A DNA stretch of 64,000 bases from the NCBI GenBank assembly GCA_020633995.1, contig JACKCO010000004.1, forward strand, positions 310,243 through 374,242, written 5' to 3'. A program made the translations under genes and the position numbers. The notes under the pieces were generated by a model, which was given only the letters and a program-made list of their open reading frames with translations, ran no database searches and had not been told where the DNA came from. Shown one piece after another: positions 1 to 64,000 of this stretch. How positions within the stretch are numbered: the first letter of the stretch is position 1; each line of letters starts with the position of its first letter. This DNA comes from Campylobacterota bacterium (GTDB lineage: Bacteria; Babelota; Babeliae; Babelales; RVW-14).

Positions 1-1029
1 AAAAATATAGTGATAAAGATAGGAGCTGTGCTCCTCATGGGGTTTCTGTCGTACCAAGAACCACATGTTAATAGTTGGTTTTACATTGGTTTTTTTTGTA
101 AAGGATGTAGCCAGTTCTGCAAATAAAGTATCCAATATATCTTTTTTGTACATGCCTTTTGGATACTCTGTTGTATATTTACCCGTTGCAAGAAAATTAC
201 TTATTGCGGAATGAAAATTGGGGTCTATATCTAACGATTTTATTTTTTCAAAGTTTTCTATATCAAAGCCCACGACACGATTATCTCTAAAATCAATGTA
301 ATAGTTATAAACTGTAGGTACATCGATGACATCAAAACTATGGCTTTTTTTAACTTCTGGCTTTGCTAGCATTTCGTAAACAGAATTGTACCAGTTGAGG
401 GTGAGCTTGTTACCAAACTGATTTTTAAAAATAGTAGTACGCTCAAAATCTTGCTCTACAGGCTCGATGAAGTTGAAACCTATATTTTCATACCCAAGAA
501 TTTCCAGGCCTTTTGCTAGCAAATATTGTTGTAAAAAATTGACTCCAGCACCAAATGACGTGTGTACTATAGTTTTCTGAGTTTTTGGGGGGAAATTGTT
601 ATTAAGCTGGGCAAGCTGTGTGAGTATTATTTTTATACGGTCAATATTTGTTAAGCTTTCACAGGTACACCAATTAAATGTTACAGGCTCATTTTTTCCT
701 GTTTTTGTTTGCGTGGTGATTATAGCGCCGTTATTATGTTTAAGCGTTAAAACACAGCTGTTTCTTTTGTGATGAGATTTTCGTTCGGTTTCACGTAAAG
801 CCTCCTTGAGTACCTTCCATAATTCTTTTCTATGGTCCTGAGTCAGAGATATAAATTGACTTTGATCAGCCAGCATAGCTGATGTGTCTTCAAGATCCGC
901 GTTACATGCATCGGCGTCTGTGCGGTTAACAACCGGTTCATACGTGAAAGCGTCAGTTCCGGCAGCTTTGATGGTATAATTTTGTATGCTTAAAAAAATG
1001 AGTGTTGTGAGTAATAATTTTTTTTGCAT
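1..1029 (-). CDS. Secreted hypothetical protein, C-terminus cut by the window edge; paralog of 1031..2764
   Basis: ATG at 1029, one nt after the stop of the upstream gene. My hand translation (MQKKLLLTTLIFLSIQNYTIKAAGTDAF...) stays open down to position 1. It is absent from the ORF track because there is no stop inside the window. WCTCESLTN..IVHTSFGAG..FNFIEP..KKSHSFDVIDVP aligns with the neighbour's WCSCPSLSN..IVHTTFGPG..IQMIEP..KKSHSFDIIDLP. Confidence 0.6.
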   Translation of the reverse strand, partial: MQKKLLLTTLIFLSIQNYTIKAAGTDAFTYEPVVNRTDADACNADLEDTSAMLADQSQFISLTQDHRKELWKVLKEALRETERKSHHKRNSCVLTLKHNNGAIITTQTKTGKNEPVTFNWCTCESLTNIDRIKIILTQLAQLNNNFPPKTQKTIVHTSFGAGVNFLQQYLLAKGLEILGYENIGFNFIEPVEQDFERTTIFKNQFGNKLTLNWYNSVYEMLAKPEVKKSHSFDVIDVPTVYNYYIDFRDNRVVGFDIENFEKIKSLDIDPNFHSAISNFLATGKYTTEYPKGMYKKDILDTLFAELATSFTKKTNVKPTINMWFLVRQKPHEEHSSYLYHYIF

Positions 1030-1030
1030 G

Positions 1031-2764
1031 TCAGATCTCACTAGCTAGTGTTTGCATAAGTCGCAGCATTTTGAGTTTGAGCAGCTGCAACATGTTAGTT
1101 AGTTGATTTATGGCTTGAGTTGCAAAATCTGCTGGAATTTCAAAATCAGGCAAGATTTTACTAAAGTCGTCGTAAAGTTCTTGAGTTGGATAAAAAGAGC
1201 CTTGCGAGTAATGAATTTTTTGGTTATTTGACTCAAAGACGATTGCGTTGTTTGATATTTTATTCTGCTCAACCAAGTACGAATATTCTCCATAAATAGA
1301 GCGATGTAATTGAACAGAGAGCGTGGATTGTGGTTCATGTTTTTGTATAAATTTTTCAAATGTTTCTATAACAGATTGAGTCACCTGAGTTTGTGACTTG
1401 CTTTTATTGTTTATGAATGCTGTGCGTGTTAGTTTTTTTAGTTCTTCAAGTTGTGCTGCAGAAAGAAGAGTTGGTTCTGGTTCTTCTTCATCTTCTTCAG
1501 AAGGAATTTCAAAGAATAGGTCTTTGCCTGATAAGGTATTGTTGATTCTAGCATGTATCAAATCATACCCATTTTGTTCATTAATAAGTGTAACGCAACA
1601 AAAAAGGTCATAAAGGGCACTAACTGTATCGCTTTTCGTATTCTCTTGATGTATTTGAAGAGTAGTTATGGTATCAAAAATGCGAGCAAAGCTTATTTTT
1701 TCATATTCACTTGTAAACAGTTTATTAAAATTTTCTTCGGTTAGATTTTTTAAGGTCTCATTGAATTTGTTATTTTTAGAAAGGCTTGATAGTGCATTAA
1801 GCACACGAGCCCTACTTGCAATCGCGTCTGCACTAGCGTCTTCGTCTGTAAGATTGTATTCTGCTACGAGATAATTTTGGTTGGTACCATCACCTTCGAG
1901 TAGCTTGTAAATGTCTGCAGACTCTTCGTCATTAAGCTGTATATTTTCTGCTAGCTGTTGAATTGTTACGAGTTGTGACGGTGTATAGTTTTGCTCTATA
2001 GAACTTTCATAGTCTGTTGGGAGATCAATGATGTCAAAACTATGACTTTTTTTGGTGGTATCTTCAGCCTTAAGGCTGTAAACATCTGGGAAATGTATGA
2101 GCGTAACCTTCTTGTTTTCATCTGCTGAGAGTAGCGCTTGTATCTTGTCAGTGGGCGGTTGTGCGGGTTCAATCATCTGAATGGTAATGTTTTGGTAACC
2201 AAGTATTAACATACCCTTAATCAAAAGGTACAGTTGCGCGCCTTGCCCCGGCCCAAAGGTAGTATGGACAATAGCAGGTGTTGAGTCGGGTGGGAATGTT
2301 GTGTTGAGTGCGTTAAGTTGTTTGAGCGTTGTTTCAACGCGCATAACGTTTGAAAGACTAGGGCAACTGCACCAAGCTATCCCGTTATTTGCCGGTTCGT
2401 TCGGAAGCTGGATGTTAATACGCGTTAGGTATCTGTTAGGATTATTATAGTCAAAGTGTTCATCTGTATCAGTAAAGTCGTCATGTGTGGGAATAAAGGT
2501 ATAGGGTTGCTTAAAAATTTCTTTTAAAAATGTCCAAAATTTTTGTTGTCGATCTTGACTAAGCGATGTGTTGCTGATTATTTTAGCGATTTGAGTAAGT
2601 TCGTATGCGCGTGCCGTATAGTTTGCTTCATAGGTAAAGGATTTCTTATCCAAGTCAATTGCTGGATCAAAGGTTATGGTGCAAAGCAAGCTTTGTCCCA
2701 GTCCAATCAAGACGAGAGCTAATAATGTGTAGCGAGATAGTGAGTGTCCCCTAGTATTTTTCAT
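1031..2764 (-). CDS. Secreted hypothetical protein (577 aa) with a possible Rossmann/methyltransferase-like core and a C-terminal LKLKM helix
   Basis: Long ORF with N-terminal signal peptide MKNTRGHSLSRYTLLALVLIGLG. Paralogous to 1..1029. C-terminus is NMLQLLKLKMLRLMQTLASEI. Confidence 0.6.
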   Translation of the reverse strand: MKNTRGHSLSRYTLLALVLIGLGQSLLCTITFDPAIDLDKKSFTYEANYTARAYELTQIAKIISNTSLSQDRQQKFWTFLKEIFKQPYTFIPTHDDFTDTDEHFDYNNPNRYLTRINIQLPNEPANNGIAWCSCPSLSNVMRVETTLKQLNALNTTFPPDSTPAIVHTTFGPGQGAQLYLLIKGMLILGYQNITIQMIEPAQPPTDKIQALLSADENKKVTLIHFPDVYSLKAEDTTKKSHSFDIIDLPTDYESSIEQNYTPSQLVTIQQLAENIQLNDEESADIYKLLEGDGTNQNYLVAEYNLTDEDASADAIASRARVLNALSSLSKNNKFNETLKNLTEENFNKLFTSEYEKISFARIFDTITTLQIHQENTKSDTVSALYDLFCCVTLINEQNGYDLIHARINNTLSGKDLFFEIPSEEDEEEPEPTLLSAAQLEELKKLTRTAFINNKSKSQTQVTQSVIETFEKFIQKHEPQSTLSVQLHRSIYGEYSYLVEQNKISNNAIVFESNNQKIHYSQGSFYPTQELYDDFSKILPDFEIPADFATQAINQLTNMLQLLKLKMLRLMQTLASEI

Positions 2765-2854
2765 GCCCCGTACCCTGAATAATATTTTTCCAAATATAAA
2801 TATGTTGCATAGTATTATTGTATACCAGGTAGCTTTTGCATTGCAATAGTATTT

Positions 2855-2879
2855 ACAACTGGCCTATTGGGCCAGTTGT
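2855..2879. promoter_or_regulatory. Perfect 10-bp inverted repeat in a divergent intergenic region (candidate operator or 5' structure)
   Basis: acaactggcc-tattg-ggccagttgt, between divergent genes 2764(-) and 3094(+). No flanking T-run, so it is not a terminator. Confidence 0.25.
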
Positions 2880-3093
2880 GGGTAGTGCATGAAAAAAGCC
2901 TAAGTTACGCAAGGAAACGTTGATTTGGGCGCAGGATAGCAGCTTTATACACTTTTTAGCTTGTCTATTTACTTCTCCTGACCGAGTGGGTATAACAGGT
3001 GTAGGCTATGGTAATAAAATCCCCAATTTGGGGATTATTTTTATAGTGCTTGAATGCCCAAAAAGGGCTTACATAGGGAGAAAGGAAGCGGTT

Positions 3094-3654
3094 ATGAGTA
3101 GTAATGCCAAGCAGGGGGGCGAAAGGACCAGCGTCGCCTGGTTTGCGTTGTCAAATTTGATAGCACGTAAGGAGAAGGAAAAGGCGCTCAACGTCTTTCG
3201 GTTGCTGGCACATTCTTTTGATGATCGTGCTTATACGCTGCAGATAGAAGGTGATATCTTGTGGCATCTTGATGACTATGACCAGTCGATTGAACGGTAC
3301 AAAAAAGCTGCATTTTTGTACCAAAAGGAAAAACGCTTGATCAACGCGATTGCAATCTACGAACATATGCTCAGTATGAATGAACATAACGACGAAATTC
3401 TGGCTCAATTGATTTATTTTTACCTACTTGCTGATTTGCAGGATAAGTTTGAACAACGTTTTGAGCTGCTAGCCCAGCGCCAGAGTAAGCATCAGTTTGA
3501 TGAACAAGTGTTGCTAAAGTTTGCAAAGCTAATAGCCGAAACGCTCAACACCCCAGAGCGGGAGCAAACGCGTGCTTGGGCAATACAAACGATGAAAAAA
3601 GTGTGTCAACACCATGCACCCGATTTGATGCAACATTTTTTACAAAATCATTGA
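3094..3654 (+). CDS. TPR-like helical repeat protein
   Basis: ATG at 3094 preceded by gggagaaaggaag. The track ORF starts at an upstream TTG (2920). Repeated A/Y/L helical pattern (YKKAAFLYQKEKRLINAIAIYEHML). Confidence 0.45.
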   Translation: MSSNAKQGGERTSVAWFALSNLIARKEKEKALNVFRLLAHSFDDRAYTLQIEGDILWHLDDYDQSIERYKKAAFLYQKEKRLINAIAIYEHMLSMNEHNDEILAQLIYFYLLADLQDKFEQRFELLAQRQSKHQFDEQVLLKFAKLIAETLNTPEREQTRAWAIQTMKKVCQHHAPDLMQHFLQNH

Positions 3655-6600
3655 GATAGCAATGCCCTCTTGTTCAAGCTCCTTGAGTTGATCAATCGAG
3701 TAAGATATCTTTTTCTGCGCATGGAGAGCGAGCAAGTTCTCGTTTTCATGAAAGCGCAATGTTAAAGGACTGCCGCTACCTTGCTGCTGGCAGAGTGCTT
3801 TGATTTTTTCAAGCGTGCGCTGCGATGGTTGTCTGGGTAGTGTTAATGTAACATGCTGCTTTGTGTTTTGTTCATCGAGTAAGCTGTCAATGGGTATGAG
3901 CTCTTGCGCCTTAATTTTACACTTGTTTTGTGCGGTAATATCTAAGTTGCCCTTGATGACAAAAACGTTGTGCTCATCCAGGAGCTGCTCAACTTTGGCA
4001 AACAAAGAAGGGAAAATAATAATTTCGGCATGCCCAGAAAAATCTTCACATTGCATGAAGGCCATGCGGTCGCCTTTTTTGGTGGTTATGACTTTATGAC
4101 TTTGTGCAAGCCCACAACAGGTTACCGTTGGTTCACGCAGTGAGGTGATGTTTTCAAGGAGTTCAAGCGTCTTTGCAAATGGTGTGTGCTCAAGCCATTT
4201 AACAACGGGATAACTTTTGAGAGGATGTGAGCTGAGGTAAAAGCCAACAACTTCTTTTTCTTTTTCCAGTTTTTCTTTGTCTGGAAAGTCATCGAGCAAC
4301 GCAAATGTGTAGCGCTGGCCTTGTTCGTTTTCATGGACTTGTACACCGCCACCAAACAGTCCCATTTGCCCTGTTTCGGCAGCCTTTTTGTACTCTTGTG
4401 CCATGTTGATAATTTTATCAAGCTCTGCAATTTTTTGTGCTCGATTGCCAGGTAGGCTGTCAAAAGCTCCAGCGTAAATAAGGCTTTCAAGCACGCGTTT
4501 ATTGGCAACGCGCAGGTCTATGCGTTTACAAAAATCAAGCATGTCAGCAAATGGTTTTTTGCCTCGTTCGGTGATAAGGTTTTCAAGGGCTGCATGCCCA
4601 ACATTTTTAATTCCCTCAAGCCCAAACCGCACACCATCTTTGCTGGCAGTAAACGACATTTCAGATTCTGCAATTGATGGTGGTAGCACAGTAATGTGCA
4701 TGTCACTCATTTCTTGTAGATAGTTGGTCATTTGGTCTGGATTGTGTGTTTCAAAGGATATCAGAGCTGCCATAAACTCGTGGGGGTAGTTTGCTTTTAA
4801 GTACGCCGTGTGGTAGGCAATAAGCGCATATGCTGTTGAGTGTGACTTATTAAAACCGTACCCGGCAAAATAAGCCATCAGGTCAAAAAGTTCTGCTGCT
4901 TTTTTTTCGTCAAAGCCTTTTTCTTTTGCCCCAGCAACAAATTTTTCTTTTTGCTCTGCCATTACTTCGGCTTTTTTCTTACCCATGGCACGACGTAAAA
5001 TGTCAGCAGCACCTAGACTGTACCCTGCAATGGCTCCAGCGATTTTCATAACCTGTTCTTGGTAAACGATAACGCCATACGTTTCTTTCAAAATAGGCTC
5101 AAGCTCAGGGAACATGTACACAATTTCTTTTTTACCATGACGACGATCAATAAAGTCGTCCACCATGCCAGATCCTAATGGTCCCGGCCGGTAGAGTGCG
5201 TTGACGGCGATCAGGTCTTCAAACTTGTCTGGTTGCAGGCGACAGAGCACATCTTGAATCCCACTGGATTCAAATTGGAATACGCCCTTCGTTTGTCCTT
5301 TGCACAGAAGTTCAAATGTCTTAGGGTCATCCAGGGTAAGCTGATCAAGATCAATAGTAACGCCATGATTTTGTTTGATTGCTTTGAGTGCATAGTCAAT
5401 GACGGTTAAGTTTTTTAGCCCCAAAAAGTCCATCTTTAAAAAGCCAATAGCCTCAAGTTCAGTCATCGCATACTGAGCAACAAGGTCATGGGTTTTGGGT
5501 GGAATGTAAAGGGGCAGGCAACCAGCCAACGGCTCAGGCGAAATAACCAGTCCGGCAGCGTGCTTTGACGCATGGCGTGTGACACCCTCAAGTTTAAAAC
5601 AGATGTCAATGAGACGCCCAATTTCAGGGTTGCTTTCAATCAAGCTTTTAAGGCGGGGCTCTTGTTCGATGGCTTCTTTGATTGTTATTTTGAGCTGGTC
5701 AGGAACAAGGTCGGTAATTGCGTTTGAATCTTGAAAAGGAAAGCCAAGGACGCGGGCAACGTCTTTGATCACGCCCTTTGCCATCATGGTACCAAACGTG
5801 ATGATTTGACAGACGCAGTCATGACCGTATTTGTCTTTAACGTAGTTAATCACTTCTTCGCGTCGGTTTATGCAAAAATCGATATCAAAGTCAGGCATGC
5901 TGACACGCTCAGGGTTAAGAAAGCGTTCAAAGAGTAAGTTATATTTGATAGGGTCGACGTTAGTGATTTGCATTGCCCATGCAACGAGCGACCCGGCACC
6001 AGAACCGCGCCCAGGGCCCACAGAAATATTTTGTTGTTTTGCCCACTGAATAAAATCACTAACAACCAGAAAGTAGCCAACAAAACCCATCTTAATGAGC
6101 AGATCCATTTCAAGCTTAAGTCGCGTGTCGTATACTTCGTGTTTGTCAGCAGGAATAAGATTGCCATTTTTTAGGCGTTGCAGTCCGTCCTGGCATTGCC
6201 TGGTAAAAAAGCTTTCTTCGTTATAGCCTTCAGGTACAGGAAACGCAGGAAAAAAAAGTTTGCCAAATTCGAACTCAAACTCACACATGTCTGCGATTTT
6301 TCCTGTATTCCAAATCAGATCTTCTCGTTCAGGAAAAGCGTTAAGCATTTCTTGTGTGCTGCGCACATACGCCTGACATTCACCAAAACTGTAGCGGTCA
6401 GGGTCGGACAAAAGTCCTTTGGTTTGTACTGACAGGAGTACTTCGTGAGCTTCTTTGTCATCATGGCATAGATAGTGCGCATCCGATGTTGCAATACAGT
6501 TGATGTTATTTTTTGCACTGTATTCAAACAAGAGTTTGTTCGCAAGTGCTTGTTTTTCAAATGTTACAGGTTGCAACTCAAAATAAAAACGATCACGGCC

Positions 6601-7092
6601 AAATACGTCTACAAACCACTCTATGCGAGATTGTGCCTCATCATAATTTTCTTCTTGCAGCAGTGACGGTATATGTCCCCCCACACAGGCAGTGGTACTG
6701 ATCAAGCCTTCGCTGTATTTTTCAAGCATTGCATAGTCAATACGGGGCTTAAAGTAGTACCCCTGTTCATACGACATTGCCATGAGCTTGCACAAGTTTT
6801 GATAGCCAACACGATTCTGGACAATCAAGATGAGGTGAAAATACTTATTTTTTGCATCTTTGATAGTAATGTCTGGGCAAAAGTACATTTCAGCACCAAG
6901 AACAGCCTTAAGGCCTTCTTTTTTTGCCAGTTGAAAAAATTTAACGGCACCAAAAATATTGCCATGATCTGAAATGCCAACGGCCTTCCATTCTTGTGTT
7001 TTTGCATGTCTGACAAGGTCGGGAACTTTGATCATACCGTCAAGAAGTGAATATTCAGTATGAAGATGAAGGTGGGTAAAGTGTTTGCTCAT
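3640..7092 (-). CDS. dnaE: DNA polymerase III alpha subunit
   Basis: 1150 aa. N-terminal PHP motif HLHLHTEYSLLDG, polymerase core (PDFDIDF, GLLKMDFLGL-like FLKMDFLGLKNLT) and a C-terminal OB region. Confidence 0.95.
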   Translation of the reverse strand: MSKHFTHLHLHTEYSLLDGMIKVPDLVRHAKTQEWKAVGISDHGNIFGAVKFFQLAKKEGLKAVLGAEMYFCPDITIKDAKNKYFHLILIVQNRVGYQNLCKLMAMSYEQGYYFKPRIDYAMLEKYSEGLISTTACVGGHIPSLLQEENYDEAQSRIEWFVDVFGRDRFYFELQPVTFEKQALANKLLFEYSAKNNINCIATSDAHYLCHDDKEAHEVLLSVQTKGLLSDPDRYSFGECQAYVRSTQEMLNAFPEREDLIWNTGKIADMCEFEFEFGKLFFPAFPVPEGYNEESFFTRQCQDGLQRLKNGNLIPADKHEVYDTRLKLEMDLLIKMGFVGYFLVVSDFIQWAKQQNISVGPGRGSGAGSLVAWAMQITNVDPIKYNLLFERFLNPERVSMPDFDIDFCINRREEVINYVKDKYGHDCVCQIITFGTMMAKGVIKDVARVLGFPFQDSNAITDLVPDQLKITIKEAIEQEPRLKSLIESNPEIGRLIDICFKLEGVTRHASKHAAGLVISPEPLAGCLPLYIPPKTHDLVAQYAMTELEAIGFLKMDFLGLKNLTVIDYALKAIKQNHGVTIDLDQLTLDDPKTFELLCKGQTKGVFQFESSGIQDVLCRLQPDKFEDLIAVNALYRPGPLGSGMVDDFIDRRHGKKEIVYMFPELEPILKETYGVIVYQEQVMKIAGAIAGYSLGAADILRRAMGKKKAEVMAEQKEKFVAGAKEKGFDEKKAAELFDLMAYFAGYGFNKSHSTAYALIAYHTAYLKANYPHEFMAALISFETHNPDQMTNYLQEMSDMHITVLPPSIAESEMSFTASKDGVRFGLEGIKNVGHAALENLITERGKKPFADMLDFCKRIDLRVANKRVLESLIYAGAFDSLPGNRAQKIAELDKIINMAQEYKKAAETGQMGLFGGGVQVHENEQGQRYTFALLDDFPDKEKLEKEKEVVGFYLSSHPLKSYPVVKWLEHTPFAKTLELLENITSLREPTVTCCGLAQSHKVITTKKGDRMAFMQCEDFSGHAEIIIFPSLFAKVEQLLDEHNVFVIKGNLDITAQNKCKIKAQELIPIDSLLDEQNTKQHVTLTLPRQPSQRTLEKIKALCQQQGSGSPLTLRFHENENLLALHAQKKISYSIDQLKELEQEGIAISMIL

Positions 7093-7250
7093 GATTTCTT
7101 ATTTTTTTCTTTGGTGCCCTGTGCTTGGGTAGGCTAAACTGTCTTCCTGCCATTAACAAGCTCGCAGTATAGTCCAACTTTGCCTAAAAGTTGAGTGCGA
7201 CGGAAAAGATCCCTTATTTTAAGGACAAAAGGAAAAATAAAAAAGACGCT

Positions 7251-7278
7251 TTGCAAGAGATTGAACTCAGGCTATACT
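7251..7278 (+). promoter_or_regulatory. Putative sigma70-type promoter for the CaCA gene
   Basis: ttgcaa (7251-7256), 16-nt spacer, tatact (7273-7278), about 78 nt upstream of the ATG at 7356. Confidence 0.35.
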
Positions 7279-7355
7279 TAACAGCTCGTGGGTTAGGTTA
7301 TCAAGACGATGCATGAAAATGTTTTAAATTAAGCCTTTTTACAGGAAAGTGCCAT

Positions 7356-8342
7356 ATGGATTTTGCGCTGGCTACGCACCTAGTTTGCGTAGCGGGGGGA
7401 TTGGGAGTTCTTTGGTGGTCTGGAGATCTAGTAGTTCATTACTCAGTGGAAGTTGCTAAGGCCTTTGGCCTGACGACATTTTTCTTGGGCTTTATTGTCC
7501 TTGCAATGGCAGCAGACGTTCCTGAACTTGCTGTTGCGCTGACTTCCGCGTTTCAGGGGGTCAGTGAAGTTTCTGCGGGCAACTTGATAGGTGCTAATTT
7601 TACCGACATTGCCTTGGTCATCGGCTTGACGCTTTTGCTTGCCGGTCGGGGCATTTCCGTGTCAGAGTCTGACCGCCGTAAATTGTTGCTTATGCTTTCT
7701 CTTACCGCTTTCGTTCTCATGATTGGTTTCCTCGTACAACCACTCACGCGAGTGCATGGTGCTATGCTGATTGGTGTCTACGTAGGCCTTATGGGATGGA
7801 TGTGGAAAAATCGACATGAACACGACATGCTTGACGAGGAAGTAACAAGCATTACACACGATGTTGAGCAGCATCCTGATACATTTTTAAAATCACGCTG
7901 GGGGCTTGTACTCAAATTAGTTGCAAGTCTCGGTCTTGTGATGGGTGTTTCAGAAATTATTGTTTACTCAACCACTGAGGTAGCAAGTTTGCTTATGTTG
8001 CCGCTTGAGACAATAGGGTCAACCATTCTTGCCATTGGAACATCACTGCCAGAGCTTTCATTGAGTCTTAGTGCGCTGCGCCGCAAAGAATATAGCCTGG
8101 CAATAGGGCCAACGCTTGGTACCGTATTTGAACAAGGCACACTCATTATGGGCCTACTAGCCTTATTTTCAGGCAAACCAGTAAATCTGGCTGGCCTTCA
8201 TGCGCAGTTTTTCTTCATGCTTGCGGCCGTCGTTGTGATGTGTATTGCACTGCTGCGTGATAGTAAAGTTCCTCGTCAAACAGGTTTTGCGCTTATCAGT
8301 CTGTTTGTGCTGTACTTTGCGTATCACATTAATATGGCATAA
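7356..8342 (+). CDS. Na+/Ca2+ exchanger (CaCA/YrbG) family membrane protein
   Basis: Two alpha-repeat motifs, GNLIGANFTDIALVIGL and GTSLPELSLSL. Polytopic and hydrophobic. Confidence 0.75.
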   Translation: MDFALATHLVCVAGGLGVLWWSGDLVVHYSVEVAKAFGLTTFFLGFIVLAMAADVPELAVALTSAFQGVSEVSAGNLIGANFTDIALVIGLTLLLAGRGISVSESDRRKLLLMLSLTAFVLMIGFLVQPLTRVHGAMLIGVYVGLMGWMWKNRHEHDMLDEEVTSITHDVEQHPDTFLKSRWGLVLKLVASLGLVMGVSEIIVYSTTEVASLLMLPLETIGSTILAIGTSLPELSLSLSALRRKEYSLAIGPTLGTVFEQGTLIMGLLALFSGKPVNLAGLHAQFFFMLAAVVVMCIALLRDSKVPRQTGFALISLFVLYFAYHINMA

Positions 8343-8371
8343 GATATATCAAAGCTTATCAAATTTTTTGA

Positions 8372-8423
8372 GAGATTCCCGATGGGCACTCACGAAAGTA
8401 GCCGTCGGAAATCTCTTTTTTTT
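8372..8423 (+). terminator. Intrinsic terminator built from a GAAA-loop hairpin repeat module
   Basis: gagattcccgatgg/ccgtcggaaatctc 14-bp stem (two T-G oppositions) with inner cac-gaaa-gt, followed by T8 (8416-8423). It lies 30 nt after the CaCA stop. Confidence 0.7.
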
Positions 8424-8497
8424 ACTCTATCTTTCTTGCTTAGAGGAAGAGTGAAATTTCTGTAGGAACCGTTTTTTTGTCTGTTGCCGCGATTGAA

Positions 8498-8788
8498 TTA
8501 TTCAACCTGTAGTACGTCTGAGCTGATGCAAATCCCCCCGTACTTATTGATGAGTGGGATTGCAAGCGAGGTTAATTTTTCAGCTCCTTGAGCAGAACAA
8601 ATAACCATGATGTAGCTATTTTCACATGTTTCATCAAGGCCTTGTCCATCATGAACCCCGCTTTCGCCTCGGCCGTTAACGCCATTAATGATTGTGTAGC
8701 CAGGCAGGGCGAGCTGTTCGATAAGCATGATAACGTAAGGAAGTTGGACAGCTTCTACAATGATTTCTATTTTCTTCATAGCATTCAT
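8498..8788 (-). CDS. sbtB: P-II-like SbtB-family signalling protein, copy 2
   Basis: 96 aa. KKIEIIVE..PGYTIINGVNGRGESGVHDGQG..KYGGICISSDVLQV aligns with my recollection of cyanobacterial SbtB (GYTVMNTGGKGSRN..YAGIIYICSAEVL). Paralog of 9044..9331. Confidence 0.6.
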   Translation of the reverse strand: MNAMKKIEIIVEAVQLPYVIMLIEQLALPGYTIINGVNGRGESGVHDGQGLDETCENSYIMVICSAQGAEKLTSLAIPLINKYGGICISSDVLQVE

Positions 8789-9043
8789 AAAAAAGGCCCC
8801 CAGGGGTTATGAAATGACTTTATCTGCTGTCATAGCAATGCCCATGGTAAGATTGCTACTCATAATTCCTTCTCAGTCTTATGTAGCTTATGATTGTTTG
8901 TCTATGGGTGAAGCATAAAAAAATTGAGTACAAAAAAGCGATATTTTTTTAAAAGAGATCTGATTTATAGGGGGAAAGATTGCAATTTTTTTGCGTGCCT
9001 ACTGCTGGGATTTTTTTTAATTCGGAGTTAACTTTTAGGATAG

Positions 9044-9331
9044 TTAGATTTGCTCAACGTCTGAGCTTACACAAATGCCACTATATTTTTCAAGAATAGG
9101 CTTAATATTTTTGATCAGTTCTTCAGCTTGTTTGACCGAGCAGATGACGATTATGTAGCCATTTAAATACGTACCGTCAAGCCCTTGCCCGTCCTTTAAT
9201 CCCCGGGTTCCGCGTCCGGAGACGTCAGAGACAACCGTGTAGCCTGGTAAATTAAGTTCATCAACTACTTGCGTGATGTGTTGAATCTGTACATCTTCAA
9301 CTATGATCTCAATTTTTTTTAACGGTGACAT
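9044..9331 (-). CDS. sbtB: P-II-like SbtB-family signalling protein, copy 1
   Basis: 95 aa. Starts 19 nt downstream of the SbtA-like permease. Same P-II-like pattern (PGYTVVSDVSGRGTRGLKDGQG). Confidence 0.65.
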   Translation of the reverse strand: MSPLKKIEIIVEDVQIQHITQVVDELNLPGYTVVSDVSGRGTRGLKDGQGLDGTYLNGYIIVICSVKQAEELIKNIKPILEKYSGICVSSDVEQI

Positions 9332-9349
9332 ACGTTCCTCCCCCTGTGG

Positions 9350-10324
9350 CTATGACAAGACTTTGCTAATAATATAAAAATACAATGGCAACCCGAATGC
9401 TATGTTGAATGGGAAGGTGATTCCCAGTGCCATTGGAATGTAAATTCCAGGGCTTGCTTCAGGGATGATCAGACGCATAACGGCTGGTACAGCGATGTAA
9501 GAAGCGCTAGCGCATGAGGCGCACAATAGAAGACAATTGCCTTTGCTGATACCAAGTAGGTATGAAAGTGTGATAATTGTTATGGCATTGATTAGCGGAA
9601 TACAAAGAGCAAAGCAGGAAAGGAAAAGGCTATTGGCCTTCAGCTCCCACATTCTTTTTGCGGCTATAATTCCCATATCGAGCATGAAAAAACTGAGCAT
9701 GCCTTTGAAGATATCGCTGGTAAATGGCTTGAGTGCTGTAAATCCATGTTCGCCGGCAATTATACCCACAAGAAGGCTGCCGAGCATAAGATATACTGAC
9801 GAGTTCAAAAAAATTTCACGCATAGCATGAGCCTGCTGAGCAGATTTTTTTTCTTGTTTTTGTGGATTATAGACGTGATAAAGGTAAAGCCCAGACATGA
9901 TGGCGGGTGACTCAATCAGGGCCATAGCTGCAACCATGTAACCACCAAACGGTATGTTGAGTGAATACAAAAAGTTTGCAGCGGTTACAAATGTTACCGC
10001 ACTCCCTGCTCCGTATGTTGCCGCGATTGCTGCAGCATCATGTATTTTTACTTTTTTTCGTAAAATGAAAAAGGTATAAAATGGGGTTAGAATTGATGCC
10101 CCGATAGCCACCATGATGGTGCGCATGATGTTGAGCGTTATGCCCGCCTTACTCAGCTCTACGCCTCCATGAAAACCGATAACAAGTAATAGATAGAGTG
10201 ACAAAAATTTTGCAAGTGACTTGGGTATTTCTAAATCAACACGTAAAAATGATGCACCCATCCCAAGAAGGAAGAAAAGGATTGGGGGATTGGTCAGATT
10301 AGTAATTATAATATTTCCGTCCAT
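9350..10324 (-). CDS. sbtA: SbtA-like (DUF897) sodium-dependent bicarbonate-transporter-family permease
   Basis: 324 aa, about 10 TM segments. NPPILFFLLGMGASFL and AATYGAGSAVTFVTAANFL resemble SbtA segments. Classic sbtA-sbtB gene order. Confidence 0.7.
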   Translation of the reverse strand: MDGNIIITNLTNPPILFFLLGMGASFLRVDLEIPKSLAKFLSLYLLLVIGFHGGVELSKAGITLNIMRTIMVAIGASILTPFYTFFILRKKVKIHDAAAIAATYGAGSAVTFVTAANFLYSLNIPFGGYMVAAMALIESPAIMSGLYLYHVYNPQKQEKKSAQQAHAMREIFLNSSVYLMLGSLLVGIIAGEHGFTALKPFTSDIFKGMLSFFMLDMGIIAAKRMWELKANSLFLSCFALCIPLINAITIITLSYLLGISKGNCLLLCASCASASYIAVPAVMRLIIPEASPGIYIPMALGITFPFNIAFGLPLYFYIISKVLS

Positions 10325-10417
10325 GATAGCACTCTAATTTTTTGGTTGATTGTTGTAATAGGTCACTCATAAAGGATAAATGGATAGAACAAAAAAGCGA
10401 GATTTTTTTTACGAGTT

Positions 10418-11152
10418 TTAATTTATAGAAGAAAGATCGCAAAGTTCAAAGGTGAAGGGGAAAATATCGCTGTTTTTGTTTACCCATTTTTTGTACTCTT
10501 CTGGGGCGTATTCTTTAAAGAAATCAAAAACAAGCACTATAATGCGGGGGGACTTACTTTCAAAGGCAAAATCAAGCAGGTTGCTACCAGACTGGTCTGT
10601 GAACTTAATAAGAAAGTTTTTTATATTGTCTTTACTTGAGAAGAGTCGGAGAGTGTTGAGTATATAGCAAACTTCATCAAAACATTGATTTTTTAAGGCT
10701 TGGTAGAGCCGGTTGTCTTCAATCGATATTTCGGTAGCTGAACTGGGTAAAGCAAATGCCATGGCGCTCCATCCCATATGGATAGATGGATGCCTACGTC
10801 TGTAATAGACTACATTAGTTATGTCTTGTGCAATGTGAACTAAGTAATCTAGTGGAATATTTAATTTTTCCATTTCCTTAAGCAAAGCATAAGCAATATT
10901 GGGTTTGTTTTTAGCAAGTGCCAGGTCAATAGGAGTAAAGTTGAATAGGCGAGTTTGCAGGAGTGTCATTAAAACGTGCTGGGATAGATCAGAACATAGC
11001 TTGCTAATTTCTTCAGCATCTGTTGCATCATCAGCACTATCTACAGTGTTATGGAGTAACTCGTAGTCAATTTTAGGTCCTTCTGCAATCAAAGAAAAAG
11101 AGCAAGAGAGCAACGCTGTGATTGTAAAAAAAGTGGTAAGTAGAGTATTCAT
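10418..11152 (-). CDS. Secreted ankyrin-repeat-like protein
   Basis: Signal peptide MNTLLTTFFTITALLSCSFSLIA. Degenerate ANK-like units (TPIDLALAKNKPNIAYALLKEM; SNLLDFAFESKSPRIIVLV). Confidence 0.45.
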   Translation of the reverse strand: MNTLLTTFFTITALLSCSFSLIAEGPKIDYELLHNTVDSADDATDAEEISKLCSDLSQHVLMTLLQTRLFNFTPIDLALAKNKPNIAYALLKEMEKLNIPLDYLVHIAQDITNVVYYRRRHPSIHMGWSAMAFALPSSATEISIEDNRLYQALKNQCFDEVCYILNTLRLFSSKDNIKNFLIKFTDQSGSNLLDFAFESKSPRIIVLVFDFFKEYAPEEYKKWVNKNSDIFPFTFELCDLSSIN

Positions 11153-11154
11153 TA

Positions 11155-11550
11155 TTATTCAACTTTCTCAGGTCTATTATCTTGCAAATGAGGGCAGCGT
11201 TCAAGAATTCTATCTCTGATTGTAGTACTGAGTGACTCGTAATTTTCAAGAAGCAGTGGTATGCCTAGGTTATACATTATAAGAGCTAAAAGTGCTGCTG
11301 ATTCTTTTTTATCTAAGTCTACTGCGATTTCAAAGGGGGTTTTGTTTTGTTCGTTGTTCCTGTCTGTAAGAAGTACTTTTAGTTTGCCAGGATCCTTAAT
11401 ACTAATAATCTTTTGCTTGAGAGCATGGTGACAACTTGTATCTTTTCTCCATGTTTCAATAGTTATGAGAATTTCGTTTTTTGCATGTACGCTAGTTACT
11501 AACAACATCAGGTAAATAAAAAAATATTGTCTAAAATATGGTTCTCCCAA
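11155..11550 (-). CDS. Small secreted ankyrin-repeat-like protein (TTG start)
   Basis: AGGAGG (11561-11566) lies 10 nt upstream of TTG at 11550. This yields the signal-like N-terminus (M)GEPYFRQYFFIYLMLLVTSVHA. The track ORF start at 11721 would overlap the upstream gene by 107 nt. ANK-like NKTPFEIAVDLDKKESAALLAL. Confidence 0.45.
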   Translation of the reverse strand: MGEPYFRQYFFIYLMLLVTSVHAKNEILITIETWRKDTSCHHALKQKIISIKDPGKLKVLLTDRNNEQNKTPFEIAVDLDKKESAALLALIMYNLGIPLLLENYESLSTTIRDRILERCPHLQDNRPEKVE

Positions 11551-11614
11551 GGGTATCACTCCTCCTGATTTTAAATAAACTTTCTTTAGCCTATAAAAAA
11601 AACATAGAATAAAT

Positions 11615-12205
11615 CTAGGATTTAGGAAAATAATCTTGAGGGAGTGTTTGGTGTGCATGGCACCCAAGGAGAATAAGAAAGTATAAAAAAGTGGAATTAT
11701 TATACTCTTGTGCTGCTGCAATCAGTTGTGGTTCGTATGCATGTAACATTGGCTCTATAGCCGCTTGTTCTGTTTGCAGAAAGAGTGCACTAAGCGCTAT
11801 TTTTATTGAGGTGTCTTCTCCCTCTTCTGCTAGGCTAGCAATACCACCTTGGCTATTTATTTTTTGAAGGTACCCTATCAATAAGGGGTCAAACTTTTTC
11901 TTGATTCCTACTTTCTGTATAACCTGGTAAAGAATGCGTGCTTGCTTGATGCGAGCATGTAAGAGTGCATGCTCGAGGGGGGTGTGGTTTTCATGATTGC
12001 GATGCTCCAACAACTTTATTAGGATATCTTTGTCATGGGCATATTTTTTGATTTCTTCGATGAGCACATTTTCTTCGAGAGGAAAAAACGTGCTTTGGTG
12101 TAAGGCGTTGTTGCCTTTGTCATCAGTAATTACTACGGTTTTTGCCAGAGCAGCAGTACATATAAAAAAGATAGCAAGAAGTATTGAGCTTGCCGTTCTT
12201 ACCAT
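11615..12205 (-). CDS. Secreted ankyrin-repeat-like protein
   Basis: Signal peptide MVRTASSILLAIFFICTAALA. DDKGNNALHQ and NHTPLEHALLHARIKQARILY resemble the ANK consensus. Confidence 0.5.
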   Translation of the reverse strand: MVRTASSILLAIFFICTAALAKTVVITDDKGNNALHQSTFFPLEENVLIEEIKKYAHDKDILIKLLEHRNHENHTPLEHALLHARIKQARILYQVIQKVGIKKKFDPLLIGYLQKINSQGGIASLAEEGEDTSIKIALSALFLQTEQAAIEPMLHAYEPQLIAAAQEYNNSTFLYFLILLGCHAHQTLPQDYFPKS

Positions 12206-12246
12206 AACTCTCCTTTCTCCAAATAATTAATGTAGACTCAAATGAA

Positions 12247-12272
12247 AAGGGCGCCTATCAGAAGGCGCCCTT
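12247..12272 (-). terminator. Intrinsic terminator after frr
   Basis: 9-bp GC-rich stem aagggcgcc/ggcgccctt with an 8-nt loop. The minus strand continues ttttcattt. It lies 7 nt after the frr stop. Confidence 0.55.
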
Positions 12273-12278
12273 CAAAAA

Positions 12279-12863
12279 CTATACGGTTTTAATTTCAGCT
12301 TCTTTTTTGTCGTGAATCCCATCAATTGTCTTGATGAACTCATCAGTTACTTTTTGTAAAAGTTCACTGAGCTTTTTGGCAAAATCTTCTGAGATAATGC
12401 GTTTTTTTTCAGCATCTCTGAGTTCGTTATGAAATTCTTTACGAACGTTACGGATGCCTATTTTTGCTTCTTCGGTTTTTTTACCAACAAGCTTAACCAG
12501 CTCATCACGACGAGATGCACTCATTTGTGGTAGTTGAATGCGAACAAGCTCGCCATCGTTGATTGGTGCAGCGCCAAGATCTGATGTTGCAATTGCTTTT
12601 TCAATTTCACCGATAATGCTTTTATCCCACGGTTGAATGGTAAGTAAACGGCTCTCAGGAGCTCCCAGTGTTGCCACCTCACGCAGCGTCATTAATTGCC
12701 CGTAACATTCAACGCGAATGTTTTCAAGGAGTGCAATAGTAGCACGTCCGGTGCGCAGCGATGCCAGTTCCTTCTTAAAGTGTTCAACTGGTTTTTCCAT
12801 ATCTGTGCGTAGAAGCTTTTCAAAGCTTTTGTTATCACCTTCTGAAAATGCAATTTCTTTCAT
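12279..12863 (-). CDS. frr: Ribosome recycling factor
   Basis: 194 aa. LRTGRA..LLENIRVECYG..PWDKS..IRNVRKE are typical RRF motifs. pyrH-frr synteny. Confidence 0.9.
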   Translation of the reverse strand: MKEIAFSEGDNKSFEKLLRTDMEKPVEHFKKELASLRTGRATIALLENIRVECYGQLMTLREVATLGAPESRLLTIQPWDKSIIGEIEKAIATSDLGAAPINDGELVRIQLPQMSASRRDELVKLVGKKTEEAKIGIRNVRKEFHNELRDAEKKRIISEDFAKKLSELLQKVTDEFIKTIDGIHDKKEAEIKTV

Positions 12864-12875
12864 AGTAGGTATCCT

Positions 12876-13577
12876 TTACTTATCTTCGGTTGTAATTATT
12901 GAACCGTATGTTGGGTTGTTTGCAGCATGCTCAAGTGCATTGTCGTTAAAAACATTAAAAACACGGATTGGTAGGTTATATTCTTGGGCCAGACTGATTG
13001 CAGTCAGATCCATAATGCCGAGTTTTAAATCGAGCCCTTCTTGATGCGTTAATGTTTTAAGTGCTTTACTCTTTTTGTTTTTATTGGGATCACCATCATA
13101 GACGTAGTCGACGTTTGTTCCTTTCCACAGTTGTTTTGCGCCCACCTGTAGGCTGCGCATAACAGCGGTAGTGTCAGTCGTGAAAAACGGATTGCCGGTG
13201 CCACCAATGAAGATTATGACCTGATTGCTTTCCAGTGCGAGCCGAAGGCTTTGTGGCCCAACTTGAGGAGCAATGCTTGGCAGTGGCAGTGCAGAAAGCA
13301 AACAGGAGCTAACATCAAGCTGTGCCAAAAAATCATGGAGCATGAGGCCATTGCTCACGGTTGCCAACATTCCAATGGTGTCAGCCGTTGGTTGTTGCAA
13401 GCCAAATTGTACGCCTTGGCTGCGAGCTCTAAAAAAATTGCCGCCACCAATGACAACGCTAACCTGATGTGTTTGGCTCAGTGTTTTAATTTGCTGAGCA
13501 ATTGCACGAGCAGGAATCTCACCATCTTTGCGTGGTGAAAAAATAGTGCCACTCAGTTTGAGCAGTATACGTTCCAT
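12876..13577 (-). CDS. pyrH: Uridylate kinase
   Basis: 233 aa. ILLKLSG..VVIGGGNFFR..GTGNPFFTTDT motifs. tsf-pyrH-frr order. Confidence 0.9.
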   Translation of the reverse strand: MERILLKLSGTIFSPRKDGEIPARAIAQQIKTLSQTHQVSVVIGGGNFFRARSQGVQFGLQQPTADTIGMLATVSNGLMLHDFLAQLDVSSCLLSALPLPSIAPQVGPQSLRLALESNQVIIFIGGTGNPFFTTDTTAVMRSLQVGAKQLWKGTNVDYVYDGDPNKNKKSKALKTLTHQEGLDLKLGIMDLTAISLAQEYNLPIRVFNVFNDNALEHAANNPTYGSIITTEDK

Positions 13578-13594
13578 AAATAACGTCCAGGTCG

Positions 13595-14476
13595 TTAGCG
13601 ACCAACACCAAAGCGAACAAAACGTTTGATAGAAATATTCAGGCCAGTTGTACGACCAATTTCTTTAAGGTATTCTTCAATGCTTTTTTTATCATCTTTG
13701 ATAAATGCTTGGTGAAGAAGGCAAACATCTTGGTAAAACTTTTTAAGTTTTCCGTCAATAATTTTTTCGAGAATATTATCTGGTTTACCGCTTGCTTTAA
13801 GTTGTTCGCGTGCAATGTCACGTTCTTTTTCTACAACTGAACTGTCGAGTTGGTCTGGTGTAATGCACATAGGTTTGGTTACAGCAATTTGCATGCAAAT
13901 GTCTTTTGCTGCTTGTGCTACAGTTTGTGCGTGCTCGCCAACTGGCTTGTCAGTTGCAAGTTCAACAAGTGCGCCAACGGTTGAGCCTGCGTGAATGTAG
14001 TTGTTAACAACGCCATTACCTTCAACTTGGTAGCGGACAAATGAGCCAACCTGAATGTTTTCGCAAATTTTTGCACACAGCTCGTTAAGTTGATCTTGTA
14101 CGGTCATCGCTTCATTATTAAACATTGGCTGCTTGTTGAGCGCTTCAACATCTGCAGGATTTTTCTCGTTAATGTGTTGTGCAATTGCCTGTCCAAAGTT
14201 TTGCATGTCTGTAGTGTTTGCAGAAAAGTCTGTTTCGCAAGTGACGTGTACAAGACTACCAGAGGTAAAGTCGTCAGCAACGTATCCTTCAACGCGTCCG
14301 TTATCAGCGGTGTTTTCAGATCGTTTTGCAGCAACGGCGGCACCTTTTTTACGAAGCAGCTCAATTGCTTTTTCAAGATCGCCGTCAGCTTCGGTTAATG
14401 CTTTTTTGCAGTCCATCATGCCAACTTGTGTTTTCTCGCGTAATTCTTTAACCAGATCCATGGTAATTTTAGACAT
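13595..14476 (-). CDS. tsf: Translation elongation factor Ts
   Basis: 293 aa. N-terminal UBA-like LVKELREKTQVGMMDCKKALTEADGDLEKAIELLRKKG. Confidence 0.92.
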   Translation of the reverse strand: MSKITMDLVKELREKTQVGMMDCKKALTEADGDLEKAIELLRKKGAAVAAKRSENTADNGRVEGYVADDFTSGSLVHVTCETDFSANTTDMQNFGQAIAQHINEKNPADVEALNKQPMFNNEAMTVQDQLNELCAKICENIQVGSFVRYQVEGNGVVNNYIHAGSTVGALVELATDKPVGEHAQTVAQAAKDICMQIAVTKPMCITPDQLDSSVVEKERDIAREQLKASGKPDNILEKIIDGKLKKFYQDVCLLHQAFIKDDKKSIEEYLKEIGRTTGLNISIKRFVRFGVGR

Positions 14477-14630
14477 TATAAATAATCTCCCTCAGCTGAT
14501 CGGTATTAGTATTTGATAAGACATTAGAATAACAATAAATCCCAATAGAAATATTATTTTCTGTTTTTAAAACTTTTAACATTAGTTTGCCAAAATCATG
14601 CAATTTTACAACAGGAGTAGCGAGTTTATT

Positions 14631-14659
14631 TTGACAAAATCGCGTTAAAACTTTATGCT
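14631..14659 (+). promoter_or_regulatory. Putative sigma70-type promoter for rpmF-plsX
   Basis: ttgaca (14631-14636), 17-nt spacer, tatgct (14654-14659), about 70 nt upstream of rpmF. Confidence 0.4.
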
Positions 14660-14728
14660 CGTTACTTAATTATTTCTTTTGAATTTTATTTTGCAAGTTA
14701 TTTTTATATTGCAGGGAGAATTTTAACC

Positions 14729-15019
14729 ATGCCAGTTCCCAAACGGAAAGTATCGAGATCACGTAGAGATAAGCGTTCTGCTAACAAAGGGTTAAGCTAC
14801 AACGCTGCAAGTGTATGTCAAACATGCCAGTCACCAGTTAATCCGCACCAAATTTGCTATGGCTGTGGTTACTACAAAGGACGTAAGGTGTTGCGTACCA
14901 AGACCGATCGCATGTATGAGCGAGGTCAAGCACGTCAAGCACAGCGAGATCAGGGGCAGGCTGCAGGCCTAGCAGCTGAGTCTGTTCAAGAGCCAACGTC
15001 ATCATCATCTGAAGAATAA
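14729..15019 (+). CDS. rpmF: Ribosomal protein L32 with an extended acidic/Gln-rich C-terminal tail
   Basis: MPVPKRKVSRSRRDKRSANK plus CxxC..CxxC zinc ribbon (CQTCQS..CYGCG). About 40 extra residues after the conserved core. Confidence 0.85.
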   Translation: MPVPKRKVSRSRRDKRSANKGLSYNAASVCQTCQSPVNPHQICYGCGYYKGRKVLRTKTDRMYERGQARQAQRDQGQAAGLAAESVQEPTSSSSEE

Positions 15020-15047
15020 TGCACATAACTGATCCGCGTTAGGTGAT

Positions 15048-16016
15048 ATGATAGCGCTTGATGTTATGGGCGGTGATTTTGCACCGGATCCAGTTATTGC
15101 TGGCGCATTGCGAGCCGCAAAGCAGTCGGTGCCGCTTGTTTTAAGTGGCCCAGCTGAGCTCATTAAGCAAAAATGCAGTGCGCTTGATCCAGGTTGGCAG
15201 CAGTACAACATACAAATCATTGATGCAGATCAAGTTATTGAAATGGATGAAGAGCCTGTCTTCGCGGTTAAAAAAAAGCAAAATGCTTCGCTTGTTAAAG
15301 CGGTAGGCGCTGTTCATTCCAAAGTAGCGCAGGCAGTTGTTTCAGCCGGTAATTCAGGTGCGCTCATGGTCGCGGCGACGTTGTTGCTTGGTAGACAGGA
15401 AGGGATTGCCCGTCCTGCGATTGGTGGATTTTTGCCAACGCAAAAAGGAGAGGTATTTGTCCTTGACTTAGGCGCCAACGTTGTATGCAGGCCGGATTAT
15501 TTTTTACAATTTGCTCATGTAGGACAAAAGTTTTTGCGAGCGAACGTCGCAATAGATGCTCCTAAAATCGGGCTCCTTTCTAATGGGCACGAATCTTCAA
15601 AGGGGACACCGGTTCTCAAACAAGCATATCAAGATTTGCAAGCGGCGTATGGACAGTCATTTATAGGTTATATAGAGCCGGGCGATGTACTTGCGCATAA
15701 GGTCGACATGGTGTTGTGTGATGGCTTTGTAGGTAACGTATTGCTTAAGACGGTAGAGGCAATGGGTGCTGTGTACACAGGATTTGTGCATGAGTCGATT
15801 GCGGGAGAACAGGATCAACAAGCAAAACATACGCTTATCAATTGGCAAGCACGATTTGACAAAGAGCTTGATGCAAGGTTAGCATTTAAGCGATGTGGAG
15901 GTGCGCTGTTACTAGGGGTACAAGGAAACGTTATAGTGTGCCATGGCAATGCAGATGCACAGGCGATTGAACGAGCGTTGCTGTTTGCACAAGGTATAGT
16001 AAACAAGGCTAGTTAA
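15048..16016 (+). CDS. plsX: Phosphate acyltransferase PlsX
   Basis: 322 aa. IALDVMGGDFAP N-terminus and GNSGALM motif. rpmF-plsX synteny. Confidence 0.9.
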   Translation: MIALDVMGGDFAPDPVIAGALRAAKQSVPLVLSGPAELIKQKCSALDPGWQQYNIQIIDADQVIEMDEEPVFAVKKKQNASLVKAVGAVHSKVAQAVVSAGNSGALMVAATLLLGRQEGIARPAIGGFLPTQKGEVFVLDLGANVVCRPDYFLQFAHVGQKFLRANVAIDAPKIGLLSNGHESSKGTPVLKQAYQDLQAAYGQSFIGYIEPGDVLAHKVDMVLCDGFVGNVLLKTVEAMGAVYTGFVHESIAGEQDQQAKHTLINWQARFDKELDARLAFKRCGGALLLGVQGNVIVCHGNADAQAIERALLFAQGIVNKAS

Positions 16017-16040
16017 GATAAACAATTCTTAGGAGAGGCT

Positions 16041-16775
16041 ATGGATTTTTCACATTTTCACATTGTTGAATGGTTTGAGCGTGCGCTTGATGCTTTAATT
16101 GCGCAGTGGAAAAAAGTTTTATTAGCTGCGGCAGTTGTGGCAGTTGTGGTAGCAGGATATTTTGGCTATCAATGGTATTTTGCACGTATGCAGCAAAAAG
16201 CTCACTATGATTTGATGCAGGTCGTTAAGGTTTTTGAGGGTAGAATTTCACGTAAAAAAAGTGCGGATGATAATTCCGATATACCAGTGTTTGCCTCTTC
16301 TGATGAAAAATGGCAAGAAGTAGAGCGTGTGTGTGATCGTGCGTTCGAGCAAAATAAAGGCTCCGGACTTGCAGGCATTTTTTTAACCTACAAGGCTGAC
16401 GCGTTGCAACGACTTGATAAGCCAGAAAAAGCAATTGAAGCTCTCAGTCAAGCAATAGAGCTTATTAAAAGCCAGGAACTTAAAGATTTTTACAGCATTA
16501 AAAATGCACTAGTAAAAATTGATAGTGGCAATGAGCGCTTCAAGCAAGAGGGTGTGCAAACACTTGTACAAGCAGCACAAACACCACATCACTATGCTCA
16601 TGAGCAAGCGCTGTATCATGTAGGGTACTATTTCTGGACGGAAAAAGATTTTGCTCAAGCAAAAAATTACTGGCAAGAGTTGTTAGTAAAATATAGCGGA
16701 AAAGATTCACCGCTACAGTCTGGTTATGCAGACTTGGTCAAACCAAAACTTAAACTTATCAGCGCAGACTTTTAG
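16041..16775 (+). CDS. Membrane-anchored TPR-like protein (YfgM-like architecture)
   Basis: A single N-terminal TM (LLAAAVVAVVVAGYFGYQWYF) followed by helical repeats. Confidence 0.4.
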   Translation: MDFSHFHIVEWFERALDALIAQWKKVLLAAAVVAVVVAGYFGYQWYFARMQQKAHYDLMQVVKVFEGRISRKKSADDNSDIPVFASSDEKWQEVERVCDRAFEQNKGSGLAGIFLTYKADALQRLDKPEKAIEALSQAIELIKSQELKDFYSIKNALVKIDSGNERFKQEGVQTLVQAAQTPHHYAHEQALYHVGYYFWTEKDFAQAKNYWQELLVKYSGKDSPLQSGYADLVKPKLKLISADF

Positions 16776-16793
16776 CATTACAGGGAAGAGCTG

Positions 16794-18218
16794 ATGAGTA
16801 CCAAAATGAGCGCGGTACGTGTACGTTTCGCGCCATCTCCAACAGGTTTTTTGCATATTGGCGGGCTTCGTACCGCCATTTTTAATTGGCTTTATGCTCG
16901 CCACCATGGCGGGCAATTTTTGCTTCGCATTGAAGACACCGACCTCGAGCGCAGCAAAGATGAGTTTAAAGATGCTCAGCTTGCGGCCCTTGAGTGGATG
17001 GGGTTTTCATCAGATGAACCATTAGTGTATCAACGAGCGCGTCAGCGTGACCATCTCCAGGCAGTGCGTGCATTGCTTGCAAGTGGTAGAGCGTATCCAT
17101 GTTTTTGTCAGCCCGAAAAAGCAGATGAAGTGGTGAGTCGCCTTGAACACGGAGTTGGGAAAAAATATGACCGCACCTGTCGAGGTAAGCCGTTTTCAGA
17201 TGATGATCTGCAAAAACCGCATGCTATTCGTTTTGCTTTGCCAGAAGATGCTACAACGGTAACGTTTACTGACAAGGTATTGGGGGATATTACAACGGAG
17301 TTTGACCAGTTGGATGATTTTGTCATTGTTCGTCGCGATGGCTCTCCGGTGTACAATTTGTGTGTGGTGCTTGATGACGTGTTCATGCGCATTACACACG
17401 TTATCAGAGGGCAGGACCATGTTTCTAATACACCCAAACAAGTGTTGTTGTATCAGGCACTTGGTTTTCAGGTGCCTCAATTTGCTCACATCCCGCTTAT
17501 TCTAGGAGCTGATGGGAGCAAGCTGAGCAAGCGGCACGCGGCTGTTTCAGTCGACCACTACCGTGAAAAAGGATACTTGCCAGACGCGTTGTGCAACTAT
17601 CTTGTGCGTCTTGGCTGGGCGCATGGTGACCGTGAAGTTTTCTCTCGCGAGGAGTTGATACAGCTTTTCTCACTTGAGCATGTTGGTAAAAGTGGGGCCG
17701 TTTTTGACGGGGCAAAGCTTGATTGGCTCAATGGTTTGTACATGCGCGAGCTAAGCGCTGCGCAGCTGATTAAGTGCATTGCTGTGCTTAATCCAGAATA
17801 TCATCAAGCTTTGCAACAGGCATGGCCGAAAAATCTTGATCAGCTTATTGACTTGTACAAAGCACGAGCAACAACGCTGTGTGATTTGTACAAGCAGGTA
17901 TATTTGTTCTCACAAGATCCACAATCGCTTGATACGGGTTTAGCAGGAAAATGGCTAACTCCAAACACACAAAAATTACTTGGTGATTTTGTAAAAGATC
18001 TTGCAACTGTTCCAGTTGGGGACCTGGAGGCAATTAAAACATTAGCTGCGCGCCTCTGCCAGCAGCATGATGTAAAACTTGTTGCGTTGGCACAGCCTCT
18101 TCGTTTAGCGTTAACAGGAGGGACTGCAAGTCCTGGGGTTTTTGAGATGATTGCATTGTTAGGTTTTGATCGAGCCCAGGTGCGCATTCAAAAATTAGTA
18201 CAAAAGCTTACACAGTAA
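16794..18218 (+). CDS. gltX: Glutamyl-tRNA synthetase
   Basis: 474 aa. Class I HIGH (PSPTGFLHIGG) and KMSKS-type (KLSKRH) motifs. Confidence 0.92.
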   Translation: MSTKMSAVRVRFAPSPTGFLHIGGLRTAIFNWLYARHHGGQFLLRIEDTDLERSKDEFKDAQLAALEWMGFSSDEPLVYQRARQRDHLQAVRALLASGRAYPCFCQPEKADEVVSRLEHGVGKKYDRTCRGKPFSDDDLQKPHAIRFALPEDATTVTFTDKVLGDITTEFDQLDDFVIVRRDGSPVYNLCVVLDDVFMRITHVIRGQDHVSNTPKQVLLYQALGFQVPQFAHIPLILGADGSKLSKRHAAVSVDHYREKGYLPDALCNYLVRLGWAHGDREVFSREELIQLFSLEHVGKSGAVFDGAKLDWLNGLYMRELSAAQLIKCIAVLNPEYHQALQQAWPKNLDQLIDLYKARATTLCDLYKQVYLFSQDPQSLDTGLAGKWLTPNTQKLLGDFVKDLATVPVGDLEAIKTLAARLCQQHDVKLVALAQPLRLALTGGTASPGVFEMIALLGFDRAQVRIQKLVQKLTQ

Positions 18219-18261
18219 ATGCGTGCAGGGGGGTGTCGGCACGTCTGCTCGGAGGAATATT

Positions 18262-19227
18262 ATGAAAGTTGGTATGATTTTTCCTGGCCAGGGGTCTCAG
18301 TTTCTTGGCATGGGTAAAGAAATTTATGATCAAGAACGCTTGGTACAAGAATTTTTTGAAGAAGCATCTATGTGCTTGGATCAAAATTTTGTACGTCTTT
18401 GTTTTGCCTCATCAGATAAAGAACTTCGTGAAACGGTCAATGCTCAAACATCAATTTTTTTGGTGAGTGCATCGTTGTATGCATTGCTTAACAAAAAGTA
18501 TAACATAACGCCAGACGTTGTTGCTGGTCACAGTTCTGGTGAATATGCAGCAATTTTTGCTGCTGGTGGTATTAGTTTTCCGGATGGGTTGTACCTGCTC
18601 AAAAAACGGTCACTGTTTATGGATGAGGCAACACGCAAATTTCCGGGCAGCATGGCTGCGGTGCTCGGGCTTTCTTTTGACAAGTTGCAGCGCTTGTGTG
18701 AGCAGTATGACCAACCAAATTCAATTGAGCATGTGCTTGAAATCGTCAACTATAATACGGCCGATCAGCTTGTTATTTCTGGCACAAGTCCAGAAATTGA
18801 AATGGTTACACATGACATCAAGGCGGAGCGGGGCAAGGTGATACCCCTCAACGTTGCCGGAGCGTTTCATTCACGACTGATGAAAGAGGCTGAAGCACAT
18901 TTTGGTATGTACATGGTTAAAGTTGATTTTAAGGATTTGGCTGTTCCATTGGTTAACAATGTGCAAGCACGTATTGTCAAAAATAACGAAGAAATCAAAC
19001 AGTCGTTGGTGCAGCAAATGAGCGGGCATGTGCAGTGGTGGCCATCGATGCATCATTTTCAAAAATGTGATTTGATCATTGAGGTTGGCCCTAACGTAAA
19101 GTTGTCAAAAATGTTGAAGCGTGTATGGCCAGAAAAAGAAATTGTTTCATTTAATACAATGGACGATCTGAAAAAGATTTTACGCTACTTTGGCAAAGAG
19201 ATAATTCATGAAGACAATCAAGAGTAG
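18262..19227 (+). CDS. fabD: Malonyl-CoA:ACP transacylase
   Basis: ATG at 18262 with ggagg 7 nt upstream. The track ORF begins at an upstream alternative start. FPGQGSQ and GHSSGEYAA motifs. Confidence 0.9.
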   Translation: MKVGMIFPGQGSQFLGMGKEIYDQERLVQEFFEEASMCLDQNFVRLCFASSDKELRETVNAQTSIFLVSASLYALLNKKYNITPDVVAGHSSGEYAAIFAAGGISFPDGLYLLKKRSLFMDEATRKFPGSMAAVLGLSFDKLQRLCEQYDQPNSIEHVLEIVNYNTADQLVISGTSPEIEMVTHDIKAERGKVIPLNVAGAFHSRLMKEAEAHFGMYMVKVDFKDLAVPLVNNVQARIVKNNEEIKQSLVQQMSGHVQWWPSMHHFQKCDLIIEVGPNVKLSKMLKRVWPEKEIVSFNTMDDLKKILRYFGKEIIHEDNQE

Positions 19228-19951
19228 CGAACCTAAAAATATTATCGTCACGGGTGGGCTGCGTGGTATTGGCTATGCCATTGCGTGTGGGCTGACGCAG
19301 CGTGGCGATCGCGTCTTTATTTTTGACTGTGCACCGTCTGATGATCAGCATGTTAGTCAGCTTGCCGGCTTGGGTATTGAGTATGTGCAAGTTGATGTTG
19401 CTGACGCAGTTTCGGTAAAGGCAGGCTTTGAACATGTCTGCGTCCAGCTGGCAGATCAAACACTTGATGGGGTGGTTAACAATGCTGGTATCACCCGAGA
19501 TAATTTGGCAGTGCGTATGAGTGAGGCAGACTGGGACCGTGTGTGTGCGGTCAACCTCAAAGGAACATTTTTATGTTCTCAGCAAGCGCTTGCACGTATG
19601 GTTCGTCAAAAAAAATCATACATTATCAACATTGCCTCCATTGTTGGCATCAAAGGAAATGCTGGTCAGGCTAACTATGTTGCCAGCAAGGCAGGTGTTA
19701 TTGGCTTGACTAAGTCACTTGCACAAGAGTATGCCAAACGTAATGTTCTTGTTAATGCCATTGCTCCCGGATTTATTACAACGCCGATGACTGATGTGCT
19801 TTCTGATCAAGTTCGTGAAAACATTTTAAACTACATTCCACTCAAACGTTTTGGCAGTCCAGAAGATGTAGCCAACCTTGTGCTTTTCTTGACGTCTGGT
19901 CGTGCTGACTATATCACTGGCCAGGTGGTTGAAGTTGCTGGTGGAATGTAA
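19208..19951 (+). CDS. fabG: 3-oxoacyl-ACP reductase
   Basis: 247 aa SDR. TGGLRGIG, NNAG and YVASKAG catalytic motifs. Overlaps the fabD end by 20 nt. Confidence 0.9.
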   Translation: MKTIKSSEPKNIIVTGGLRGIGYAIACGLTQRGDRVFIFDCAPSDDQHVSQLAGLGIEYVQVDVADAVSVKAGFEHVCVQLADQTLDGVVNNAGITRDNLAVRMSEADWDRVCAVNLKGTFLCSQQALARMVRQKKSYIINIASIVGIKGNAGQANYVASKAGVIGLTKSLAQEYAKRNVLVNAIAPGFITTPMTDVLSDQVRENILNYIPLKRFGSPEDVANLVLFLTSGRADYITGQVVEVAGGM

Positions 19952-20001
19952 TGTCTCTTCCAGAGGTGCTACTTTTTTTATCATGGGCAAAAACTACCGG
20001 C

Positions 20002-20095
20002 GTCATCCTCTGACCTGTCCTCTTGCTTGACAAGGGGATTGACCAGAGGATCTAGATCTCCGACCCCCACTTTCGTGAGGGCTGCCGGGGATGAC
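20002..20095. repeat. Two adjacent hairpin modules (one nested; one GAAA-loop type, minus orientation)
   Basis: gtcatcctctg[acctgtcctcttgcttgacaaggggattgac]cagaggatc (20002-20052), then gatctccgacccccactttcgtgagggctgccggggatgac (20055-20095). Confidence 0.85.
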
Positions 20096-20131
20096 CCTTG
20101 CTAAGAGACTAAAGCTATTTATTAAAGAAAG

Positions 20132-20644
20132 TCACTTCTTTGGTAGCGCCTCAATTGAATATTCATGACCTGTGTAATCAAAAAACTTGATTAGATCATT
20201 GTTTGATATGGTCACCGTCATATCATTTCTGAGTGGGTGATAGTTTACCTGTTCATGCTGCATCATCTCTTCATCCAAAATAACACGGACCATTTTTTGG
20301 GTATCGTTGATCACTGCAAACGGGCAAACTGAGCCGGGTTTGATGCCTAGATAGTGCATGAGATAGTCGTCGTTAGCAAACGATAAGTGCCCAAGTTCGT
20401 ACTGCTTTTGAAATTGTTTGAGGTCAAGGCGTGTGCTGTCGAGCATAACAACCAAAAAAAATTGATCTTTTTTATTTTTTAAAAAAAGATTTTTGCAGTG
20501 AGCACCTGGTAGTTTTGCTTTTAAAAATGATGCCTCGTCGGCGGTAAAGACTGGCTCATGTGTTGTGTTGGTGTAGGGGATGTCAAGTTGTTCAAAAAGC
20601 GCGAATAATTCTTGCTCTGCGTTGTCGTGGAGTGTGTGCTGCAT
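20132..20644 (-). CDS. YbaK/ProX-type aminoacyl-tRNA deacylase domain protein
   Basis: 170 aa. HCKNLFLKNKKDQFFLVV..GIKPGSVCPFAVIND..NYHPLRNDMT matches the PrdX/ProX pattern I recall. Confidence 0.75.
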   Translation of the reverse strand: MQHTLHDNAEQELFALFEQLDIPYTNTTHEPVFTADEASFLKAKLPGAHCKNLFLKNKKDQFFLVVMLDSTRLDLKQFQKQYELGHLSFANDDYLMHYLGIKPGSVCPFAVINDTQKMVRVILDEEMMQHEQVNYHPLRNDMTVTISNNDLIKFFDYTGHEYSIEALPKK

Positions 20645-20699
20645 GATTTGGTTCCTGGTTAGATGGTTACTATTTTTAGCGTTTAAGATATCAAGAATA

Positions 20700-21235
20700 T
20701 GGTGGGAGCGCTAGGTTTGCATGGATCCCGGCTCGTATCCCCTTGTCAAGCACGAGGACAGGCTTGGGATGACGACAAGGGGTTGTAATGCTGTACAACA
20801 AACGGTGTCTTCCTGCACCATGTGCTCTGCTGACGTCATCCTGAATTTATTTCATTGTTAACTCAAATCCAACAAAAAAGGTGTCATCCTCGAGTCCCAT
20901 CGAGGATCTCGTTTAAAGTGCTTTTTATTGATCAGTAGCAACGATTAGTAATGAAAATAAGATTCCCGATCGGTGTCGGGAATGACGCCTATTCAATCGC
21001 ATATGATTTGACAAGTAGCACCTTGATCAGAGTATCGTTTCAGCATCTAGCTAAGTAAGAGAGAAAAGATCCTGAAATAAATTCAGGATGACGTGAGGTA
21101 TAGCCCATGCCAACACTCCCCCTTGTCCGATACCGATCAGGGCATCCTGAACTTATTTTCCTCCTAACTAAATTTCTTAATATACGATTTTTTCCTACAA
21201 AGCCTGCAATAACTGTAGCCTTGTACATGCTGTTA
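20700..21235. repeat. Intergenic cluster of hairpin repeat modules
   Basis: Examples: 20723-20776 (nested), 20883-20908 gtcatcctcgagtcccatcgaggatc, 20961-20988 gattcccgatcggtgtcgggaatgac, 21069-21092 gatcctgaaataaattcaggatgacg. Confidence 0.85.
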
Positions 21236-21341
21236 TGTGCACAAAAGTGGTAAAAAATTATGAATGCGGTATGCTTATATGGCCTTAAGGCACGAAAAAA
21301 GTAAGGATGTATTGCACCCTCAATTGTTAGGAGATTTTACC

Positions 21342-21590
21342 ATGGCTTTCTCACAAGAAGATACGCTTCAAAAAATAAGCGCAATTATCGCAGAAAAATT
21401 AACTATTCCAGCACAAAATATCACCTCAGAGTCTACCTTTAAAGATCTTGGTGCAGACTCACTCGATATCGTTGAAATCATCATGGGATTTGAAGAAACT
21501 TTTGGCATCGAAATTAAAGATGAAGATGCGGAAAAAATTAAAACAGTTGGTGAGGCGGTAACGCTTATCCACGCTGCACGAACCAAATAA
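21342..21590 (+). CDS. acpP: Acyl carrier protein
   Basis: ATG at 21342 after ttaggag. [10 protein letters not shown] phosphopantetheine-attachment motif. 82 aa. Confidence 0.92.
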
Positions 21591-21601
21591 TACGGCTTGC
21601 T

Positions 21602-22873
21602 ATGACCAAGCAGCATGAGGTTGTTGTAACAGGCATTGGGTTAGTAACCCCGCTGGGCAATGACACACAAACAACGTGGCGCAATGCCATTGCTGGCAAA
21701 TCCGGCATTGTTGCGCTTCAGTCAGACGAATATGCTCAGCAACCACATGCAATGGCAGGGTTGGTGCGTGGTGAGCAAGAAGCGCTTGATCATCTTGTTA
21801 ATGCAAAAGATCAAGCACGCAGTCATCGATTTATGCATCTTGGGTTGCTTGCGGCCCATCAAGCACTTACTGATGCCGCACTGTTGGATGCAGACCAAGC
21901 AGTACGTGACCACATTGGTGTGTACATGGGCGTCAGCGTTGGTGCGCTTGACGTCATTTGCCAGTCGGCACTACAGGCAGACAAAGACGGTCACCACCGC
22001 CGCGTTTCGCCCTTTGCGCTGCCCAAAGCAATTACCAACATGGCACCAGCCTGGGTGAGTATGCAATGGGGTTTGAAGGGGCCGGTGCTTGCGTTTGCAA
22101 ATGCCTGTAGCTCAAGTTCAGATGCACTCGGTTTTGCATTTCGCGCTGTGCGTGACGGATACGCTCCCTACATGCTTGCTGGTGGCAGTGAGAGTTGCAT
22201 TACACCGCTTACGCTTGCAGGGTTTTACAACATGCGTGCGCTTTCTCGTTGGCCGGGCGCTCCTGAGCAGGCCAGTCGTCCGTTTGATCAAAAACGTTGT
22301 GGATTTGTTATTGCAGAAGGTGCTGCTATGCTTATGCTTGAGCGTGCAGAGTCTGCCTATGCACGCGGTGCAACTATTTACGGTACTATCAAAGGGTATG
22401 GTGCAACCAGTGATGCATTTCACATGACGGCAATGCAGCCAGATGGGCTTGGTGCGCAACGCGCCGTTTTGCAGGCGCTTGATCAAGCTGGACTGCAACC
22501 AACAGACATTGGTTATGTCAATGCGCACGGCACCTCAACGCCGATGAATGATGCAACTGAGTCAAAAATGTTTAAACGGGTGTTTGGCACTTATGCTGAC
22601 CCTGAGCAGAAAAATCACGTTCGTGTAAGTAGTACAAAATCAATGACCGGGCATATGCTTGGTGCAGCTGGTGCTGCTGAGGCTGCATTTTGTTTGCTTG
22701 CACTTCATAATGGCGTATTGCCGCCGACTATTAATTTAGACACGCCTGATTCGGCTTGCGAGCTGGACTATATTGCAAATGCTGCCTGCACGCTTTCTGT
22801 TGAACATGCGCTTTCTACCTCCTTTGGTTTTGGTGGTGGTAATGCTGCGCTTGTGTTTGGTAGGGGCAACTAA
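21602..22873 (+). CDS. fabF: 3-oxoacyl-ACP synthase II
   Basis: 423 aa. Active-site ACSSS, HGTSTP and GHMLGAAG motifs. Confidence 0.92.
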   Translation: MTKQHEVVVTGIGLVTPLGNDTQTTWRNAIAGKSGIVALQSDEYAQQPHAMAGLVRGEQEALDHLVNAKDQARSHRFMHLGLLAAHQALTDAALLDADQAVRDHIGVYMGVSVGALDVICQSALQADKDGHHRRVSPFALPKAITNMAPAWVSMQWGLKGPVLAFANACSSSSDALGFAFRAVRDGYAPYMLAGGSESCITPLTLAGFYNMRALSRWPGAPEQASRPFDQKRCGFVIAEGAAMLMLERAESAYARGATIYGTIKGYGATSDAFHMTAMQPDGLGAQRAVLQALDQAGLQPTDIGYVNAHGTSTPMNDATESKMFKRVFGTYADPEQKNHVRVSSTKSMTGHMLGAAGAAEAAFCLLALHNGVLPPTINLDTPDSACELDYIANAACTLSVEHALSTSFGFGGGNAALVFGRGN

Positions 22874-22948
22874 ATTATAACGGAGATTCTGAAGCGATAT
22901 TTTGATTGCGTTAGAGAGATCCTGAAACGATACTCTGATCAAGTCAGA

Positions 22949-23314
22949 GCACATGGTTCAGCATGGCGTCGAGAAGAGTGCGTGATTCAGGATGACGTCG
23001 GTCGGGGAGTGTGTAGTTAAGGATGACGTCAGGAGTGCAACTTTTCCGTCGGGAACGACAAATTTTTTGTATGCCAATTCTCCAAGCAAGGTGTTCTTAA
23101 AAAAAGAAATGTTACTCTGAAATAGAGAGACGTTGCCTTAAACTCGGTAGAAGCATTCTGCATTTGGTAGATGCACCCTGAGTCGAGAAGACGTCACCCT
23201 GGGGGTGAGAGGTGTCACTCTCAGTTGAGGGGGGCATTCTGAGTCGAGAGAACAACGTACCTTGAACTCGGTAGACGTCACCCTGAATTTATTTCAGGGT
23301 CTTCTTGATAAAGA
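22949..23314 (+). repeat. Long direct repeat R1 flanking the GIY-YIG pair (31-nt tandem units plus a ~20-nt degenerate array plus a hairpin)
   Basis: Near-identical to 24335..24712. It ends in gtcaccctgaatttatttcagggtc (23277-23301). Confidence 0.85.
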
Positions 23315-23338
23315 TTGTTAGTCGAGGATCATCTGACT

Positions 23339-23623
23339 ATGGCTTTTTATGTTTATATTATGGCAAACAAACCACGTGGGACTTTGTACATAGGAGTTAC
23401 CAATAATTTATCACGTAGAGTTTGGCAGCATAAGCAAAAGACCCTAGATGGTTTTTCAAAGAAATATAATCTGACACGTCTTGTCTGGGCTGAAAAAATT
23501 GAATATGGCCAGCAGGCTATCGCTCGTGAAAAGCAATTAAAACGTTGGCATCGTGAGTGGAAAGTTAATTTGATTGAGTCTTTAAACCCAGAGTGGGATG
23601 ATTTGTACTCCACGTTAGTGTAG
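23339..23623 (+). CDS. GIY-YIG (URI-domain, COG2827-type) nuclease, copy 1
   Basis: MAFYVYIMANKPRGTLYIGVTNNLSRRVWQHKQ..REKQLKRWHREWKVNLIE shows the GIY-YIG core with conserved R and E. ATG at 23339, gagga 10 nt upstream. Confidence 0.85.
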   Translation: MAFYVYIMANKPRGTLYIGVTNNLSRRVWQHKQKTLDGFSKKYNLTRLVWAEKIEYGQQAIAREKQLKRWHREWKVNLIESLNPEWDDLYSTLV

Positions 23624-23747
23624 ATCCTGAAACGATACTCTGATGAAAATAGAGATCCTGAAACGAGTTCAGGATGACGTCTTTTCGTTCAGGATGACGT
23701 CATGTAAGGATAGGTGAATGTTGCGTTCTTCTGTGTGGAGGAGATTT

Positions 23748-23912
23748 TTACTCTGAATCTGGTGGTAGATGCACCCTGAGTCGAGAAGACGTCACCCTGG
23801 GGTGAGAAGGTGTCACTCTCAGTTGAGGGGGGCGCTCTGAGTCGAGAGAACAACGTACCTTGAACTCGGTAGACGTCACCCTGAACTTGTTTCAGGGTCT
23901 TCTTGATAAAGA
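23748..23912 (+). repeat. Middle copy (R2) of the ~20-nt degenerate repeat array plus hairpin
   Basis: Same unit series as 23140-23314. It ends in gtcaccctgaacttgtttcagggtc and the shared leader sequence. Confidence 0.8.
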
Positions 23913-23936
23913 TTGTTGGTCGAGGATCATCTGACT

Positions 23937-24230
23937 ATGGCTTTTTATGTTTATATTATGGCAAACAAACCACGTGGGACTTTGTATATTGGTGTTACAA
24001 GTAACCTTGCTCAAAGAGTTTTGCAGCACAAACAAAAAAAGGTGTCTGGCTTTACGCAAAAATATAATCTTTCTCAGCTTGTGTGGGTGAAAGTTAGTCT
24101 TTCTATGCAAGAGGCAATTACGCTTGAGAAACGCTTGAAGAAGTGGAACCGAAGCTGGAAAATGGAGCTCGTAGAATCAACGAATCCCAACTGGCAAGAT
24201 CTATCTCATGTGTTATTTAACATTGATTAA
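23937..24230 (+). CDS. GIY-YIG (URI-domain) nuclease, copy 2
   Basis: MAFYVYIMANKPRGTLYIGVTSNLAQRVLQHKQ..LEKRLKKWNRSWKMELVE. The first 50 nt are identical to copy 1, then it diverges. Confidence 0.85.
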   Translation: MAFYVYIMANKPRGTLYIGVTSNLAQRVLQHKQKKVSGFTQKYNLSQLVWVKVSLSMQEAITLEKRLKKWNRSWKMELVESTNPNWQDLSHVLFNID

Positions 24231-24236
24231 AATCTA

Positions 24237-24271
24237 GATCCCCGATGGGACTCGGGGATGACCCCTTTTTT
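24237..24271 (+). terminator. Hairpin module acting as a likely terminator of GIY-YIG copy 2
   Basis: gatccccga-tgggac-tcggggat, then gacccc plus T6 (24266-24271), 7 nt after the stop. Confidence 0.5.
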
Positions 24272-24334
24272 ATTGGATTTAACTTTACAGCAACACTCTG
24301 GACAGTTGTAAAACAAGTTCAGGATGACGTCAGG

Positions 24335-24712
24335 GCACATGGTTCAGCATGGCGTCGAGAAGAGTGCGTGATTCAGGATGACGTCGGTCGGGGAGTGTGT
24401 GGTTCAGGATGACGTCGGTCGGGGAGTGTGTGGTTCAGGATGACGTCGAGGGGCGCAACTTTTCCGTCGGGAACGACAAATTTTTTGTATGCCAATTCTC
24501 CAAGCAAGGTTGTTCTTAAAAAAAGAAATGTTACTTTGAAATAGAGAGACGTTGCCTTAAACTCGGTAGAAGCATTCTGCATTTGGTAGATGTACCCTGA
24601 GTCGAGAAGACGTCACCCTGGGGGTGAGAAGGTGTCACTCTCAGTTGAGGGGGGCATTCTGAGTCGAGAGAACGTACTCTGAACGAAAAGACGTCACCCT
24701 GAATTTATTTCA
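24335..24712 (+). repeat. Long direct repeat R3 (gene-less copy of R1)
   Basis: Collinear with 22949..23314 apart from one extra 31-nt unit. It ends in gtcaccctgaatttatttca. Confidence 0.85.
24372..24456 (+). repeat. 31-nt tandem repeat, about 2.7 units
   Basis: ttcaggatgacgtcggtcggggagtgtgtgg starts at 24372, 24403 and 24434 (partial). The R1 equivalent at 22986-23038 has one unit fewer. Confidence 0.85.
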
Positions 24713-24774
24713 CTACCGTTCAAAGTGTTATTTTATTCTTATAATACTATATTTTTTAGTAAACATTTTTTTCT

Positions 24775-24960
24775 GGGGGGTCATCCCCGAGGCCCATCGG
24801 GGATCTCGCTTGAAACACTTTTTATTGATCAGGCCAACGATTAGTAATGAAAACAAGATTCCCGATCAGCTCCCGTGTCAAGCACGAGCACATGGTTCAG
24901 GATGACGACACGCAAGTGCATGATCCCCAAAAAAAATCCCCACAAACAATTTAAGCCTCC
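24775..24960. repeat. Hairpin repeat cluster (composite ~110-bp unit also present at 20883-20990)
   Basis: gtcatccccgaggcccatcggggatctcgcttgaaacactttttattgatcag..cgattagtaatgaaaacaagattcccgatc parallels 20883-20975. Confidence 0.8.
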
Positions 24961-25018
24961 CTGACCAGGAAGGTCAAGAAGGCTTAAAAGGGATTGGGTT
25001 GTGTGTCTTAGATGAAAG

Positions 25019-26329
25019 TTATTTTGTTAATGCAGCTCTGACAGCATTAACAACACTTGAAGCATTGTTTGTTACTGTAGGAACGATGTTCTTAACAGCT
25101 TCGAGTGCAGCACCACTGCGAGCAGCAGCTTGAGCGGTAAGGTTGCTCATAGCAACAGGAGCAGCGGCACGTGCAGCAGCAAGAGCAGCTATAACACCTG
25201 CAGTTGTTGGCATGCTAACGGTACCAAGTGCAACTGCGGTTGCAGCAGCTTCTGTTGCAAAACCTAGAGCACCAATACCAGTCAACGTACCAGCAAGCTT
25301 AGCAGCTTTAGTAGCGTTTTCTTGAAACTTTTCAAGCATTGTTGGTTCTACTACTGGAGCAATTGGAGCTTTAACAACAAGACCTTTAACAGCTTGTGCA
25401 AAGCCTTTAATGCTATCAAGGTTTGCGTAACCAAGACCAGCAGCAGCTATAACAGCAGCAGCAATTGCTTTTTTCTTGTGAGTTTTAACTTTGTTAGCTG
25501 TCCAGTTATAACCAGCTTTAACTTTACCAGTTGTCCATTGACCAGCTTGAGCAAGTTTGTCTTTTTTCCAGTAACCAAGACCAGCAGCCACAAGAGCAGC
25601 TGAAGCGATACCAGCATTTTTAGCTGTTACATATTCAAGACCAGCTTTACCAAAGTCAACACATGCTTGCTTGCTTGGCACAAAACCAGCAACTTTGCCC
25701 AGAGCGTTGGTAGCATTTTCTTTAGTTGCAACAGCCCTGATAGCATCAAGATTTGTGTAACCAAGGTAGCCAAGACCAGCAAGACCAGTAGCCAATGCTG
25801 TGTTTCTTACAACGTGGCTGTTGTTTTCAAGAGCAGCAATAAGAGCATCCGTGATGTGTTGCTTTTCGTTAGCTGCATTTTTTGAGTAAGCCTGTGTGAT
25901 GTTGTCAATGTAGCCAGCTTTAATTTTGTTCACAACAGTAGTGGTGAGTGCATCAACGTTGTCGAGTTTTGCAGTTTTACATTTGTTTTGAAAACCCTTA
26001 ATAACTGACGCCATACGTGGAACAAAACTACCTGACTTTGAAACATAACCAACTTTACCGGTCATTAAGCTTTTAAAGTTGTCAAGTCTTGTTGGATTCG
26101 TTTCCTTGTTGGTAAAGGTAACTTGAAGACCATCTGCTAATTCTTGTAAGAACTCGCCATCTTGCTTGTTTTCTGGTTTTTGTTGAGCAAAGTGTTCTGC
26201 AACGCTTGCAACAACTGTGTTGTTACTTGTGCAAATGTCTTGTCTGCTTTGTGTAACAGTAGCACTAACGTTTGCAAACAAACCAACTGCAATAACAGCA
26301 GCCATGATTTTTTTGTTAGGTGTAACCAT
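25019..26329 (-). CDS. Ala-rich secreted or membrane-associated protein with AGLGY repeats
   Basis: 436 aa. GGAGG Shine-Dalgarno. Signal peptide MVTPNKKIMAAVIAVGLFANVSA. Three (L/A)AGLGY(x)NLD/KKD repeats. Confidence 0.7.
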   Translation of the reverse strand: MVTPNKKIMAAVIAVGLFANVSATVTQSRQDICTSNNTVVASVAEHFAQQKPENKQDGEFLQELADGLQVTFTNKETNPTRLDNFKSLMTGKVGYVSKSGSFVPRMASVIKGFQNKCKTAKLDNVDALTTTVVNKIKAGYIDNITQAYSKNAANEKQHITDALIAALENNSHVVRNTALATGLAGLGYLGYTNLDAIRAVATKENATNALGKVAGFVPSKQACVDFGKAGLEYVTAKNAGIASAALVAAGLGYWKKDKLAQAGQWTTGKVKAGYNWTANKVKTHKKKAIAAAVIAAAGLGYANLDSIKGFAQAVKGLVVKAPIAPVVEPTMLEKFQENATKAAKLAGTLTGIGALGFATEAAATAVALGTVSMPTTAGVIAALAAARAAAPVAMSNLTAQAAARSGAALEAVKNIVPTVTNNASSVVNAVRAALTK

Positions 26330-26670
26330 AATAATAATCCTCCATAATGAAGATAAACCTACATTTACGTTTGCGCATGATCACATTAACTAACGCAGTT
26401 AAGGTGCAAGGTGAGGCTAGATAGTTTATAAAATACTACGCTTGATTACCGAGCTCCTGTAACAGCGACGTATTTTGCACCTCTAGACTGAGACCTCTCA
26501 TGTGCTATTTGCAATAGTAAATCAATAAAAAAATAGAGTCAAACGCACTTAGTAATTTTTTATTGATATTGCGCAATTTTTTTAAGAGATTTGCCAAACA
26601 AAAAAAAGTATATATACTCAATCGCACCATTGGTTCGATGTTTTATCGTTTTGCATGCAAAGGACGGGCT

Positions 26671-27570
26671 ATGCAAAAAAAATATGATCACCATCGTACA
26701 TCTCAAATTCAAACTGTAATTACATTTCTAATCGTAATTAATTCTCTGTGTTATACCAGTTTTATTATGAGTCAGGTGCAAGCTGGCCACGCGGAGTACG
26801 TGTGTCAAAAGTGTGGGTTTCAACAAAAAAAAGAGCTTGATAGTAGAGCGGCTCATACAGAGCACGTTGCGCAGCATCGTGCAGAGCAACAAAAAACAGA
26901 AAGCCCCAAGCAGCATTATGCCTATTTTCAGTCATTGCTGAGCCCTCGAGTGTGTAAAAAGTATGATCCACTGCACCCATTGGTCAGGCAGGTGCTTAAC
27001 CTGAGTTGTGCTGGCAGTGTGGCCGGGGGGCTGAGTTATGGTAGCTGTATGCTGCTTCGCGTTGCGGCCCGTTACTACTTGGATCAGCCTACAGGAAGCG
27101 TTAATCGCGATGCTGGCTTGCGCCAAGAGTTGGGCGACGAGCTTGCCCGCTGTCTTGACCAATGGGATGGTACGTCTGGCAGCGATACACCACGAACTCG
27201 ATCTGGTAGCAGGCCGGAGCGTGCAAAGCGGCAAGCACAGCTGCGCATGAAAAAAATGAACGATTTAATCGCCCTTGCAGGCGTACTGGTGTGGGTGGCT
27301 GGCACCGTGGGGATTATGTTTTGGCTCAATCGCAAAGGTGAGCCGCAACGGGAGAGCGCTGTGCAGGTGCTTGAGCGGCTTATGGACCAGTGGCTGCTGC
27401 ATCGCCCCTTTGTGCCCGAGCAGTTTGTGCAGCGATGTGACCAGCTGCATACAGCCTACCAGACGGGCAATGGGTGTTTGCAGCTGAGTGAAGATGAGGC
27501 TGAGGCGTTGGTTAAACAGATGGTGATGGTGTGTTTGGAGGCAGAGGCCGATTTTGCTACTAAATGCTAA
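26671..27570 (+). CDS. Hypothetical membrane protein (GC-richer than its surroundings)
   Basis: Start chosen at MQKKYDHH (26671). It has hydrophobic segments (TVITFLIVINSLCYTSFI and LIALAGVLVWVAGTVGIMFWL). Its 3' part is duplicated at 30179..30430. Confidence 0.55.
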   Translation: MQKKYDHHRTSQIQTVITFLIVINSLCYTSFIMSQVQAGHAEYVCQKCGFQQKKELDSRAAHTEHVAQHRAEQQKTESPKQHYAYFQSLLSPRVCKKYDPLHPLVRQVLNLSCAGSVAGGLSYGSCMLLRVAARYYLDQPTGSVNRDAGLRQELGDELARCLDQWDGTSGSDTPRTRSGSRPERAKRQAQLRMKKMNDLIALAGVLVWVAGTVGIMFWLNRKGEPQRESAVQVLERLMDQWLLHRPFVPEQFVQRCDQLHTAYQTGNGCLQLSEDEAEALVKQMVMVCLEAEADFATKC

Positions 27571-27653
27571 GTTAACTTTACATATAGTTCTGCTAGAAGC
27601 AAAATGTGCGCAATGCACGGATGAAAAATGCTTACTGATCGGCAAAAATACTG

Positions 27654-27700
27654 CATCCTTGTAAATTGGAATTAGGCTTTTCAATTTACAAGGATGTTTT
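27654..27700. terminator. Bidirectional intrinsic terminator between convergent genes
   Basis: Perfect 15-bp stem catccttgtaaattg/caatttacaaggatg with a 13-nt loop. tttt follows on the plus strand and tattttt on the minus strand. Confidence 0.6.
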
Positions 27701-27819
27701 GTCAAAGGTAAGTTTTGGATAAAAGAAATATTGTTTTTAGCCAAAAACTTACATGATGCAATGATGTGTTTGTTATACTGTCAGGGACGGCTTGTCACTA
27801 AGCCTTGGTTTGCCCTAAT

Positions 27820-29379
27820 CTACAAACCCCATACCTGAATGGTCCATTTTCCTTGTTGCTCAGTTCGGGTAAAAATTTTGTCATCCCAGCTTTTACCCTC
27901 ACTACGGTCAAAAACAACCAAGTGCCCCTCAGTTGCATTGTTGGCGTCCATGTACTCGGCTGTTTGCAGCAGGCCGTCCGGAACTGTTTTGGCACTGTGT
28001 GCAACTTTAAGCTCGATGACGATGCGCTGCTCTTTCCAGCCGACTAAAATATCAAGCCGTCCCCGGCCAAGGGCATATTCGCGGTGGATGGTGCCACCAC
28101 CGTTAACCACACGCTGCAAAAATGCCATAAGCAGTAGGTGAGGTCCAGCCTCTTTGTAGGCAAAGCGCTCGAGCCACATTTCTGAATTTTCGCGATAAAA
28201 TTGGGTGAAGCTTTCAAGCAGCTTTGTCATATTCAGCTGCCCATCTTCATCAACATACCAGGCAGTTTGCTGTGTGAGTGAAAGCTGTGTGGTGTAGGTG
28301 AGCTCGCGTGGAATCACTTCTTGATAGATTGGGTTTGCAATATCAAGCCCTTTGTTACGTTTACAAATTAGGCCAAGGTCAAGCACATACTGCACGTCAT
28401 CGGTCGGAAAATCTTGCGGTCGAGTGGTTCCGTTGACAATGCTGTCAACGATTGCCCGCACACGAGGCTCGCGCAATTTATCAACCAGCTGGTCAATATG
28501 CGTATCTCGACGCTGGATGAGTATTTCTTTGCTGCGCTCGATAATGTCTTTGGTAATTGTTTGTGCTCGGTCCGTCACATCACGAAAACATGCTTGGTAG
28601 GCCAGAGCATTGACAAGCCATGGCTGGCCTTGCGTCAGGTGTTGGACATACTCAATTGCATCATCAGTAAATTTTTGTCCTGTCTCGTGCGTGTGCTGGC
28701 AGAGCAAGTAGCGTGTTTGGGCTAGGCTAAAATTTTCAAGGGTAAGGCTTTCGGCCTTGATGTTAAACGCGCTACCACCCAACACCGTTGCCTGTGCACT
28801 GTCAGACCAGATGCGGTAGTCGCGCACATCACGCACACCCACCAAACACACAGCCTGAGGGAAAAAGCCTGGTCTGCTTGCATAGCCAGCACGCAGCTGA
28901 CGCAACACGGAAATGAGTGTATCGCCAACCAGAGAGTCAATTTCGTCAATGAATAGCACGATTGGCTTGTCTGAGTTGGCTGACCAAAATTGTAAAAAAT
29001 CTGCAAGATTATTACCCGAGATCATATCAGAGGTTTTTGTTGTCTCTTCCAGGTGGAGATAGCCAACATCTTGTTGGCCAAAATAGAGACTGATAGCATT
29101 TTTAATAGCACGCATGATGGTAAACATCGCTTGTTCAACGTCACTGCGCGCGGCCTGCGCGGCTTCAATGTTGACGTAAAGCGCTTTGTATTTGCCCTGC
29201 TGGTTTAGCTCTTTAACAAACTGGACCATACCCGTGGTTTTCCCGCTTTGACGCGGTGCATGCAAGATAAAGTATTTTTTTTGCTCAATGAGCTGACGTA
29301 CTTGGTTATCATTAAATCTATCTGGTACAAAATAGTGATCTGCTGGATTAATTGGGCCTGCGGTATTGAAAAATTTCAT
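27820..29379 (-). CDS. AAA ATPase fused to a C-terminal PD-(D/E)XK nuclease-like domain
   Basis: ATG at 29379 after aaggag. MKFFNTAGPINPADHYFVP, Walker A APRQSGKTT, Walker B LFIDEID. C-terminal GRLDILV..VIELKV (D..ExK). Confidence 0.8.
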   Translation of the reverse strand: MKFFNTAGPINPADHYFVPDRFNDNQVRQLIEQKKYFILHAPRQSGKTTGMVQFVKELNQQGKYKALYVNIEAAQAARSDVEQAMFTIMRAIKNAISLYFGQQDVGYLHLEETTKTSDMISGNNLADFLQFWSANSDKPIVLFIDEIDSLVGDTLISVLRQLRAGYASRPGFFPQAVCLVGVRDVRDYRIWSDSAQATVLGGSAFNIKAESLTLENFSLAQTRYLLCQHTHETGQKFTDDAIEYVQHLTQGQPWLVNALAYQACFRDVTDRAQTITKDIIERSKEILIQRRDTHIDQLVDKLREPRVRAIVDSIVNGTTRPQDFPTDDVQYVLDLGLICKRNKGLDIANPIYQEVIPRELTYTTQLSLTQQTAWYVDEDGQLNMTKLLESFTQFYRENSEMWLERFAYKEAGPHLLLMAFLQRVVNGGGTIHREYALGRGRLDILVGWKEQRIVIELKVAHSAKTVPDGLLQTAEYMDANNATEGHLVVFDRSEGKSWDDKIFTRTEQQGKWTIQVWGL

Positions 29380-29469
29380 GATTTTTAGATCTCCTTGATC
29401 GTGTAGAAACATAAAGCATGAGTATAGCATATGGCCTGTACCCAGCCAAACGTTTGTCGGGGGCGGCTA

Positions 29470-30178
29470 TGCCGTTATCTGTACCCACATTAGTATTACC
29501 ATGGATACCGGCTCGTGGGCCGGTATGACGAGTTGGTAGGGCCAGCATGACAAGTACTTGGAGATGATTTCCCTTAATGAAAATAAGATTACCGATCGAA
29601 GTATTGTACGTCGATACAAAGGACTATGCAATATAATCAGATCCTGAAACAAATTCAGGATGACGTCATGAGTATAAAATAACGTCATCCTGAACCATGT
29701 GCTCTGACTTGATCAGAGTATTGTTTCAGGATCCATAACTAGTCATTCCACCCCAAGGGGAAAACAATGGACCCTGGATCGGAGTCACTACTGTCCAAAG
29801 TGTTTTGAAATAATCTTTTTTGAAGGTGCATGCTATTACCCCTTAGGTCGCCCCCGGCTTGGTCGGGGGTCCAGATAATGGTTAATCAAGTTCTGGATTC
29901 CCGCCGAGCCTGCCCTCTGACTTGATCAGGGGGTCACTGCAACCCACGAGCCATTACTGTGCGTGATTTTCATATAAATTGTAGCACTACTACTTGTGGG
30001 TCAAGTTTGCGATACCTCAACTCGTCGCTCCGGGCTTGATCCGGAGTCCATAGGTCAAATCTACGCTTTACTTCCGTGCTCGTGTGGATACCGGCTCGTG
30101 GGCCGGTATGACGAAGTGCGGTATATATTTATTGATCTTGGCCCCGAAGCCTGGAGGGAGTCATCCCCGACTTCGATA
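29470..30178. repeat. Dense hairpin repeat cluster including a truncated MITE-like copy
   Basis: 29503-29532 ggataccggctcgtgggccggtatgacgag. 29640-29667 and 29682-29733 are inverted tgaa-type modules, the second one nested. 29790-29915 is homologous to 60366-60485. Confidence 0.85.
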
Positions 30179-30430
30179 GCTTGCCCGCAGTCTTGGCCAA
30201 TGGGATGGTACGTCTGGCAGCGATACACCACGAACTCGATCTGGTAGCATGCCGGAGCGTGCAAAGCGGCAAGCACAGCTGCATACAGCCTACCAGACGG
30301 GCAATGGGTGTTTGCAGCTGAGTGAAGATGAGGCTGAGGCGTTGGTTAAACAGATGGTGATGGTGTGTTTGGAGGCAGAGGCCGATTTTACTACTAAATG
30401 CTAAGTTGACTTTACATATAGTTCTACTAT
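30179..30430 (+). pseudogene. Duplicated, internally deleted 3' fragment of gene 26671..27570
   Basis: Matches 27141-27244 joined directly to 27449-27596. The 204-nt in-frame deletion is bounded by cagctgc microhomology. An in-frame TAG lies just upstream, and the only ATG in frame is at 30250. Confidence 0.8.
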
Positions 30431-30464
30431 GTGCTAAGTTGACCTTACATATAGTAGTGAAAGG

Positions 30465-31634
30465 GTGAGTATGATTATTAATAGAAATTTTTGGCAGGCG
30501 TTAATAGAAAGATCCTGGAAAGAGCGGAGTGTTATTTGGTTAATGGGTGTTAGACGGGTTGGTAAGACAAGCTTATGCCAGAGTCTTGATAACATTGAGT
30601 ACTTTGATTGTGAGAGCCCTAGGGTTAGGCAGATGCTGGTAGATCCTGAAAGTTTTCTTGAGGGGCAAGAAAATACACGGGTTGTACTCGATGAAATTCA
30701 TCGTCTTGATAATCCCTCAGAGGTTTTAAAGCTCGCTGCGGATCACTATCCCACCGTTAAAATTATTGCGACAGGCTCATCAACGCTGGGTGCTAGTGCA
30801 AAATTTAAAGACACGCTAACGGGTCGAAAGATTGAAATTTGGCTTTCGCCTATGCTTTTTCAAGATCTTGCTTTGTTTGGTAACACTGATTTGAATCACC
30901 GTTTTCTATTTGGTGGGTTACCCTCTTTTTTTACAGCAAAACAAGTCCCTGAAAAGTATTTTCAGGAATGGATTGATGCTTACTGGGCAAAGGATATACA
31001 AGATATATTCAGTATTGGTAAACGCTTTGCATTTCAAAAGTTTGCCGAGCTATTGCTGGCAAATAGCGGGGGGCTTTTTGAGGCAACTCGATATACGGCA
31101 CCTTGTGAGGTGAGCAGGGCGACCATCTCTAATTATCTGAATGTTTTGGAAGAAACGTTTGTTGTGCATGTGTTACGGCCTTTTTCAACGCATAAGCCGA
31201 CCGAGATTGTTATGGCTCCAAAGGTGTATGGGTTTGATACCGGCTTTGTATGTTATGCGCAAGGTAAAACAGCGTTAAGAGCAGAAGATGTAGGCTTTAT
31301 GTGGGAGCATTGTGTCTTGAATGAAATGCTTGGTCGACTTCAAATGCGGACGGTTCATTATTGGCGTAATAAAAGTGGGCATGAGATTGACTTTGTTATT
31401 CAACATCGAAAAAATAAGTCGATTACTGCCATAGAGTGCAAATTTCTTATTAATCAAGATGCGATTGCTCTTAAAGCACTGATTAAAAATTTTACAAGTT
31501 TCAGGCGTCACTATCCAATAGGAGAAAATATTGTTGTGGCTAGCAATATTGAAAAGATGTTTAAAAGAAAAATTGATGATATTACCATTACGTTTCTAGC
31601 GCCTGACGATCTTATCGACTTACTGGATCAATGA
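30465..31634 (+). CDS. AAA ATPase (COG1373-like, AAA_14 plus DUF4143 architecture) with a nuclease-like C-terminus
   Basis: 389 aa. Walker A GVRRVGKTS, Walker B VVLDEIH. C-terminal GHEIDFVI..ITAIECKF (D..ExK-like). Confidence 0.75.
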   Translation: MSMIINRNFWQALIERSWKERSVIWLMGVRRVGKTSLCQSLDNIEYFDCESPRVRQMLVDPESFLEGQENTRVVLDEIHRLDNPSEVLKLAADHYPTVKIIATGSSTLGASAKFKDTLTGRKIEIWLSPMLFQDLALFGNTDLNHRFLFGGLPSFFTAKQVPEKYFQEWIDAYWAKDIQDIFSIGKRFAFQKFAELLLANSGGLFEATRYTAPCEVSRATISNYLNVLEETFVVHVLRPFSTHKPTEIVMAPKVYGFDTGFVCYAQGKTALRAEDVGFMWEHCVLNEMLGRLQMRTVHYWRNKSGHEIDFVIQHRKNKSITAIECKFLINQDAIALKALIKNFTSFRRHYPIGENIVVASNIEKMFKRKIDDITITFLAPDDLIDLLDQ

Positions 31635-31639
31635 GGTGT

Positions 31640-31960
31640 ATTATTACTGAGCATATTTATTGATCTTGGCCCCGAAGCCTGGAGGGAGTCATCCCCGAGC
31701 CTGCTCTCTTGCCTGCCTTGGGGGCATCCCCGACTTCGAGCCTGCCTTCTTGCTTGACAAGAGGGTCATCCCCAATTCCACACGCTTGTCATCCTCGGAC
31801 TTGATCTACACGCTCGTCACCCTGGACTCCGATCCAGGGTCCATTTTTGAAGATCACATCTAAAACCTAGGTGAGCATTCTCATGGATACCGGCTCGTGG
31901 GCCGGTATGACGAAGTGCGGTGTATATTCATGGATGCCGGGTCCTCCCCCCCCGACAGGC
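31640..31960. repeat. Hairpin repeat cluster
   Basis: 31650-31700 is homologous to 30128-30175. 31812-31845 gtcaccctggactccgatccagggtcc. 31885-31915 ggataccggctcgtgggccggtatgacgaag. Confidence 0.85.
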
Positions 31961-31962
31961 AA

Positions 31963-31997
31963 TAAAAAAAGAGGCCCCGTTTCCAGGACCTCTTTTT
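31963..31997 (-). terminator. Bidirectional intrinsic terminator after the lipoprotein gene
   Basis: The aaaaaaa run, the aagagg..cctctt stem and tttttt lie 20 nt downstream of the stop at 32017. Confidence 0.55.
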
Positions 31998-32016
31998 TAC
32001 CTAATTTCGTACTTTG

Positions 32017-32445
32017 TTATTTTATGCCTAATAGGTTCTTTAAAGCTTGCTGCTCGGGACTGTTTCCTTTTTGTGCCCATGCTACCAGTGTTTGCATGTC
32101 TTTTATGTCATTTTTAGCTGCAGTAAGCGTTGCCGGATCATTGATGTCTTTAACCACCTTAATTTCATCATCTGGATCAGATGGATCTTCAACAAATTCT
32201 ATTACATTTAAGAGTCCAGCAATAGTAGCATAAGTTGCTTTTTTTGCATCATCACTCTTTCCCGCCAACCCTGCCGCTTCTTTTAAGGCGACGTCGTTAA
32301 ATGCACGGTCTCTAATTTTTAGGTGTGTTAGTAACCTTTCCTCTTGTGTCTTAGTGTTAATATCACCGGCGTTATGTTTTCTGCCGTCACATTTTATAAA
32401 GAAGCAGGAGGCAAGTGCTAGTAGTAGATAAGTAGTTTTATTCAT
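32017..32445 (-). CDS. Lipoprotein (hypothetical)
   Basis: ATG at 32445. MNKTTYLLLALASC has a lipobox (L-A-S-C). It lies 36 nt after the giant upstream gene. Confidence 0.65.
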   Translation of the reverse strand: MNKTTYLLLALASCFFIKCDGRKHNAGDINTKTQEERLLTHLKIRDRAFNDVALKEAAGLAGKSDDAKKATYATIAGLLNVIEFVEDPSDPDDEIKVVKDINDPATLTAAKNDIKDMQTLVAWAQKGNSPEQQALKNLLGIK

Positions 32446-32480
32446 GATAAGTTCCTTTCTCAATTTTAGGTCTGGCAATT

Positions 32481-35400
32481 CTATGCGATGACTTGTAATT
32501 GTGTGCCAATTTTTTCAAGGTACATTCCTCTCTTCTTTTCATTAGTACCTGCTGTTGGAAACTTTTCTTTTATTTTTTTGCCCAAATCATCTATTTTTTT
32601 TCCAATGTCTGCTGCATTTCCATTATTAAGGATAACATAATGATCTTTGATTGCTTCATCGAAATCAGTTTTTTTGTTATAGATATCATCTTTATTTTTA
32701 CCTATAGCAGTATTGAATTTCTCACATATTTCTTTCCCAAGATCATCTAGAGTAGCATTATTGGCAGCGTCAACATCAAAGGCGGTAATGTCAAGGGACA
32801 GAGCAATATTATTAATTTGGGTTAAAGTACCTACGGGGTCTGCTTTGAACACAAGCACGGTGTTAGTAGCGCCGCCGCCGCCGCCTCCGCCGCCGCCACC
32901 AGCGCCACCAGCGCCTCCGCCTCCGCCAGCGCCGCCTCCGCCGCCGCCGCCTCCGCCGCCAGCGCCTTTAGCAGGTAGAGTTCCAACTGCTGCAATGGCT
33001 GCATCGATGCCGCCTAAGTCAAGGCCAAGGATGGTATTGATAGCTGTTGCCTTAGCTTTGGTTATAGCAGTGTTAAGTGCCTCAATGTCTGTTTTGTCAA
33101 AATCTGCATCGGCTGCTCCAGGATTTGCTTTATTTGCAGTAAACCAGTCACTTAGGCTAGTAGCACCATCACTGGCTGTTTTGTTGGCAGCATTGATCAC
33201 ATCGTTAAACGCATTGAGTGCTGCACTAAGTGAACCATCACTAAATGGTGGGGCCTGTAGTGCATTGGTTATTGGTTGAAGTGCTGGATTAAGTCCTGAA
33301 AGATCTTTGTTGCCTAACTCTGTAATGAGTGCTGTAACTTTGCCACCAAGTGCTGCAGGATCATTGTTCAACAGATTAAGTGCTTGTCGTTGTTTTATAG
33401 CGTCTGCTCCTAAGATTGCTTGCGCATCTGCGCTTACAGCCAAGTCTTTCAGTGCAGTGTGTACTGCAGTTCTTGTCTTAGCTAGTTTAGCTATTTTTGC
33501 TTTGGCGTTTGCTACCAATTTGTCTGCAACGGTTTTGGCAAAGGTTTGCTTTGTTGGATCAACTGCTGCATTCAGTCCGTTAAAGCCTGTTATGCTTGCG
33601 TAATGGGCAAGTGCTATATTTGCATCAGCTGCCTTGCCATAGACGTCAGTAATAATTTCTGCTTTTTGTGTATCGATGTAGTTTTCATACGCTGTTTTGC
33701 TTGTTGGGACAGCGGCAATGCTGGTATCATATTCTGTTTTTACCTCAGCATTGGTACCAGCTTTGACTGCTGCTAGTTTGGTATCAAAGTTTTTGATGAT
33801 ATCTGTGTGACCATTGCCATCGATGAGTGACTTTTCGATGTGTGCGTTCATAATGTTTTTGAGAATGTCTTCGGTAGCTGCTGCGTCTGCACTGTCTTTG
33901 ATTGCTTGTATGAACGCTGCGTTTGGATAAATATCATGGCCAGCGATATCAGTGTCATCTGCAGGATTTTTGTAAAATCCGTATAGTGCTTCAATTGCGG
34001 CATGTTGTGTTGCTACAGAAGCGTTTTTGCAATTAGCTTCGGTTGGATTTTTGCTTACTTGTGCCAAGTCATGAAGTGCTTGAACAAGTGGATCGGTTAA
34101 GCGTGCGCTTAAGTCGCTGTAAGCAGGCAGTGCGTTAGTGACAATGTTAGCGTCGTCTTGGTGATGCCATGACATGGCGCTGAGTGCTTCTAAGATATTT
34201 TTTTGTGGATCAGAAGCTGTTCCAAGCCAGGCTCTAAATGTTGCAGTCATTGTCGCCCACCAACCTGAACCGGATGTGCCAAGTCTTTTATTGCTGATTT
34301 CAAACAAAATCGCATCACGTAAAGAGCTTGTTGGCGCGGTGTCACTAACGATGTCTTTTAAGCGCTTGACGACTTGTTTTGAAGTGTTGGCGTCTGCAAG
34401 ATTGAAAATGTTGTCATACAAGTTGTAGTTGTTGAAAAGCTGGCTTGTCCACTTAGCACGGTTTGGTGCACCTGCAATGGTGAGTGTATGGTAGTCTTCA
34501 GCGGCTTTTTGAACGGTATTGATATTCAGCTTCAAGATATTGTTTGTGAAGTAGGTAAAAACTTCTTGTTTAGATTTACCCATGACATTTGGGTTTGTAC
34601 CACTTAAGTCAACTTTAGCTCCTACCACCCCTGGTGTTGGGTAATTGTACAGCAGGCTGTCAAGGGTTTTTGTCATGGCAGGGCTTTTTGCTGCTTCAAA
34701 TGTTGTTCCTGGAGCGTCGTAGGCATCTGCCAACGCGAAGTGCTTGTGGTGTTGGTGCTCCATGAGTTTATCAACAATGGTTTCAAGAGAGTTTTTGACT
34801 GTTGCTGCTTCAAACTTATTTGCCGCGAATGCACCTTCAAAATTACCTAGTTTGCCAGTATTAGCAGTGCGGGCGTCCTTGACTTTTTTAAAAGCGAGGA
34901 GAAGGTCGAGGTGTTTTTTAGTGGTTGGTTCGTCTGTTGCCGCTGCAACTGGCCCAGGAGCAAGTGGTATTGCTTGGTTAACAAAAGTAGTGAGTAGACT
35001 TGCAGGAGCTGCGTTATTCGCTATGTTAGTAACGCAACTGATTGCGTCATCATTTGCCAGAACTTCTAGCATGTTGTTTGCTTCACCTGCTAGACCATGG
35101 GTTCCAGACGCATGAATATTTTTTATATCAGCATGATGTGCTTTAACAATTTTGACGAGTGCTGATGCGTCAGCATCGGCTTTGAAGGTTGCAGCAACGT
35201 GGAAAGGGCTTTTGTTAAATTCATGCAGGACGTCGTTGTTTATAGCTTCAGCAGCAACCTCTCTCAACGCAGCTAGTGTTGCATCTTTGACTGCGGCAGC
35301 ATCTGTCTCATCTGGTGCAGCGGCTATAATTTTTCCAAAAATTTCATTAGCAAAACCCTTGGTGTCTTTCATTAATTCTGTAATATCTGTATGAGCGGCT

Positions 35401-36224
35401 TTTAGTGCATCATCAGCGCCAGCCTTGAAAAATTTCTTAGATTCTTTCTGGTCAGCTGTTGTTAGATCAGCTTTGATTGCAGTCCACAATGCATCTTTTG
35501 CTGCAGCGCCTGTTGGTGCTGGTGGAGATGCGATTGGTGCGAGCTTGGTAGCAATTTGGGCTACCAGTGGTGCAGCTCCGGTAACACTGCTTACGTTTGG
35601 ATTGATAGATGAAATGAGTTTAGGGTTAGTGTGCGCGAGGAATTTAGTTGCGTCGGCTGATTTTTGTGTATCGCGTCGTACGCCATCACTTTTGAATGAG
35701 TCAGGTGCGAGTAATTTTTTTGAAAGCCTTTCCAGCGCTTGTTGAAACTGAGTGTATGCTGTTAACACTTTTTGAGCATCTGCTTGTGAGGGTGAGGTGT
35801 TAATGAAGTCATCCATTTCGCTGGCGATTGTATCGATACGAGCATTAATTTTACCTGCCCAGCTGTTTGAGTATGGATTTGCAGCTGTTGGCGTGAAATT
35901 AATACTCGTCAGTGGCAGGCCAGCACCACTAGCGCTCTTGTACTTTTTAATGATATTATTTTCGGCCGTTGCATCGTCGATGCCGGCAAGCATCCCATCG
36001 ATAGCGGTGACTGTATCGAGTAGTTCTGTTTCGATGTCATCCGCACCTTTTTTATCGATATCTGTTGCTGTTTTCTCAAGGCGTGCATCAGCGTCCTTGC
36101 ATAATTTGCTAATTATTCCAAAGTTCCACGCCGCGGCTAATGGACTGAATGAGCATAGACTGATGAGCAACGTCAGAAATGTTGCGATTGTCGCGTAGCG
36201 TGCTCTTACTCCTGTTTGCTTCAT
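32481..36224 (-). CDS. Giant Ala/Lys/Asp-rich secreted surface protein (1247 aa) with a poly-Gly tract
   Basis: Uninterrupted 3.7-kb ORF. Signal peptide ..ATFLTLLISLCSFSPLAAA. No domain that I recognise. Confidence 0.8.
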   Translation of the reverse strand: MKQTGVRARYATIATFLTLLISLCSFSPLAAAWNFGIISKLCKDADARLEKTATDIDKKGADDIETELLDTVTAIDGMLAGIDDATAENNIIKKYKSASGAGLPLTSINFTPTAANPYSNSWAGKINARIDTIASEMDDFINTSPSQADAQKVLTAYTQFQQALERLSKKLLAPDSFKSDGVRRDTQKSADATKFLAHTNPKLISSINPNVSSVTGAAPLVAQIATKLAPIASPPAPTGAAAKDALWTAIKADLTTADQKESKKFFKAGADDALKAAHTDITELMKDTKGFANEIFGKIIAAAPDETDAAAVKDATLAALREVAAEAINNDVLHEFNKSPFHVAATFKADADASALVKIVKAHHADIKNIHASGTHGLAGEANNMLEVLANDDAISCVTNIANNAAPASLLTTFVNQAIPLAPGPVAAATDEPTTKKHLDLLLAFKKVKDARTANTGKLGNFEGAFAANKFEAATVKNSLETIVDKLMEHQHHKHFALADAYDAPGTTFEAAKSPAMTKTLDSLLYNYPTPGVVGAKVDLSGTNPNVMGKSKQEVFTYFTNNILKLNINTVQKAAEDYHTLTIAGAPNRAKWTSQLFNNYNLYDNIFNLADANTSKQVVKRLKDIVSDTAPTSSLRDAILFEISNKRLGTSGSGWWATMTATFRAWLGTASDPQKNILEALSAMSWHHQDDANIVTNALPAYSDLSARLTDPLVQALHDLAQVSKNPTEANCKNASVATQHAAIEALYGFYKNPADDTDIAGHDIYPNAAFIQAIKDSADAAATEDILKNIMNAHIEKSLIDGNGHTDIIKNFDTKLAAVKAGTNAEVKTEYDTSIAAVPTSKTAYENYIDTQKAEIITDVYGKAADANIALAHYASITGFNGLNAAVDPTKQTFAKTVADKLVANAKAKIAKLAKTRTAVHTALKDLAVSADAQAILGADAIKQRQALNLLNNDPAALGGKVTALITELGNKDLSGLNPALQPITNALQAPPFSDGSLSAALNAFNDVINAANKTASDGATSLSDWFTANKANPGAADADFDKTDIEALNTAITKAKATAINTILGLDLGGIDAAIAAVGTLPAKGAGGGGGGGGGGAGGGGGAGGAGGGGGGGGGGATNTVLVFKADPVGTLTQINNIALSLDITAFDVDAANNATLDDLGKEICEKFNTAIGKNKDDIYNKKTDFDEAIKDHYVILNNGNAADIGKKIDDLGKKIKEKFPTAGTNEKKRGMYLEKIGTQLQVIA
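32871..32966 (-). repeat. Imperfect (GGN)n trinucleotide tract encoding about 32 Gly/Ala residues
   Basis: gccgccgccgccgcctccgccgccgccaccagcgcc... on the plus strand. The protein reads GAGGGGGGGGGGAGGGGGAGGAGGGGGGGGGGA. Confidence 0.9.
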
Positions 36225-36405
36225 TATGTAACTCCCCCGTATTATTTGAGATTATGTATTGTTAATTCTACCAAACTTATACATTGTACTATTATCATGG
36301 TAGTAATTAATAATTCAAATAGTCAAGTCTTTTATTTGTTTTTTACATATAAAAAGCGGGGATTAAGAACATTCCCCGCTTTTTTGCCTGTTACTACGTT
36401 ATAAT

Positions 36406-38061
36406 TTAAAATGCAAAGCCCATTTTGCCCCAAACGGTGTAGCGCTCAAGGTCAGCATTTGATGAGGCAAATTCATATGACGCACCAATGGCAACACTTG
36501 AATGGAGGCCGCACATGCTGAACACATAACCCAGCGAGCCACCAAGGGTGTGGGTGAACAGAGCCGGTGTTCTGGCTGCTTCAACATCCAGGACATCACG
36601 GTTGATCATCAGTTCTACAGCGTCTTCTTCTAATGGGTTGATTGTTAGAAAACCTGGAATAGCTTTAGGCAGGGCATACTTGTCATCTTCCCAGTGCTTG
36701 AGCCAAACAGACTCTTTGTCTTTCCAGAACATATTGTAACCAGCATCAACCACAAAACCTCCTGAACAAAATGAAAGTGATGCAAGCGCGTCAAACAAGC
36801 TGCCTGGTTTTACACGCAGGTCGGTGGTTAGCACATTAGCAGCTGGAAAGAGTGGAGTGCCTGCTGGTGCATTAAGCTTGCCGATAGCAAAATAATGGCT
36901 GAATGGCATGCATTTGAGTGACAGGGTACGAGTTTCAGTTTTTTCAGCTAAGTAGCGGTAGTTAGCAACTAAGTGACCATCTACGCGGCCATTTTTGTTG
37001 TGCCATAGGCGGCCACTAACCTCAACGTTGGCATTAAAGCTGATGTGGCGACCGTTACCATAAATTGGCTCAAACAGATATTCGCCACGTACTTTGTTAC
37101 CTGTTGGCGCGGTGATACCAGCGCTGATAAAGACGTGTGCATTTTCTTTATGCACAACTTTGTAGCCCAGCATGAGGTCTATGTCGGCAACACCCAGCGC
37201 GCTGCGGCGGCAATCAATTTTTGCATGAGTGAGCGGGCAGAGCATTTCTCTGTTTTCAGGATCTCCAGAGGCATCAAGAGCTGGGTCGACATTGCGTACA
37301 CGGCCAGCAAAAAAGTCATGAGCACTCCACTCGTTGAGTGGTAGCTGTGTGAATTTTGCTTTTTGTTCTGGTAGGTCGCAACTGTCATCACATGGGCAGT
37401 CAGTGTCAACTGGGCAGGCTGGTGTTGGGCACGCTACCGGACATGGGTCGCAGCTGTCGGTTTTGCATGCGCCTTTTACATTCTTGCCGGTGCGAGCACG
37501 CATACTGGTGGCAACGTGCACGAGCGGCATGCTCATTTTAAAATAGAGCCCGGTAAATGGATGCATAATGTCTTGCATCAAATCAAGACGAACACCGTAG
37601 CTTTCGTGTTGTGGTTTCCAGGTGAGTGTTGTGCGAAGTTCTTGGCTCGTTGGTGCAAAGGGGTTGGTTGGTATAATGCGACGATCGTCAATTTCAGCAC
37701 CTTCTGCTGGGGTAATAGTAGCTGCTGCACCATCGGGATCTACGATAGTTCTCGTGTTGTCAAAGCGAATGCTGTTTGTTTTTTTGCAGCGATCGATGTT
37801 GCATTTTTCAATGCCAAAATATCCTCCCGTTTCACGGGTATTTTGTGATTGCTTGTAAAATGGTGTGATTTGAAATTTGGTGTGATGCGAATCTTTTTTA
37901 TGCGTGTGTTTGTGCCACGTGAAGTATTCAGTCATGAGGTCATTGATGTCGGGGCGCGTTGCCATGTATGTTTTGCCGGTATGGTCATCGCTGCCTGCAA
38001 AAAGTGTGCCCGCACACATAACTGCAACCAAAAGCGCATGTACAAAAGATCTATGCGTCAT
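36406..38061 (-). CDS. Outer-membrane beta-barrel protein (MOMP-like), paralog 1, with a Cys/Pro/Asp-rich insert
   Basis: 551 aa. Signal peptide. C-terminal ..WGKMGFAF (terminal Phe). Alternating beta-strand pattern. Paralogous to 40708..42414. Confidence 0.75.
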   Translation of the reverse strand: MTHRSFVHALLVAVMCAGTLFAGSDDHTGKTYMATRPDINDLMTEYFTWHKHTHKKDSHHTKFQITPFYKQSQNTRETGGYFGIEKCNIDRCKKTNSIRFDNTRTIVDPDGAAATITPAEGAEIDDRRIIPTNPFAPTSQELRTTLTWKPQHESYGVRLDLMQDIMHPFTGLYFKMSMPLVHVATSMRARTGKNVKGACKTDSCDPCPVACPTPACPVDTDCPCDDSCDLPEQKAKFTQLPLNEWSAHDFFAGRVRNVDPALDASGDPENREMLCPLTHAKIDCRRSALGVADIDLMLGYKVVHKENAHVFISAGITAPTGNKVRGEYLFEPIYGNGRHISFNANVEVSGRLWHNKNGRVDGHLVANYRYLAEKTETRTLSLKCMPFSHYFAIGKLNAPAGTPLFPAANVLTTDLRVKPGSLFDALASLSFCSGGFVVDAGYNMFWKDKESVWLKHWEDDKYALPKAIPGFLTINPLEEDAVELMINRDVLDVEAARTPALFTHTLGGSLGYVFSMCGLHSSVAIGASYEFASSNADLERYTVWGKMGFAF

Positions 38062-38329
38062 TGTCTTTCTCCTTTTCCCATCTACAAGGTCTTAAACCTT
38101 TACCTTTCTCTTCTACACATGATCAGCAGGGCATGTTTGTCGATGGGTGCATCATGTTAAAACAAACCACGCCGCACGCTGTTTCTTGTTTTGAGTTAAG
38201 CGTAGACCACAACAGGGAAAAGAATCAAGAATTTTGTCACATGTTTTTAATTTTTTTTAGAAGCGTTATGGTTGCGGTATTTTGCGGGGTTTGGTTTTGT
38301 TTTTTTGGATGTGTTTTTATGAGTTATGA

Positions 38330-39008
38330 GATTTTCGACCCCCACTTTCGTGAGGGCTGTCGGGGATGATCCCCTGATCAAGTCAGAGGATATGCAAATC
38401 TACCTCGTCACCCTGGACTCCGATCCAGGGTCCATTTCTAAAGAATAAACGCATCGTACATAACATATGAGTGTCACAATGGATACCGGCTCGTATCCCC
38501 TTGTCAAGCAAGAGGACAGGGCCCGGTATGACGAGTGCGAGAGGCTATAATTTTTTTGAGTCATCTCGGCCTTGTTGTTAACTCAAGAAACAACAAAAAA
38601 GGAGTCATCCCCGAGTCCCATCGGGGATCTAGATTTTAATCAATGTTAAATAACACATGAGATAGATCTTGCCAGTTGGGATTCGTTGATTCTATGAGCT
38701 CCATTTTCCAGCTTCGGTTCCACTTCTTCAAGCGTTTCTCAGATACTGATAGTGTAACAAAAAATAATGGTGTAACAATTAAACAAGATCCCCGATGGGA
38801 CTCGGGGATGACCCCTTTTTTATTGGATTTAACTTTACAACAATACTTTAATTAGGGTGACGACATCTTGAATCAGGGTGATGACATCTGTTATTGCTGC
38901 GTGGCGAAAATATCTCTCGGAGAATTAAAGAATTGCAACCGACAAGATTGCACACAATAAAAAAGTTGTCATTCCCGACAGCCCTCACGAAAGTGGGGGT
39001 CGAAAATC
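38330..39008. mobile_element. ~680-bp segment bounded by 40-bp inverted repeats, containing a GIY-YIG gene remnant and hairpin modules
   Basis: 38330-38369 is the reverse complement of 38969-39008 with 1 mismatch in 40 (hand-checked). Confidence 0.45.
38603..38741 (-). pseudogene. Remnant of a GIY-YIG nuclease gene (3' ~105 nt) with its downstream hairpin
   Basis: Reverse complement of 24125-24262 (tgagaaacgcttgaagaagtggaaccgaagctggaaaatggagctc..cattgattaaaatctagatccccgatgggactcggggatgac) with few changes. Confidence 0.8.
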
Positions 39009-39080
39009 TAAAAAATTGAAACAGGTACAAAGAAATGAGGTCCCCAATAGATCCCCTGAATCCAGAAATTTGTAACTTCC

Positions 39081-40184
39081 TTAGTCACCTTCAGGCATTG
39101 ACTCTTCGGCTGGCTCTTGTTCGGTTGCTGGTTCTTCTTCCACCTCCGGCTCTGCTTGTTCTGCTTCTTCTACCTCTGGTTCTGCTTGCTCCTGTTGCTG
39201 GCCAGCAGGCGTTTCTTCTTCTGCTTCAGCTGCTGGTTGAGCCGGTTGGCTAGTATCAAGGCCAAGCGATTGGCCAGCAAGTGGTTGCGTGCTTTCTATT
39301 GGTGTTTCTTCATACACTGCTTCCGGTTCTGGTTCGTAGGCAACGCCAGTGACCTGGCCACGTCGGTTCATGTAGCGATCATAATTTCTGGTGTTGAGTT
39401 GCTCTCGAGCTGCTTTGCGGCGTTCGCGACGGTCTTGTGAGCTTGCTCGTGCACGAGCAGGGCGTTGTGTAGGCGTTGCTTGTTGCAGGTAGCGTTGTAG
39501 ACGAGCTTGGTTTGGAGCGGTTTGCATTGAGCGTGGTGGCACACCTGCGTAGGTACGCTTACGCTCTTGTGAGCGTGTTGCGCGCATGCCAATGTGTGTG
39601 ACTGAATGAGGGCGACTCGGATCTTTTCGTACGTTTTGGGCGCGTGGGTTGATGCGGCGTCCTCCAACACGGTAGTCTGCCCGCCTGCCAGCTCCACCTC
39701 TGCGTCTGCCGCCACGCTTACCCGTTCTGCTTGAGCGTTGCGAGCGTGTGCTGCGCAGCATGCGGCGTTGTGTTGAGCGTGCTTTGCTCCCACGAACTTG
39801 TCGGCCGCGCTGTCCACCACGACGACGCTCAAGCGCTGCCTGCGTTTGCTGTCCTGGCCTGCGGCCGCGTGAGGCGCGTTGCGTGCGTGCACGGCGTGGC
39901 GCACCCTGTGAGCGCAATGAGCGAAGATGAACGGCACGGTCAGGATCAGGCTCTGGTCCTGCTTGAGCATCTTGCGCCGCCTGGTCATCTTGTTCATATT
40001 CATCTACTACGTATTCGTCTTCATACTCGTATTCATCATCGGCATCATACCCTTGCTCGTCAATCACGTCACTTTCAGGCATTTGTTGGTCAGATTCTTG
40101 TTCGGCTGCAAAAAGCGGCCGTGTTGTGTGAGCAATACCTGCACAAAGCAGACAGAGCACGAGTAGATATTTTGCCTTGTTCAT
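39081..40184 (-). CDS. Secreted charge-block protein: acidic N-terminus, ~200-aa Arg-rich core, acidic C-terminus
   Basis: 367 aa. Signal peptide MNKAKYLLVLCLLCAGIAHT. It is the longest of several overlapping ORFs in this GC-rich stretch. Confidence 0.6.
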   Translation of the reverse strand: MNKAKYLLVLCLLCAGIAHTTRPLFAAEQESDQQMPESDVIDEQGYDADDEYEYEDEYVVDEYEQDDQAAQDAQAGPEPDPDRAVHLRSLRSQGAPRRARTQRASRGRRPGQQTQAALERRRGGQRGRQVRGSKARSTQRRMLRSTRSQRSSRTGKRGGRRRGGAGRRADYRVGGRRINPRAQNVRKDPSRPHSVTHIGMRATRSQERKRTYAGVPPRSMQTAPNQARLQRYLQQATPTQRPARARASSQDRRERRKAAREQLNTRNYDRYMNRRGQVTGVAYEPEPEAVYEETPIESTQPLAGQSLGLDTSQPAQPAAEAEEETPAGQQQEQAEPEVEEAEQAEPEVEEEPATEQEPAEESMPEGD

Positions 40185-40214
40185 TTATTTTCCCCCCGGA
40201 AAAGTTTTTGTCTG

Positions 40215-40640
40215 GGACCTAATCCTGCTTAGCATACCATGCGCATGAGGCGAATCTGAAGAGTTTGATAAAAAAGGCAGGTTCTGGATCCCGCCTATGC
40301 GGGAACGGTTCCCTGGGCAAGCCAGAGGACAGGCTTGGTGATGAGCCACTACTGTACAAAGCGCTGTTTGTAAAATCATATGCAATTGAGTAGGAGTCAT
40401 TCCCGACGCCGATCGGGAATCTGGGTAAAAGAGAGCTACTGGTTTGTAGCATGTTTGTGTTTGTAAAATTTTATATGAAGGGCAGGTTCTGGATTCCCGC
40501 CTACGCGGGAACGACGAGTGTTGGGTTGTTAGGCAGATACAAGATCAAGATGGCTGCTCTTGGAAAGTTAGGCTACAAAAAACTACGTCTTCCCCGACTT
40601 GATCGGGGATCCAGAACTTGAAGTATTCCTTTCAAGAAAA
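40215..40640. repeat. Hairpin repeat cluster
   Basis: 40281-40310 and 40487-40518 gttctggattcccgcctacgcgggaacgac. 40396-40421 gtcattcccgacgccgatcgggaatc. 40587-40612 cgtcttccccgacttgatcggggatcc. Confidence 0.85.
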
Positions 40641-40648
40641 AAAGCCAT

Positions 40649-40682
40649 AAAAAAAGCCGGCGCATAGGCACCGGCTTTTTTT
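40649..40682 (-). terminator. Bidirectional intrinsic terminator after OMP paralog 2
   Basis: A7 run, gccgg..ccggc stem, T7 run. It lies 26 nt after the stop at 40708. Confidence 0.65.
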
Positions 40683-40707
40683 ATCAACTAAGTTAAAGAG
40701 GCGTCAA

Positions 40708-42414
40708 TTAAAATGATACGCCAACTTTACCCCAGATACCCCAGTTGTCGTAGTTGCTGTTGCTTGAAGCCCATTCATACTGACCACCAAGACCCATCAT
40801 CAATGGATATTCCCATTCATGGAAGAAGTAACCAAGGCCACCGTAGATTTTGTTGCTAAACTGTGATGGTGTTTCTGCTACGCGTGTGTTGACGTTGCTT
40901 GAAGTAAGTTCAAGTGGTGTGCCGTCAGATTTTCTTTCTGCTTGGTTGTCTTTGCTGAAGCCGTTTGTTTGATCGATTTCAGCATTACGAGCGACCAAGT
41001 GCCAACCTTTAGGGAATCCGTCGCAACCGCATTTGAGTTTGACTGACTCTTGTTCACGGTAGTAGAGTGTGTAACCAAAGTCAAATACAAAACCGCAGTT
41101 GGTGTATGACAAGCCAAAGAGTGCGTTCACTTGGCTGCCAGGGGTTACATCAACGCCAAGGCAGGTTGACACGTTAGCAAATGGTGTTAAGCATTTGTCA
41201 CCATCTTTTGCAACAAGGTACCATGGGCTGCATGGGCGGCCAGGGCACTCAATGCCAAGCGCACGGTTTTCACAGCTTTCAAACAGGTAGCGATATTTAA
41301 CCGCGATATCAAGTTTGAGGTTGTGCTTGTGATCATCGCCCCATAGTTTGAACCATGATTTGAAATCAAAACCAACACCAAAGTGGTTACCGTTACCTTG
41401 TACGCTTTCAAACAACCATCTGCCATCTGGGTCGTTACCCGTTGGGATGGTGATTGCAAACGCAAGGGCTGCACGGTAGTCATCTTTGTAGAGGAAGTGA
41501 TAGCCAAGGCCTAAGTCGATGTCTGAAACGCCGGTTTCATCATCTGGACCTTTGCAACCGCAACGGTCGATGCGCAGTTTGCAGAGTTCTTTTTGGCAGT
41601 TTGTGTCAGCAGTACCAACTTTGTTGTCTACTTTTGCACCGCTGTAGTAGTTTTCAAGTTGTTTTTTGAGTGTTTCGTCGTCACTCTGTACAAACATGTT
41701 CATTTTATGTTCAACATGTTCAATAGTCATGTTGCCATAAAAGTACAAGCCTTTAAGGAGTTTATCCAAACTTTGGTAGTAGTCAAAGCGTGCACCATAA
41801 CGTTCTGCGTCTGGGTTTGTGCAAATTTTTGCTGTTTTATCATTAGTAGTTGAGAGTTGCTTGTTGTGATCGTGAACGATGTAGCGCCAGTCAACCGTGT
41901 CAACAGCTGATTTTGCAGCTGGAGTTGACGCCGTTGTTCCGTCGCTGGTACCATCACGCTTAACTATAGAGCCAACATCTTCTGTTTTAAATTCACAGCA
42001 GGTGCCGCATTTTGTTTTGCAGCCGGTGTTGCATTTGCATGGGTCGCAGTTGCAAGTGCCACAGCAGCTTGGATCTCTGGTGATTTCACTTCTAGTGCAG
42101 CAGCTTGAGCAGGTGCCGCAGGTGCCTGTTGAGCAGCTTGTGTCACATTTGGTGTCACATGCTTTTCCACAGCAGCTGAAGTATGTGCCGAGTTCACTGC
42201 TTGATGATGAGTCCATCCAAAATGGAACTACTTGAAAATTCGCGCCAAATTTATCTTCGGCGTGTCTGTCAATCATGCGTGCGAACGTGGTGTATTCCAT
42301 GGCCAAGTTGACATTACTTGGACGTGGCATTAAGAAGGTTTTATTGTTATGAGCGAAAACCGATGCTGAGCTAACGGTCAGCAATGCGGCTAAGAGGGCT
42401 TTTATTTTATTCAT
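40708..42414 (-). CDS. Outer-membrane beta-barrel protein (MOMP-like), paralog 2, with a ~65-aa Cys-rich insert
   Basis: ATG at 42414 gives MNKIKALLAALLTVSSASVFA. C-terminal ..WGKVGVSF. Both termini align with 36406..38061. Confidence 0.75.
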   Translation of the reverse strand: MNKIKALLAALLTVSSASVFAHNNKTFLMPRPSNVNLAMEYTTFARMIDRHAEDKFGANFQVVPFWMDSSSSSELGTYFSCCGKACDTKCDTSCSTGTCGTCSSCCTRSEITRDPSCCGTCNCDPCKCNTGCKTKCGTCCEFKTEDVGSIVKRDGTSDGTTASTPAAKSAVDTVDWRYIVHDHNKQLSTTNDKTAKICTNPDAERYGARFDYYQSLDKLLKGLYFYGNMTIEHVEHKMNMFVQSDDETLKKQLENYYSGAKVDNKVGTADTNCQKELCKLRIDRCGCKGPDDETGVSDIDLGLGYHFLYKDDYRAALAFAITIPTGNDPDGRWLFESVQGNGNHFGVGFDFKSWFKLWGDDHKHNLKLDIAVKYRYLFESCENRALGIECPGRPCSPWYLVAKDGDKCLTPFANVSTCLGVDVTPGSQVNALFGLSYTNCGFVFDFGYTLYYREQESVKLKCGCDGFPKGWHLVARNAEIDQTNGFSKDNQAERKSDGTPLELTSSNVNTRVAETPSQFSNKIYGGLGYFFHEWEYPLMMGLGGQYEWASSNSNYDNWGIWGKVGVSF

Positions 42415-42888
42415 TCGTATACCCCACAAATTATAACGTTTAACTTGTGACCTTAAAGTACCATGCACTAAAATTTTTTATACAATTTTAATTGCTTGCA
42501 AAAATAATCATGAAAATATTTGTATCGTTTTCTGCACGACCTCCTTTCCACTCAAAATGTATTCGGCACACATTGACCCTACCTAATTTACAAGGAGCTC
42601 GTTGACTTGATCAATGCGTCACCATCGCGTACATTTTCCACACTGCTTGACTTAATGAGACCAGTCAAGCGTAACGAATGTTGTTCAAGATATCAAGTCT
42701 TTTTTGTCCTCGCGTTTTTCACTTCACACTACGTTTTGAAAATTATACAAATCTCTGTAAAGTTAAATTTATATAAAAAGGTTGGACGGATGCAATACTT
42801 TTTACACAAAATTTTTTTTTGCATAAAAAAACGACGGAAAAGTAAGAAAACTTTTTTTGTTTAAAAGATTGACTGAAAGCGGGACGGT

Positions 42889-43728
42889 ATGAATGACGTG
42901 TGTGTTGTAATGCTTGTGCAAATGATAACTGAAATGTTACCAATCAGTAGTTCTGGTCATGTTATGCTTGTGTTGCACATGTTTGCGCGGTTGCATCAGC
43001 AAGCGGTTGTATTGCCTGAGTTGCTTGATGATTGTGCACACGTGAGTGCGTTGTTTGTCTATGTTATTTTTTTTCTGTGGTTGTATGCCGCGCTTATCAA
43101 GCGTGTTATTTTTTTTATGCTTACTCGTGCAAGTTGTGCCAGGCTTGCACGCATTATTGTCCATGCTGCACTTGTTGTTGGCATTGCCGATGGTGTGACG
43201 GTTGTTTGTTACGGCGTGCGTAGTGTGTTGAAAAAAAATGTACCACTCTACACGAGTGTGTGCGCACACCCGTTGAGTTTGGCGCTTGGTTTTGCGCTGA
43301 CAATGCTGGTGTTATTTTCGTTGCGTTGGCAAAAAAATGAAGCGCGTACAACGCGTATGACCTACTCTGGTGCACTGCAGCTTGGCCTTGTGCAAAGTGT
43401 TAGTTTGCTGTGGCCGGGGCTGTCACGTTTTGCATTTGTGTACACATTTTTGCGAGCATATGGGCTGCGGCGTGATCGTGCTTTTACGTGTACGTTTTTA
43501 GTCTTTTTGCCATTGGTAACTGCCGTTGCAGCGCGTGGTGTGCATGGCGGTGCGTTTGCAGCGATGCATGCGGTTGGGATGAGCAACATGTTGTTTGTCT
43601 TGACAACCTGTCTGGCTGCAGGGATCTTTTTTGTAGTTTGGCAGATGGTGCAAACCAAACGGTTGTGGTATTGTGCCTGGTACATGCTCGTGCCGTTGCT
43701 GAGCACATGTGTGTTGCTGATGTTCTGA
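42889..43728 (+). CDS. uppP: Undecaprenyl-diphosphatase (BacA/UppP family)
   Basis: ITEMLPISSSGH N-terminal motif, a PGLSR central motif, polytopic. The start codon is uncertain. Confidence 0.65.
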   Translation: MNDVCVVMLVQMITEMLPISSSGHVMLVLHMFARLHQQAVVLPELLDDCAHVSALFVYVIFFLWLYAALIKRVIFFMLTRASCARLARIIVHAALVVGIADGVTVVCYGVRSVLKKNVPLYTSVCAHPLSLALGFALTMLVLFSLRWQKNEARTTRMTYSGALQLGLVQSVSLLWPGLSRFAFVYTFLRAYGLRRDRAFTCTFLVFLPLVTAVAARGVHGGAFAAMHAVGMSNMLFVLTTCLAAGIFFVVWQMVQTKRLWYCAWYMLVPLLSTCVLLMF

Positions 43729-43812
43729 AGTATTGAAAAAGTGAAAAACGACGATGTATACTCGAAGCATATGAAACAGCGTTATAAAAAAAGTGTTCGG
43801 GGGGAGAGGAAC

Positions 43813-46254
43813 ATGAATGTAAAAGGAATGCGTTTGTCGCTGAAACAAAATGGTGTGTTAGCGTGGTCGTATCAACGTGAGATTGTTGGTGCACTGTTGG
43901 CAGCACTGCTCATGTTTTGTTTGCTTGCCTGTCTTTCATATAATGGTGCGGACAACTCGCTTTTGCATTACATCAGTGGGCATGTGCAGGTCAATAACTG
44001 GTGTGGTAGCGTGGGCGCGCATGTTGCAGCGCTCTTTTTTTATGCCTTTGGCTTGTGTGCGTATGTAGCACTCGTCTTTTTGGCATTGCTTGCCGCGCGG
44101 TTATTGCAGGGAGCACAGTTATCACGTGAAGGTGTGCGTGTGCTTGCAAGTATTTTTTCCTTAGTTGTTTCTTGTGCAGTGGTTTCACACATTGCACTTT
44201 CTTTTCAGTATCAATGGAGCGGTGGATTTATTGGCAACAGTCTCATGCAGGTGCTCCACCCAATTTTTGGTTATGGTGGGTGCAGTGTGTTGTTGTTGTG
44301 TGCAGTATGGACAAGCGCGTGTGTGTTGTTGCGGTACCCGTTAATGCCAAGCCTGCTTGCATTGTTTGAAACCATCTATGTTGGACTGTGCATGGTTGCC
44401 AGCTCACTGGTGTTTGCCGTGCTCAGTGTATGGCGGGCTGCCGTGTGGGTAACGGGCCAGTGTTTACAGCTGTGGGTGTGGCCACTGCAAGTTCATCTTA
44501 ACAACGATGAGCTGCGAGCTTTTTCTGCGCAGCACCAAGCGGCGGTAAAAATTGATGACGATCAGGAATCTCGTGCGGCTATGTTTGATTTTTTTGGTTC
44601 AACACAACAGGCGCCAGCCTCGAGACAATCTTTTCAAGAGCAACCGTGCTATGACGAGCAAAGCGAGCAAAGTGGTGAACGCTTTGCTCAAAAAACGTGT
44701 TACAACACAGGGCACGAATATCGCCTGCTGGGAACAACAATTACCATGCTGCCTAACACGCGCATTGCATGCAATTTGTTTGCTCCGCTGCTTATGCTTG
44801 AGGGTAAAAGCGTGGTGCAGCGTCTACAGTATTTATTGCGCGTTGCCGGTTCAATTGTGACCGAGCTGCCGCATCTTTCGTTGCTTGCGCAAAACGATTC
44901 AGACAAGGCACACGAAGTTATGCACGAAGCTACCAACCGTGCGCAAAAGCTTGAGGAAAAGTTAGCCTACTTTGGCGTAAAGGGTAAAGTAAGCGCCATC
45001 AAGCCTGGCCCATTGATCACCCTGTTTGAATATGAGCCAGAAATTGATAGTAAAATTAGTAGGATTACCGCACTTGAAGACGACCTTGCTATGGCACTTT
45101 CTGCCAGCAGCATCAGAACGATTGCTCCAATTCTTGGCAAAAACGCGGTAGGTTTTGAAATTGCAAACTATGTGCGTGAGCAGGTGTTTGTTTCAGAAAT
45201 TTTTAGTACTCCCGAGTTTGCCAATGCTCGTGAGGAAATGGCATTGCCGCTTGCGCTTGGTGTTGATGTGGTTGGCGGGCCAGTGATTGAAGATTTGGTG
45301 AGCATGCCGCATTTACTCATTGGTGGGGCAACCGGTGCTGGTAAGTCGGTTGGGCTGCACGTCATTTTAAATAGCATGCTGTTTACACGTTCACCGCAAG
45401 AGCTACGTTTGGTCCTGATTGACCCCAAGCGCCTTGAGTTTTCATTGTATGCGGACATCCCGCATTTGTTATTTCCGATTGTGACGCATCCATCACGTGC
45501 GACGCAAACGTTGAAGTGGATTGTGCAAGAAATGGAGCTTCGTTATCAAACGATGGCAGAGTGTGGTGTGCGTAATATGTTAGAATATCAAGCACTGTCA
45601 GCTAAAAGTCCACAAACCTATTCGCCAATGCATTATATTGTGGTGGTTATTGATGAGCTTGCCGATTTAATGATGGTTGCGGGTAAGGAAGTTGAGATAC
45701 TGATTGCGCGCATTGCACAAATGGCACGTGCATCGGGCATTCATATGATTGTTGCAACGCAGCGTCCATCAGTTGATGTTGTAACGGGTATCATTAAGGT
45801 TAACTTTCCAAGTCGCATTGCATTTCGTGTTTCAAGTAAGGTTGATTCGCGCGTTATTATTGATGGGCAGGGTGCTGAAAAGTTGTTAGGGCGTGGTGAT
45901 ATGTTGTATATGCATCCATCTACGTCTGGTATTAAACGTGTTCATGGTGCATACATTTCTGAAAAAGAAATTGAATCGGTCAACAACTTTTGGAAAGAGC
46001 AACAAAGTGTACAGTATTTAAACCTGCATGAGGTACTTAAAGCTGATGAGAGCGCCGCCTCTTCTGGTGAGTGTGATGAAATATATGAGCAGGTGCTTGA
46101 GTTTATCAAGTCGCAAGATGAAATATCAATTTCAAGGTTGCAACGCCAGTTTGGTATTGGTTTTAACCGTTCTGCGCGCATTATTGAACAACTTGAAGCG
46201 GATGGCATTATTGCACCAAGTCAGGGAGGTAAACCGCGTAAGGTTATTCGCTAG
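43813..46254 (+). CDS. ftsK: DNA translocase FtsK/SpoIIIE
   Basis: ATG at 43813 after ggggagagg. The track ORF begins at GTG 43741. N-terminal TM helices, Walker A GATGAGKSVGL, C-terminal gamma winged helix (ISRLQRQFGIGFNRSARIIEQLE). Confidence 0.9.
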   Translation: MNVKGMRLSLKQNGVLAWSYQREIVGALLAALLMFCLLACLSYNGADNSLLHYISGHVQVNNWCGSVGAHVAALFFYAFGLCAYVALVFLALLAARLLQGAQLSREGVRVLASIFSLVVSCAVVSHIALSFQYQWSGGFIGNSLMQVLHPIFGYGGCSVLLLCAVWTSACVLLRYPLMPSLLALFETIYVGLCMVASSLVFAVLSVWRAAVWVTGQCLQLWVWPLQVHLNNDELRAFSAQHQAAVKIDDDQESRAAMFDFFGSTQQAPASRQSFQEQPCYDEQSEQSGERFAQKTCYNTGHEYRLLGTTITMLPNTRIACNLFAPLLMLEGKSVVQRLQYLLRVAGSIVTELPHLSLLAQNDSDKAHEVMHEATNRAQKLEEKLAYFGVKGKVSAIKPGPLITLFEYEPEIDSKISRITALEDDLAMALSASSIRTIAPILGKNAVGFEIANYVREQVFVSEIFSTPEFANAREEMALPLALGVDVVGGPVIEDLVSMPHLLIGGATGAGKSVGLHVILNSMLFTRSPQELRLVLIDPKRLEFSLYADIPHLLFPIVTHPSRATQTLKWIVQEMELRYQTMAECGVRNMLEYQALSAKSPQTYSPMHYIVVVIDELADLMMVAGKEVEILIARIAQMARASGIHMIVATQRPSVDVVTGIIKVNFPSRIAFRVSSKVDSRVIIDGQGAEKLLGRGDMLYMHPSTSGIKRVHGAYISEKEIESVNNFWKEQQSVQYLNLHEVLKADESAASSGECDEIYEQVLEFIKSQDEISISRLQRQFGIGFNRSARIIEQLEADGIIAPSQGGKPRKVIR

Positions 46255-46401
46255 GCTTGACATCAGCGTGCTGAATTCATATCTTTTTCGTTTTTAGTTG
46301 TGGTGTAGGATTGAGAGGTCTGGTGTTTGTTATCATAAAATGTGCGTTTGGTAGTTAAGAAACTATTGAATTGTACTTGTTGATAGAATTTTTTTATGTC
46401 T

Positions 46402-46468
46402 TCCTGAACTTGTTTCAGGATCCAGACAAAGGAAAAATCATTATCTGGATGCTGAAACAAGTTCAGCA
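46402..46468. repeat. Compound inverted repeat (25-nt arms, each arm itself a hairpin)
   Basis: tcctgaacttgtttcaggatccaga ..17 nt.. tctggatgctgaaacaagttcagca. Confidence 0.85.
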
Positions 46469-46643
46469 CGACATAGTAGAAAGATATTTGTGACATTTAT
46501 CGATTGTGCTTTTTCTTCACCAATCAAGAATATTAATTGTTTTGATTGGTGGACTTACGTTATAAAAAAAGATCCCCGATTGATTCCCTTGTTAAACAAG
46601 AGGGTAGCTTTCGGAGGGGGGAACCTTTCTTTATGGAGGAACT

Positions 46644-48065
46644 ATGCAACTTGATCATGCTTTCTTAAAGGAATCATTGCCGTATGCATCTATCAGTGTT
46701 GAAGGCCAACAGCAGTGGCAAGCACGTGAAGTGACTGTTTCTATTGATAGCAGGCATGTAAAGCCGGAACAGTTTTTTGTTGCCCTTAAGGGTGCGCGTG
46801 TTGATGGAAACAACTTTGTTGCCGATGCGCTTGCGCGTGGTGCCTGTGGTGTATTGGTTGATGATGACGGTATGCGAAAGCTAGAAGCCGCGCCGGCAAA
46901 AGATCGCGTTGGCAAGGTGATTGTTCATGTGCCAGATAGCATGCAAGCGTTTGTAGATCTTGCTCGTGCATGGCGCGCCCAGCTACGCTGCCCGGTTGTT
47001 GGAGTAACGGGGTCTGTTGGTAAAACAACGACGAAAGAAATGATTCGTACCATTTTGCGCACGGCCGATTTTCCGGCATTTGTTTCGTACAAAAATTATA
47101 ATACGCTTATTGGCACGTGTTACAATTTGCTTAATGTACCCGGCAATGTTAAGGCCGCTGTGCTTGAGTTGGGTATCAGCCAGGTAGGCGAGATGCACGA
47201 GCTTGTTGATGTTGCGCGACCAACAATTGGCTTGATTACAACAGTTTCACACGCGCACCTGCAGGGCCTGGGTGGCTCTGTTACGTGTGTTGCGGCGCAA
47301 AAGCGTGCGCTCTTTGATTTTTTTGGGGGGAGCGACATTGGCATTATTAATGGCGATGTGCCATTGCTTACAGATTTTTCTTATCCTCATCCCATTGCAA
47401 AATTTGGGTTTAAAACAAAAAATCATATTCAGGCGCGCAAGGTGCGCATAGAGCGAGACAAAGATGGTAACCTTGTTACCCATTTTGCGCTCAAATGTTA
47501 CGGTAAAAAAGTTGATGTGACGATTAATGGCAATCATCCAGGGTTTGTTGTTAACGCGCTTGGCGCAGTTGCCATATCCTATTTTTTAAAAATTCCTTTT
47601 GATTTGATTGTGCGTGGCTTGCAAGCATATCAAGGATTTGAGGGACGGTTTCAATTTAAGCAGCTGAGAAATGGGAAGGGTAATTTGCTCAATGATTGTT
47701 ACAATGCAAACCCTGAAAGTATGCGTGCCGCACTGGAAGCATTTTCGCAAATCAAGGTTGCTGGTTCAAAAATTGCCGTGCTTGGCGATATGCTTGAGTT
47801 AGGGGAAAAAGAGCTCTATTGGCATCGGCAGATTGGGCGTGTGCTTGCAAAACTTGCGCCACTTGATGGCCTAATCTTGGTGGGAGAGCGTGCGCGCCAC
47901 ATAGCATCACCGCTGTTGCAAGCAGTCAACGTCGTTACCGTGGATAGTTGGCAGCAGGCACAACAAGAACTTGAGCGTATGATTGTCAAAGATGACAGTC
48001 TTGTGCTGACCAAGGCCTCGCGTGGTGTGAATCTGTCTTTGCTTGTTGAAAAGGTAAGTCTGTAG
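46644..48065 (+). CDS. murF: UDP-MurNAc-tripeptide--D-Ala-D-Ala ligase
   Basis: 473 aa. GVTGSVGKTTTKEM P-loop and the Mur ligase domain pattern. Confidence 0.88.
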   Translation: MQLDHAFLKESLPYASISVEGQQQWQAREVTVSIDSRHVKPEQFFVALKGARVDGNNFVADALARGACGVLVDDDGMRKLEAAPAKDRVGKVIVHVPDSMQAFVDLARAWRAQLRCPVVGVTGSVGKTTTKEMIRTILRTADFPAFVSYKNYNTLIGTCYNLLNVPGNVKAAVLELGISQVGEMHELVDVARPTIGLITTVSHAHLQGLGGSVTCVAAQKRALFDFFGGSDIGIINGDVPLLTDFSYPHPIAKFGFKTKNHIQARKVRIERDKDGNLVTHFALKCYGKKVDVTINGNHPGFVVNALGAVAISYFLKIPFDLIVRGLQAYQGFEGRFQFKQLRNGKGNLLNDCYNANPESMRAALEAFSQIKVAGSKIAVLGDMLELGEKELYWHRQIGRVLAKLAPLDGLILVGERARHIASPLLQAVNVVTVDSWQQAQQELERMIVKDDSLVLTKASRGVNLSLLVEKVSL

Positions 48066-48198
48066 GCTAGTTTTTTAAGGCTTGTTCTGTTCGGGAAAAA
48101 GAGCTAAGGTGAAGAGGTAATGATGTTGCGCAAGCAATAAAACAAGGAAACGCGTATGTGAGAATGGTAACTCGTCTGTAAAAAAGGAAAGGAGTGTC

Positions 48199-48741
48199 AT
48201 GAAGCTACCAGAACACGAGCATGAGGAGAGTCTGCTCGATAGTCTTGTCAGTTTACCACATAAAATATTATGCCATCACGAAATTCAAGGTTTGCCGGAG
48301 CTTGTTTTGCATGAGCTTGGCCACGACAGTTGTTTTGGCTTAAACCGGTCAATTTATATCGTTGATAATCCCGATTTTGATTGTTCACGTGGTGTGGCCG
48401 GGTATTGTAAAGATGATTGCAAGTACCACAAGCAAGATCCCTGGCAAGAGCCGCATGCCTTTCATAAAGATATGTGTGAAGCGCCATTTGGTAAGTGTGT
48501 TCGTTCGTTCAACAACAAAAGTTTTTTGCGTAATCACAAAGACGATAATGATCACACGCTTTCACCCGATGAAATTGATGCACTGTGTAAAGCGTTTGAT
48601 GTTAAAAATCCTGCCTGTTTTACCTGGAAGCAACGGCATGGTAACCACGGCATCTTAATTTTTGACGGTGGTAATGACATGCGGCTTGAAAAGCGTAAAA
48701 AAATTCTTGCAAATTGCAGCGCACTGTTAAGCTTGTGCTGA
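48199..48741 (+). CDS. Hypothetical Cys/His-rich protein containing an HEXXH string
   Basis: 180 aa. LHELGH plus many Cys/His residues. No family that I recognise. Confidence 0.4.
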   Translation: MKLPEHEHEESLLDSLVSLPHKILCHHEIQGLPELVLHELGHDSCFGLNRSIYIVDNPDFDCSRGVAGYCKDDCKYHKQDPWQEPHAFHKDMCEAPFGKCVRSFNNKSFLRNHKDDNDHTLSPDEIDALCKAFDVKNPACFTWKQRHGNHGILIFDGGNDMRLEKRKKILANCSALLSLC

Positions 48742-48742
48742 G

Positions 48743-50686
48743 CTAAAGCCTGTGTAGCACCGTTCGCATAGGAGTTTGTGAAAATGGTAAACAGGCGGTT
48801 AGTTTTTTTGTTGGGCGGCTTTGGCCGTAAGAGGGGGAGCTCATATCTTGGCACACACTAAATGGTGCGTCAGATTGTAAAAAAATCGTACTTATTTTTT
48901 TATCAGGCGATAGACAAAAGCCATCTTGTTGCTGTTCCAGCGTGATGTCTGGGCTGCAAACAAAGTTCCACATGCTTGTGTGTGTGGCAGTCTGTGGTTG
49001 CTCGTTATCATTTGTATGCTGCCACCAGTCAGTGATGGTGACGGTATTGTTGGTGATGTGTAGCTGCCGGTATGCTATTGGCAGTGTTTGTTGGCTTTGA
49101 TAGCTGTCTGATATGGTGATTGTTTGATCATTATACTCAATGTGGGGGTGTGCGGTGCTGATTTTTTGCGGCAAGACAAATAAGTCCTGTTGCCCTTTAA
49201 TGCTGTTGGTGTTGGCAAGGCCAAAGGTGTTGTGTTGTTGCCAACTTCTAAAGTGATTGCGCCATTGTCCGTGCGGTGTGTAGACAAAACTGCCAGGGTC
49301 GATAAAAATTGGCTGCCCATCACACGAGATGGTAACAGCCAATTGATCTTGATGAAAATGTCCTGATGGTTGTCTGTCTTGGTAGCTGGCATGACGAAAC
49401 GTAATGTGCCAATGCTGACCGCGTACAATGGTTATGCCAAAGTCATGATAGGTTGCAAGATTAGGCATAGTTTGTGGCTTTGTGGCTATACCAAAAACAA
49501 TTTTTCCGCTATCATCATCGCCAATGCGTGCTGTATTGCCACCATGGTCTGTGCAGTCATCTAAAAACTGCTGCATGCGCACATGTTTTACAATCAGTTG
49601 GTTTGGCATAAACGTGTGCGTGAGTGCAAAGAGTGCGCGCAGGTGGGCAAGCATTTCACACACGAGTTTGTGGTAGGCGGTTGAGCCTTCATAGCTGGTG
49701 CCTTCGCCAAAAATTTGCTGATTAAATTGATCAAGCAAAACTTGAATGTGTGTCTGATAATTCAAGGTTATGTCACCCCTAAAAAAGAGCGTAAGATAGG
49801 CGTGACCAAGCAAGTCTGCAAGGTAATGATTGTTTGGCCGGTCGCTGGTTTCCCAATTATTTTCAAGGTAGTGCAAGTGGTCATACAGGCTGCACACCAC
49901 ACGTTGCCAAAAAGTTTTTGGCAACGTTGTCTCATCAGAAAAAAGCGTGAGCGCCCAAACCATATTGATGGCACGAATGCCAACTTCCATAGGGCAGACC
50001 CAGTTGATGCCTAGCAGATATGGGTTATTGGTGATCCAGTCAGTGAGTTGTTTTTGAAATGTTTGTGCATAGCCAACGGCACGTTCTTGTTCTGCTTGTT
50101 GGTAAGCCAGCCCGAGTGTGACAAGCTGATGCAAGCGTGAGAGCTCCCAGCAGGTTTTAACATCGGGGCCGGGCATTTGGTCTTTGCCGTGTGCGCAGGG
50201 TGAGGCGGTTATACGTTGGTAAAATGCAGTTTGCCAGCTGGTAGGGCTGGTAAAACCGTGACGTGCGGCTTGGTGGTCAGTGTGCCAGTCTATCGGGCCT
50301 TGGCCAAAGGCAAATGGCTCGTATCCAAGTACTGCAATGTTGCCGTCACAAATTTGGTCTGCTTGGTCGATCAGCTCAAACGGGTCGGTGCTCAGTTCTG
50401 GCGCAAGCCTTGTAATGAGGGGGTGTGCAATGAGTTTGTGCACTATTTTTTTTGCCGGTAGGTTCTGCCAAAATTGCTCAAAGTCGGCCGAAAGGGTGTG
50501 TGTTTTTGCTACTTGGCTCCAGTGGTGTCCAGCTGAGCCTGCTAATGCCTTGGTGCGCCAGGTGTGACCAAATGTGGCTCGATGGAGGCGTGTTTTTAGC
50601 GCATTGCAGGTGCCACCTATACCGAGCTCGCGTGCTCTGCTACAATAGTATAATATTTTCATAGATTCCATGCTCCTTTTTGACAT
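48743..50686 (-). CDS. Heparinase II/III-like family protein
   Basis: 647 aa. N-terminal ..GNIAVLGYEPFAFGQGPIDWH.. and C-terminal GHFHQDQLAVTI..DPGSFVYT..HNT match the heparinase II/III-like pattern. Confidence 0.7.
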   Translation of the reverse strand: MSKRSMESMKILYYCSRARELGIGGTCNALKTRLHRATFGHTWRTKALAGSAGHHWSQVAKTHTLSADFEQFWQNLPAKKIVHKLIAHPLITRLAPELSTDPFELIDQADQICDGNIAVLGYEPFAFGQGPIDWHTDHQAARHGFTSPTSWQTAFYQRITASPCAHGKDQMPGPDVKTCWELSRLHQLVTLGLAYQQAEQERAVGYAQTFQKQLTDWITNNPYLLGINWVCPMEVGIRAINMVWALTLFSDETTLPKTFWQRVVCSLYDHLHYLENNWETSDRPNNHYLADLLGHAYLTLFFRGDITLNYQTHIQVLLDQFNQQIFGEGTSYEGSTAYHKLVCEMLAHLRALFALTHTFMPNQLIVKHVRMQQFLDDCTDHGGNTARIGDDDSGKIVFGIATKPQTMPNLATYHDFGITIVRGQHWHITFRHASYQDRQPSGHFHQDQLAVTISCDGQPIFIDPGSFVYTPHGQWRNHFRSWQQHNTFGLANTNSIKGQQDLFVLPQKISTAHPHIEYNDQTITISDSYQSQQTLPIAYRQLHITNNTVTITDWWQHTNDNEQPQTATHTSMWNFVCSPDITLEQQQDGFCLSPDKKISTIFLQSDAPFSVCQDMSSPSYGQSRPTKKLTACLPFSQTPMRTVLHRL

Positions 50687-50759
50687 GATTGAATCAAAGA
50701 GTTACGGCAAAAAGTTCCAGGTTGACTATGTTATTGTCGCCCTGATGTTTTTCTCGTCA

Positions 50760-50905
50760 CCAGGTCTGTTTTCTGGCTTTGGCTAGGCCAGATCCCGATC
50801 CAAGGCTCGTCACTCCGGGCTTGATCCGGAGTCCATTTCTAAAGATAGAACCTACTATTTTATCTGGGAAAGACGTGGCTTCCGGTTCGTAGGCAGGATG
50901 ACGAG
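50760..50905. repeat. Hairpin repeat cluster
   Basis: ccagatcccgatccaaggctcgtcactccgggcttgatccggagtccatttctaaag parallels 30024-30052 and 38407-38445. Confidence 0.75.
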
Positions 50906-51024
50906 TTTGAATTGTAAGCAACCTAACACAAAAAAATTGCAAAGCATACAAAGCGCATAAGCAGGTTGCCAGAGATAGCTTAGCATTATACTATTGCGTG
51001 ATACTATTGCGTGTGGAGAACACG

Positions 51025-52587
51025 GTGAAGCTAAAAAAATTGCCACTAGGTATACAAGTTTTTGAACAAATTATCGAGCATGACTATGTTTATGTCGATA
51101 AAACCGAATATGTTTATGCCATGATTTCTTCCGGGTCGTGCTACTTTCTTTCACGTCCACGTCGTTTTGGTAAGTCGCTGACGCTTTCAACGTTGGATGC
51201 TATTTTTTCAGGCAGAAAGGAATTGTTCAAAAACCTTTGGATTGATAAGAGTGATTGGGGATGGAAAAAATATCCTGTGCTGCGCCTGGATATGTCCAGT
51301 GTTTCCTGTCAAAATGTTCAGGCCTTTAGGCAAAGCTTAGGTGTTTGCCTTGATCTACTTGCACGTAGGCACAATATTGTTATCGACCAAAGTTGGCATG
51401 CAGGTGACAAACTTAAGGCAATTGTTGAGCAGTGTGCCAGAAAAGGTCCTGTGGTGGTGTTAATTGATGAATACGATGCGCCGCTACTACAACATTTGCA
51501 CAATATTGAAGATGCCGAGTGTATCAGGACTGAATTGCGTTGCCTGTATGCTCCGCTTAAGGATTTGCAGAAATACTTACGGTTTGTTTTTCTGACCGGG
51601 GTAAGTAGGTTTTCAAAAACATCTATTTTTTCTGGATTGAACAATTTAACTGACTTAAGCATGCATGGAACATATGCTGCGTTATGTGGGTATACGCAAG
51701 CTGAGATAGAGCATTATTTTGCAGACCACTTGGATCTCGTTGCTCAGCGGTTACGCTTGCACAAATCTGTGCTCATCGACCAGGTGAGGTCTTGGTACAA
51801 TGGATATCGGTTTAGCGCCTGCTCAGAAATTTCTTTGTACAATCCCATATCTGTTTTGTCGTTGCTTGATCGAAAAGAATTCAAAAATTTTTGGATGGAG
51901 ACTGGTAGCCCGTCATTTTTAATAAAACTGTTTGTGCAGGGGCAGCTTGCCCCCAAGGACATTGACAACAGTTGGGTAAGTGAAAGTACGCTCAGCAGTT
52001 TTGAGCTGAGCAATATTAACTTGCAAACAGTTATGGTTCAGGCTGGATATTTAACAATCAAGGATTATGTGTTTAAAAATAATCGCTCCCGCTATCTGCT
52101 TGGTTATCCAAATCATGAGGTTAAGCAGTCATTTATAGAGTGTATTATTCAAAACTTACTAAAAACTGAGCCGACGCTTGTTGAGAGTTATGCCGAGGCG
52201 TTGCGTGATGCTCTTTGCCAGTCAAGGCTAGAAAAATTTATAGATTTGTTTAAAGAGTTGATGACACAAATTCCATATGATTTGTATGCATCAACAGAAA
52301 AACATTATCAGACTATTTTTTATGTGACCTGTTTGGTTGCAGGTTTTGAGCCTATTGCTGAAGATCACACAGCGCGTGGACGCATTGATGTAACATTTGA
52401 ACACGAACATGTTATTTATATCATTGAACTTAAAATTGGTTGTAGCGCTGACAACGCGCTTGCACAAATACATGAAAAGCGTTATTACGAAAAATTCTTA
52501 AATAAAGGTAAACGGATTGTTTTGCTTGGTATTTCGTTTGATGTGCAGGCAAAAACAATCGGTGAATGGAAACAAGAAAATTTATAA
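51025..52587 (+). CDS. AAA-ATPase-like protein with a C-terminal PD-(D/E)XK (PDDEXK_9-like) domain
   Basis: GTG at 51025 after ggaga (track start GTG 50998). [35 protein letters not shown]-terminus. C-terminal [15 protein letters not shown]. Confidence 0.8.
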
Positions 52588-52601
52588 ATTTAAAGGATAT
52601 C

Positions 52602-53606
52602 ATGGCACAACAAAAGGTTATTTTAACGGGTGATCGTCCAACTGGCCCACTGCACTTGGGCCACTTTGTTGGCTCGCTGCAAAATCGACTTAAACTGCAA
52701 CATGAGGGCAAGCAGTATGTTATGCTGGCTGACGTGCAGGCACTAACCGACAACGCAGACAACCCAGAAAAAGTGCGTAACAATATTTTTGAAGTGATGT
52801 TAGATTATTTGGCTGTTGGTATTGACCCCAAGCTCAGCACTATTTTTGTGCAGTCAATGATTCCAGAAATTGCCGAACTTGCCATTTTTTATTTTAATTT
52901 GGTGACCGTTGCGCGTGTGCAGCGCAACCCAACGGTCAAAGACGAAATTAAACAGCGTGGTTTTGGCGACAGCTTGCCCGTCGGTTTTTTTGTCTACCCT
53001 ATTCACCAAGCTGCCGACATTACCATTGTCAATGCTGACCTGGTGCCGGTAGGCAGTGACCAACTGCCCATGATTGAGCAAACGGCTGAGATTGTGCGCA
53101 AGTTCAACCGTTTGTATGGGCCTGTATTTCGTGAGCCGCAGGCGGTTATCCCGCAAACGGCTGGGCGTTTGCCGGGCCTTGATGGCAAAGCAAAAATGAG
53201 TAAGTCACTGGGCAATGCTATTTTTCTTTCTGACCAGCCTGATGAACTGACCAAAAAGGTTATGAGCATGTACACCGACCCTAACCATGTGCATGTTAAC
53301 GACCCGGGTCAAGTTGAGGGCAACACGGTGTTTGCCTACCTTGATATTTTTGACCAGCGCACTGATGAAGTGGCTGAGCTTAAGGCACACTACCAGCGTG
53401 GTGGGCTTGGTGACGTGGTACTGAAAAAACGCCTTAATGAAGTGTTGCAGACATTACTTGAACCGATTAGAACGCGCCGTCAGGAGCTTGCCAAAGACCG
53501 TGGCCAAGTTATGCAGTTGCTGCAGGAAGGCACAGAACAAGCACGTGCTGTTGCCAGTCAGACCATGCAGTCGGTTAAAGCGGCGATGAAGATTGATTAT
53601 TTTTAG
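52602..53606 (+). CDS. trpS: Tryptophanyl-tRNA synthetase
   Basis: ATG at 52602 after aaagga. HIGH-type GPLHLGH and KMSKS motifs. 334 aa. Confidence 0.92.
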
Positions 53607-53624
53607 ATTTTGAATAGTCATCGA

Positions 53625-54225
53625 GCGAGCCTACCCTCTTGCTTGCTCAGGGGGCATCCGGGTTTCTTCTCGTCATCCTCTGGCTTGACCAGGGGGATAA
53701 CGATTCATGAGCAGCGTCTACAACTGTCCAAAGTGTTGAGAAAGCCTGCTGAGAAGATAGGTGGCTACGACTGACAAGTTTGCTTGCGAAAAAAAAATCG
53801 TCGTCCCCGGCTTGGTCGGGGATCTAAAAAATTAAAAGTGAAATAAATGATGTAAGGGTTGTATGATTCTTACAAAGGAGATCCCCGATCGGCGTCGGGG
53901 ATGACCCCCAGAAAAAAACGTCTATAAAAAAATATCGCATTCAAACGTAAAGTAACACTTTGGACAGTAATGGATCGGAGTCCAGGGTGACGAGATTGAA
54001 TGCTATGTTATAAGTACAAGTTGCTGCATGACGTTTCAAAGTTATGGGGAGCGTATAGCTCCCCCTCTGTTTTTTAGTGCCATGCAATGTAATACTCGTC
54101 ATCATCAAGTCCGGAGCCACGAGCCTGCCCTCTTGCGTGATCAGGGGAGTCACCCGGACCGAACACGCGTCATCAAGCTTGTCCTCTGGCTTGACCAGGG
54201 GAGCCCACGAGCCGTGATCCATTCT
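53625..54225. repeat. Hairpin repeat cluster containing a MITE-like unit (53723..53968)
   Basis: actgtccaaagtgtt (53723-53737) and its inverse aacactttggacagt (53954-53968) flank gtcgtccccggcttggtcggggatc. Also 53672-53698 and 54131-54215 cctctggcttgaccagggg-type modules. Confidence 0.8.
54046..54075 (+). terminator. Orphan intrinsic-terminator-like hairpin
   Basis: ggggagc-gtata-gctcccc followed by ctctgtttttt. It is about 440 nt from the trpS stop, so the transcript it would end is unknown. Confidence 0.35.
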
Positions 54226-54235
54226 CCTACAGCTA

Positions 54236-57013
54236 CTACTTCTTCTGCGCCTCTCGCCATTCTGCTACAGCATCTGCGACAAGTTGCTCTGCGTCGTCTG
54301 AGTGAATGGTTGGAACAAGTCTTTTTGCTTTAAATGATTTTTGGGCAAGCTCTTTCATTTGACCTCTTTGTCTTTGTATGTGCAGCTCGCCAGCTTTATT
54401 AAAATCGAAATATTCAATAGGAGCTTTTGTATCACTATAGGTTTTGAAAAGGTGTTCAAAATACCCATGAAAATCTTCACCCATAGCTAATACCCAACTT
54501 GCAACAAGTTCATTAACTTCTTTTTTATCTACCCCAGAACCTTGCAGTAACTGGTTGGTGTAACGCAGAAGATTGGCTGCTAGGGTGTCTATTTCTGTTT
54601 TGTGCTGTGAGTTGGTATAGTCTTGCTTGTCTTCATACAGGTTTTTGACTGCATTAAACTGAGCATCATCGTCTTCATCAACTTCTACACCACCCTCTTC
54701 TGGTGGTGCTTCTGACTCTTTACGTTTACGTTCTTCTTCTTCTTCCCTGCGCTCACGTTCTAGGCGTTCACGCTCTTCTTGTTCTCTGCGTTCACGTTCT
54801 TCTTTTTCTCTGCGTTCACGTTCTTCTTTTTCTCTTTGCCTTTGTTCAAAGCTCTTTTGAGTTGCAGCGGCTCTTTTTTTAGGAGCTGCTCGACCTTTTG
54901 TTTCTTGCCCCATTCTTGGGCCGCTACCGCCTGAGGGTACGCCAGCGCCGGGACTAGATTTTTTAGCTTCTGTATCTGGCTGCTTTGGCTCTTCTTTTTT
55001 CGGCTCGCTCTCTGGTTTCTTTGGCTCCGCCTTTGGCGCGCTTGCACCGCTTACCAGATACATGAGGTTGCTGAGTTTGAGTTTGGTGAGTGCTACTTGG
55101 GCAAACACTGGATCAACGTCGACGGTTTTAGGTTTTTCTGGCTCTGAAGCAGGTTCTGGTTTTTTAGTCTTCATGTTTTTTAAGGCGCTGAGAACCTTTT
55201 TAATTTGAGGTTGTATCTGTGCAATTCGTTGGGTAAGTTGTTCTGTGCTGTAGGCATCAGGTGATGCTTCAAGAAGTAAGATCAGTTCATTAACTGCTTG
55301 TATAACAGTTTGTTTCTCAGGGGACTCTGGTTCTGATTCAAGCTCTGTTAATATTGCTTTGTGTGTTTTAATATGCTTGTTTTTTAGGCTTTTCAGTTCT
55401 TCAAGCTTTTTGTTTCGTTCAACGAGTTGCTGCTCTTGGTTTCTTTGTGCCTCACGTTCGCGTTGTTCTCGCTCTTCCCTTGCACGTTGTTCGCGTTGCT
55501 CGCGCTCTTTGCGTAGACGTTCATATGCACGCTTCTCAGCTTCTGCTGCTTTGTCTTGATCTTTGGTTTTCTTCTTGTAGTCATCGTGTTCAGCTTTTGG
55601 TAGTGATGCTTTTCTTGCTTCTAGCTCGTCTGCCTTTGCTCCGTCTTCTTCAGCTACTGCAATCTTGATATCACTAAAGTTAATGGTACCGGCACCACCA
55701 AAGCCAACATAGGCGATATTTTTTATACCTTTATCTACGCGGTGCTTGAGGATCGTGTTCTCTTCGCTTGGGCTGTCGCCGTAGCCAGCGGTAATGGTGT
55801 TGCCAAAAAATTGAACCCAAAATGGATTGCTTTCGCTGTCGGCTTGTACGGCATGGTCTGCAGTGTGAACTAGTTCACTGTCTCCATGTTTAAAAATTGC
55901 CCATTTTGAGTTTTCCCATCCGCCAAAGACGATGGCATAGCCTTGCAATTCCTCTGTTTTGACGGGGTCTTGTTTTGTGGGTGAGAGCCCGACATAAAAA
56001 TCATTTTGCCCTTTGCCAACGTTAAAGGTGATCAGCCCTTGTTGTTGTTGCGGTAGCTTCCAGGATTCGTCGAATGTTATTTTGTATTCATGGTTTTTGT
56101 TTAATGCAGATAATATCGTGGGCTCTGGGGTTGGTTCAGTGGCTGGCTCCGGCTCCGTCGGTTCAGGCTCCGGCTTTGCCGATTTAGGTTCTGGTTCGGG
56201 GTGAGGATCAGTTTTTTTCTTCTCTGCTTCTTTTTTCTTTGCATCTTCAGCAGCTTTTTTTGCCTCGCTTTGTAGCTTGATTGCTGCCTCTACTTTTGTT
56301 GAGAGGTCATGTATAGTTTTTGGATCTTGAGGTTGAGCTCCTGCAAAGAAAGTGTAGGCAGTTGTTTGGGGTGCTGTGTTTTTATATTTGGTTACTCCGT
56401 CTGAATCGGTAACAGTGTCTATAACTTGGGTTTTAAACGTGTTTGGTTTCTCTTCGGTTGTCTTTTGCAGGAGGTGTGTGTTCAATTTGGAGACTAAGAG
56501 ATTATAACTTCTGTCATTGTGGATAGTTTGTATATCATTTGCTGTTATCACTTGTGCTAGCTGGTTTGCGATGTTGTTGGCCAGCGCTTGTTGCATAGCA
56601 GATTGCTTTGTTGTGACTTGAGGTAGCGTGGGCATAACTCTCTGTTGAGTCATTATAGCTCCACTATATTGTGCTCCGGTGAGAAGTTTGCATGTTAATT
56701 CAATGTATTGATTAAGCGCTGTTTTGGTTTGTTCATAAGCCGTTGTATTAGGTTTTGTTCCTGAGACCCCAAGCACGGAGCCTACGCTTTCCCAAAATCC
56801 CTTTTTTGGCTCAAGCCCTTTAAGCTCGTTGTAAAGCGGTTCTATGTTTGGGTGCCCTTTAACTTGATTGGTAATCTCTTGTACTTTTGTTTGATCGACT
56901 ATGAGCGTTACAGATTTTGGCGTACCACTAAACATGGCCCATGCCTGACCACTGAGCAAAAGCGCTAGGGCTAGTACGACAAAAAATCTAAACACGTTTA
57001 GTTTTGCCATCAT
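54236..57013 (-). CDS. Large secreted protein (925 aa): paralog-family N-domain, jelly-roll domain resembling Methyltransf_FA/FAMeT repeats, Glu/Arg-rich coiled coils
   Basis: Signal peptide ..FFVVLALALLLSGQAWA. NDFYVGLS..YAIVFGGWENSKWAIFK..FWVQF..YVGFGG. REQREREAQR and REKEERERREKEERERREQEERERLERERREEEEERKRKE tracts. Confidence 0.75.
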   Translation of the reverse strand: MMAKLNVFRFFVVLALALLLSGQAWAMFSGTPKSVTLIVDQTKVQEITNQVKGHPNIEPLYNELKGLEPKKGFWESVGSVLGVSGTKPNTTAYEQTKTALNQYIELTCKLLTGAQYSGAIMTQQRVMPTLPQVTTKQSAMQQALANNIANQLAQVITANDIQTIHNDRSYNLLVSKLNTHLLQKTTEEKPNTFKTQVIDTVTDSDGVTKYKNTAPQTTAYTFFAGAQPQDPKTIHDLSTKVEAAIKLQSEAKKAAEDAKKKEAEKKKTDPHPEPEPKSAKPEPEPTEPEPATEPTPEPTILSALNKNHEYKITFDESWKLPQQQQGLITFNVGKGQNDFYVGLSPTKQDPVKTEELQGYAIVFGGWENSKWAIFKHGDSELVHTADHAVQADSESNPFWVQFFGNTITAGYGDSPSEENTILKHRVDKGIKNIAYVGFGGAGTINFSDIKIAVAEEDGAKADELEARKASLPKAEHDDYKKKTKDQDKAAEAEKRAYERLRKEREQREQRAREEREQREREAQRNQEQQLVERNKKLEELKSLKNKHIKTHKAILTELESEPESPEKQTVIQAVNELILLLEASPDAYSTEQLTQRIAQIQPQIKKVLSALKNMKTKKPEPASEPEKPKTVDVDPVFAQVALTKLKLSNLMYLVSGASAPKAEPKKPESEPKKEEPKQPDTEAKKSSPGAGVPSGGSGPRMGQETKGRAAPKKRAAATQKSFEQRQREKEERERREKEERERREQEERERLERERREEEEERKRKESEAPPEEGGVEVDEDDDAQFNAVKNLYEDKQDYTNSQHKTEIDTLAANLLRYTNQLLQGSGVDKKEVNELVASWVLAMGEDFHGYFEHLFKTYSDTKAPIEYFDFNKAGELHIQRQRGQMKELAQKSFKAKRLVPTIHSDDAEQLVADAVAEWREAQKK

Positions 57014-57021
57014 TTTCCTTT

Positions 57022-57750
57022 TTATTTGGCACTAATTTTGTGCATGAGATTTATCATTTTTAGCTTCATAATTTGTAGCTGGGTGAGTGTTGCATCTTGT
57101 GATGGTTTTTCTGGAGTACTTTTTTTCTTTTCGGGGGGTGTTGAAGTTTGTGTCTTTTTCCAGGCTACTTTAGCATTGTTTACTTTTTCTTTTAGGTGGT
57201 TGATGTTTAAGGCCTGTGTTACATCGACTAAGTATTTTTGGTGGACAAAGTTTTGGTTGGTTGTACCTGTGAAGGATGGAAGGTCACTTGGAAACCATGT
57301 GTTCACTTTTGCTATGAATGGCTTTACAAGTTGGTTGCTGATTTTGCTTTCGTCATCATTAATGTTTTTAAGTGTTTCCTCTGTTAAGCTTATGTACTTG
57401 TTGCTTGTGAAAAATGTGGCTAACCCTGCAGAGAAAAGGCTCGGTTGTCTATCTCTAGGAATGACGATGCCTTGATGTAGTTCGCAAAAAAGTAGGATGA
57501 GATCTTCAAGAGTTTTTTTAGTTTTTGGCTGACCTGAAGACCAGGGAATCCAACTGGGGCTAACTTCAGCTATAAGCTTTTTAATCGAATCTTTTTCTAA
57601 GACGTTGTTATAAAGTGTTGTTATATCAGTGTCTGTTTTTAGGGAAAGATCAGATTCTTTCTGAGATGATTCGGCTCCCCACGCACTGCTCGTAAACAAA
57701 AAAGTAACTATTAGTACTACAAACATTGTATGGGATAACTGCTTTGCCAT
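57022..57750 (-). CDS. Secreted protein, LKLKM-tail family (242 aa)
   Basis: Signal peptide ..VVLIVTFLFTSSAWG. C-terminus LTQLQIMKLKMINLMHKISAK. Paralog of 57763..58476. Confidence 0.7.
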   Translation of the reverse strand: MAKQLSHTMFVVLIVTFLFTSSAWGAESSQKESDLSLKTDTDITTLYNNVLEKDSIKKLIAEVSPSWIPWSSGQPKTKKTLEDLILLFCELHQGIVIPRDRQPSLFSAGLATFFTSNKYISLTEETLKNINDDESKISNQLVKPFIAKVNTWFPSDLPSFTGTTNQNFVHQKYLVDVTQALNINHLKEKVNNAKVAWKKTQTSTPPEKKKSTPEKPSQDATLTQLQIMKLKMINLMHKISAK

Positions 57751-57762
57751 GGGTTTCCCTTT

Positions 57763-58476
57763 TTATTTAGCACTAATTTTGTGTATAAGATCCATCATTT
57801 TTAATTTCATAATTTGTAGTAAAGTCAGCGTTGGTTCGGTTTGTGTCTGCTTGCCATGCTCGTCATTGTATGCTTTGAGTGTTGCTGTTATTTTTTCGGC
57901 AAGACTATCTCTGGTGTTAATGCTTGTAGGGCCTGCGTGTGCATAGTAATGGTAAGCTGTCTGTGTCAGGTCTATGCCAAATGTTGTTTGTATGTTTTGC
58001 ATCCATGTGTCTATTTTGTTTGCAAAGTTTTGTGTCAGCTCATCAAGCTTACTGCCTTGTTGAAACATGTTGGTATTGTGGATCTCTGTTATTTTTGTTT
58101 CTGTTAATTCAAGATAACTGCTGTTGATAAAGAATGTAGTAATTTCTGAAGGGAGTGTGAGGGGATTTTTTTCTTTTTTTATGTGGGTACCAGTGAGGAG
58201 TGAGCAGATATGGTCAACAAGTGCTTCAAGTATTTTTTGTGTGTTACTGGTAATGGAGGTAACAAATAGGTTAGTCGGAGGGGCTTGTGCAATGAGTTTT
58301 TTCATATCTTCTGTTGCAAGCACGTCTTGCTTGAGCTGCTCAACAGCTTCTGGTGAGTTAAGGTTGAGGTCTTGTGCGGGTGGGGTTGGATCGGCTGCGT
58401 GGGAGATGGTGCCAGAGTTTAAAAGCATTGCAATTGATAAGGCCAACAATAGAAGGGAACGTGTCTTTATTTTCAT
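57763..58476 (-). CDS. Secreted protein, LKLKM-tail family (237 aa)
   Basis: Signal peptide MKIKTRSLLLLALSIAMLLNSGTISHA. C-terminus LTLLQIMKLKMMDLIHKISAK. Confidence 0.7.
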   Translation of the reverse strand: MKIKTRSLLLLALSIAMLLNSGTISHAADPTPPAQDLNLNSPEAVEQLKQDVLATEDMKKLIAQAPPTNLFVTSITSNTQKILEALVDHICSLLTGTHIKKEKNPLTLPSEITTFFINSSYLELTETKITEIHNTNMFQQGSKLDELTQNFANKIDTWMQNIQTTFGIDLTQTAYHYYAHAGPTSINTRDSLAEKITATLKAYNDEHGKQTQTEPTLTLLQIMKLKMMDLIHKISAK

Positions 58477-58699
58477 ACCACTCGTCCTTTGTTTGTGTCA
58501 TGCTCAAACAGTACCTGGATAAATCAGAGCACATAGCTCAGCAAGACATATGATTGTTATTAAAAAAAAGAATAACAATCTTATGCTGGCAGAAGTTGGG
58601 CGAAGTGGTCAATAATTTGTAGGACTTGATGTCTTTATGATGTGAACCGGGCATAGAGGCTGCAGGGCAGCATGCGTTTGTCACTGGCATGAGCCAGAC

Positions 58700-58966
58700 T
58701 TAAAAGAGGTCGGCGTGTGTGCCAGTCCTAATAAAAATGATTTCGGTGTCAGTTTTTTTGTAAATGAGAAGCCAGTCTGGCTCGATGTGACATTCCCAAT
58801 AGGTACTGTATGGGCCCTTGAGTTTATGATTACGATTTTTTACGGGTAATTTTTTTGACTCAAGTAAAGCTTGCATGATCTGCCTTATCTTGGACATATC
58901 TTTGGAGCGCTTTTTTTGGCGTTGGATGTCTTTTGTAAATTGTTTTTGGTAGATAGCTATTAACAT
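58700..58966 (-). CDS. yafQ: Type II toxin, YafQ/RelE family mRNA interferase
   Basis: 88 aa. FTKDIQRQKKRSKD..NHKLKGPYSTYWECHIEPDWLLIYKKTDTEIIFIRTGTHADLF matches the YafQ family signature. Confidence 0.85.
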   Translation of the reverse strand: MLIAIYQKQFTKDIQRQKKRSKDMSKIRQIMQALLESKKLPVKNRNHKLKGPYSTYWECHIEPDWLLIYKKTDTEIIFIRTGTHADLF

Positions 58967-58969
58967 TGC

Positions 58970-59221
58970 CTAGATGCCCAATTTCTCAAATAAATCGTCG
59001 ATATTTTTTGCTTTTACAAGATTTTTCTTTTGTTCAGTATCCTTGATTGCTTGGCATGTTGTTTTATTGGGTTTTTTTTCTGTGTAGAGGTGCTCAATTG
59101 AGTCAATGACAAGCTGCCGCATGCTTTTTCCGGTTACCAAAGCAAGAGCTTTCAGGCGTTTGTGGTCTTGTTTTGGAATATCGATTGTTAGGCGAGAAAA
59201 TTCATTCGTTTGAGGTTTCAT
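58970..59221 (-). CDS. Antitoxin, ribbon-helix-helix type
   Basis: 83 aa. RLTIDIPKQDHKRLKALALVTGKSMRQLVIDSI is an RHH pattern. Its stop lies 3 nt before the toxin ATG. Confidence 0.75.
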   Translation of the reverse strand: MKPQTNEFSRLTIDIPKQDHKRLKALALVTGKSMRQLVIDSIEHLYTEKKPNKTTCQAIKDTEQKKNLVKAKNIDDLFEKLGI

Positions 59222-59311
59222 GGTTGGCCTTTCTTTTCCTTTAATTATTCTTTACTTGCTCTTAAGTAAAGAATAACAGATTTAAAGAAATAAAGAAAGT
59301 TTTGGTAGCAT

Positions 59312-60169
59312 TTATCCTTTGAACCGGGCATAAAGGCTGCAGGGCAGCATGCGTTTATCGCTGGCATGAGCTAGTTCAAGTTCACCAACGTCAAGGGTCA
59401 CGTCTGGGTAAAAGTCGGTAAGTACGTTGGCAAGTACGGTAGGCGAAAAGCCCATCGAGTACCCGTTAAAAATAACAAAGTGAGGCTGGGGTACGAGCAG
59501 ACGTGTGCATAATTGGAGCAGCTCAAGTACGTGTTTTTCAAACTCAAAGATTTTGCCTTTGTGGCTGCGGCCAAATGAGGGTGGGTCCATAATGAGTGCG
59601 TCGTAACGCTTGCCCCGTTTAAGCTCTCGTTTGACAAAGGTTGCACAGTCGTCAATTATCCAGCGGATTGGTGCATTGGCAAGGCCACTGTTTTGGGCAT
59701 TGGTTCGAGCTTGGCTGATGCTGGGCTTTGACGCGTCAACATGGCAAACCTGTGCCCCAGCAGCAGCTGCACAAAGAGTGGCTGCGCCGGTGTAGCCAAA
59801 TAAGTTGAGAACTGACAAGTCTTTTTTGCTTTGGGTGATTGCATCAATCATCCATGACCAGTTGGCCATTTGTTCGGGAAAGACGCCAATGTTTTTAGAG
59901 CCACTCGCTTTGAGCTGACAGGAGATTGATATTTTTTTGTACTCGTACTGGAAATGCCAGTCAGGGGGTAAGCCCTTTTTATGCTGCCAAGCCCATTTGT
60001 CAGCATTGTTTTTTGCGTATGTTGCGTGTGCTTTGCTCCATTCGTGCTTGGGCAGGCGTGGTTGCCAGACGCAGTTTGTGTCTGGTCTGATGATGCGTGT
60101 TGAGCCGATTTGCTCGAGTTTGCGGCCGTGGCCAGAGTCGAGTAGTTGATAGTTTGTGTTTGTTATCAT
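59312..60169 (-). CDS. Class I SAM-dependent methyltransferase (COG1092/RlmI-C-terminal-like)
   Basis: 285 aa. LNLFGYTGAATLCAAAAGA (motif I), HVDAS, IMDPPSF (motif IV). Confidence 0.7.
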   Translation of the reverse strand: MITNTNYQLLDSGHGRKLEQIGSTRIIRPDTNCVWQPRLPKHEWSKAHATYAKNNADKWAWQHKKGLPPDWHFQYEYKKISISCQLKASGSKNIGVFPEQMANWSWMIDAITQSKKDLSVLNLFGYTGAATLCAAAAGAQVCHVDASKPSISQARTNAQNSGLANAPIRWIIDDCATFVKRELKRGKRYDALIMDPPSFGRSHKGKIFEFEKHVLELLQLCTRLLVPQPHFVIFNGYSMGFSPTVLANVLTDFYPDVTLDVGELELAHASDKRMLPCSLYARFKG

Positions 60170-60224
60170 AATTATCGTAAGGTCCTGTGTGTAGGTATGG
60201 TATTTGGGTGGCGTATGTTATTTT

Positions 60225-60595
60225 TTTGTCGTCATCCCCGAGCCTGTCCTCTGGCTTGATCAGGGGGACGATCGGGGATCTTTTTTATTTTACAGTTATT
60301 GCAAAAAATAATTAAGTTTTAAGGTGGTTTTTGAATTTTTTAGATTCCCGATCGCCGTCCATTACTGTCCAAAGTGTTTTGAAATAAGTTTTTTTGCGGG
60401 ACACACATTCCCCCCTTGGGTCGTCCCCGGCTCGGTCGGGGATCCAGATAATGGTTAGTCAAGTTCTGGATTCCCGCCTTCGCGGGAACGACGAATTTGG
60501 AATATCAAGATGCGTAACAATTCGTCTCTTTACAACTATTCTTGTATCACTTTGGACAGTAATGGACGGCGTCGGGAATGACAATTTTTTTTAGC
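60225..60595. repeat. Hairpin repeat cluster containing a MITE-like unit (60343..60582)
   Basis: 60231-60270 is a nested hairpin plus T-run. 60343-60376 and 60548-60582 are ~34-nt terminal inverted repeats with one 1-nt indel. Confidence 0.85.
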
Positions 60596-60656
60596 AAGCA
60601 AATTTTGTACGGGTAGCTATCTTAGTCTGAGTGAGAGCATATAAATTTATTAATTT

Positions 60657-61643
60657 CTAGTCATCGCTATTTACCAAGTGGTCAAGTTTGTTGAGAGGAT
60701 GTTTTTCGTCACACATTTTAGCCAGCTGCTGGTTTGAAATGTGTGTGTAAATTTCGGTGGTTGAAATTGTTTTGTGTCCGAGCAGTTCTTGAATGACGCG
60801 TAGGTCAACGCCCTGATGAAGCATGTGTGTGGCAAATGAGTGGCGGATTTTGTGCGGTGTCAGGGTACGGTCGACTTTTAAAAATTTGCGAAACATTTCA
60901 AAAATACGTTGCACTGAGCGTGTGGTAATTTTGCTGCCGGCATAGTTTAAAAAAAGGTAGGGTTCATTGTCATCTTTGAGCAGCGTTGGCCGTTCAATAT
61001 TGATGTACTGCTCAAGTTGTTTTTGTGCTTTTGCGCCAAACAAGACAATGCGTTCTTTGCGGCCTTTGCCCAAAATCCTGATTGCTCGCTCACTAAAACT
61101 GATGTCGTTAAGCCTGATGTTGACCAATTCGCTACAGCGAATGCCGGTTGCGTACACTAACTCAAAAATTGACTTATCGCGGTGTGGAAACTTGGTGGGG
61201 AGGTTGTCGTTTTTGATAGCATCAAGCAGATAAAAGATTTCATCAACGCTGAGTGTTGCGGGTAGTTTTTTGTCCAGACGTGGTGACTTGAGATTGATGG
61301 TGAGTTTAATGCCTTGGTTGTGTAAAAATTGCTGAAATGAGCGTAGTGTTGAGAGTTTGCGTGCTAGTGATGACTTACTTACCTTTTTATAAAAAAGTGA
61401 GACAGCGTAGCGACGCAAAACGGTGTCCAAATCGAGTTTAACCTTTTTCTCTTTTTCTTTAATACGCTCCCAAAAGGCACAAAGCTGGTCAAGGTCACTT
61501 GCGTATGCGCGCAGCGTGTGAGCTGAGGCATTCTTTTCAACCTCTAAAAATGATAAAAAATCTTTTACTTTTTCTTTAAACTGTGCAATATCCACAAAGG
61601 CCTCCTTGTACGTCTGCGCGTTTGTATGATAGTGACGAAACAT
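60657..61643 (-). CDS. Tyrosine site-specific recombinase, XerC/XerD family
   Basis: 328 aa. ..ATGIRCSEL.. and HKIRHSFATHMLHQGVDLRVIQELLGHKTISTTEIYTH (R..HxxR..Y catalytic pattern). Confidence 0.85.
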   Translation of the reverse strand: MFRHYHTNAQTYKEAFVDIAQFKEKVKDFLSFLEVEKNASAHTLRAYASDLDQLCAFWERIKEKEKKVKLDLDTVLRRYAVSLFYKKVSKSSLARKLSTLRSFQQFLHNQGIKLTINLKSPRLDKKLPATLSVDEIFYLLDAIKNDNLPTKFPHRDKSIFELVYATGIRCSELVNIRLNDISFSERAIRILGKGRKERIVLFGAKAQKQLEQYINIERPTLLKDDNEPYLFLNYAGSKITTRSVQRIFEMFRKFLKVDRTLTPHKIRHSFATHMLHQGVDLRVIQELLGHKTISTTEIYTHISNQQLAKMCDEKHPLNKLDHLVNSDD

Positions 61644-61664
61644 TCATCAGTGTAGACAAACCAT

Positions 61665-62387
61665 TTGGCAGATGGCAAAGCGTTTTGTTATTGGCTTCAA
61701 ACAGTCCCAACTAAGAGGAAAAGTGTGAGCGAGCATGAGTATATCGAAAAATTGATTAACCTGCTGCAAAAAAACACAAAAAGTTTTATGCAGCCGCTTA
61801 TTGACATTGTCATTGATGAGTTTGGGCACGAGCCATATCTTATTTTGATTGCATGCTTGTTGAGCTTGCGAGCAAAAGACAGTACCACCGTACATGTATG
61901 TCGTGAGCTTTTTGCTCGGGTAAAAACGCCACAGCAGCTGTTGAAGTTGCCGGTTAGTGAGCTTGAGCGCATCATTTTTAAAACGGGGTTTTACAAAAAT
62001 AAGGCAAAAGTGTTGCGTGGTGTAAGCAATGTGTTGCTTGAGCAGTATGGTGGTAAAGTGCCCGATAAGTATGATGAGCTGATCAGCATTGATGGTGTTG
62101 GGCCTAAAACTGCCAACTTGGTGCTTGGCATGGCGTTTGGCAAGCCGGCTATTTGCGTTGACACGCACGTGCACCGTATTTCAAATCGGCTAGGGCTGAT
62201 TAAGACAAAGACGGTTGAGCAGACAGAGCAGCAGCTTAAAAAGGTGTTACCACAAAAATATTGGACGGTGTGGAATCATTTGCTGGTTATGTGGGGACAA
62301 AATGTGTGCGTGCCGATTTCCCCTAAGTGTAGCGAGTGTGTGTTGAAACCACATTGTAAAAGAATTGGGGTCATTAAAAGTCGATAA
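61665..62387 (+). CDS. nth: Endonuclease III
   Basis: HhH-GPD (LISIDGVGPKTANLVL) and the C-terminal 4Fe-4S motif CVPISPKCSECVLKPHC. The start may instead be GTG near 61726. Confidence 0.85.
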   Translation: MADGKAFCYWLQTVPTKRKSVSEHEYIEKLINLLQKNTKSFMQPLIDIVIDEFGHEPYLILIACLLSLRAKDSTTVHVCRELFARVKTPQQLLKLPVSELERIIFKTGFYKNKAKVLRGVSNVLLEQYGGKVPDKYDELISIDGVGPKTANLVLGMAFGKPAICVDTHVHRISNRLGLIKTKTVEQTEQQLKKVLPQKYWTVWNHLLVMWGQNVCVPISPKCSECVLKPHCKRIGVIKSR

Positions 62388-62397
62388 AAAAGGCGTG

Positions 62398-62871
62398 CTA
62401 TTGTTTAGTATAGCTGAAAAGTTGGGTGATTATTTTGTTAATTTCTTTGGATTCTTCAACGATATCTTTGCGTATGGTTGAAACAAAATGTGAGCCCGAA
62501 TGTATGAAGTTGGCTGCTGGATGTGCTTGGCGAATGGCCTGTAGTGTTTTTAAGCCGAAGTAGATATTGAGGGGCCACCAAAATGCAAATTGGCATGTTC
62601 TAATCAAACGTGATTTTTGAGTTTTGAAGAAACTTGGCATTAAGGTTTTAGCCTTAGTTACTGCTGGGGCTGTCCGTGGATACAGGCGTGTAATTTTTTG
62701 AAGTGCTTCCGGGATAAAAGATTTCACTTTCATTGTCCAACAAAAAGCCCAGAGAAGGCTAAACTTAACCGCTCGCTCGTGTTCTTCGTGGTTGATTTGT
62801 TTTGGCGATTGCATGTTTGCGGTTTGCGCCAAGCACGCAATCAAAAGTGCCAAGGTGATACGTTTTTTCAT
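62398..62871 (-). CDS. Small hypothetical membrane/secreted protein, paralog A
   Basis: 157 aa. Signal peptide MKKRITLALLIACLAQTANM. Shares layout with 62899..63426. Confidence 0.5.
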   Translation of the reverse strand: MKKRITLALLIACLAQTANMQSPKQINHEEHERAVKFSLLWAFCWTMKVKSFIPEALQKITRLYPRTAPAVTKAKTLMPSFFKTQKSRLIRTCQFAFWWPLNIYFGLKTLQAIRQAHPAANFIHSGSHFVSTIRKDIVEESKEINKIITQLFSYTKQ

Positions 62872-62898
62872 AGTAAGCCTCCATGCCGGGGTGCGTGG

Positions 62899-63426
62899 TT
62901 AACCTTTTTTTGCACCTACTCGTTCTTTAATCCACTTACAAGTGTCAGCGCCTGTGTTGTACGTTTTTGTCCAGAAGTCGGCTATACTTGACAAGGTGCT
63001 GCGTGAAAGTGTTGCCATGTTGTCTGTTTCGATTGCTAGGTCGCGTATAGTTCTTTTTGTAAAGTTTATTGGTGGTTCATAAAATGGCGAGTTGTTGTTT
63101 TTTTTATGAGCCTGTTGCATCGCTCCCCATGTGCTTGCTGTAAAATAAGCAAGAAATGGCATTGTCATGGCTAGGCATGCGAAGTGATACGCTTTTCTTT
63201 TTAAGCCGTTTTCGTTTTTAAGTGGTTTTGAAAAAAACGCTTTGGTACTACGATAAAAGCTCAAGCTAGTTAAGAAAGAAAAGATAGCAAATTTTTGTGC
63301 AGCTTGATGTGCAGTTTCTTTCCTTTCCGTGCGAACATTTTCACCCTCATCAGAGGAAAACCAGCCAGCATGAGTTTGGTTGGTAGCAGCGACAAGCATG
63401 AGTGAGAGTAGAATATATTTTTTCAT
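62899..63426 (-). CDS. Small hypothetical membrane/secreted protein, paralog B
   Basis: 175 aa. Signal peptide MKKYILLSLMLVAATNQTHA. A central hydrophobic segment plus a QQAH/RQAH motif, as in paralog A. Confidence 0.5.
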   Translation of the reverse strand: MKKYILLSLMLVAATNQTHAGWFSSDEGENVRTERKETAHQAAQKFAIFSFLTSLSFYRSTKAFFSKPLKNENGLKRKAYHFACLAMTMPFLAYFTASTWGAMQQAHKKNNNSPFYEPPINFTKRTIRDLAIETDNMATLSRSTLSSIADFWTKTYNTGADTCKWIKERVGAKKG

Positions 63427-63511
63427 GATACCTCCATTTTGAAAAACTATATAAATGTTATTTGTAATTTAGTATTACATGGTACTATTTTCACATAGTA
63501 TCTTATTTTTG

Positions 63512-64000
63512 TCAAATGCTCTGCTGGAGCTGCTTTTTGAGTTTCCATAGTTGATCGAAAGCCTGTTTGGGGCTTAATTCATCTAAATCAAGTGATTGCA
63601 GGGACTCAAGAGCAGGGTGATATGTTTGATTGGTGCTACTGGCAGGTGTTATTTGTGTCTTTGATGCGTCTTGGCTTGCCAGGGAGGAGGTATTGAGCAG
63701 GTGTAGAACTTCGTGTGCTCGAGCAATGACTGCATCGGGCAAATGGGCAAGTTTTGCAACATCGAGTCCAAAGCTGCCCCTGGCAATACCGGGAATGATG
63801 GTGTGCAAAAAATTAAGGTGTTGGCCCTGTTTGTGACACGCCATGTGGTAGTTGGCGATGTGCGGCTTATGTTGTGCCAATGTGGTCAGCTCATGGTAGT
63901 GGGTAGCAAATAGGCAGCGGGCATTAATGGTGTCGGCGATATACTCTAAAATGGCCTGAGCCAGGGCAATACCGTCAAAGGTGCTGGTGCCCCGTCCAAC
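63512..64000 (-). CDS. mutS: DNA mismatch repair protein MutS, C-terminal part (5' end outside the window)
   Basis: My translation upstream of the track ORF reads VGRGTSTFDGIALAQAILEYI..LFATHYHELT in frame to position 64000. This is the MutS ATPase domain V signature. Confidence 0.9.
   Translation of the reverse strand, partial: VGRGTSTFDGIALAQAILEYIADTINARCLFATHYHELTTLAQHKPHIANYHMACHKQGQHLNFLHTIIPGIARGSFGLDVAKLAHLPDAVIARAHEVLHLLNTSSLASQDASKTQITPASSTNQTYHPALESLQSLDLDELSPKQAFDQLWKLKKQLQQSI

Follow-up and report, generated by a model that had tools for sequence, protein, structure and literature searches.

The question raised by this locus is why some of its small hairpin repeats carry a second hairpin within the loop, and whether the loop is the place at which such elements receive new DNA. 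The presence of a conserved 25-base hairpin exactly in the loop suggests that the loop is where extra DNA either enters or is tolerated.

Hairpin repeats of the SRM class and ssn-like genes

The small hairpin repeats in the window (the whole 64,000-nt stretch of DNA that was analysed) are not an unknown family: they are Ssn-related motifs (SRMs) resembling the NTS repeats (Chenal et al. 2025). The original prediction overlooked both that the modules belong to a described family and that a putative cognate nuclease is encoded in the same window. The SRM/Ssn system itself was already described in 2025, and what is new is the conserved second hairpin in the loop, a structure within SRMs.

All modules share the frame GTC, stem, loop, complementary stem and C, with stems that vary in sequence, and 26 simple and at least 8 nested copies of this frame occur in the window. 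The published degenerate SRM string, HGTCWYN(0-2)YYVSBRHN(0-5)WNVSBRGN(0-2)RNCYNB, matches a single window site (shuffle mean 0.18) because it admits limited arm compositions and loop lengths, and most window copies have loops of 6-8 nt or other arms. Since that string is too narrow for the window, a structural scan (GTC, a 7-nt arm, a loop, the complementary arm and C) was used in its place and compared with shuffles. It returned 19 short-loop matches against a shuffle mean of 0.17 (maximum 1) and 8 matches with loops of 11-80 nt against a mean of 1.4 (maximum 5); seven further SRM copies carry the prefix GTCGT or GTCTT. Two sites lie within 1-2 mismatches of the Neisseria NTS consensus CGTCATTCCCGCGMAVGCGGGAATCYRG (26-27/28, with 0 expected), and the remaining copies have the frame alone in common with it. 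More widely, the pattern GTCATCCCCGA..TCGGGGATC was found at >120 loci among the matches listed, in many phyla, CTTGA and CCTGA being among its loops; in unrelated phyla, the most frequent SRM loops among those same matches are CTTGA and CTCGA. An organelle or cyanobacterial repeat family was considered and dropped, as the window is bacterial chromosome densely packed with genes, in which neither a tRNA nor an Rfam match was found.

60466-60493, minus strand: SRM, NTS consensus match 27/28 (CGTCGTTCCCGCGAAGGCGGGAATCCAG)
40489-40516, minus strand: SRM, NTS consensus match 26/28
40586-40614, plus strand: SRM CGTCTTCCCCGACTTGATCGGGGATCCAG, the sole window site fitting the published degenerate string
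24330-24450, minus strand: array of half-SRMs (a single arm each) with a 31-nt period

The biochemistry of the partner nuclease has been detailed in other bacteria. SsnA is a 94-aa enzyme active on single-stranded and not on double-stranded DNA, and RNA is not a substrate (PMC11893778). It requires the three nucleotides that precede the palindrome and the C that follows it, both critical for cutting and binding, and it cuts a few nucleotides upstream of the hairpin; in vitro, Ssn is indifferent to the identity of the loop and tolerates loop extensions (PMC11893778). The SRMs of that study are short inverted repeats forming single hairpins of 20-50 nt; the words 'nested' and 'inserted' are absent from it, and all that Chenal et al. 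(Nat Commun 2025; PMC11893778) say of how the repeats propagate is that the arrangement of repeat, gene and repeat resembles an insertion sequence.

The same layout is present in the window, at two intact genes and one remnant:

23339-23623, plus strand: ssn-like gene 1, encoding a 94-aa single-domain GIY-YIG protein (Pfam GIY-YIG E = 3.8e-15)
23937-24230, plus strand: ssn-like gene 2, 97 aa, 63% identical to gene 1 (Pfam GIY-YIG E = 2.1e-16)
38639-38740, minus strand: ssn-like 3'-end remnant of 34 codons (tblastn, 97% identical to the gene at 23937-24230)
38604-38629, plus strand: simple SRM GTCATCCCCGAgtcccaTCGGGGATC, left member of an inverted pair around the remnant
38787-38812, minus strand: simple SRM, right member of that pair

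SRMs lie on both sides of gene 1 (23277-23301, plus; 23654-23678, minus) and of gene 2 (23875-23899, plus; 24237-24262, minus), and the remnant sits 100 bp from the nested module at 38481-38534. PF01541 spans residues 3-77 in both proteins, and gene 1 is annotated at NCBI as a GIY-YIG nuclease family protein (MCB9493515.1); NCBIfam gave weak sub-threshold matches only, and a sequence search found no relatives in the PDB. Homologues detected by tblastn (48-56% identity) directly adjoin SRMs in L016, L076, L109 and L138. Judged from sequence, the two products are predicted to be the cognate Ssn nucleases for the SRM hairpins of this genome.

Structure and recurrence of the nested copies

Three kinds of inner hairpin occur in the window. 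The commonest, type A, is ~25 nt long (CCTGYCCTCTNNCTTGANNAGGGG) and is found within the outer stems ATCCTCTG, ATCCCCGA and ATACCGG; the other two are termed B and C.

38482-38532, minus strand: nested module GTC-ATACCGG...CCGGTAT-C with type A (38496-38520) in its loop; two-tier ssDNA fold
20002-20052, plus strand: nested module, arms ATCCTCTG/CAGAGGAT, type A in its loop
60231-60280, plus strand: nested module, arms ATCCCCGA/TCGGGGAT, type A in its loop
29684-29733, plus strand: nested module, arms ATCCTGAA/TTCAGGAT, type B inner hairpin CCATGTGCTCTGACTTGATCAGAGTATTGT
22918-22996, minus strand: nested module, arms ATCCTGAA/TTCAGGAT, 61-nt loop made of an extra half-arm and type B
20723-20776, minus strand: decayed copy of the 38482 composite, outer stem ~5 bp (fold z = 0.04)
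54169-54219, plus strand: imperfect composite GTCAT-CAAG-[type A]-AG-CCCACGAGCCGTGATCC
60344-60582, minus strand: SRM-type base GTC-ATTCCCGA...TCGGGAAT-C around 220 nt, with 34-bp extended inverted ends
20055-20095, minus strand: SRM-type hairpin, arms ATCCCCG/CGGAGAT (1 mismatch), type C inner hairpin CAGCCCTCACGAAAGTGGGGGT
38324-38369, minus strand: SRM-like hairpin with type C inner hairpin, left 46-nt inverted-repeat arm of a ~690-bp unit
38969-39014, plus strand: right 46-nt inverted-repeat arm of the same unit, type C inner hairpin, 93% complementary to 38324-38369
29504-29529, minus strand: simple ('empty') ACCGGC module GTCATACCGGCCCACGAGCCGGTATC
30087-30112, minus strand: simple ACCGGC module, identical copy
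31886-31911, minus strand: simple ACCGGC module, identical copy
53672-53698, plus strand: free-standing type A hairpin with a full GTCAT prefix (GTCATCCTCTGGCTTGACCAGGGGGAT)
29897-29935, plus strand: type A breaking the loop of a reverse-oriented SRM (GGATTCCCGC-C / GAGCCTGCCC...)

The original observation is borne out, every listed nested module being found at its given position. The simple module GGATACCGGCTCGTGGGCCGGTATGACGA is present in exact form at 29503, 30086 and 31885, with 0 expected from 100 shuffles, and the further nested cases at 20002-20052, 29684-29733, 60231-60280 and 60344-60582 are built as had been described. At 38481-38534 (ggataccggctcgt[atccccttgtcaagcaagaggacag]ggcccggtatgacgag) the module is as first read, and the insert measures 25 nt, not 23. 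The copy at 20723-20776, put forward as the same insert in a different outer stem, does carry that insert (1 mismatch), in a stem that has decayed (ATCCCaaG / CCGGGAT) and yields no predicted two-tier fold. To this list can be added 22918-22996 on the minus strand, the imperfect composite at 54169-54219 on the plus strand, in which the loop and right arm are those of the ACCGG module and the left arm has been replaced, and the three type C sites, one of which (20055-20095) converges on 20002-20052 across a gap of 2 nt. The interior of 60344-60582 contains a convergent SRM doublet, and at 29897-29935 the homology to the empty paralogue 60466-60493 stops within the loop.

The predicted folds agree with this description. 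As single-stranded DNA the simple module would form a hairpin of -7.7 kcal/mol (z = -3.6) and 38481-38534 a two-tier hairpin of -10.4 kcal/mol (z = -2.3), and z scores of -3.7, -4.3, -2.1 and -1.4 were predicted for 20001-20053, 29683-29734, 22917-22997 and 60230-60281, respectively. Two short-read contigs from separate sequencing runs (L123 and L124) are 100% identical to the window over 60170-60441, which includes the nested module 60231-60280, and the nested modules are therefore not an artefact of assembly.

The type A hairpin is not confined to this genome. A metagenome scan recovered it in 20 contigs (GC 39-57%), mostly inside SRMs whose arms vary by locus and include ATTGCCCGA, ATTCTCCGA, ATTCCCTGG, ATCCTCCGA and ATCATCCGG, and some of these composites are three tiers deep. 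Inner and outer hairpins lie on the same strand in 12 arm classes and on opposite strands in 2. In independently sampled genomes, hairpins starting with YTGTCC are enriched within the loops of long-loop SRMs (4 against 0.7 expected; 5 against 0.14). No recurrent protein accompanies type A at the 20 metagenome loci, and a search of a plasmid database with a composite gave no match. Type A begins with GTCC, not GTCAT, and lacks a C directly 3' of its palindrome, so that its recognition by Ssn is not assured.

Origin of the nested forms

Inverted repeats of >=8 bp enclose 5 of the 13 type A and B cores in the window and 14 of 21 at the metagenome loci, compared with 4-5% of random windows; the random windows replaced a flank-swap control that was inflated by repeated copies of one composite. 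The other eight window cores lie beside half-arms in mosaic arrays and not in intact loops.

An empty SRM at L138:10954 reads ATTCCCTGG-CTTGA-CCAGGGAAT, and the same arms are filled at L131:5145, where the loop reads CTTG[25 nt]A; a filled loop in L135 reads CTCG[25 nt]A. Arms of ATCATCCGG enclose an empty loop in L127, L139 and L141, and a filled, three-tier one in L132 and L140. Within the window, where the simple copy has the loop CCC^ACGAG the filled copy has GCC[25 nt]ACGAG, and the residual loops of two type B copies, TTGT and TCGT, correspond to two different simple copies, TTTGT and CTCGT. The boundaries of the insert vary: they lie at N4^A in the metagenome copies, in the window they are close to the loop's 5' edge, and no consistent direct duplication flanks the 25-nt insert. 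A 6-nt loop target duplication around the 220-nt interior of 60344-60582 was considered and rejected, as its two sides are inverted complements and not direct repeats. The junction GCC[core]ACGA is common to the copies at 38482, 20723 and 60231, which may thus stem from one event followed by spread or arm exchange; given that composites multiply as units and that these three window copies share one junction, there were fewer independent events than there are copies. No orthologous pair of filled and empty alleles was found: the nearest relatives reach <=56% protein identity, the short-read contigs with exactly matching proteins either end inside repeats or are identical to the window, the contigs carrying the best homologue of a flanking protein (56% identical) have neither synteny nor SRMs, and the orthologous pair among the metagenome contigs, L132 and L140, is filled on both sides.

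We favour, at a probability of roughly 0.6, a reading in which the repeats are SRMs served by a cognate Ssn, the apical loop receives the extra hairpin, and the resulting composites persist and are copied as units. Nested forms would then be SRMs whose apical loop took up a further hairpin unit and in places a whole 200-bp mosaic, the filled forms deriving from the empty ones. The event may have occurred on single-stranded DNA, as the same-strand orientation in most arm classes points to. The inserted unit would owe its 5' end to an Ssn cut a few nucleotides 5' of a donor hairpin, and joining would fall to replication or repair by the host; GIY-YIG nucleases act without a covalent intermediate, which leaves the joining step with no candidate enzyme. 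Composites formed in this way could themselves take up more hairpins or insert into them, reaching as many as three tiers.

How far does this agree with the proposal that hairpin loops are the preferred integration sites? The same inner hairpin does lie in the loops of different stems, and SRMs with the same arms exist in empty form with the canonical 5-nt loop. The preference itself is harder to isolate, with 5 of 13 window cores enclosed by a good outer stem. Ssn recognition resides in the base of the stem and its flanks and not in the loop, so that only in the loop can DNA be added with the element still recognised; loop-targeted integration is indistinguishable from retention, in which the loop is simply the only place where an insertion leaves a hairpin that is functional, retained and re-amplified. 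The accompanying guess of a single-stranded substrate fits SRMs as substrates that Ssn cuts only in single-stranded DNA, with loop extensions tolerated in vitro (PMC11893778).

A bolder form of the preferred reading, to which we give tentative weight, would make type A and its YTGTCC relatives a hairpin without genes, travelling in single-stranded form and inserting specifically at the apical, unpaired loop of hairpins that Ssn recognises; the Ssn cut would fix the 5' end of this unit. Type A would then be carried along as its host hairpin propagates, which would explain why it is found in different outer stems in unrelated bacteria.

It might instead be supposed that nothing is targeted at all, and that breaks and template switches are concentrated in SRM clusters, as they are in the intergenic mosaic elements of Neisseria. 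Modules would be shuffled at many positions, and a hairpin that happened to fall between complementary arms would survive and be re-amplified since the SRM stays functional. Such an origin has real features of the window on its side: most inner-hairpin copies (A and B) lie in half-arm arrays (31688-31800, 53618-53700 and 54112-54220), single-arm arrays occur at 24330-24450 and in other phyla (L082, L110, L114 and L120), homology between paralogous copies is lost in or beside SRMs, and a short block, CCCACGAGCC, is found before, after or split by type A. However, the enclosure of the metagenome cores (14/21 against 4% of random windows) and the 12:2 bias in orientation speak against it, as do residual loop residues that rebuild canonical loops, and random shuffling would not produce precise loop junctions in so many arm classes. 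We consider retention bias with mosaic recombination an unlikely origin of the nesting.

The direction of change could also be reversed, with the nested composites as the ancestral long form and the simple modules as derivatives from which the apical hairpin dropped out, replication slippage being one possible route. Slippage is known to delete hairpins. One 'junction' is trivially common to the three simple ACCGGC copies, which do not differ from one another, their loop CCC-ACGAG is what stands on either side of the core in the nested copy, and GCC...ACGA flanks the core within a different outer stem at 60231 as well. Against this, short-loop SRMs with CTTGA, CCTGA or CTCGA are the general form in many phyla that lack type A (among the matches listed) and match the NTS studied experimentally (PMC11893778), and independent deletions would have to restore a canonical loop in each arm class. 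The block CCCACGAGCC is moreover intact beside, and not around, type A at 54200 and 29945. Taken together, the empty same-arm SRMs with CTTGA and the CTTG[25 nt]A copy favour insertion over deletion, and we regard loss from a long ancestor as improbable.

Two-tier hairpins might alternatively be under selection as RNA or regulatory structures, whether as terminators, as attenuators or as sites at which proteins bind transcripts, and be alike through function and not through mobility. Every copy is intergenic and T-runs follow some of them (for instance CTTTTTTATTTT at 60280, and 38812-38825). Yet most copies lack the T-run that in an intrinsic terminator directly follows a G+C-rich hairpin, and copies stand in both orientations relative to neighbouring genes; none matches Rfam, identical units recur at unrelated loci and in unrelated organisms within different outer stems, and SsnA is inactive on RNA (PMC11893778). 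A regulatory origin seems very improbable. Chance or assembly error, which the metagenome-assembled source might bring to mind, is effectively refuted by the near absence of such structures in shuffles, by the two independent short-read assemblies that are identical over one nested module, and by the same architecture in 20 unrelated metagenome contigs.

Relation to other repeat systems

The closest described system is that of SRM/NTS repeats and Ssn, including the Neisseria dRS3 core ATTCCC-N8-GGGAAT (PMC11893778). Both comprise an oriented hairpin with GTC upstream and C after it, and the window copies are likewise many, intergenic and clustered, with a 94-aa GIY-YIG gene flanked on both sides and convergent doublets (...GGGGATCCAG...CTGGATTCCCGC...) such as occur in many phyla. 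Unlike those repeats, the window copies hold a conserved second hairpin (GTCC, not GTCAT) in the loop, in up to three tiers with the metagenome loci included, their loops are mostly 6-8 nt, and their stems differ much more from one another inside a single genome.

Neisseria intergenic mosaic elements (NIMEs) are short blocks bounded by dRS3. They resemble the window in being intergenic mosaics made from a few short blocks bounded by the same hairpin repeats near surface-protein genes, and differ in that they have been described as blocks between repeats and not as hairpins within repeat loops. The neighbours of the repeat clusters in the window are cysteine-rich outer-membrane-like paralogues.

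REP, BIME and REPIN repeats with their RAYT proteins (PMC3116915, PMC3337134) share with the window short extragenic palindromes, a conserved oriented 5' motif, inverted doublets, recognition of an ssDNA hairpin, and a single-copy cognate gene flanked by repeats. RAYT is an IS200/IS605-like Y1 transposase, whereas the protein here has the GIY-YIG fold without a covalent intermediate: none of the 36 window ORFs scanned against Pfam matched Y1_Tnp, and the repeat-flanked gene is GIY-YIG. Nesting of copies in the loop has not been described for REPINs.

Small dispersed repeats (SDR, 21-27 nt) were reportedly found in Nostoc and other cyanobacteria by Elhai and colleagues, in Genome Res in 2008. 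They too are mobile-looking units of ~25 nt at precise positions in other short conserved sequences, differing in sequence, host lineage and host sites, and to our knowledge they have no link to Ssn or SRMs. SDR5, for one, is placed between nucleotides 3 and 4 of HIP1 (PMC4390886). Insertion sequences that target hairpins, such as IS110/IS1111 (REP and attC sites) and IS200/IS605 (hairpin feet), also use repeated extragenic hairpins as targets and single-stranded intermediates (PMC1525189); in contrast to the 25-nt, gene-less insert without a consistent target duplication seen here, they bear genes, measure >=1 kb and carry their own recombinase.

The description of Ssn nucleases with their hairpin repeats dates only from 2025, and the nested copies are natural records of past events in such a system. 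They show that the DNA-accepting part of the repeat is the loop, that the strand is mostly the same, and that nested composites remain propagatable, in agreement with the indifference of Ssn to the loop in vitro, and they offer a concrete handle on the mechanism by which the repeats propagate. That natural substrates tolerate a loop cargo of 25-220 nt would also bear on the proposed use of Ssn as a programmable cutter of ssDNA. If the 25-nt inner hairpin is itself mobile, the lower size limit of mobile DNA would be extended, and type A and its relatives would rank with the smallest units of mobile DNA so far known.

The repeat family and its nuclease

Whatever their stem, the modules of the window have one frame in common, consisting of GTC, a 7-9-bp stem that usually starts with AT, a loop, the complementary stem and C. 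A scan for this frame returned 19 short-loop copies against a shuffle mean of 0.17 and 8 copies with 11-80-nt loops against a shuffle mean of 1.4, and 7 additional copies carry a GTCGT or GTCTT prefix. The modules are the repeat family of Chenal et al. (Nat Commun 2025; PMC11893778), whose members are termed Ssn-related motifs (SRM) in general and NTS, CGTCATTCCCGCGMAVGCGGGAATCYRG, in Neisseria; the family and its nuclease were already known, and the original prediction had not recognized them. The NTS consensus is matched at two window sites, with one and two mismatches. As a formal test the published degenerate SRM search string failed, matching one site only in the window, since it is narrow on arm composition and loop length. 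When one genome per species was scanned, GTCATCCCCGA..TCGGGGATC was matched at at least 120 loci; the matches listed fall in CPR bacteria, Omnitrophota, Elusimicrobia, Bacteroidales, Nitrospirota, Geobacter, Coxiellaceae and others, with CTTGA and CCTGA among their loops and, frequently, a convergent partner ...CTGGATTCCCGC..GCGGGAATGAC.

The studied nuclease, SsnA, is a 94-aa single-domain GIY-YIG protein that binds the hairpin as ssDNA only and on one strand only, requires three nucleotides preceding the palindrome and a C after it, and cleaves the strand a few nucleotides 5' to the hairpin (PMC11893778). The loop does not matter to SsnA and may be either deleted or lengthened in vitro; recognition lies in the stem base and flanks, and loop cargo is tolerated (PMC11893778). 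Genes for such nucleases (ssn) accompany the repeats, both at four loci in other organisms, where homologues of 48-56% identity directly adjoin SRMs, and in the window:

23339-23623, GIY-YIG ORF, 94 aa, flanked by convergent SRMs
23937-24230, GIY-YIG ORF, 97 aa, flanked by convergent SRMs
38639-38740, 3' remnant of a third ssn copy, between an inverted SRM pair, ~100 bp from the nested module at 38481-38534

The two ORFs are 63% identical to each other and lie in a tandemly duplicated cassette (23165-24673; 23165-23464 and 23763-24062 are 88% identical). A third copy of the cassette's upstream region, at 24511-24673, is without the gene, and there the homology of the gene-preceding SRM ends just after its loop (~24703).

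Nested hairpins within and beyond the window

The simple module GGATACCGGCTCGTGGGCCGGTATGACGA occurs in exactly three copies, at 29503, 30086 and 31885 (0 expected by chance), and at 38481-38534 its arms enclose the insert atccccttgtcaagcaagaggacag, as originally predicted, the insert being 25 nt long rather than 23. The further nested cases at 20002-20052, 29684-29733 and 60231-60280 were borne out, as was the long-loop hairpin at 60344-60582, whose interior is 220 nt. The module at 20723-20776, taken earlier for a variant with a different outer stem, is better described as a decayed copy, with an outer stem of ~5 bp and no predicted two-tier fold; for the remaining composites a two-tier ssDNA hairpin is predicted (z-scores -1.4 to -4.3). 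Three kinds of inner hairpin were distinguished:

20002, 38482, 60231, type A in a perfect outer SRM
20723, 54169, type A in a decayed outer SRM
53672, type A, free-standing, with GTCAT prefix
29684, 22918, type B, CCATGTGCTCTGACTTGATCAGAGTATYGT, in ATCCTGAA-armed SRMs
20055-20095, 38324-38369, 38969-39014, type C, CAGCCCTCACGAAAGTGGGGGT, in SRM-like hairpins

Type A, CCTGYCCTCTNNCTTGANNAGGGG, is the commonest insert, with ~13 copies in the window, the others lying within mosaic arrays beside single arms. It folds as a 7-9-bp hairpin around the canonical SRM loop CTTGA, with a constant T-G mismatch (GTC strand) and a distal stem in which three pairs co-vary (TGA/TCA, TGG/CCA, TTG/CAA). Two of the type C hairpins, 38324-38369 and 38969-39014, form the 46-nt inverted ends (93% complementary) of a ~690-bp unit that contains both the nested module at 38481-38534 and the ssn remnant. 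A second inverted SRM pair (38591-38635/38781-38825) surrounds the remnant, and the whole looks like a decayed ssn cassette inside another repeat-bounded unit. At 20812-21047 a mosaic of ~195 nt, holding SRMs at 20883 and 20961, appears to split a type B hairpin between CTCTG and CTTGA and may represent a third level of nesting.

Nesting exceeds chance, and one inner unit sits in many outer stems. Type A was found in 20 metagenome contigs from several samples (GC 39-57%), mostly inside SRMs with locus-specific arms (ATTGCCCGA, ATTCTCCGA, ATTCCCTGG, ATCCTCCGA, ATTGCCGGA); these matches were ascertained via the inner sequence, which biases its apparent conservation and leaves the outer-arm diversity unbiased. 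An inverted repeat of 8 bp or more encloses the inner-hairpin core in 14 of 21 metagenome cases and 5 of 13 window cases, against 4-5% of random windows, and several contigs have three concentric inverted repeats, for example ATCATCCGG, then CTCCCCGAT, then type A. An ssn homologue lies amid repeats of this kind in one type A contig (L138). The genome loci were sampled by their outer hairpin alone; long loops are frequent among their SRMs and often hold unrelated inner palindromes, and loop hairpins starting YTGTCC number 4 against 0.7 expected; metagenome loci yielded 5 further un-ascertained cases against 0.14. Nesting thus characterizes the SRM family at large and is no peculiarity of one genome. 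Two orthologous metagenome contigs (L132 and L140; 96.5% identity over 604 nt) both have a three-tier composite, immediately after which all similarity ends, so that the repeat marks a rearrangement breakpoint.

The source-genome analysis covers 64 kb. The MAG (GCA_020633995.1) is labelled Campylobacterota/Epsilonproteobacteria bacterium at NCBI, a label that may be unreliable: its nearest protein relatives are ~50-56% identical (56% at most for a YbaK-like protein), some are labelled Candidatus Babeliales, and no close relative was found in the protein collection. The densest repeat clusters adjoin three proteins without a Pfam match, namely a pair of cysteine-rich paralogues resembling beta-barrels and one protein of 1247 aa containing a poly-glycine tract (36406-38061(-), 40708-42468(-) and 32481-36224(-)), which recalls the clustering of NTS around Neisseria surface-protein genes.

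Origin of the filled loops

The main rival to loop targeting is that nested forms arise through mosaic recombination and are preferentially retained, a reading that is unlikely but deserves the most weight among the alternatives. It draws on the many un-enclosed copies of the inner hairpins, on homology breaks at SRMs and on half-arm arrays. In such tandem arrays the repeated unit is GTCAT with an arm, a few bases of the loop and a spacer. They precede one complete hairpin, both at 24330-24450 and 31688-31800 and in SRM loci of unrelated phyla (L082, L110, L114, L120), and suggest that breakage or template switching has recurred at the hairpin. The ends of a MITE-like mosaic family (29755-30030, 53690-54000, 60330-60600, 40270-40640), ...ACTGTCCAAAGTG / CACTTTGGACAGT..., adjoin SRM arm and loop sequences at 29770, 53960 and 60344/60582, and a convergent SRM doublet lies in its interior. 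Repeats of 105 and 154 nt (27140-27595 and 30178-30429; 97-98% identity), each beginning beside a GTCATCCCCGA half-arm, join the 3' part of ORF 26563-27570 to the region upstream of an AAA_14/DUF4143 gene (30465-31634).

That simple modules instead derive by deletion from an ancestral long form is improbable. Empty counterparts exist: the SRM ATTCCCTGG-CTTGA-CCAGGGAAT is empty at L138:10954, and identical arms enclose CTTG[25 nt]A at L131:5145; three contigs have ATCATCCGG arms with an empty loop, against two in which the loop is filled; and L135 offers another filled loop, CTCG[25 nt]A. Among the matches listed, phyla without type A most often have CTTGA and CTCGA as their SRM loops, and independent deletions would need to recreate these every time. 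Within the window a filled GCC[25 nt]ACGAG stands against CCC^ACGAG in the simple loop, and the residual loops of two type B copies differ, each corresponding to a different simple copy. An orthologous filled/empty pair was sought in the window flanks, relatives and metagenome contigs, and none was found. The proposal that loops are the insertion site is upheld in part: the evidence favors the origin of filled forms from empty ones by insertion, the junction GCC[core]ACGA common to 38482, 20723 and 60231 may trace these to one event, and junction positions within the loop vary and are non-uniform. An RNA or terminator function is very unlikely, and artefact or chance is excluded as the source of nesting. 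The window is identical across 60170-60441 to short-read contigs of two sequencing runs, so that the MAG assembly is not responsible.

Precedents and a possible mechanism

The words 'nested' and 'inserted' are absent from the text of PMC11893778, and no other description was found in the literature searched. The loop-nested architecture with a depth of up to three tiers, the conserved apical hairpin common to contigs of differing GC content and outer stems, and the filled/empty evidence for SRM hairpins all appear to be new. IS110- and IS1111-type elements, which insert into REP and attC hairpins, are among the nearest conceptual precedents. The other is the cyanobacterial SDR elements of 21-27 nt, which have a fixed insertion position in HIP1 (PMC4390886).

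Inner and outer hairpins lie on the same strand in 12 arm classes, with 2 against. The insert's 5' end precedes the inner GTC by 2-4 nt, which corresponds to the SsnA cut position relative to NTS and hints that the donor may be an ssDNA fragment released by Ssn. GIY-YIG nucleases make no covalent intermediate, which leaves the joining step without a candidate enzyme; joining would have to fall to host replication or repair, for example template switching or hairpin-loop processing. Being unpaired in an extruded hairpin and irrelevant to recognition, the loop would be the place where DNA enters or is tolerated, and composites such as that with ATTGCCCGA arms, present at at least three loci, would stay substrates and be copied as units.

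Follow-up and report, generated by a model that had tools for sequence, protein, structure and literature searches.

Two tandem clusters of putatively exported orphan proteins

The window (the whole 64,000-nt stretch of DNA analysed) holds two tandem paralog clusters on the minus strand, in which g3, g2 and g1 form Family A, and p577 and P0003 form Family B. The genes, their tails and the junctions are listed below.

57763..58476, minus strand: g3, predicted exported orphan protein of 237 aa, Family A, first gene of the three-gene cluster (ORF list)
57766..57831, minus strand: C-terminal tail of g3, TLTLLQIMKLKMMDLIHKISAK
57751..57762, minus strand: g3-g2 junction of 12 nt with the ribosome-binding site AAAGGG, resembling the g2-g1 junction
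57022..57750, minus strand: g2, predicted exported orphan protein of 242 aa, Family A (ORF list, BLASTP)
57025..57090, minus strand: C-terminal tail of g2, TLTQLQIMKLKMINLMHKISAK, with the linker TQTSTPPEKKKSTPEKPSQD directly before it
57014..57021, minus strand: g2-g1 junction of 8 nt with the ribosome-binding site AAAGGA
54236..57013, minus strand: g1, predicted exported modular protein of 925 aa (probably 924 aa, with the second ATG as start)
56279..56935, minus strand: N-terminal domain of g1, residues 27-245, including YIELTCKLLTG, related to g2 and g3 (hhalign, HMMER)
55688..56083, minus strand: Methyltransf_FA (PF12248) domain of g1, residues 311-442 (E 1.8e-10, 41.1 bits, cut-off 24.2)
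55046..55108, minus strand: internal degenerate tail copy of g1, FAQVALTKLKLSNLMYLVSGA, residues 636-656, with Pro/Glu/Lys linkers on both sides
1031..2764, minus strand: p577 (NCBI H6679_04440), predicted exported orphan protein of 577 aa, Family B
1034..1099, minus strand: C-terminal tail of p577, LTNMLQLLKLKMLRLMQTLASEI
1..1029, minus strand: N-terminal 343 residues of P0003, tandem paralog of p577 (full protein H6679_04435, 591 aa)

The open reading frames and tails of the three Family A genes and of p577 were exactly as the sequence-only reading had given them. The genes are tightly coupled, since just 12, 8 and 1 nt separate neighbouring paralogs. Signal-peptide-like sequences were recognised by eye at the N-termini of all five proteins, suggesting export through Sec. 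By inspection, g3 has the Sec-type signal peptide MKIKTRSLLLLALSIAMLLNSGTISHA, followed by AD, and the signal peptide of g2 ends in TSSAWG, followed by AE.

The g2 and g3 proteins are paralogs (31% identity, E 1e-24, BLASTP). The N-terminal ~245 residues of g1 match the g2/g3 profile modestly (hhalign probability 88%, E 3e-6), a HMMER profile search picks up g1 in two stretches, and the motif L-x3-[IFT]C-x-L-x2-G is common to all three. Thus, of the signal peptide and N-terminal domain that the three genes had been proposed to share, the domain is indeed common, if weak in g1, whereas the signal peptides are not alike in sequence. In g1, the signal peptide and the Family A N-terminal domain are followed by a Pro/Glu linker, the PF12248 beta domain and a Glu/Arg/Lys-rich helical stretch, and then by the internal tail-like helix, a linker, a second Glu/Arg-rich stretch and a C-terminal domain.

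Both families are orphans seen only in the metagenome-assembled genome and a near-identical strain, and homology searches found no occurrence of the families or of the tail outside the source organism. No Pfam or NCBIfam match was obtained for g3. The DnaE of this organism is at most 45% identical to the DnaE of 80 genomes, among the matches listed. The window is rich in orphan exported (signal-peptide) proteins.

A conserved, probably helical C-terminal element in both families

The tails of g3 and g2 are identical at 18 of 22 residues, while the best 21-column window elsewhere in the two proteins reaches 9/21. At the nucleotide level, the tails are 80% identical and the bodies 45%, in agreement with the earlier claim that the tails are more alike than the gene bodies. 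This likeness extends past the reading frame, across the stop codon and the ribosome-binding site AAAGG(A/G)AA to the ATGGCAAA start of the next gene. Seven of the 18 identical tail residues are encoded by different codons, so selection acts on the peptide and not on the DNA.

The tail of p577 scored highest among the 15,297 21-residue windows of the other proteins in the window, with a score of 44 where the background does not exceed 22. This score was reached in none of 2000 shuffles (Gumbel P 4e-4), and the match is among the 164 of 15,297 windows lying at most three residues from a C-terminus. P0003, whose C-terminus lies outside the window, ends in …LKLKMLRLMQTVRQS / …FTAILHVLKLKMLRLMQTVRQS after a ~55-residue Pro/Gln/Lys-rich linker. 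The stretch LKLKMLRLMQT is identical at 11/11 positions in p577 and P0003, proteins only 30% identical overall, and its region ties for the most conserved 15-mer between them. Because the spacing between helix and C-terminus is fixed and P0003 carries the helix too, the p577 match is not attributable to chance, and the motif is not confined to the four proteins named at first.

The internal copy in g1 that had been proposed is present and, with a score of 33.5 (shuffle P 0.012), ranks second among the tail matches of the window; its core, VALTKLKLSNLMYLVSGA (residues 638-655, DNA 55049..55102), matches the g2 tail with a BLASTP E of 0.001. Either g1 does not need the signal to be strictly C-terminal or this copy is decaying.

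In total, five copies of the helix were found in the two families (g1, g2 and g3 in A; p577 and P0003 in B). The helix is ~20-22 residues long, Leu/Met-rich and cationic, with the core h-x-x-h-K-L-K-M-x-x-L-h (h, hydrophobic residue). K-L-K and the Leu three residues past KLK[ML] are invariant in all five copies, and each of the four terminal copies has KLKM 10-11 residues before the C-terminus (10 in g3). The last 3-5 residues differ between families, as do the KLKM codons (AAA TTA / AAG CTA / AAA CTC). Cross-family likeness is faint by HMMER (5-10 bits); what makes it significant is the ungapped score, together with the constant spacing to the C-terminus and the existence of a fifth copy. 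In both families the helix is better conserved than the protein bodies, and it is under purifying selection at the peptide level. The tag is a well-supported feature of the sequences of one organism, located so far in its two tandem paralog clusters.

No protein lacking a signal peptide was found to carry the tail in the window. The tail is also missing from ~10 further proteins of the window that do have signal peptides, so it is not a general export tag.

Physical properties of the putative helix

The 40 residues upstream of the helix are 65-97% polar or small, with proline reaching 28% in P0003. A helical conformation of the tail is probable. The AF2 models are uninformative (pLDDT 37 and 40); that of g3 shows, at low confidence, a helix at residues 219-236 after a coil. 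The tails carry a net charge of +2 to +4, have a mean hydrophobicity of 0.62-0.78 and are nearly free of aromatic residues. They had been described as amphipathic, and their hydrophobic and cationic character is clear, but their amphipathicity is only moderate, with a hydrophobic moment of 0.30-0.34 (HeliQuest-type discriminant D 0.96-1.63). A transmembrane segment is excluded, because the best 19-residue Kyte-Doolittle means of the tails, 0.40-1.17, are below the usual threshold of ~1.6; Lys and Asp occur within the helix. When a heptad register is applied, positions a and d are hydrophobic over ~2.5-3 heptads in all five copies, and Lys occupies e and g.

Possible roles of the helix

Sorting, secretion, anchoring and docking had all been suggested for a short C-terminal helix shared by divergent exported proteins. 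The sharing stood, as the helix is found on unrelated signal-peptide proteins and is set off by linkers, whereas no evidence picks one of the four roles. From the sequence features, we tentatively prefer a helix on a tether that would serve sequence-specific docking or localisation once Sec has exported the protein. A flexible linker and a ~20-residue Leu/Met-rich cationic helix form a portable C-terminal module, which two unrelated families of predicted Sec-exported proteins carry in a single uncultured lineage of the Gram-negative (two-membrane) type. Outside the cytoplasm, the helix would recognise either a shared protein partner or the corresponding helices of co-expressed paralogs, and docking would fix the position of the passenger domain in the envelope, at the surface or in a complex. 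A localisation role of this kind seems plausible. A protein partner is suggested rather than lipid, because K-L-K and the Leu are invariant, aromatics are few and the hydrophobic moment is just 0.30-0.34. The tight gene coupling fits co-assembly of the paralogs. No partner, receptor or sorting machinery was identified in the window, and no machinery genes adjoin either cluster. Further points against docking are the faint profile-level likeness between families, the internal position of the g1 copy, the ~10 untagged signal-peptide proteins of the window and the lack of matches in other organisms that could give comparative support.

A helix lying in the membrane interface and tethering exported proteins there is rather less likely; the membrane could be that of a host, the inner membrane (at its outer face) or the outer membrane (at its inner leaflet). 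It would account for a signal peptide combined with a ~20-residue C-terminal helix on a flexible tether, with charge, hydrophobicity and D in the 'possible lipid-binding' range, too little hydrophobicity to span a membrane, and an internal copy in g1. E. coli PBP5 provides a precedent, as its last 18 residues form a membrane-binding amphipathic helix required for function (PMC2909392). Nevertheless, the moment is low against ~0.6 for reference anchors, the two Lys of K-L-K fall on different faces and leave no clean polar face, and there are hardly any interfacial aromatics. Paralogs that are 30% identical also agree in their exact tail residues more closely than lipid binding usually demands.

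That the helix is a true sorting or secretion signal, read by a dedicated envelope machine that moves or attaches Sec-exported cargo, appears unlikely. The N-terminal signal peptide paired with a common C-terminal tag on unrelated passengers, the constant spacing between core and C-terminus, a tag more conserved than its cargo and the many orphan exported proteins of the organism all favour such a signal. Against it, no NCBIfam sorting-domain model matches the five proteins, machinery genes are missing beside both clusters, only two families are tagged and most signal-peptide proteins of the window are not, the final 3-5 residues are not conserved between families, and the g1 copy is internal. 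It is likewise doubtful that KLKM helices label the cargo of a so far unrecognised pathway, specific to this lineage, that sorts or attaches proteins after Sec export, and that they mark more orphan surface or host-interaction proteins elsewhere in the genome.

Self-association is improbable to a similar degree. Here the tails of g1/g2/g3 and of p577/P0003 would bundle as short coiled coils, one hetero-oligomer per operon, and the cross-family likeness would reflect convergence on a Leu/Met heptad pattern. The heptad pattern itself, tails that are near-identical inside an operon and different between operons, and translational coupling of the genes agree with this. However, ~20 residues are short for a stable coiled coil, which usually has four or more heptads, all-positive e/g positions disfavour parallel homotypic pairing, and convergence poorly explains an identical KLKM at the same C-terminal distance in both families.

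A constraint on DNA or RNA (recent gene conversion, or the translation-initiation region of the downstream gene) or a chance cross-family match is highly improbable. In favour of this reading, the next gene's start follows directly on three of the four terminal tails, with the g3/g2 likeness crossing into it, and an unrelated cytoplasmic ATPase (AAA_23, metagenomic) has an internal 13/14 match; this match also counts against docking, since it shows that the peptide can be an ordinary buried helix. The synonymous differences within and between families largely refute the nucleotide-level explanation, and the shuffles, the C-terminal position and the P0003 copy, found afterwards as an independent check, speak against chance.

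Envelope machinery such as sortases, exosortases and type IX secretion has more than once been discovered by way of the C-terminal tags of exported proteins. A conserved, portable helix on unrelated orphan exported proteins is a cheap handle on the organisation of surface or secreted proteins in an uncultured, poorly understood bacterium, and KLKM is a simple pattern for mining the source genome. If the sorting pathway were real, it would be a helix-based counterpart, in a deep-branching bacterium, of the C-terminal domain of the type IX secretion system (T9SS) or of sortase signals.

Comparison with known systems

In the type IV (Dot/Icm) and type I systems, a short unprocessed C-terminal region is common to unrelated effector bodies. 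Unlike the tagged proteins, these substrates normally do not have Sec signal peptides, and Dot/Icm signals are polar and Glu-rich over the C-terminal 20-35 residues, in contrast to the Leu/Met/Lys-rich helix. A Dot/Icm (type IVB) effector signal was rejected on the basis of the signal-peptide-like N-termini in 5/5 proteins and of Leu/Met-rich tails charged +2 to +4. No secretion-system genes were found in the window.

The LPXTG/sortase, PEP-CTERM/exosortase and GlyGly-CTERM/rhombosortase systems combine a Sec signal with a common C-terminal tag on unrelated cargo. In sortase-type signals, a short signature motif is followed by a hydrophobic transmembrane helix and, at the extreme C-terminus, a basic cluster, whereas here Lys lies mid-helix and the helix is not transmembrane. 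Such a signal was dismissed in view of the low Kyte-Doolittle means, the Lys and Asp inside the helix and the lack of an NCBIfam match. In contrast to sorting-domain systems, no processing enzyme or translocon gene lies near either cluster.

T9SS likewise uses an N-terminal Sec signal and a common C-terminal tag on unrelated cargo, often with several paralogs per genome (PMC5445135). The T9SS tag folds into a beta-sandwich domain of ~70-100 residues, unlike the single ~20-residue helix described here. T9SS cargo was excluded, as the scans for known C-terminal sorting domains (NCBIfam, E<=1; Pfam) found none in the five proteins and the conserved part is a ~21-residue helix.

The E. coli low-molecular-weight penicillin-binding proteins PBP5, PBP6 and DacD are Sec-exported, and their last ~18 residues form a non-spanning helix that fixes them at a membrane surface and is needed for localisation and function (PMC2909392). 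The KLKM proteins likewise pair a signal-peptide-like N-terminus with a short non-spanning C-terminal helix. The two have no sequence similarity, and the passengers here are orphans with no peptidase, DD-carboxypeptidase or PBP domain in Pfam or NCBIfam. PBP5-type anchors have a strong hydrophobic moment, and that of the KLKM helix is about half as large. Unlike the PBP5-type anchor, the KLKM helix sits on a long low-complexity tether and keeps the exact residues K-L-K-M across unrelated families.

The tandem exported-protein cluster

Family A consists of three tightly packed minus-strand genes, spaced 12 and 8 nt apart; both gaps contain an AAAGG(A/G) ribosome-binding site. A tryptophanyl-tRNA synthetase gene lies downstream on the opposite strand.

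Features of the family A cluster
57763..58476, minus strand, g3, 237 aa
57022..57750, minus strand, g2, 242 aa
54236..57013, minus strand, g1, 925 aa, more likely 924 aa from the second ATG, the start called in an independent assembly

By inspection, g3, g2 and g1 all carry Sec-type signal peptides, with a basic start and a hydrophobic core followed by SHA-AD, AWG-AE and AWA-MF. The g2 and g3 products are clearly paralogous (31% identity, E 1e-24); the kinship of g1 is confined to its first ~245 residues and was detected by profile comparison only (hhalign probability 88%, E 3e-6). The N-domain motif that the sequence-only reading had described across the cluster was confirmed (LVDHICSLLTG, LILLFCELHQG and YIELTCKLLTG).

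Directly upstream of g3 (58700..59221, minus strand) lie genes for a toxin of the YafQ family (PF15738, E 6e-32) and a ParD-like antitoxin, and a XerC/D-type integrase was found at 60657..61643; the cluster may lie near a mobile or variable region. Additionally, a 529-nt contig from another metagenome (L118, ENA ERZ28655766) was compared with window positions 58100..58630. It matches the 154 nt upstream of g3 at 100% identity and the opening ~165 nt of the gene at 90-95%, after which identity falls abruptly to about 45%; a 104-aa ORF (P0006) occupies its end. This contig, which stops before the 3' end of g3 and hence does not cover the tail, represents either a mosaic or hypervariable g3 allele or an assembly chimera.

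The g1 protein has a composite architecture after its N-domain.

Parts of the g1 protein, from the N-domain to the C-terminus
1, Pro/Glu linker
2, residues 311-442 (55688..56083, minus strand), Methyltransf_FA domain (PF12248, E 1.8e-10)
3, long Glu/Arg/Lys-rich helical stretch
4, residues 636-656, short hydrophobic helix, a tail-like copy with Pro/Glu/Lys linkers on both sides
5, second Glu/Arg-rich stretch
6, C-terminal domain without a family match

The two long Glu/Arg/Lys-rich stretches resemble single alpha-helix spacers. Methyltransf_FA is presumably a mostly eukaryotic family. Such an architecture is unusual among exported proteins of bacteria and may point to life in association with a host.

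Conservation of the tail in g2 and g3

Over their C-terminal 22 residues, g3 and g2 are identical at 18 positions, whereas every 21-column window elsewhere in their alignment holds at most nine identities. At the nucleotide level, the tails share 80% identity and the bodies 45%. Different codons are used at 7 of the 18 identical residues, and the four replacements (L/Q, M/I, D/N and I/M) are all conservative, indicating that tail conservation reflects purifying selection on the peptide. Recent gene conversion and an RNA or other nucleic-acid element were considered as causes and are contradicted by the synonymous codon differences. The DNA-level similarity previously noticed past the tail was borne out: it runs through the stop codon, the ribosome-binding site and the ATGGCAAA of the next gene, which fits a tandem-duplication unit that took in the junction.

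The same tail in an unrelated family

The 577-aa protein p577, whose body is unrelated to family A, has the C-terminal end LTNMLQLLKLKMLRLMQTLASEI. The gene directly downstream, separated by a 1-nt gap (TGAcATG), extends past the start of the window. Its full-length product, P0003, is a p577 paralog with 30% identity.

Features of family B
1031..2764, minus strand, p577 (H6679_04440), 577 aa
1..1029, minus strand, part of the P0003 gene (H6679_04435), 591 aa in full

The g2/g3 tail was compared, by ungapped BLOSUM62 scoring, with 15,297 21-residue windows from the other 41 proteins of the stretch. The p577 C-terminus ranked first (score 44) and the g1 internal helix second (33.5), with the next best at 22. 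None of 2000 composition-preserving shuffles gave a maximum as high as 44 (Gumbel P about 4e-4), and 33.5 was attained in 1.2%. A C-terminus is three residues away or less for just 164 of the 15,297 windows, so the C-terminal placement of the top match contributes a further factor of ~0.01. By profile methods, the cross-family similarity of the tail is weak (5-10 bits), the same range as would be expected for a tail-only HMM on a new family. The putative kinship of the tails across families is therefore based on the ungapped score, on position and, as an independent check, on the copy in P0003.

P0003 ends in ...APNEFTAILHVLKLKMLRLMQTVRQS, preceded by a linker of ~55 residues that is 28% proline. 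The LKLKMLRLMQT core is identical at 11 of 11 positions in p577 and P0003 and is tied as the most conserved 15-mer of their alignment. The distance from KLKM to the C-terminus is 10 or 11 residues in each of the four terminal copies. Thus, the observation that p577 shares the tail of family A was confirmed and extended by this fifth copy, and chance is largely excluded. In families A and B alike, two or three paralogs stand in tandem and are translationally coupled; their bodies have diverged and their C-terminal helix is nearly fixed. The gene downstream of p577 is intact, and the idea that it begins with a frameshift or a phase-variable poly-A tract was rejected.

p577 and P0003 also share a beta-alpha-beta region at about residues 140-250, with the motifs IVHT[TS]FG[PA]G, [IF]IEP and KKSHSFD[IV]ID, which resemble Rossmann or class I SAM-methyltransferase motifs. 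Only in this region does the AF2 pLDDT of p577 reach 50-75. A Foldseek search of the p577 model against the PDB gave no match with E<1e-3; the weak top matches were Rossmann enzymes and methyltransferases (EgtD, MnmC2 and HNMT). Divergent from the p577/P0003 pair, a gene at 2920..3654 (plus strand) encodes a protein with weak TPR-repeat matches and without a signal peptide. TPR proteins are frequent binders of terminal helices or peptides; this one would sit in the wrong compartment for exported cargo.

Distribution of the families and of the tail

Both families are orphans. Searched exhaustively with the family A HMMER profile, 1.84 billion representatives yielded only g1, g2, g3 and one 104-aa fragment, and scanning the genome collection with the g2/g3 alignment revealed no relatives. 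When g3, p577 and the partial paralog served as queries in word-index protein searches, each recovered itself alone, a weak negative because the adjacent paralogs were missed too. Relatives of neither family were found in viral contigs, and PDB sequence searches with both gave nothing significant. Pfam, NCBIfam (including the NCBI C-terminal sorting-domain models) and PDB gave no match that explains the proteins or the tail, and literature searches on the identifiers of the sample and the loci turned up nothing of relevance.

Scanning metagenome contigs at the DNA level with the pattern LQ[IL][ML]KLKM-x-x-L[IM] gave 34 matches, all but three in reading frames of <60 codons and none forming the C-terminal end of a long ORF. 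One of them, LQFMKLKMLDLIHK, agrees with the g3 tail at 13/14 positions and is internal to a cytoplasmic AAA_23/SMC-like ATPase (L091 2863..2904, contig ERZ809152); three of its matching residues go beyond those fixed by the pattern. It was treated as a coincidence and illustrates that an ordinary buried helix can have this kind of sequence.

Cellular and genomic setting

The window has a GC content of 43.7%. Outer-membrane-protein-like genes ending in Phe, together with peptidoglycan genes, indicate a two-membrane cell. The best DnaE identity was 45% among the matches listed (80 genomes), which are spread over many phyla. Rfam and tRNA scans of the 64-kb window found nothing, and Pfam assigned no family to ten window ORFs, including the 1247-aa one at 32481..36224. 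Two paralogous signal-peptide proteins of ~550-590 aa (36406..38061 and 40708..42468, both minus strand), without Pfam matches, end in ...WGKMGFAF and ...WGKVGVSF, as outer-membrane beta-barrels do, and possibly represent a lineage-specific major porin family.

About 14 of the 43 window proteins look exported by their signal-peptide-like N-termini, most of them orphans. The tail is carried only by the five proteins discussed and is therefore not a general export tag. The proposal that it is a sorting, secretion, anchoring or docking motif of exported proteins is supported in part: the motif is shared, is under selection and occurs here only with signal-peptide-like N-termini.

Possible roles of the tail

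The tail helix is Leu/Met-rich and almost without aromatics, with a net charge of +2 to +4. Its mean hydrophobicity is high (0.62-0.78, Fauchère-Pliska scale) and its hydrophobic moment only 0.30-0.34, so that the earlier label 'amphipathic' is apt only in part. The best 19-residue Kyte-Doolittle mean is ≤1.17, indicating that the tail is not membrane-spanning. AF2 models built from alignments of 2-3 sequences (pLDDT 37 for g3 and 40 for p577) carry no tertiary information; at this low confidence they show the tails as helix after coil.

We tentatively favour a tethered docking or localisation helix that acts after Sec export. The helix would be read by a protein and not merely lodged in lipid, because the exact residues (K-L-K and a Leu three later) are near-invariant across unrelated bodies and 30%-identical paralogs, the tether is flexible, and the hydrophobic moment is modest, without interfacial aromatics. 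A PBP5-type in-plane membrane anchor (PMC2909392), for which the same moment and lack of aromatics are to be weighed against the high mean hydrophobicity, appears unlikely. A self-association helix assembling the operon partners seems rather improbable; in a heptad register, a and d are hydrophobic for about 2.5-3 heptads and Lys occupies e and g. Quite doubtful, too, is a true sorting signal for a putative machine. A nucleic-acid-level effect or chance is very improbable, being largely excluded by the synonymous differences and the fifth copy.

The degenerate internal copy in g1 fits either a helix that needs no terminal position or a relic left after C-terminal extension. Among known systems, the tail is best filed as a variant of the C-terminal tag on Sec-exported proteins.

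Follow-up and report, generated by a model that had tools for sequence, protein, structure and literature searches.

Results

Anatomy of the 240-bp unit

An intergenic unit bounded by inverted repeats lies in the spacer between a Xer gene and a methyltransferase gene, in the 64,000-nucleotide stretch of DNA analyzed here (the window). A first-pass annotation of the window had described it as MITE-like, and the question is from what kind of element the unit derives. The unit and its parts are as follows.

60343-60582: unit A, a 240-bp inverted-repeat unit, intergenic, inside the 487-bp Xer/methyltransferase spacer
60343-60356, minus strand: left outer half-hairpin, the 3' half of a split CGTC hairpin (..GGCGATCGGGAATC)
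60357-60376, plus strand: left copy of the T-core, GTCCATTACTGTCCAAAGTG, almost without variation among the 10 aligned arms
60420-60448, plus strand: inner CGTC hairpin, CGTC-first on the plus strand, GTCGTCCCCGGCTCGGTCGGGGATCCAGA; family D9, with copies at 29847, 53800, and 40587
60463-60492, minus strand: inner CGTC hairpin, GTCGTTCCCGCGAAGGCGGGAATCCAGAAC, nearly the Neisseria NTS
60548-60567, minus strand: right copy of the T-core, inverted, matching the left T-core
60568-60582, minus strand: right outer half-hairpin, the 5' half with the tag, GTCATTCCCGACGCC in the minus-strand reading

The ends (60343-60376 and 60548-60582) are complementary at 32 of 33 positions, and the alignment of 60344-60376 with 60579-60548 spans 33 nt with 97% identity and one indel, in agreement with the earlier description of inverted-repeat ends differing by a 1-nt indel. 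The interior had also been described correctly as lacking an ORF; the longest one in the unit encodes 66 aa from a TTG start, and none is credible. Folded as ssDNA, the unit gives a 33-bp terminal stem with −59 kcal/mol (z = −8.1 against 200 shuffles).

The composition of the ends should be noted. The "34-nt TIR" is composite, consisting of outer hairpin halves of 14-15 nt and the inner T-core, whose inverted repeats are 20 nt long and perfect. The outer halves (60343-60356 and 60568-80) pair with each other to rebuild the hairpin GTCATTCCCGA..TCGGGAATC, which is present intact at 40396-40420 and 20962-20986. Unit A is one CGTC hairpin (in the minus-strand reading) that is split at its loop and holds a 207-bp palindromic piece, in which each half has a 20-nt T-core inverted repeat, an AT-rich spacer, and a CGTC hairpin, the two hairpins standing tail to tail. 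The first-pass annotation had recognized conserved sub-modules in the interior; they are indeed conserved and are further CGTC hairpins in this tail-to-tail placement. The hairpin gttctggattcccgcc..gcgggaacgac of unit A has a further copy at 40486-40515. The objection that the termini might simply be juxtaposed independent hairpin modules applies in part, as the outer 14-15 nt are halves of an independent CGTC hairpin, while the inner T-core boundary is shared among copies.

The sequences flanking the unit, GACGCCG-TC and GACGGCGATC, agree nearly as well in the direct reading, with one mismatch, as in the inverted reading, with none. No unambiguous target-site duplication was found at unit A, nor was another complete copy with matching flanks.

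The insertion site

The genes on both sides of the spacer are on the minus strand. Since in two relatives (L121 and L143) the methyltransferase gene overlaps the Xer gene by 4 nt, the 487-bp spacer holding unit A is derived and arrived secondarily. The TrpRS-methyltransferase junction varies among three relatives. The second-best TrpRS match (P0002) is from a non-syntenic organism and is uninformative. The host of the window is an amoeba-associated member of Dependentiae (TM6), which are obligate symbionts of protists.

CGTC hairpins in the window

From about 20 kb onward, the intergenic regions of the window are crowded with CGTC-tagged hairpins. Their parts are a (C/T)GTC tag, a stem of 8-9 bp in which AT usually comes first, a loop of 4-6 nt, and a tail, for example ATCCAG. 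GTC-tagged hairpins with an 8-bp stem number 32 (4.9 ± 2.3 in shuffles); about 24 of these are canonical, and every canonical one is intergenic. Stem sequences vary from hairpin to hairpin, but the GTC tag and the C that follows the stem do not. A covariation count for these stems is circular, because the hairpins were chosen for pairing. Subfamilies in the window are ATCCCCGA, ATTCCCGA, ACCCTGAA, ACCCTGGA, and ATACCGGC. One hairpin shares the 487-bp spacer with unit A:

60230-60280, plus strand: CGTC hairpin whose loop contains a second hairpin, GCCTGTCCTCTGGCTTGATCAGGGGG; families D3 and D4

The hairpins form arrays at 20.6-21.3, 22.9-25.0, 29.4-30.5, 31.6-32.5, 38.1-39.1, 40.2-40.7, 53.6-54.2, and 60.2-60.7 kb. 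In these arrays, dRS3-type hairpins are separated by 50-150-bp families of AT-richer repeat modules and lie beside variable genes, which is the layout of NIMEs, defined as dRS3 hairpins separated by 50-150-bp RS elements (PMC1797815). The hairpin class itself is already known as CGTC REPs, dRS3/NTS, or SRM (PMC3733652, PMC11893778). The sequences at 60470 and 40493 each deviate from the dRS3 pattern by 1 mismatch. The published degenerate SRM string, HGTCWYN(0-2)YYVSBRHN(0-5)WNVSBRGN(0-2)RNCYNB, has one strict match in the window (40586-40614, with 0.13 expected), and the minus-strand inner hairpin of unit A is one base short of it. Since the string also misses evident NTS copies beside the ssn homologue of L141, we judge it to be too narrow and not to be evidence against membership.

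The relationship with NTS is closest in the inner hairpin at 60463-60492. Matches of 86-97% over 28-38 nt were found at multi-copy sites in Neisseria gonorrhoeae (at least 40 sites in each record of this species), Azospirillum, sphingomonads, and Ralstonia/Cupriavidus. CGTC REPs and NTS have been listed for these taxa.

Related units and T-core arms

The 14-nt core of the T-core, TACTGTCCAAAGTG, has 8 matches in the window with up to 2 mismatches, compared with 0.43 expected, and 0 of 100 shuffles reach 8. The repeat family described here is defined from the 64-kb window and a few short contigs; the high copy number in the genome suggested by the first-pass annotation would be an extrapolation from these 64 kb. 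The following units and arms were found in the window.

53719-53992: unit B; T-core 53719-37, CGTC hairpin(+) 53800-28, CGTC hairpin(−) 53881-905, inverted T-core 53954-72, half-hairpin 53973-92
29767-29905, plus strand: unit C, truncated; half-hairpin 29767-85, T-core 29786-804, CGTC hairpin(+) 29847-75, first half of hairpin(−) 29890-905
24692-24804, plus strand: arm E2; half-hairpin 24692-710, T-core 24711-29, spacer, CGTC hairpin 24780-804
40347-40420, plus strand: arm D; diverged T-core 40347-65, spacer, CGTC hairpin 40396-420

Unit C corresponds to the recurrence of about 120 nt of the interior reported near 29790-29915: 29786-29905 matches 60360-60478 of unit A at 85% over 120 nt (E = 1e-31). 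It is interrupted at 29905 by another hairpin module. Unit B had been listed as a related unit at 53723-53968. It does share the core ends, with TACTGTCCAAAGTG at 53722(+) and 53956(−), but it is not a copy of unit A, since the interiors differ except for one hairpin (53800-53832 against 60420-60452, 88%). Its right half instead matches 24692-24815 (78% over 125 nt). The outer halves of unit B do not match each other, and only unit A retains two matching half-hairpins. Three more diverged copies of the core are at 24292-24310(−), 24711-24729(+), and 40347-40365(+). In all, there are 8 arms in the window, and the two-ended gene-less units are two, A and B, with unlike interiors.

The arms are built uniformly. 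All 8 T-cores in the window and the 2 in a metagenomic relative (L124) are followed by a 25-63-nt AT-rich spacer and then a CGTC hairpin in the same orientation, and 7 of the 8 in the window are directly preceded by a half-hairpin with its loop; the order and orientation of the parts are fixed in 10 of 10 arms. The inverted-repeated part of the arms is about 90 nt in total, including the spacer and the hairpin as well as the T-core. The T-core sequence is found joined, at one and the same position and in both hairpin orientations, to several hairpin subfamilies, and the joins coincide with the 3' edge of the hairpin loop. An origin of the half-hairpins by separate 4-7-nt deletions within one stem was considered and rejected, since one shared join at the edge of the loop is more parsimonious. 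The T-core is cleanly missing from the otherwise homologous arms at 20826-20907 and 38556-38600. This absence suggests that the T-core may be a dispensable module rather than a functional terminus.

In 596 Gb of genome contigs, the 14-mer TACTGTCCAAAGTG gave only chance matches in unrelated taxa, the pattern being too short. A metagenome scan with TGTCCAAAGTGTTTTGAAAT gave 14 matches, all in unrelated AT-rich, apparently coding contexts.

GIY-YIG genes and the full-length cassette

Two small GIY-YIG genes, one of them with an attached arm, and one internally deleted cassette are present in the window.

23339-23623, plus strand: GIY-YIG gene 1, 94 aa, tandem paralogue of gene 2
23937-24230, plus strand: GIY-YIG gene 2, 97 aa, single domain, Ssn-like (Pfam GIY-YIG 2.6e-16); equals P0121
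24238-24330, minus strand: 3' arm of the gene 2 cassette; CGTC hairpin 24238-62, spacer, T-core 24292-310, half-hairpin 24311-30; orthologous to the right arm of L124
38560-38870, minus strand: internally deleted GIY-YIG cassette (I1); CGTC hairpins 38788-812 and 38604-28, 5' leader, last 34 codons only (38740-38639), half a T-core

GIY-YIG is the only Pfam domain above the curated cut-off in the 94-aa and 97-aa proteins (5e-15 and 3e-16). The gene 2 protein is 63-71% identical to homologues (L140 and L141) flanked by canonical NTS arrays. No specific family was found in NCBIfam for these proteins, and PDB gave one distant match only, the UPF0213 protein 1ZG2. Judging from the sequences, the two proteins look like putative ssDNA nucleases of the Ssn type (family cd10448).

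Gene 2 is flanked by hairpin(+) upstream (23875-98) and hairpin(−) downstream (24238-62), and the arm at 24238-24330 abuts its stop codon. The same arrangement of an ssn-type gene between hairpin(+) and hairpin(−) is found in L124, L141, and L145, the last being a TM6 homologue. In L124 the cassette is complete, with T-core, hairpin, GIY-YIG gene (85% identical), hairpin, and inverted T-core, and its neighbors are unrelated to the genes flanking the cassette in the window. The right arm of unit B is colinear with the left arm of this gene-bearing cassette, and the reverse complement of unit B is colinear with it across the T-core, hairpin, and leader. A longer, protein-coding relative, which the first-pass annotation had named as something to look for, thus exists in L124, but its product is an approximately 97-aa GIY-YIG nuclease and not a transposase. 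T-cores are absent from the Ssn cassettes of the more distant genomes L123, L140, L141, and L145.

In the cassette at 38560-38870, two thirds of the GIY-YIG gene are deleted. No ssn gene remnant was detected inside units A or B by tblastn. The full cassette of L124, this deleted cassette, and the arm at gene 2 together suggest that units A and B are gene-less derivatives of the GIY-YIG cassette. The units and the cassette are members of one family, in which a deletion series runs from intact through gene-truncated to gene-less, and the cassette occurs in different genomic contexts in two organisms.

Discussion

Origin of unit A

Unit A is probably a gene-less copy of a small Ssn-type GIY-YIG cassette built of CGTC hairpins, and is less like a transposase-derived MITE; how it is mobilized can be proposed from the anatomy described above. 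The system belongs with the known Ssn/NTS and NIME-like repeat systems, as a variant. Some observations do not fit this explanation easily. By analogy with Neisseria, Ssn would cut 5' of the hairpin, whereas the joins here are at the loop. Strand transfer is beyond a GIY-YIG nuclease acting alone. Furthermore, the T-core is missing from some arms and from the distant Ssn cassettes, and the halves of unit B are unmatched.

In another reading, no mobile unit exists, and the locus is a NIME-like mosaic generated by recombination, slippage, and gene conversion among independent hairpin and spacer modules, with the TIR as a by-product of adjacent palindromic modules. The modules do occur in many combinations: unit B is chimeric, unit C has lost one end, homologous arms have a whole T-core, half of one, or none, and a second hairpin family (D3) is nested in CGTC loops. 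The NIME arrays of Neisseria have been explained likewise (PMC1797815). However, the parts keep one order and orientation in 10 of 10 arms, another organism has the complete symmetric cassette among different genes, unit A is perfectly nested inside one hairpin, and the deletion series is ordered; these observations speak for units that were copied whole, at least sometimes. We consider a mosaic without any mobile unit unlikely.

A classical MITE is quite improbable on the present evidence. Unit A would then be a deletion derivative of an IS with the T-cores as its TIRs, the DDE transposase being encoded elsewhere and preferring CGTC hairpin loops as targets, and the GIY-YIG gene would be a passenger. 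The perfect 20-nt inverted repeats agree with this, as does the joining of the T-core to different hairpin subfamilies at the same position in both orientations. IS1397, ISKpn1, and ISPpu9/10 insert into REPs. Insertion of ISs into REP hairpins is also documented (PMC12288879). The loop region on both sides of unit A (GACGCCG-TC and GACGGCGATC) might be a target duplication of 9-10 bp, but it fits the inverted reading (0 mismatch) slightly better than the direct one (1 mismatch). Among the main non-overlapping window ORFs of at least 100 aa, which were scanned with Pfam, none has a transposase domain, and the sole protein-coding relatives found carry the GIY-YIG gene. The arms share about 90 nt, far beyond the T-core, and the T-core is missing from some of them. 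Two specific targets were also considered, a TA target of the IS630/Tc1-like type (CAT|TA|CTGTCC) and a TTAC target of the IS608-like type. Both were rejected, because conservation extends beyond the presumed boundary, into bases belonging to the hairpin tail or stem, and because the inverted arms of the elements are long. The term MITE-like holds in that the unit is short and non-coding, has inverted repeats at its borders, and has ends that are found again elsewhere with the same inner boundary; descent from an IS is not supported, the longer relatives found encoding a GIY-YIG nuclease.

A structured ncRNA or regulatory element (terminator, attenuator, or mRNA-stabilizing hairpin) between the Xer and methyltransferase genes is very improbable: the predicted fold is very stable, REP-type hairpins 3' of genes can act on RNA (PMC3733652), and plus-strand hairpins are followed by a T-run at 60255-60290 and after 60582, but the flanking genes are on the minus strand, where the stems have no following T-run, the spacer is absent from the two relatives with overlapping genes, a promoter and terminator scan gave chance-level hits only, and Rfam gave nothing over unit A at the gathering thresholds, with only noise at E ~0.4.

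Possible mechanism of spread

If unit A is a gene-less Ssn-type cassette, its full-length form would be T-core, hairpin(+), the gene for a single-domain GIY-YIG nuclease of about 97 aa, hairpin(−), and inverted T-core. The ssDNA of unit A would fold into a long hairpin with a complete SRM stem at its base. Neisseria SsnA tolerates extensions in the hairpin loop (PMC11893778), so that, by analogy, the Ssn-like nucleases encoded 36 kb away could bind unit A and its inner hairpins and nick just 5' of the CGTC tag. Copies might spread when such breaks, or breaks in the loop, are repaired from another copy by ectopic copying or template switching; an unlinked recombinase is an alternative. Repair of this kind would leave mosaic arrays like those of Neisseria.

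A bolder form of this explanation, which we put forward tentatively, is that the T-core-bounded ssn cassette with its outer half-hairpins is an autonomous mobile element with ssn as its only gene, and that units A and B are its non-autonomous "MITEs" homing into CGTC hairpin loops. If true, a transposition-like lifestyle would be driven by a GIY-YIG nuclease of about 95 aa and host repair, which would explain the multiplication of NTS/CGTC-REP repeats in Neisseria, Rickettsia, and Wolbachia.

Comparison with known repeat systems

CGTC REPs, dRS3, and NTS hairpins rank with the most abundant repeats of Neisseria, Rickettsia, Wolbachia, and many alphaproteobacteria. It was not until 2025 that Ssn was identified as their partner nuclease, and of the NTS-ssnA-NTS layout no more was then said than that it resembles an insertion sequence (PMC11893778). 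The window adds a cassette with long inverted repeats at its ends, a gradation of forms from intact through gene-truncated to gene-less, and units that sit within hairpin loops, the site being empty in two relatives. A cassette that is, or once was, copied as a whole would be expected to show such an anatomy.

NTS/dRS3 with SsnA (Neisseria, Wolbachia, and others; Chenal et al. 2025, PMC11893778) has the same hairpin design, one hairpin of unit A coming very close to the Neisseria NTS. The two systems also share a single-domain GIY-YIG gene of about 95 aa with hairpin(+) upstream and hairpin(−) downstream, repeats that are intergenic and clustered, and a symbiont host. The cassette in the window differs in having inverted arms of about 90 nt, the 20-nt T-core, and outer half-hairpins, and in its gene-less and partly deleted derivatives and units inside the loops of other hairpins. 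Most hairpins in the window do not match the strict SRM string.

As in NIMEs, GC-rich hairpins alternate with AT-richer spacer modules of many families in dynamic arrays beside variable genes. NIMEs were stated in 2007 to be absent outside Neisseria (PMC1797815); the window extends NIME-like mosaic arrays to the phylum Dependentiae (TM6), with the difference that the RS-like modules here are symmetric arms around a slot for the nuclease gene. CGTC REPs, including RPE-4 and RPE-6 of Rickettsia (Di Nocera et al. 2013, PMC3733652), have the same CGTC/TGTC tag, AT-starting 8-9-bp stem, 4-6-nt loop, CCA-type tail, and dimers. The dimers in that survey were mostly head to head, with "no dedicated transposase" (PMC3733652), whereas the tail-to-tail doublets in the window correspond to an emptied nuclease cassette.

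The REPIN-RAYT system likewise has inverted hairpin doublets as non-autonomous units, linked to a single-copy-type nuclease gene flanked by hairpins. The enzyme there is a Y1 (IS200/IS605-like) transposase and the tag is GTAG, in contrast to the GIY-YIG nuclease and CGTC tag here, and the covalent-intermediate chemistry is not available to the system in the window. Bacterial MITEs (Correia/NEMIS, Nezha, and Coxiella MITEs) resemble the units in size, TIRs, absence of an ORF, intergenic position, strongly folding palindrome, and nested insertions. The units differ from them in the longer relative without a transposase, the lack of a clear target-site duplication, and the composite termini. In annotation, such 240-bp "MITEs" should be labeled as Ssn-associated hairpin cassettes, not as IS-derived MITEs.

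Architecture of unit A and the T-core arms

The elements compared here are as follows.
60343–60582: unit A, the MITE-like inverted-repeat unit of the first-pass annotation
60420–48 (+) and 60463–92 (−): inner CGTC hairpins of unit A
53719–53992: unit B
29767–29905: unit C, truncated

The ends of unit A are inverted repeats with one indel, as first described, and 32 of 33 positions pair. As ssDNA the unit folds with a 33-bp terminal stem (−59 kcal/mol, z = −8.1). No credible ORF was found in it, and its interior does recur (60360–60478 versus 29786–29905, 85% over 120 nt, E = 1e-31). The annotated 34-nt terminal repeat is present in inverted orientation at both ends but is composite, being a half-hairpin plus a 20-nt inner repeat, the T-core. 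On the minus strand unit A reads TGTC-ATTCCCGA-CGCC [ GTCCATTACTGTCCAAAGTG ... CACTTTGGACAGTAATGGAC ] GGCGA-TCGGGAAT-C; it is a single CGTC hairpin with a 207-bp piece in the loop region. The piece is bounded by the T-core as a 20-nt inverted repeat and holds two AT-rich spacers and the two inner hairpins, placed tail to tail. The split outer hairpin occurs intact at 40396–40420 and 20962–20986. The loop flanks, GACGCCG-TC and GACGGCGATC, are compatible with both a direct (target-duplication-like) and an inverted loop duplication. An isolated tail-to-tail doublet at 46398–46472 (35-nt arms 89% complementary, 11 nt apart) is similar to the doublet inside unit A, or to a REPIN.

The core TACTGTCCAAAGTG occurs 8 times in the window at ≤2 mismatches (0.43 expected); three of the eight, diverged and absent from the first-pass annotation, are at 24292(−), 24711(+), and 40347(+). 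The inward layout is identical in all eight window T-cores and two of a related contig: half a CGTC hairpin with the whole loop, the T-core, a 25–63 nt AT-rich spacer, and a CGTC hairpin, CGTC first. The half may be the 5′ or the 3′ one, and in every case the join falls on the 3′ edge of the loop, 2–4 nt being shared. The half-hairpins belong to various subfamilies, each found intact elsewhere in the window, as in two arms (slash, join).
Unit B, right arm: CGTCACCCTGGACTCCGATCCA/TTAC; intact copy at 38407, CGTCACCCTGGACTCCGATCCAGGGTCCAT
Arm at 24692–24804: CGTCACCCTGAATTTATTTCA/CTAC; intact copy at 23277, CGTCACCCTGAATTTATTTCAGGGTC
Only unit A retains both matching outer halves, and some arms lack the T-core (20826–20907, 38556–38600). 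Unit B, proposed as a related copy, shares with unit A the core ends and one hairpin but no more; its right half is homologous to 24692–24815, not to unit A.

Assignment of the CGTC hairpins

A structural scan for GTC, an 8-bp stem (≤1 mismatch), and a 3–9-nt loop gave 32 hairpins, where shuffles gave 4.9 ± 2.3. Some 24 of the 32 are canonical, and these are intergenic without exception. The aligned hairpins consist of (C/T/G/A)GTC, an 8-bp stem usually starting AT, a 4–6-nt loop, the complementary stem, and the tail C(C/T)(A/T)(G/T). Stems vary by subfamily yet remain paired (ATCCCCGA, ATTCCCGA, ATCCTGAA, ACCCTGAA, ACCCTGGA, ATACCGGC, and others). Six of the eight stem pairs are changed on both sides, a count that is circular because the hairpins were chosen for pairing; the evidence lies in the tag and tail, which do not vary.

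These features are the ones by which Di Nocera et al. (PMC3733652) define CGTC-tagged REPs. The same class includes the Neisseria NTS, CGTCATTCCCGCGMAVGCGGGAATCYRG, and, in wider terms, the "Ssn-related motifs" (SRMs) of Chenal et al. (PMC11893778). The sub-modules annotated as conserved belong to this known class. The minus-strand reading of the inner hairpin of unit A at 60463–92, GTCGTTCCCGCGAAGGCGGGAATCCAGAAC, misses the published SRM string by one base and fits the dRS3 pattern with one mismatch. In every Neisseria gonorrhoeae record at least 40 sites match it, and it also matches multi-copy sites in Azospirillum, sphingomonads, and Ralstonia/Cupriavidus. The strict SRM string matches only one window hairpin; we treat it as too narrow, because evident NTS copies next to an ssn homologue escape it.

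A second hairpin family, GAGCCTGYCCTCTKGCTTGAYCAGGGG, has 11 window copies, usually within a CGTC hairpin loop (60230–60280, 29683–29733, and 20001–20050; likewise L121 ~18320–18385 and L143 ~8380–8445, from two related genomes). Short GC-rich palindromes crowd almost every intergenic region from ~20 kb on, and the hairpin arrays are clustered by region. Positions 1–19950 (dnaE, tsf, pyrH, frr, plsX, gltX, fabD, fabG, etc.) contain no canonical CGTC hairpin despite several intergenic gaps.

Ssn-like genes and forms of the cassette

Two tandem single-domain GIY-YIG genes lie inside the largest hairpin array.
23339–23623: gene 1, 94 aa (Pfam E 5e-15)
23937–24230: gene 2, 97 aa (Pfam E 3e-16)
Both lie in a 598-bp tandem duplication (region 23165–24062; 23165–23464 versus 23763–24062, 88% identity), and downstream of the common 5′ part the proteins are only 66% identical. 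One arm follows the stop codon of gene 2: CGTC hairpin(−) 24238–62, spacer, T-core 24292–310, and half-hairpin 24311–30.

The proteins are 63–71% identical to the 96-aa P0127 (L141) and P0128 (L140), whose loci are flanked by canonical NTS arrays (NTS, CGTCATTCCCGCGAAAGCGGGAATCC), upstream of the gene in plus and downstream in minus orientation at L141, and downstream at L140. The layout of hairpin(+), gene, and hairpin(−) is shared by a TM6 homologue (L145) and matches the published NTS-ssnA-NTS architecture (Chenal et al., PMC11893778). The window proteins are putative Ssn-like nucleases, a label given by homology and layout; NCBIfam and PDB searches with them were uninformative. Close homologues are mostly on contigs of ~0.5–3 kb, which fits repeat-flanked genes breaking metagenome assemblies.

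The longer protein-encoding relative sought for unit A was found on ENA contigs L124 and L125, where the GIY-YIG protein (P0122) is 85% identical to that of the window and the symmetric cassette is entire.
317–344: T-core, TTCATTAATGTCCAAAGTGTTTTGAAAT
378–403: hairpin(+)
479–772: GIY-YIG gene
778–806: hairpin(−)
~832–852: T-core′, degenerate
Its neighbour genes are unrelated to those beside the window copy. At 38560–38870(−) the same cassette retains the leader and both hairpins, but no more of the gene than its last 34 codons. Reversed unit B is colinear with L124 through the T-core, spacer, identical hairpin, and leader start, beyond which its sequence continues at the other hairpin; units A and C have only 15 nt between the two inner hairpins. 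These forms make up a deletion series from gene-bearing through truncated to gene-less.

Three AAA-ATPase genes with DUF4143 or PD-(D/E)XK-type matches directly adjoin hairpin arrays (27820–29430(−), 30465–31634(+), and 50998–52587(+)); the nuclease match is strong only in the third. An AAA_14/DUF4143 gene also adjoins the ssn gene of L145 (1–581).

Possible modes of spread

According to Chenal et al. (PMC11893778), SsnA binds its hairpin in single-stranded form only and cuts 5′ of the tag, a few nucleotides away. It tolerates loop replacement or extension, even where complementary additions make the stem longer. Unit A, with two hairpin halves that a long stem brings together and two internal hairpins besides, is predicted to be a substrate of this tolerated type. 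Because of this fit, we propose by extension from Chenal et al. that the window nucleases may act on the units while single-stranded. Copies would then spread as other copies serve as templates to repair these breaks or breaks at loops; alternatively, an unlinked recombinase might spread them. The nuclease model has weak points: the arms join at the edge of the loop, away from the Ssn cut site of Neisseria, the T-core is lacking in the arms at 20826–20907 and 38556–38600, and more distant Ssn cassettes have no T-cores. Furthermore, a GIY-YIG nuclease alone cannot join DNA. In a bolder reading, which we consider less likely than not, the Ssn nuclease would drive the cassette as an autonomous element, and units A and B would be the MITEs of that element.

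Neisseria has comparable mosaic arrays, which were said in 2007 to be absent elsewhere (PMC1797815). A similar mosaic, resembling the Neisserial intergenic mosaic element (NIME) and built by recombination without mobility of the unit, is unlikely here. We consider an origin as a classical IS-derived MITE targeting hairpin loops quite improbable; a Pfam scan of window ORFs found no transposase domain. A structured RNA or regulatory element, to which the stable fold might point, is very hard to credit; the window has no Rfam family.

Neither the hairpin class nor its partner nuclease is new. We found no published description of long inverted T-core arms around the ssn slot, of gene-less and truncated derivatives of the ssn cassette, of such units nested in hairpin loops, or of any of these features in Dependentiae. 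The text of PMC11893778 does not mention MITE, terminal inverted repeat, or NIME, and nothing relevant was found in literature on Dependentiae and palindromic sequences.

Insertion site and neighboring loci

The material comprised 64 kb of genome and a few short related contigs; a metagenome scan found nothing related. The window is bacterial DNA of ~44% GC and has no tRNA. Its tryptophanyl-tRNA synthetase (TrpRS, 52566–53606) is 100% identical to a protein of the source MAG, and the named relatives of this protein, at 66–75% identity, are nearly all Dependentiae, TM6, or Babeliales. Given these homologues and the gene order, the NCBI name of the source MAG, "Epsilonproteobacteria bacterium", is probably wrong.

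Two relatives, L121 and L143 (75% TrpRS identity), have a 4-nt overlap between the genes for the SAM-methyltransferase and the Xer recombinase. In the window both genes are intact and 487 bp apart, and the spacer consists of a nested hairpin (60230–80), AT-rich DNA, and unit A. L121 and L143 bear CGTC hairpins at other sites, and in some of these the loop contains a second hairpin. Since the relatives have hairpins elsewhere but overlapping genes here, the family is old in the clade and this site was invaded in the window genome alone, unit A having arrived secondarily.

At the TrpRS-methyltransferase junction, the site of unit B, the three genomes do not have the same genes.
Window 53607–59311: three extra ORFs, one of 925 aa with a Methyltransf_FA domain
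L143 7000–8472: SLFN_AlbA_2 gene
L121 11015–11021: no gene

Upstream of gene 30465, two segments of ORF 26563–27570, both from its 3′ part, occur a second time (105 nt at 97% identity and 154 nt at 98%; regions 27140–27595 and 30178–30429). The 1247-aa ORF 32481–36224(−), which has no Pfam match, contains a 9-nt-periodic CCGCCGCCT-like tract (32862–32985) that is a Gly-rich low-complexity stretch on the coding strand.
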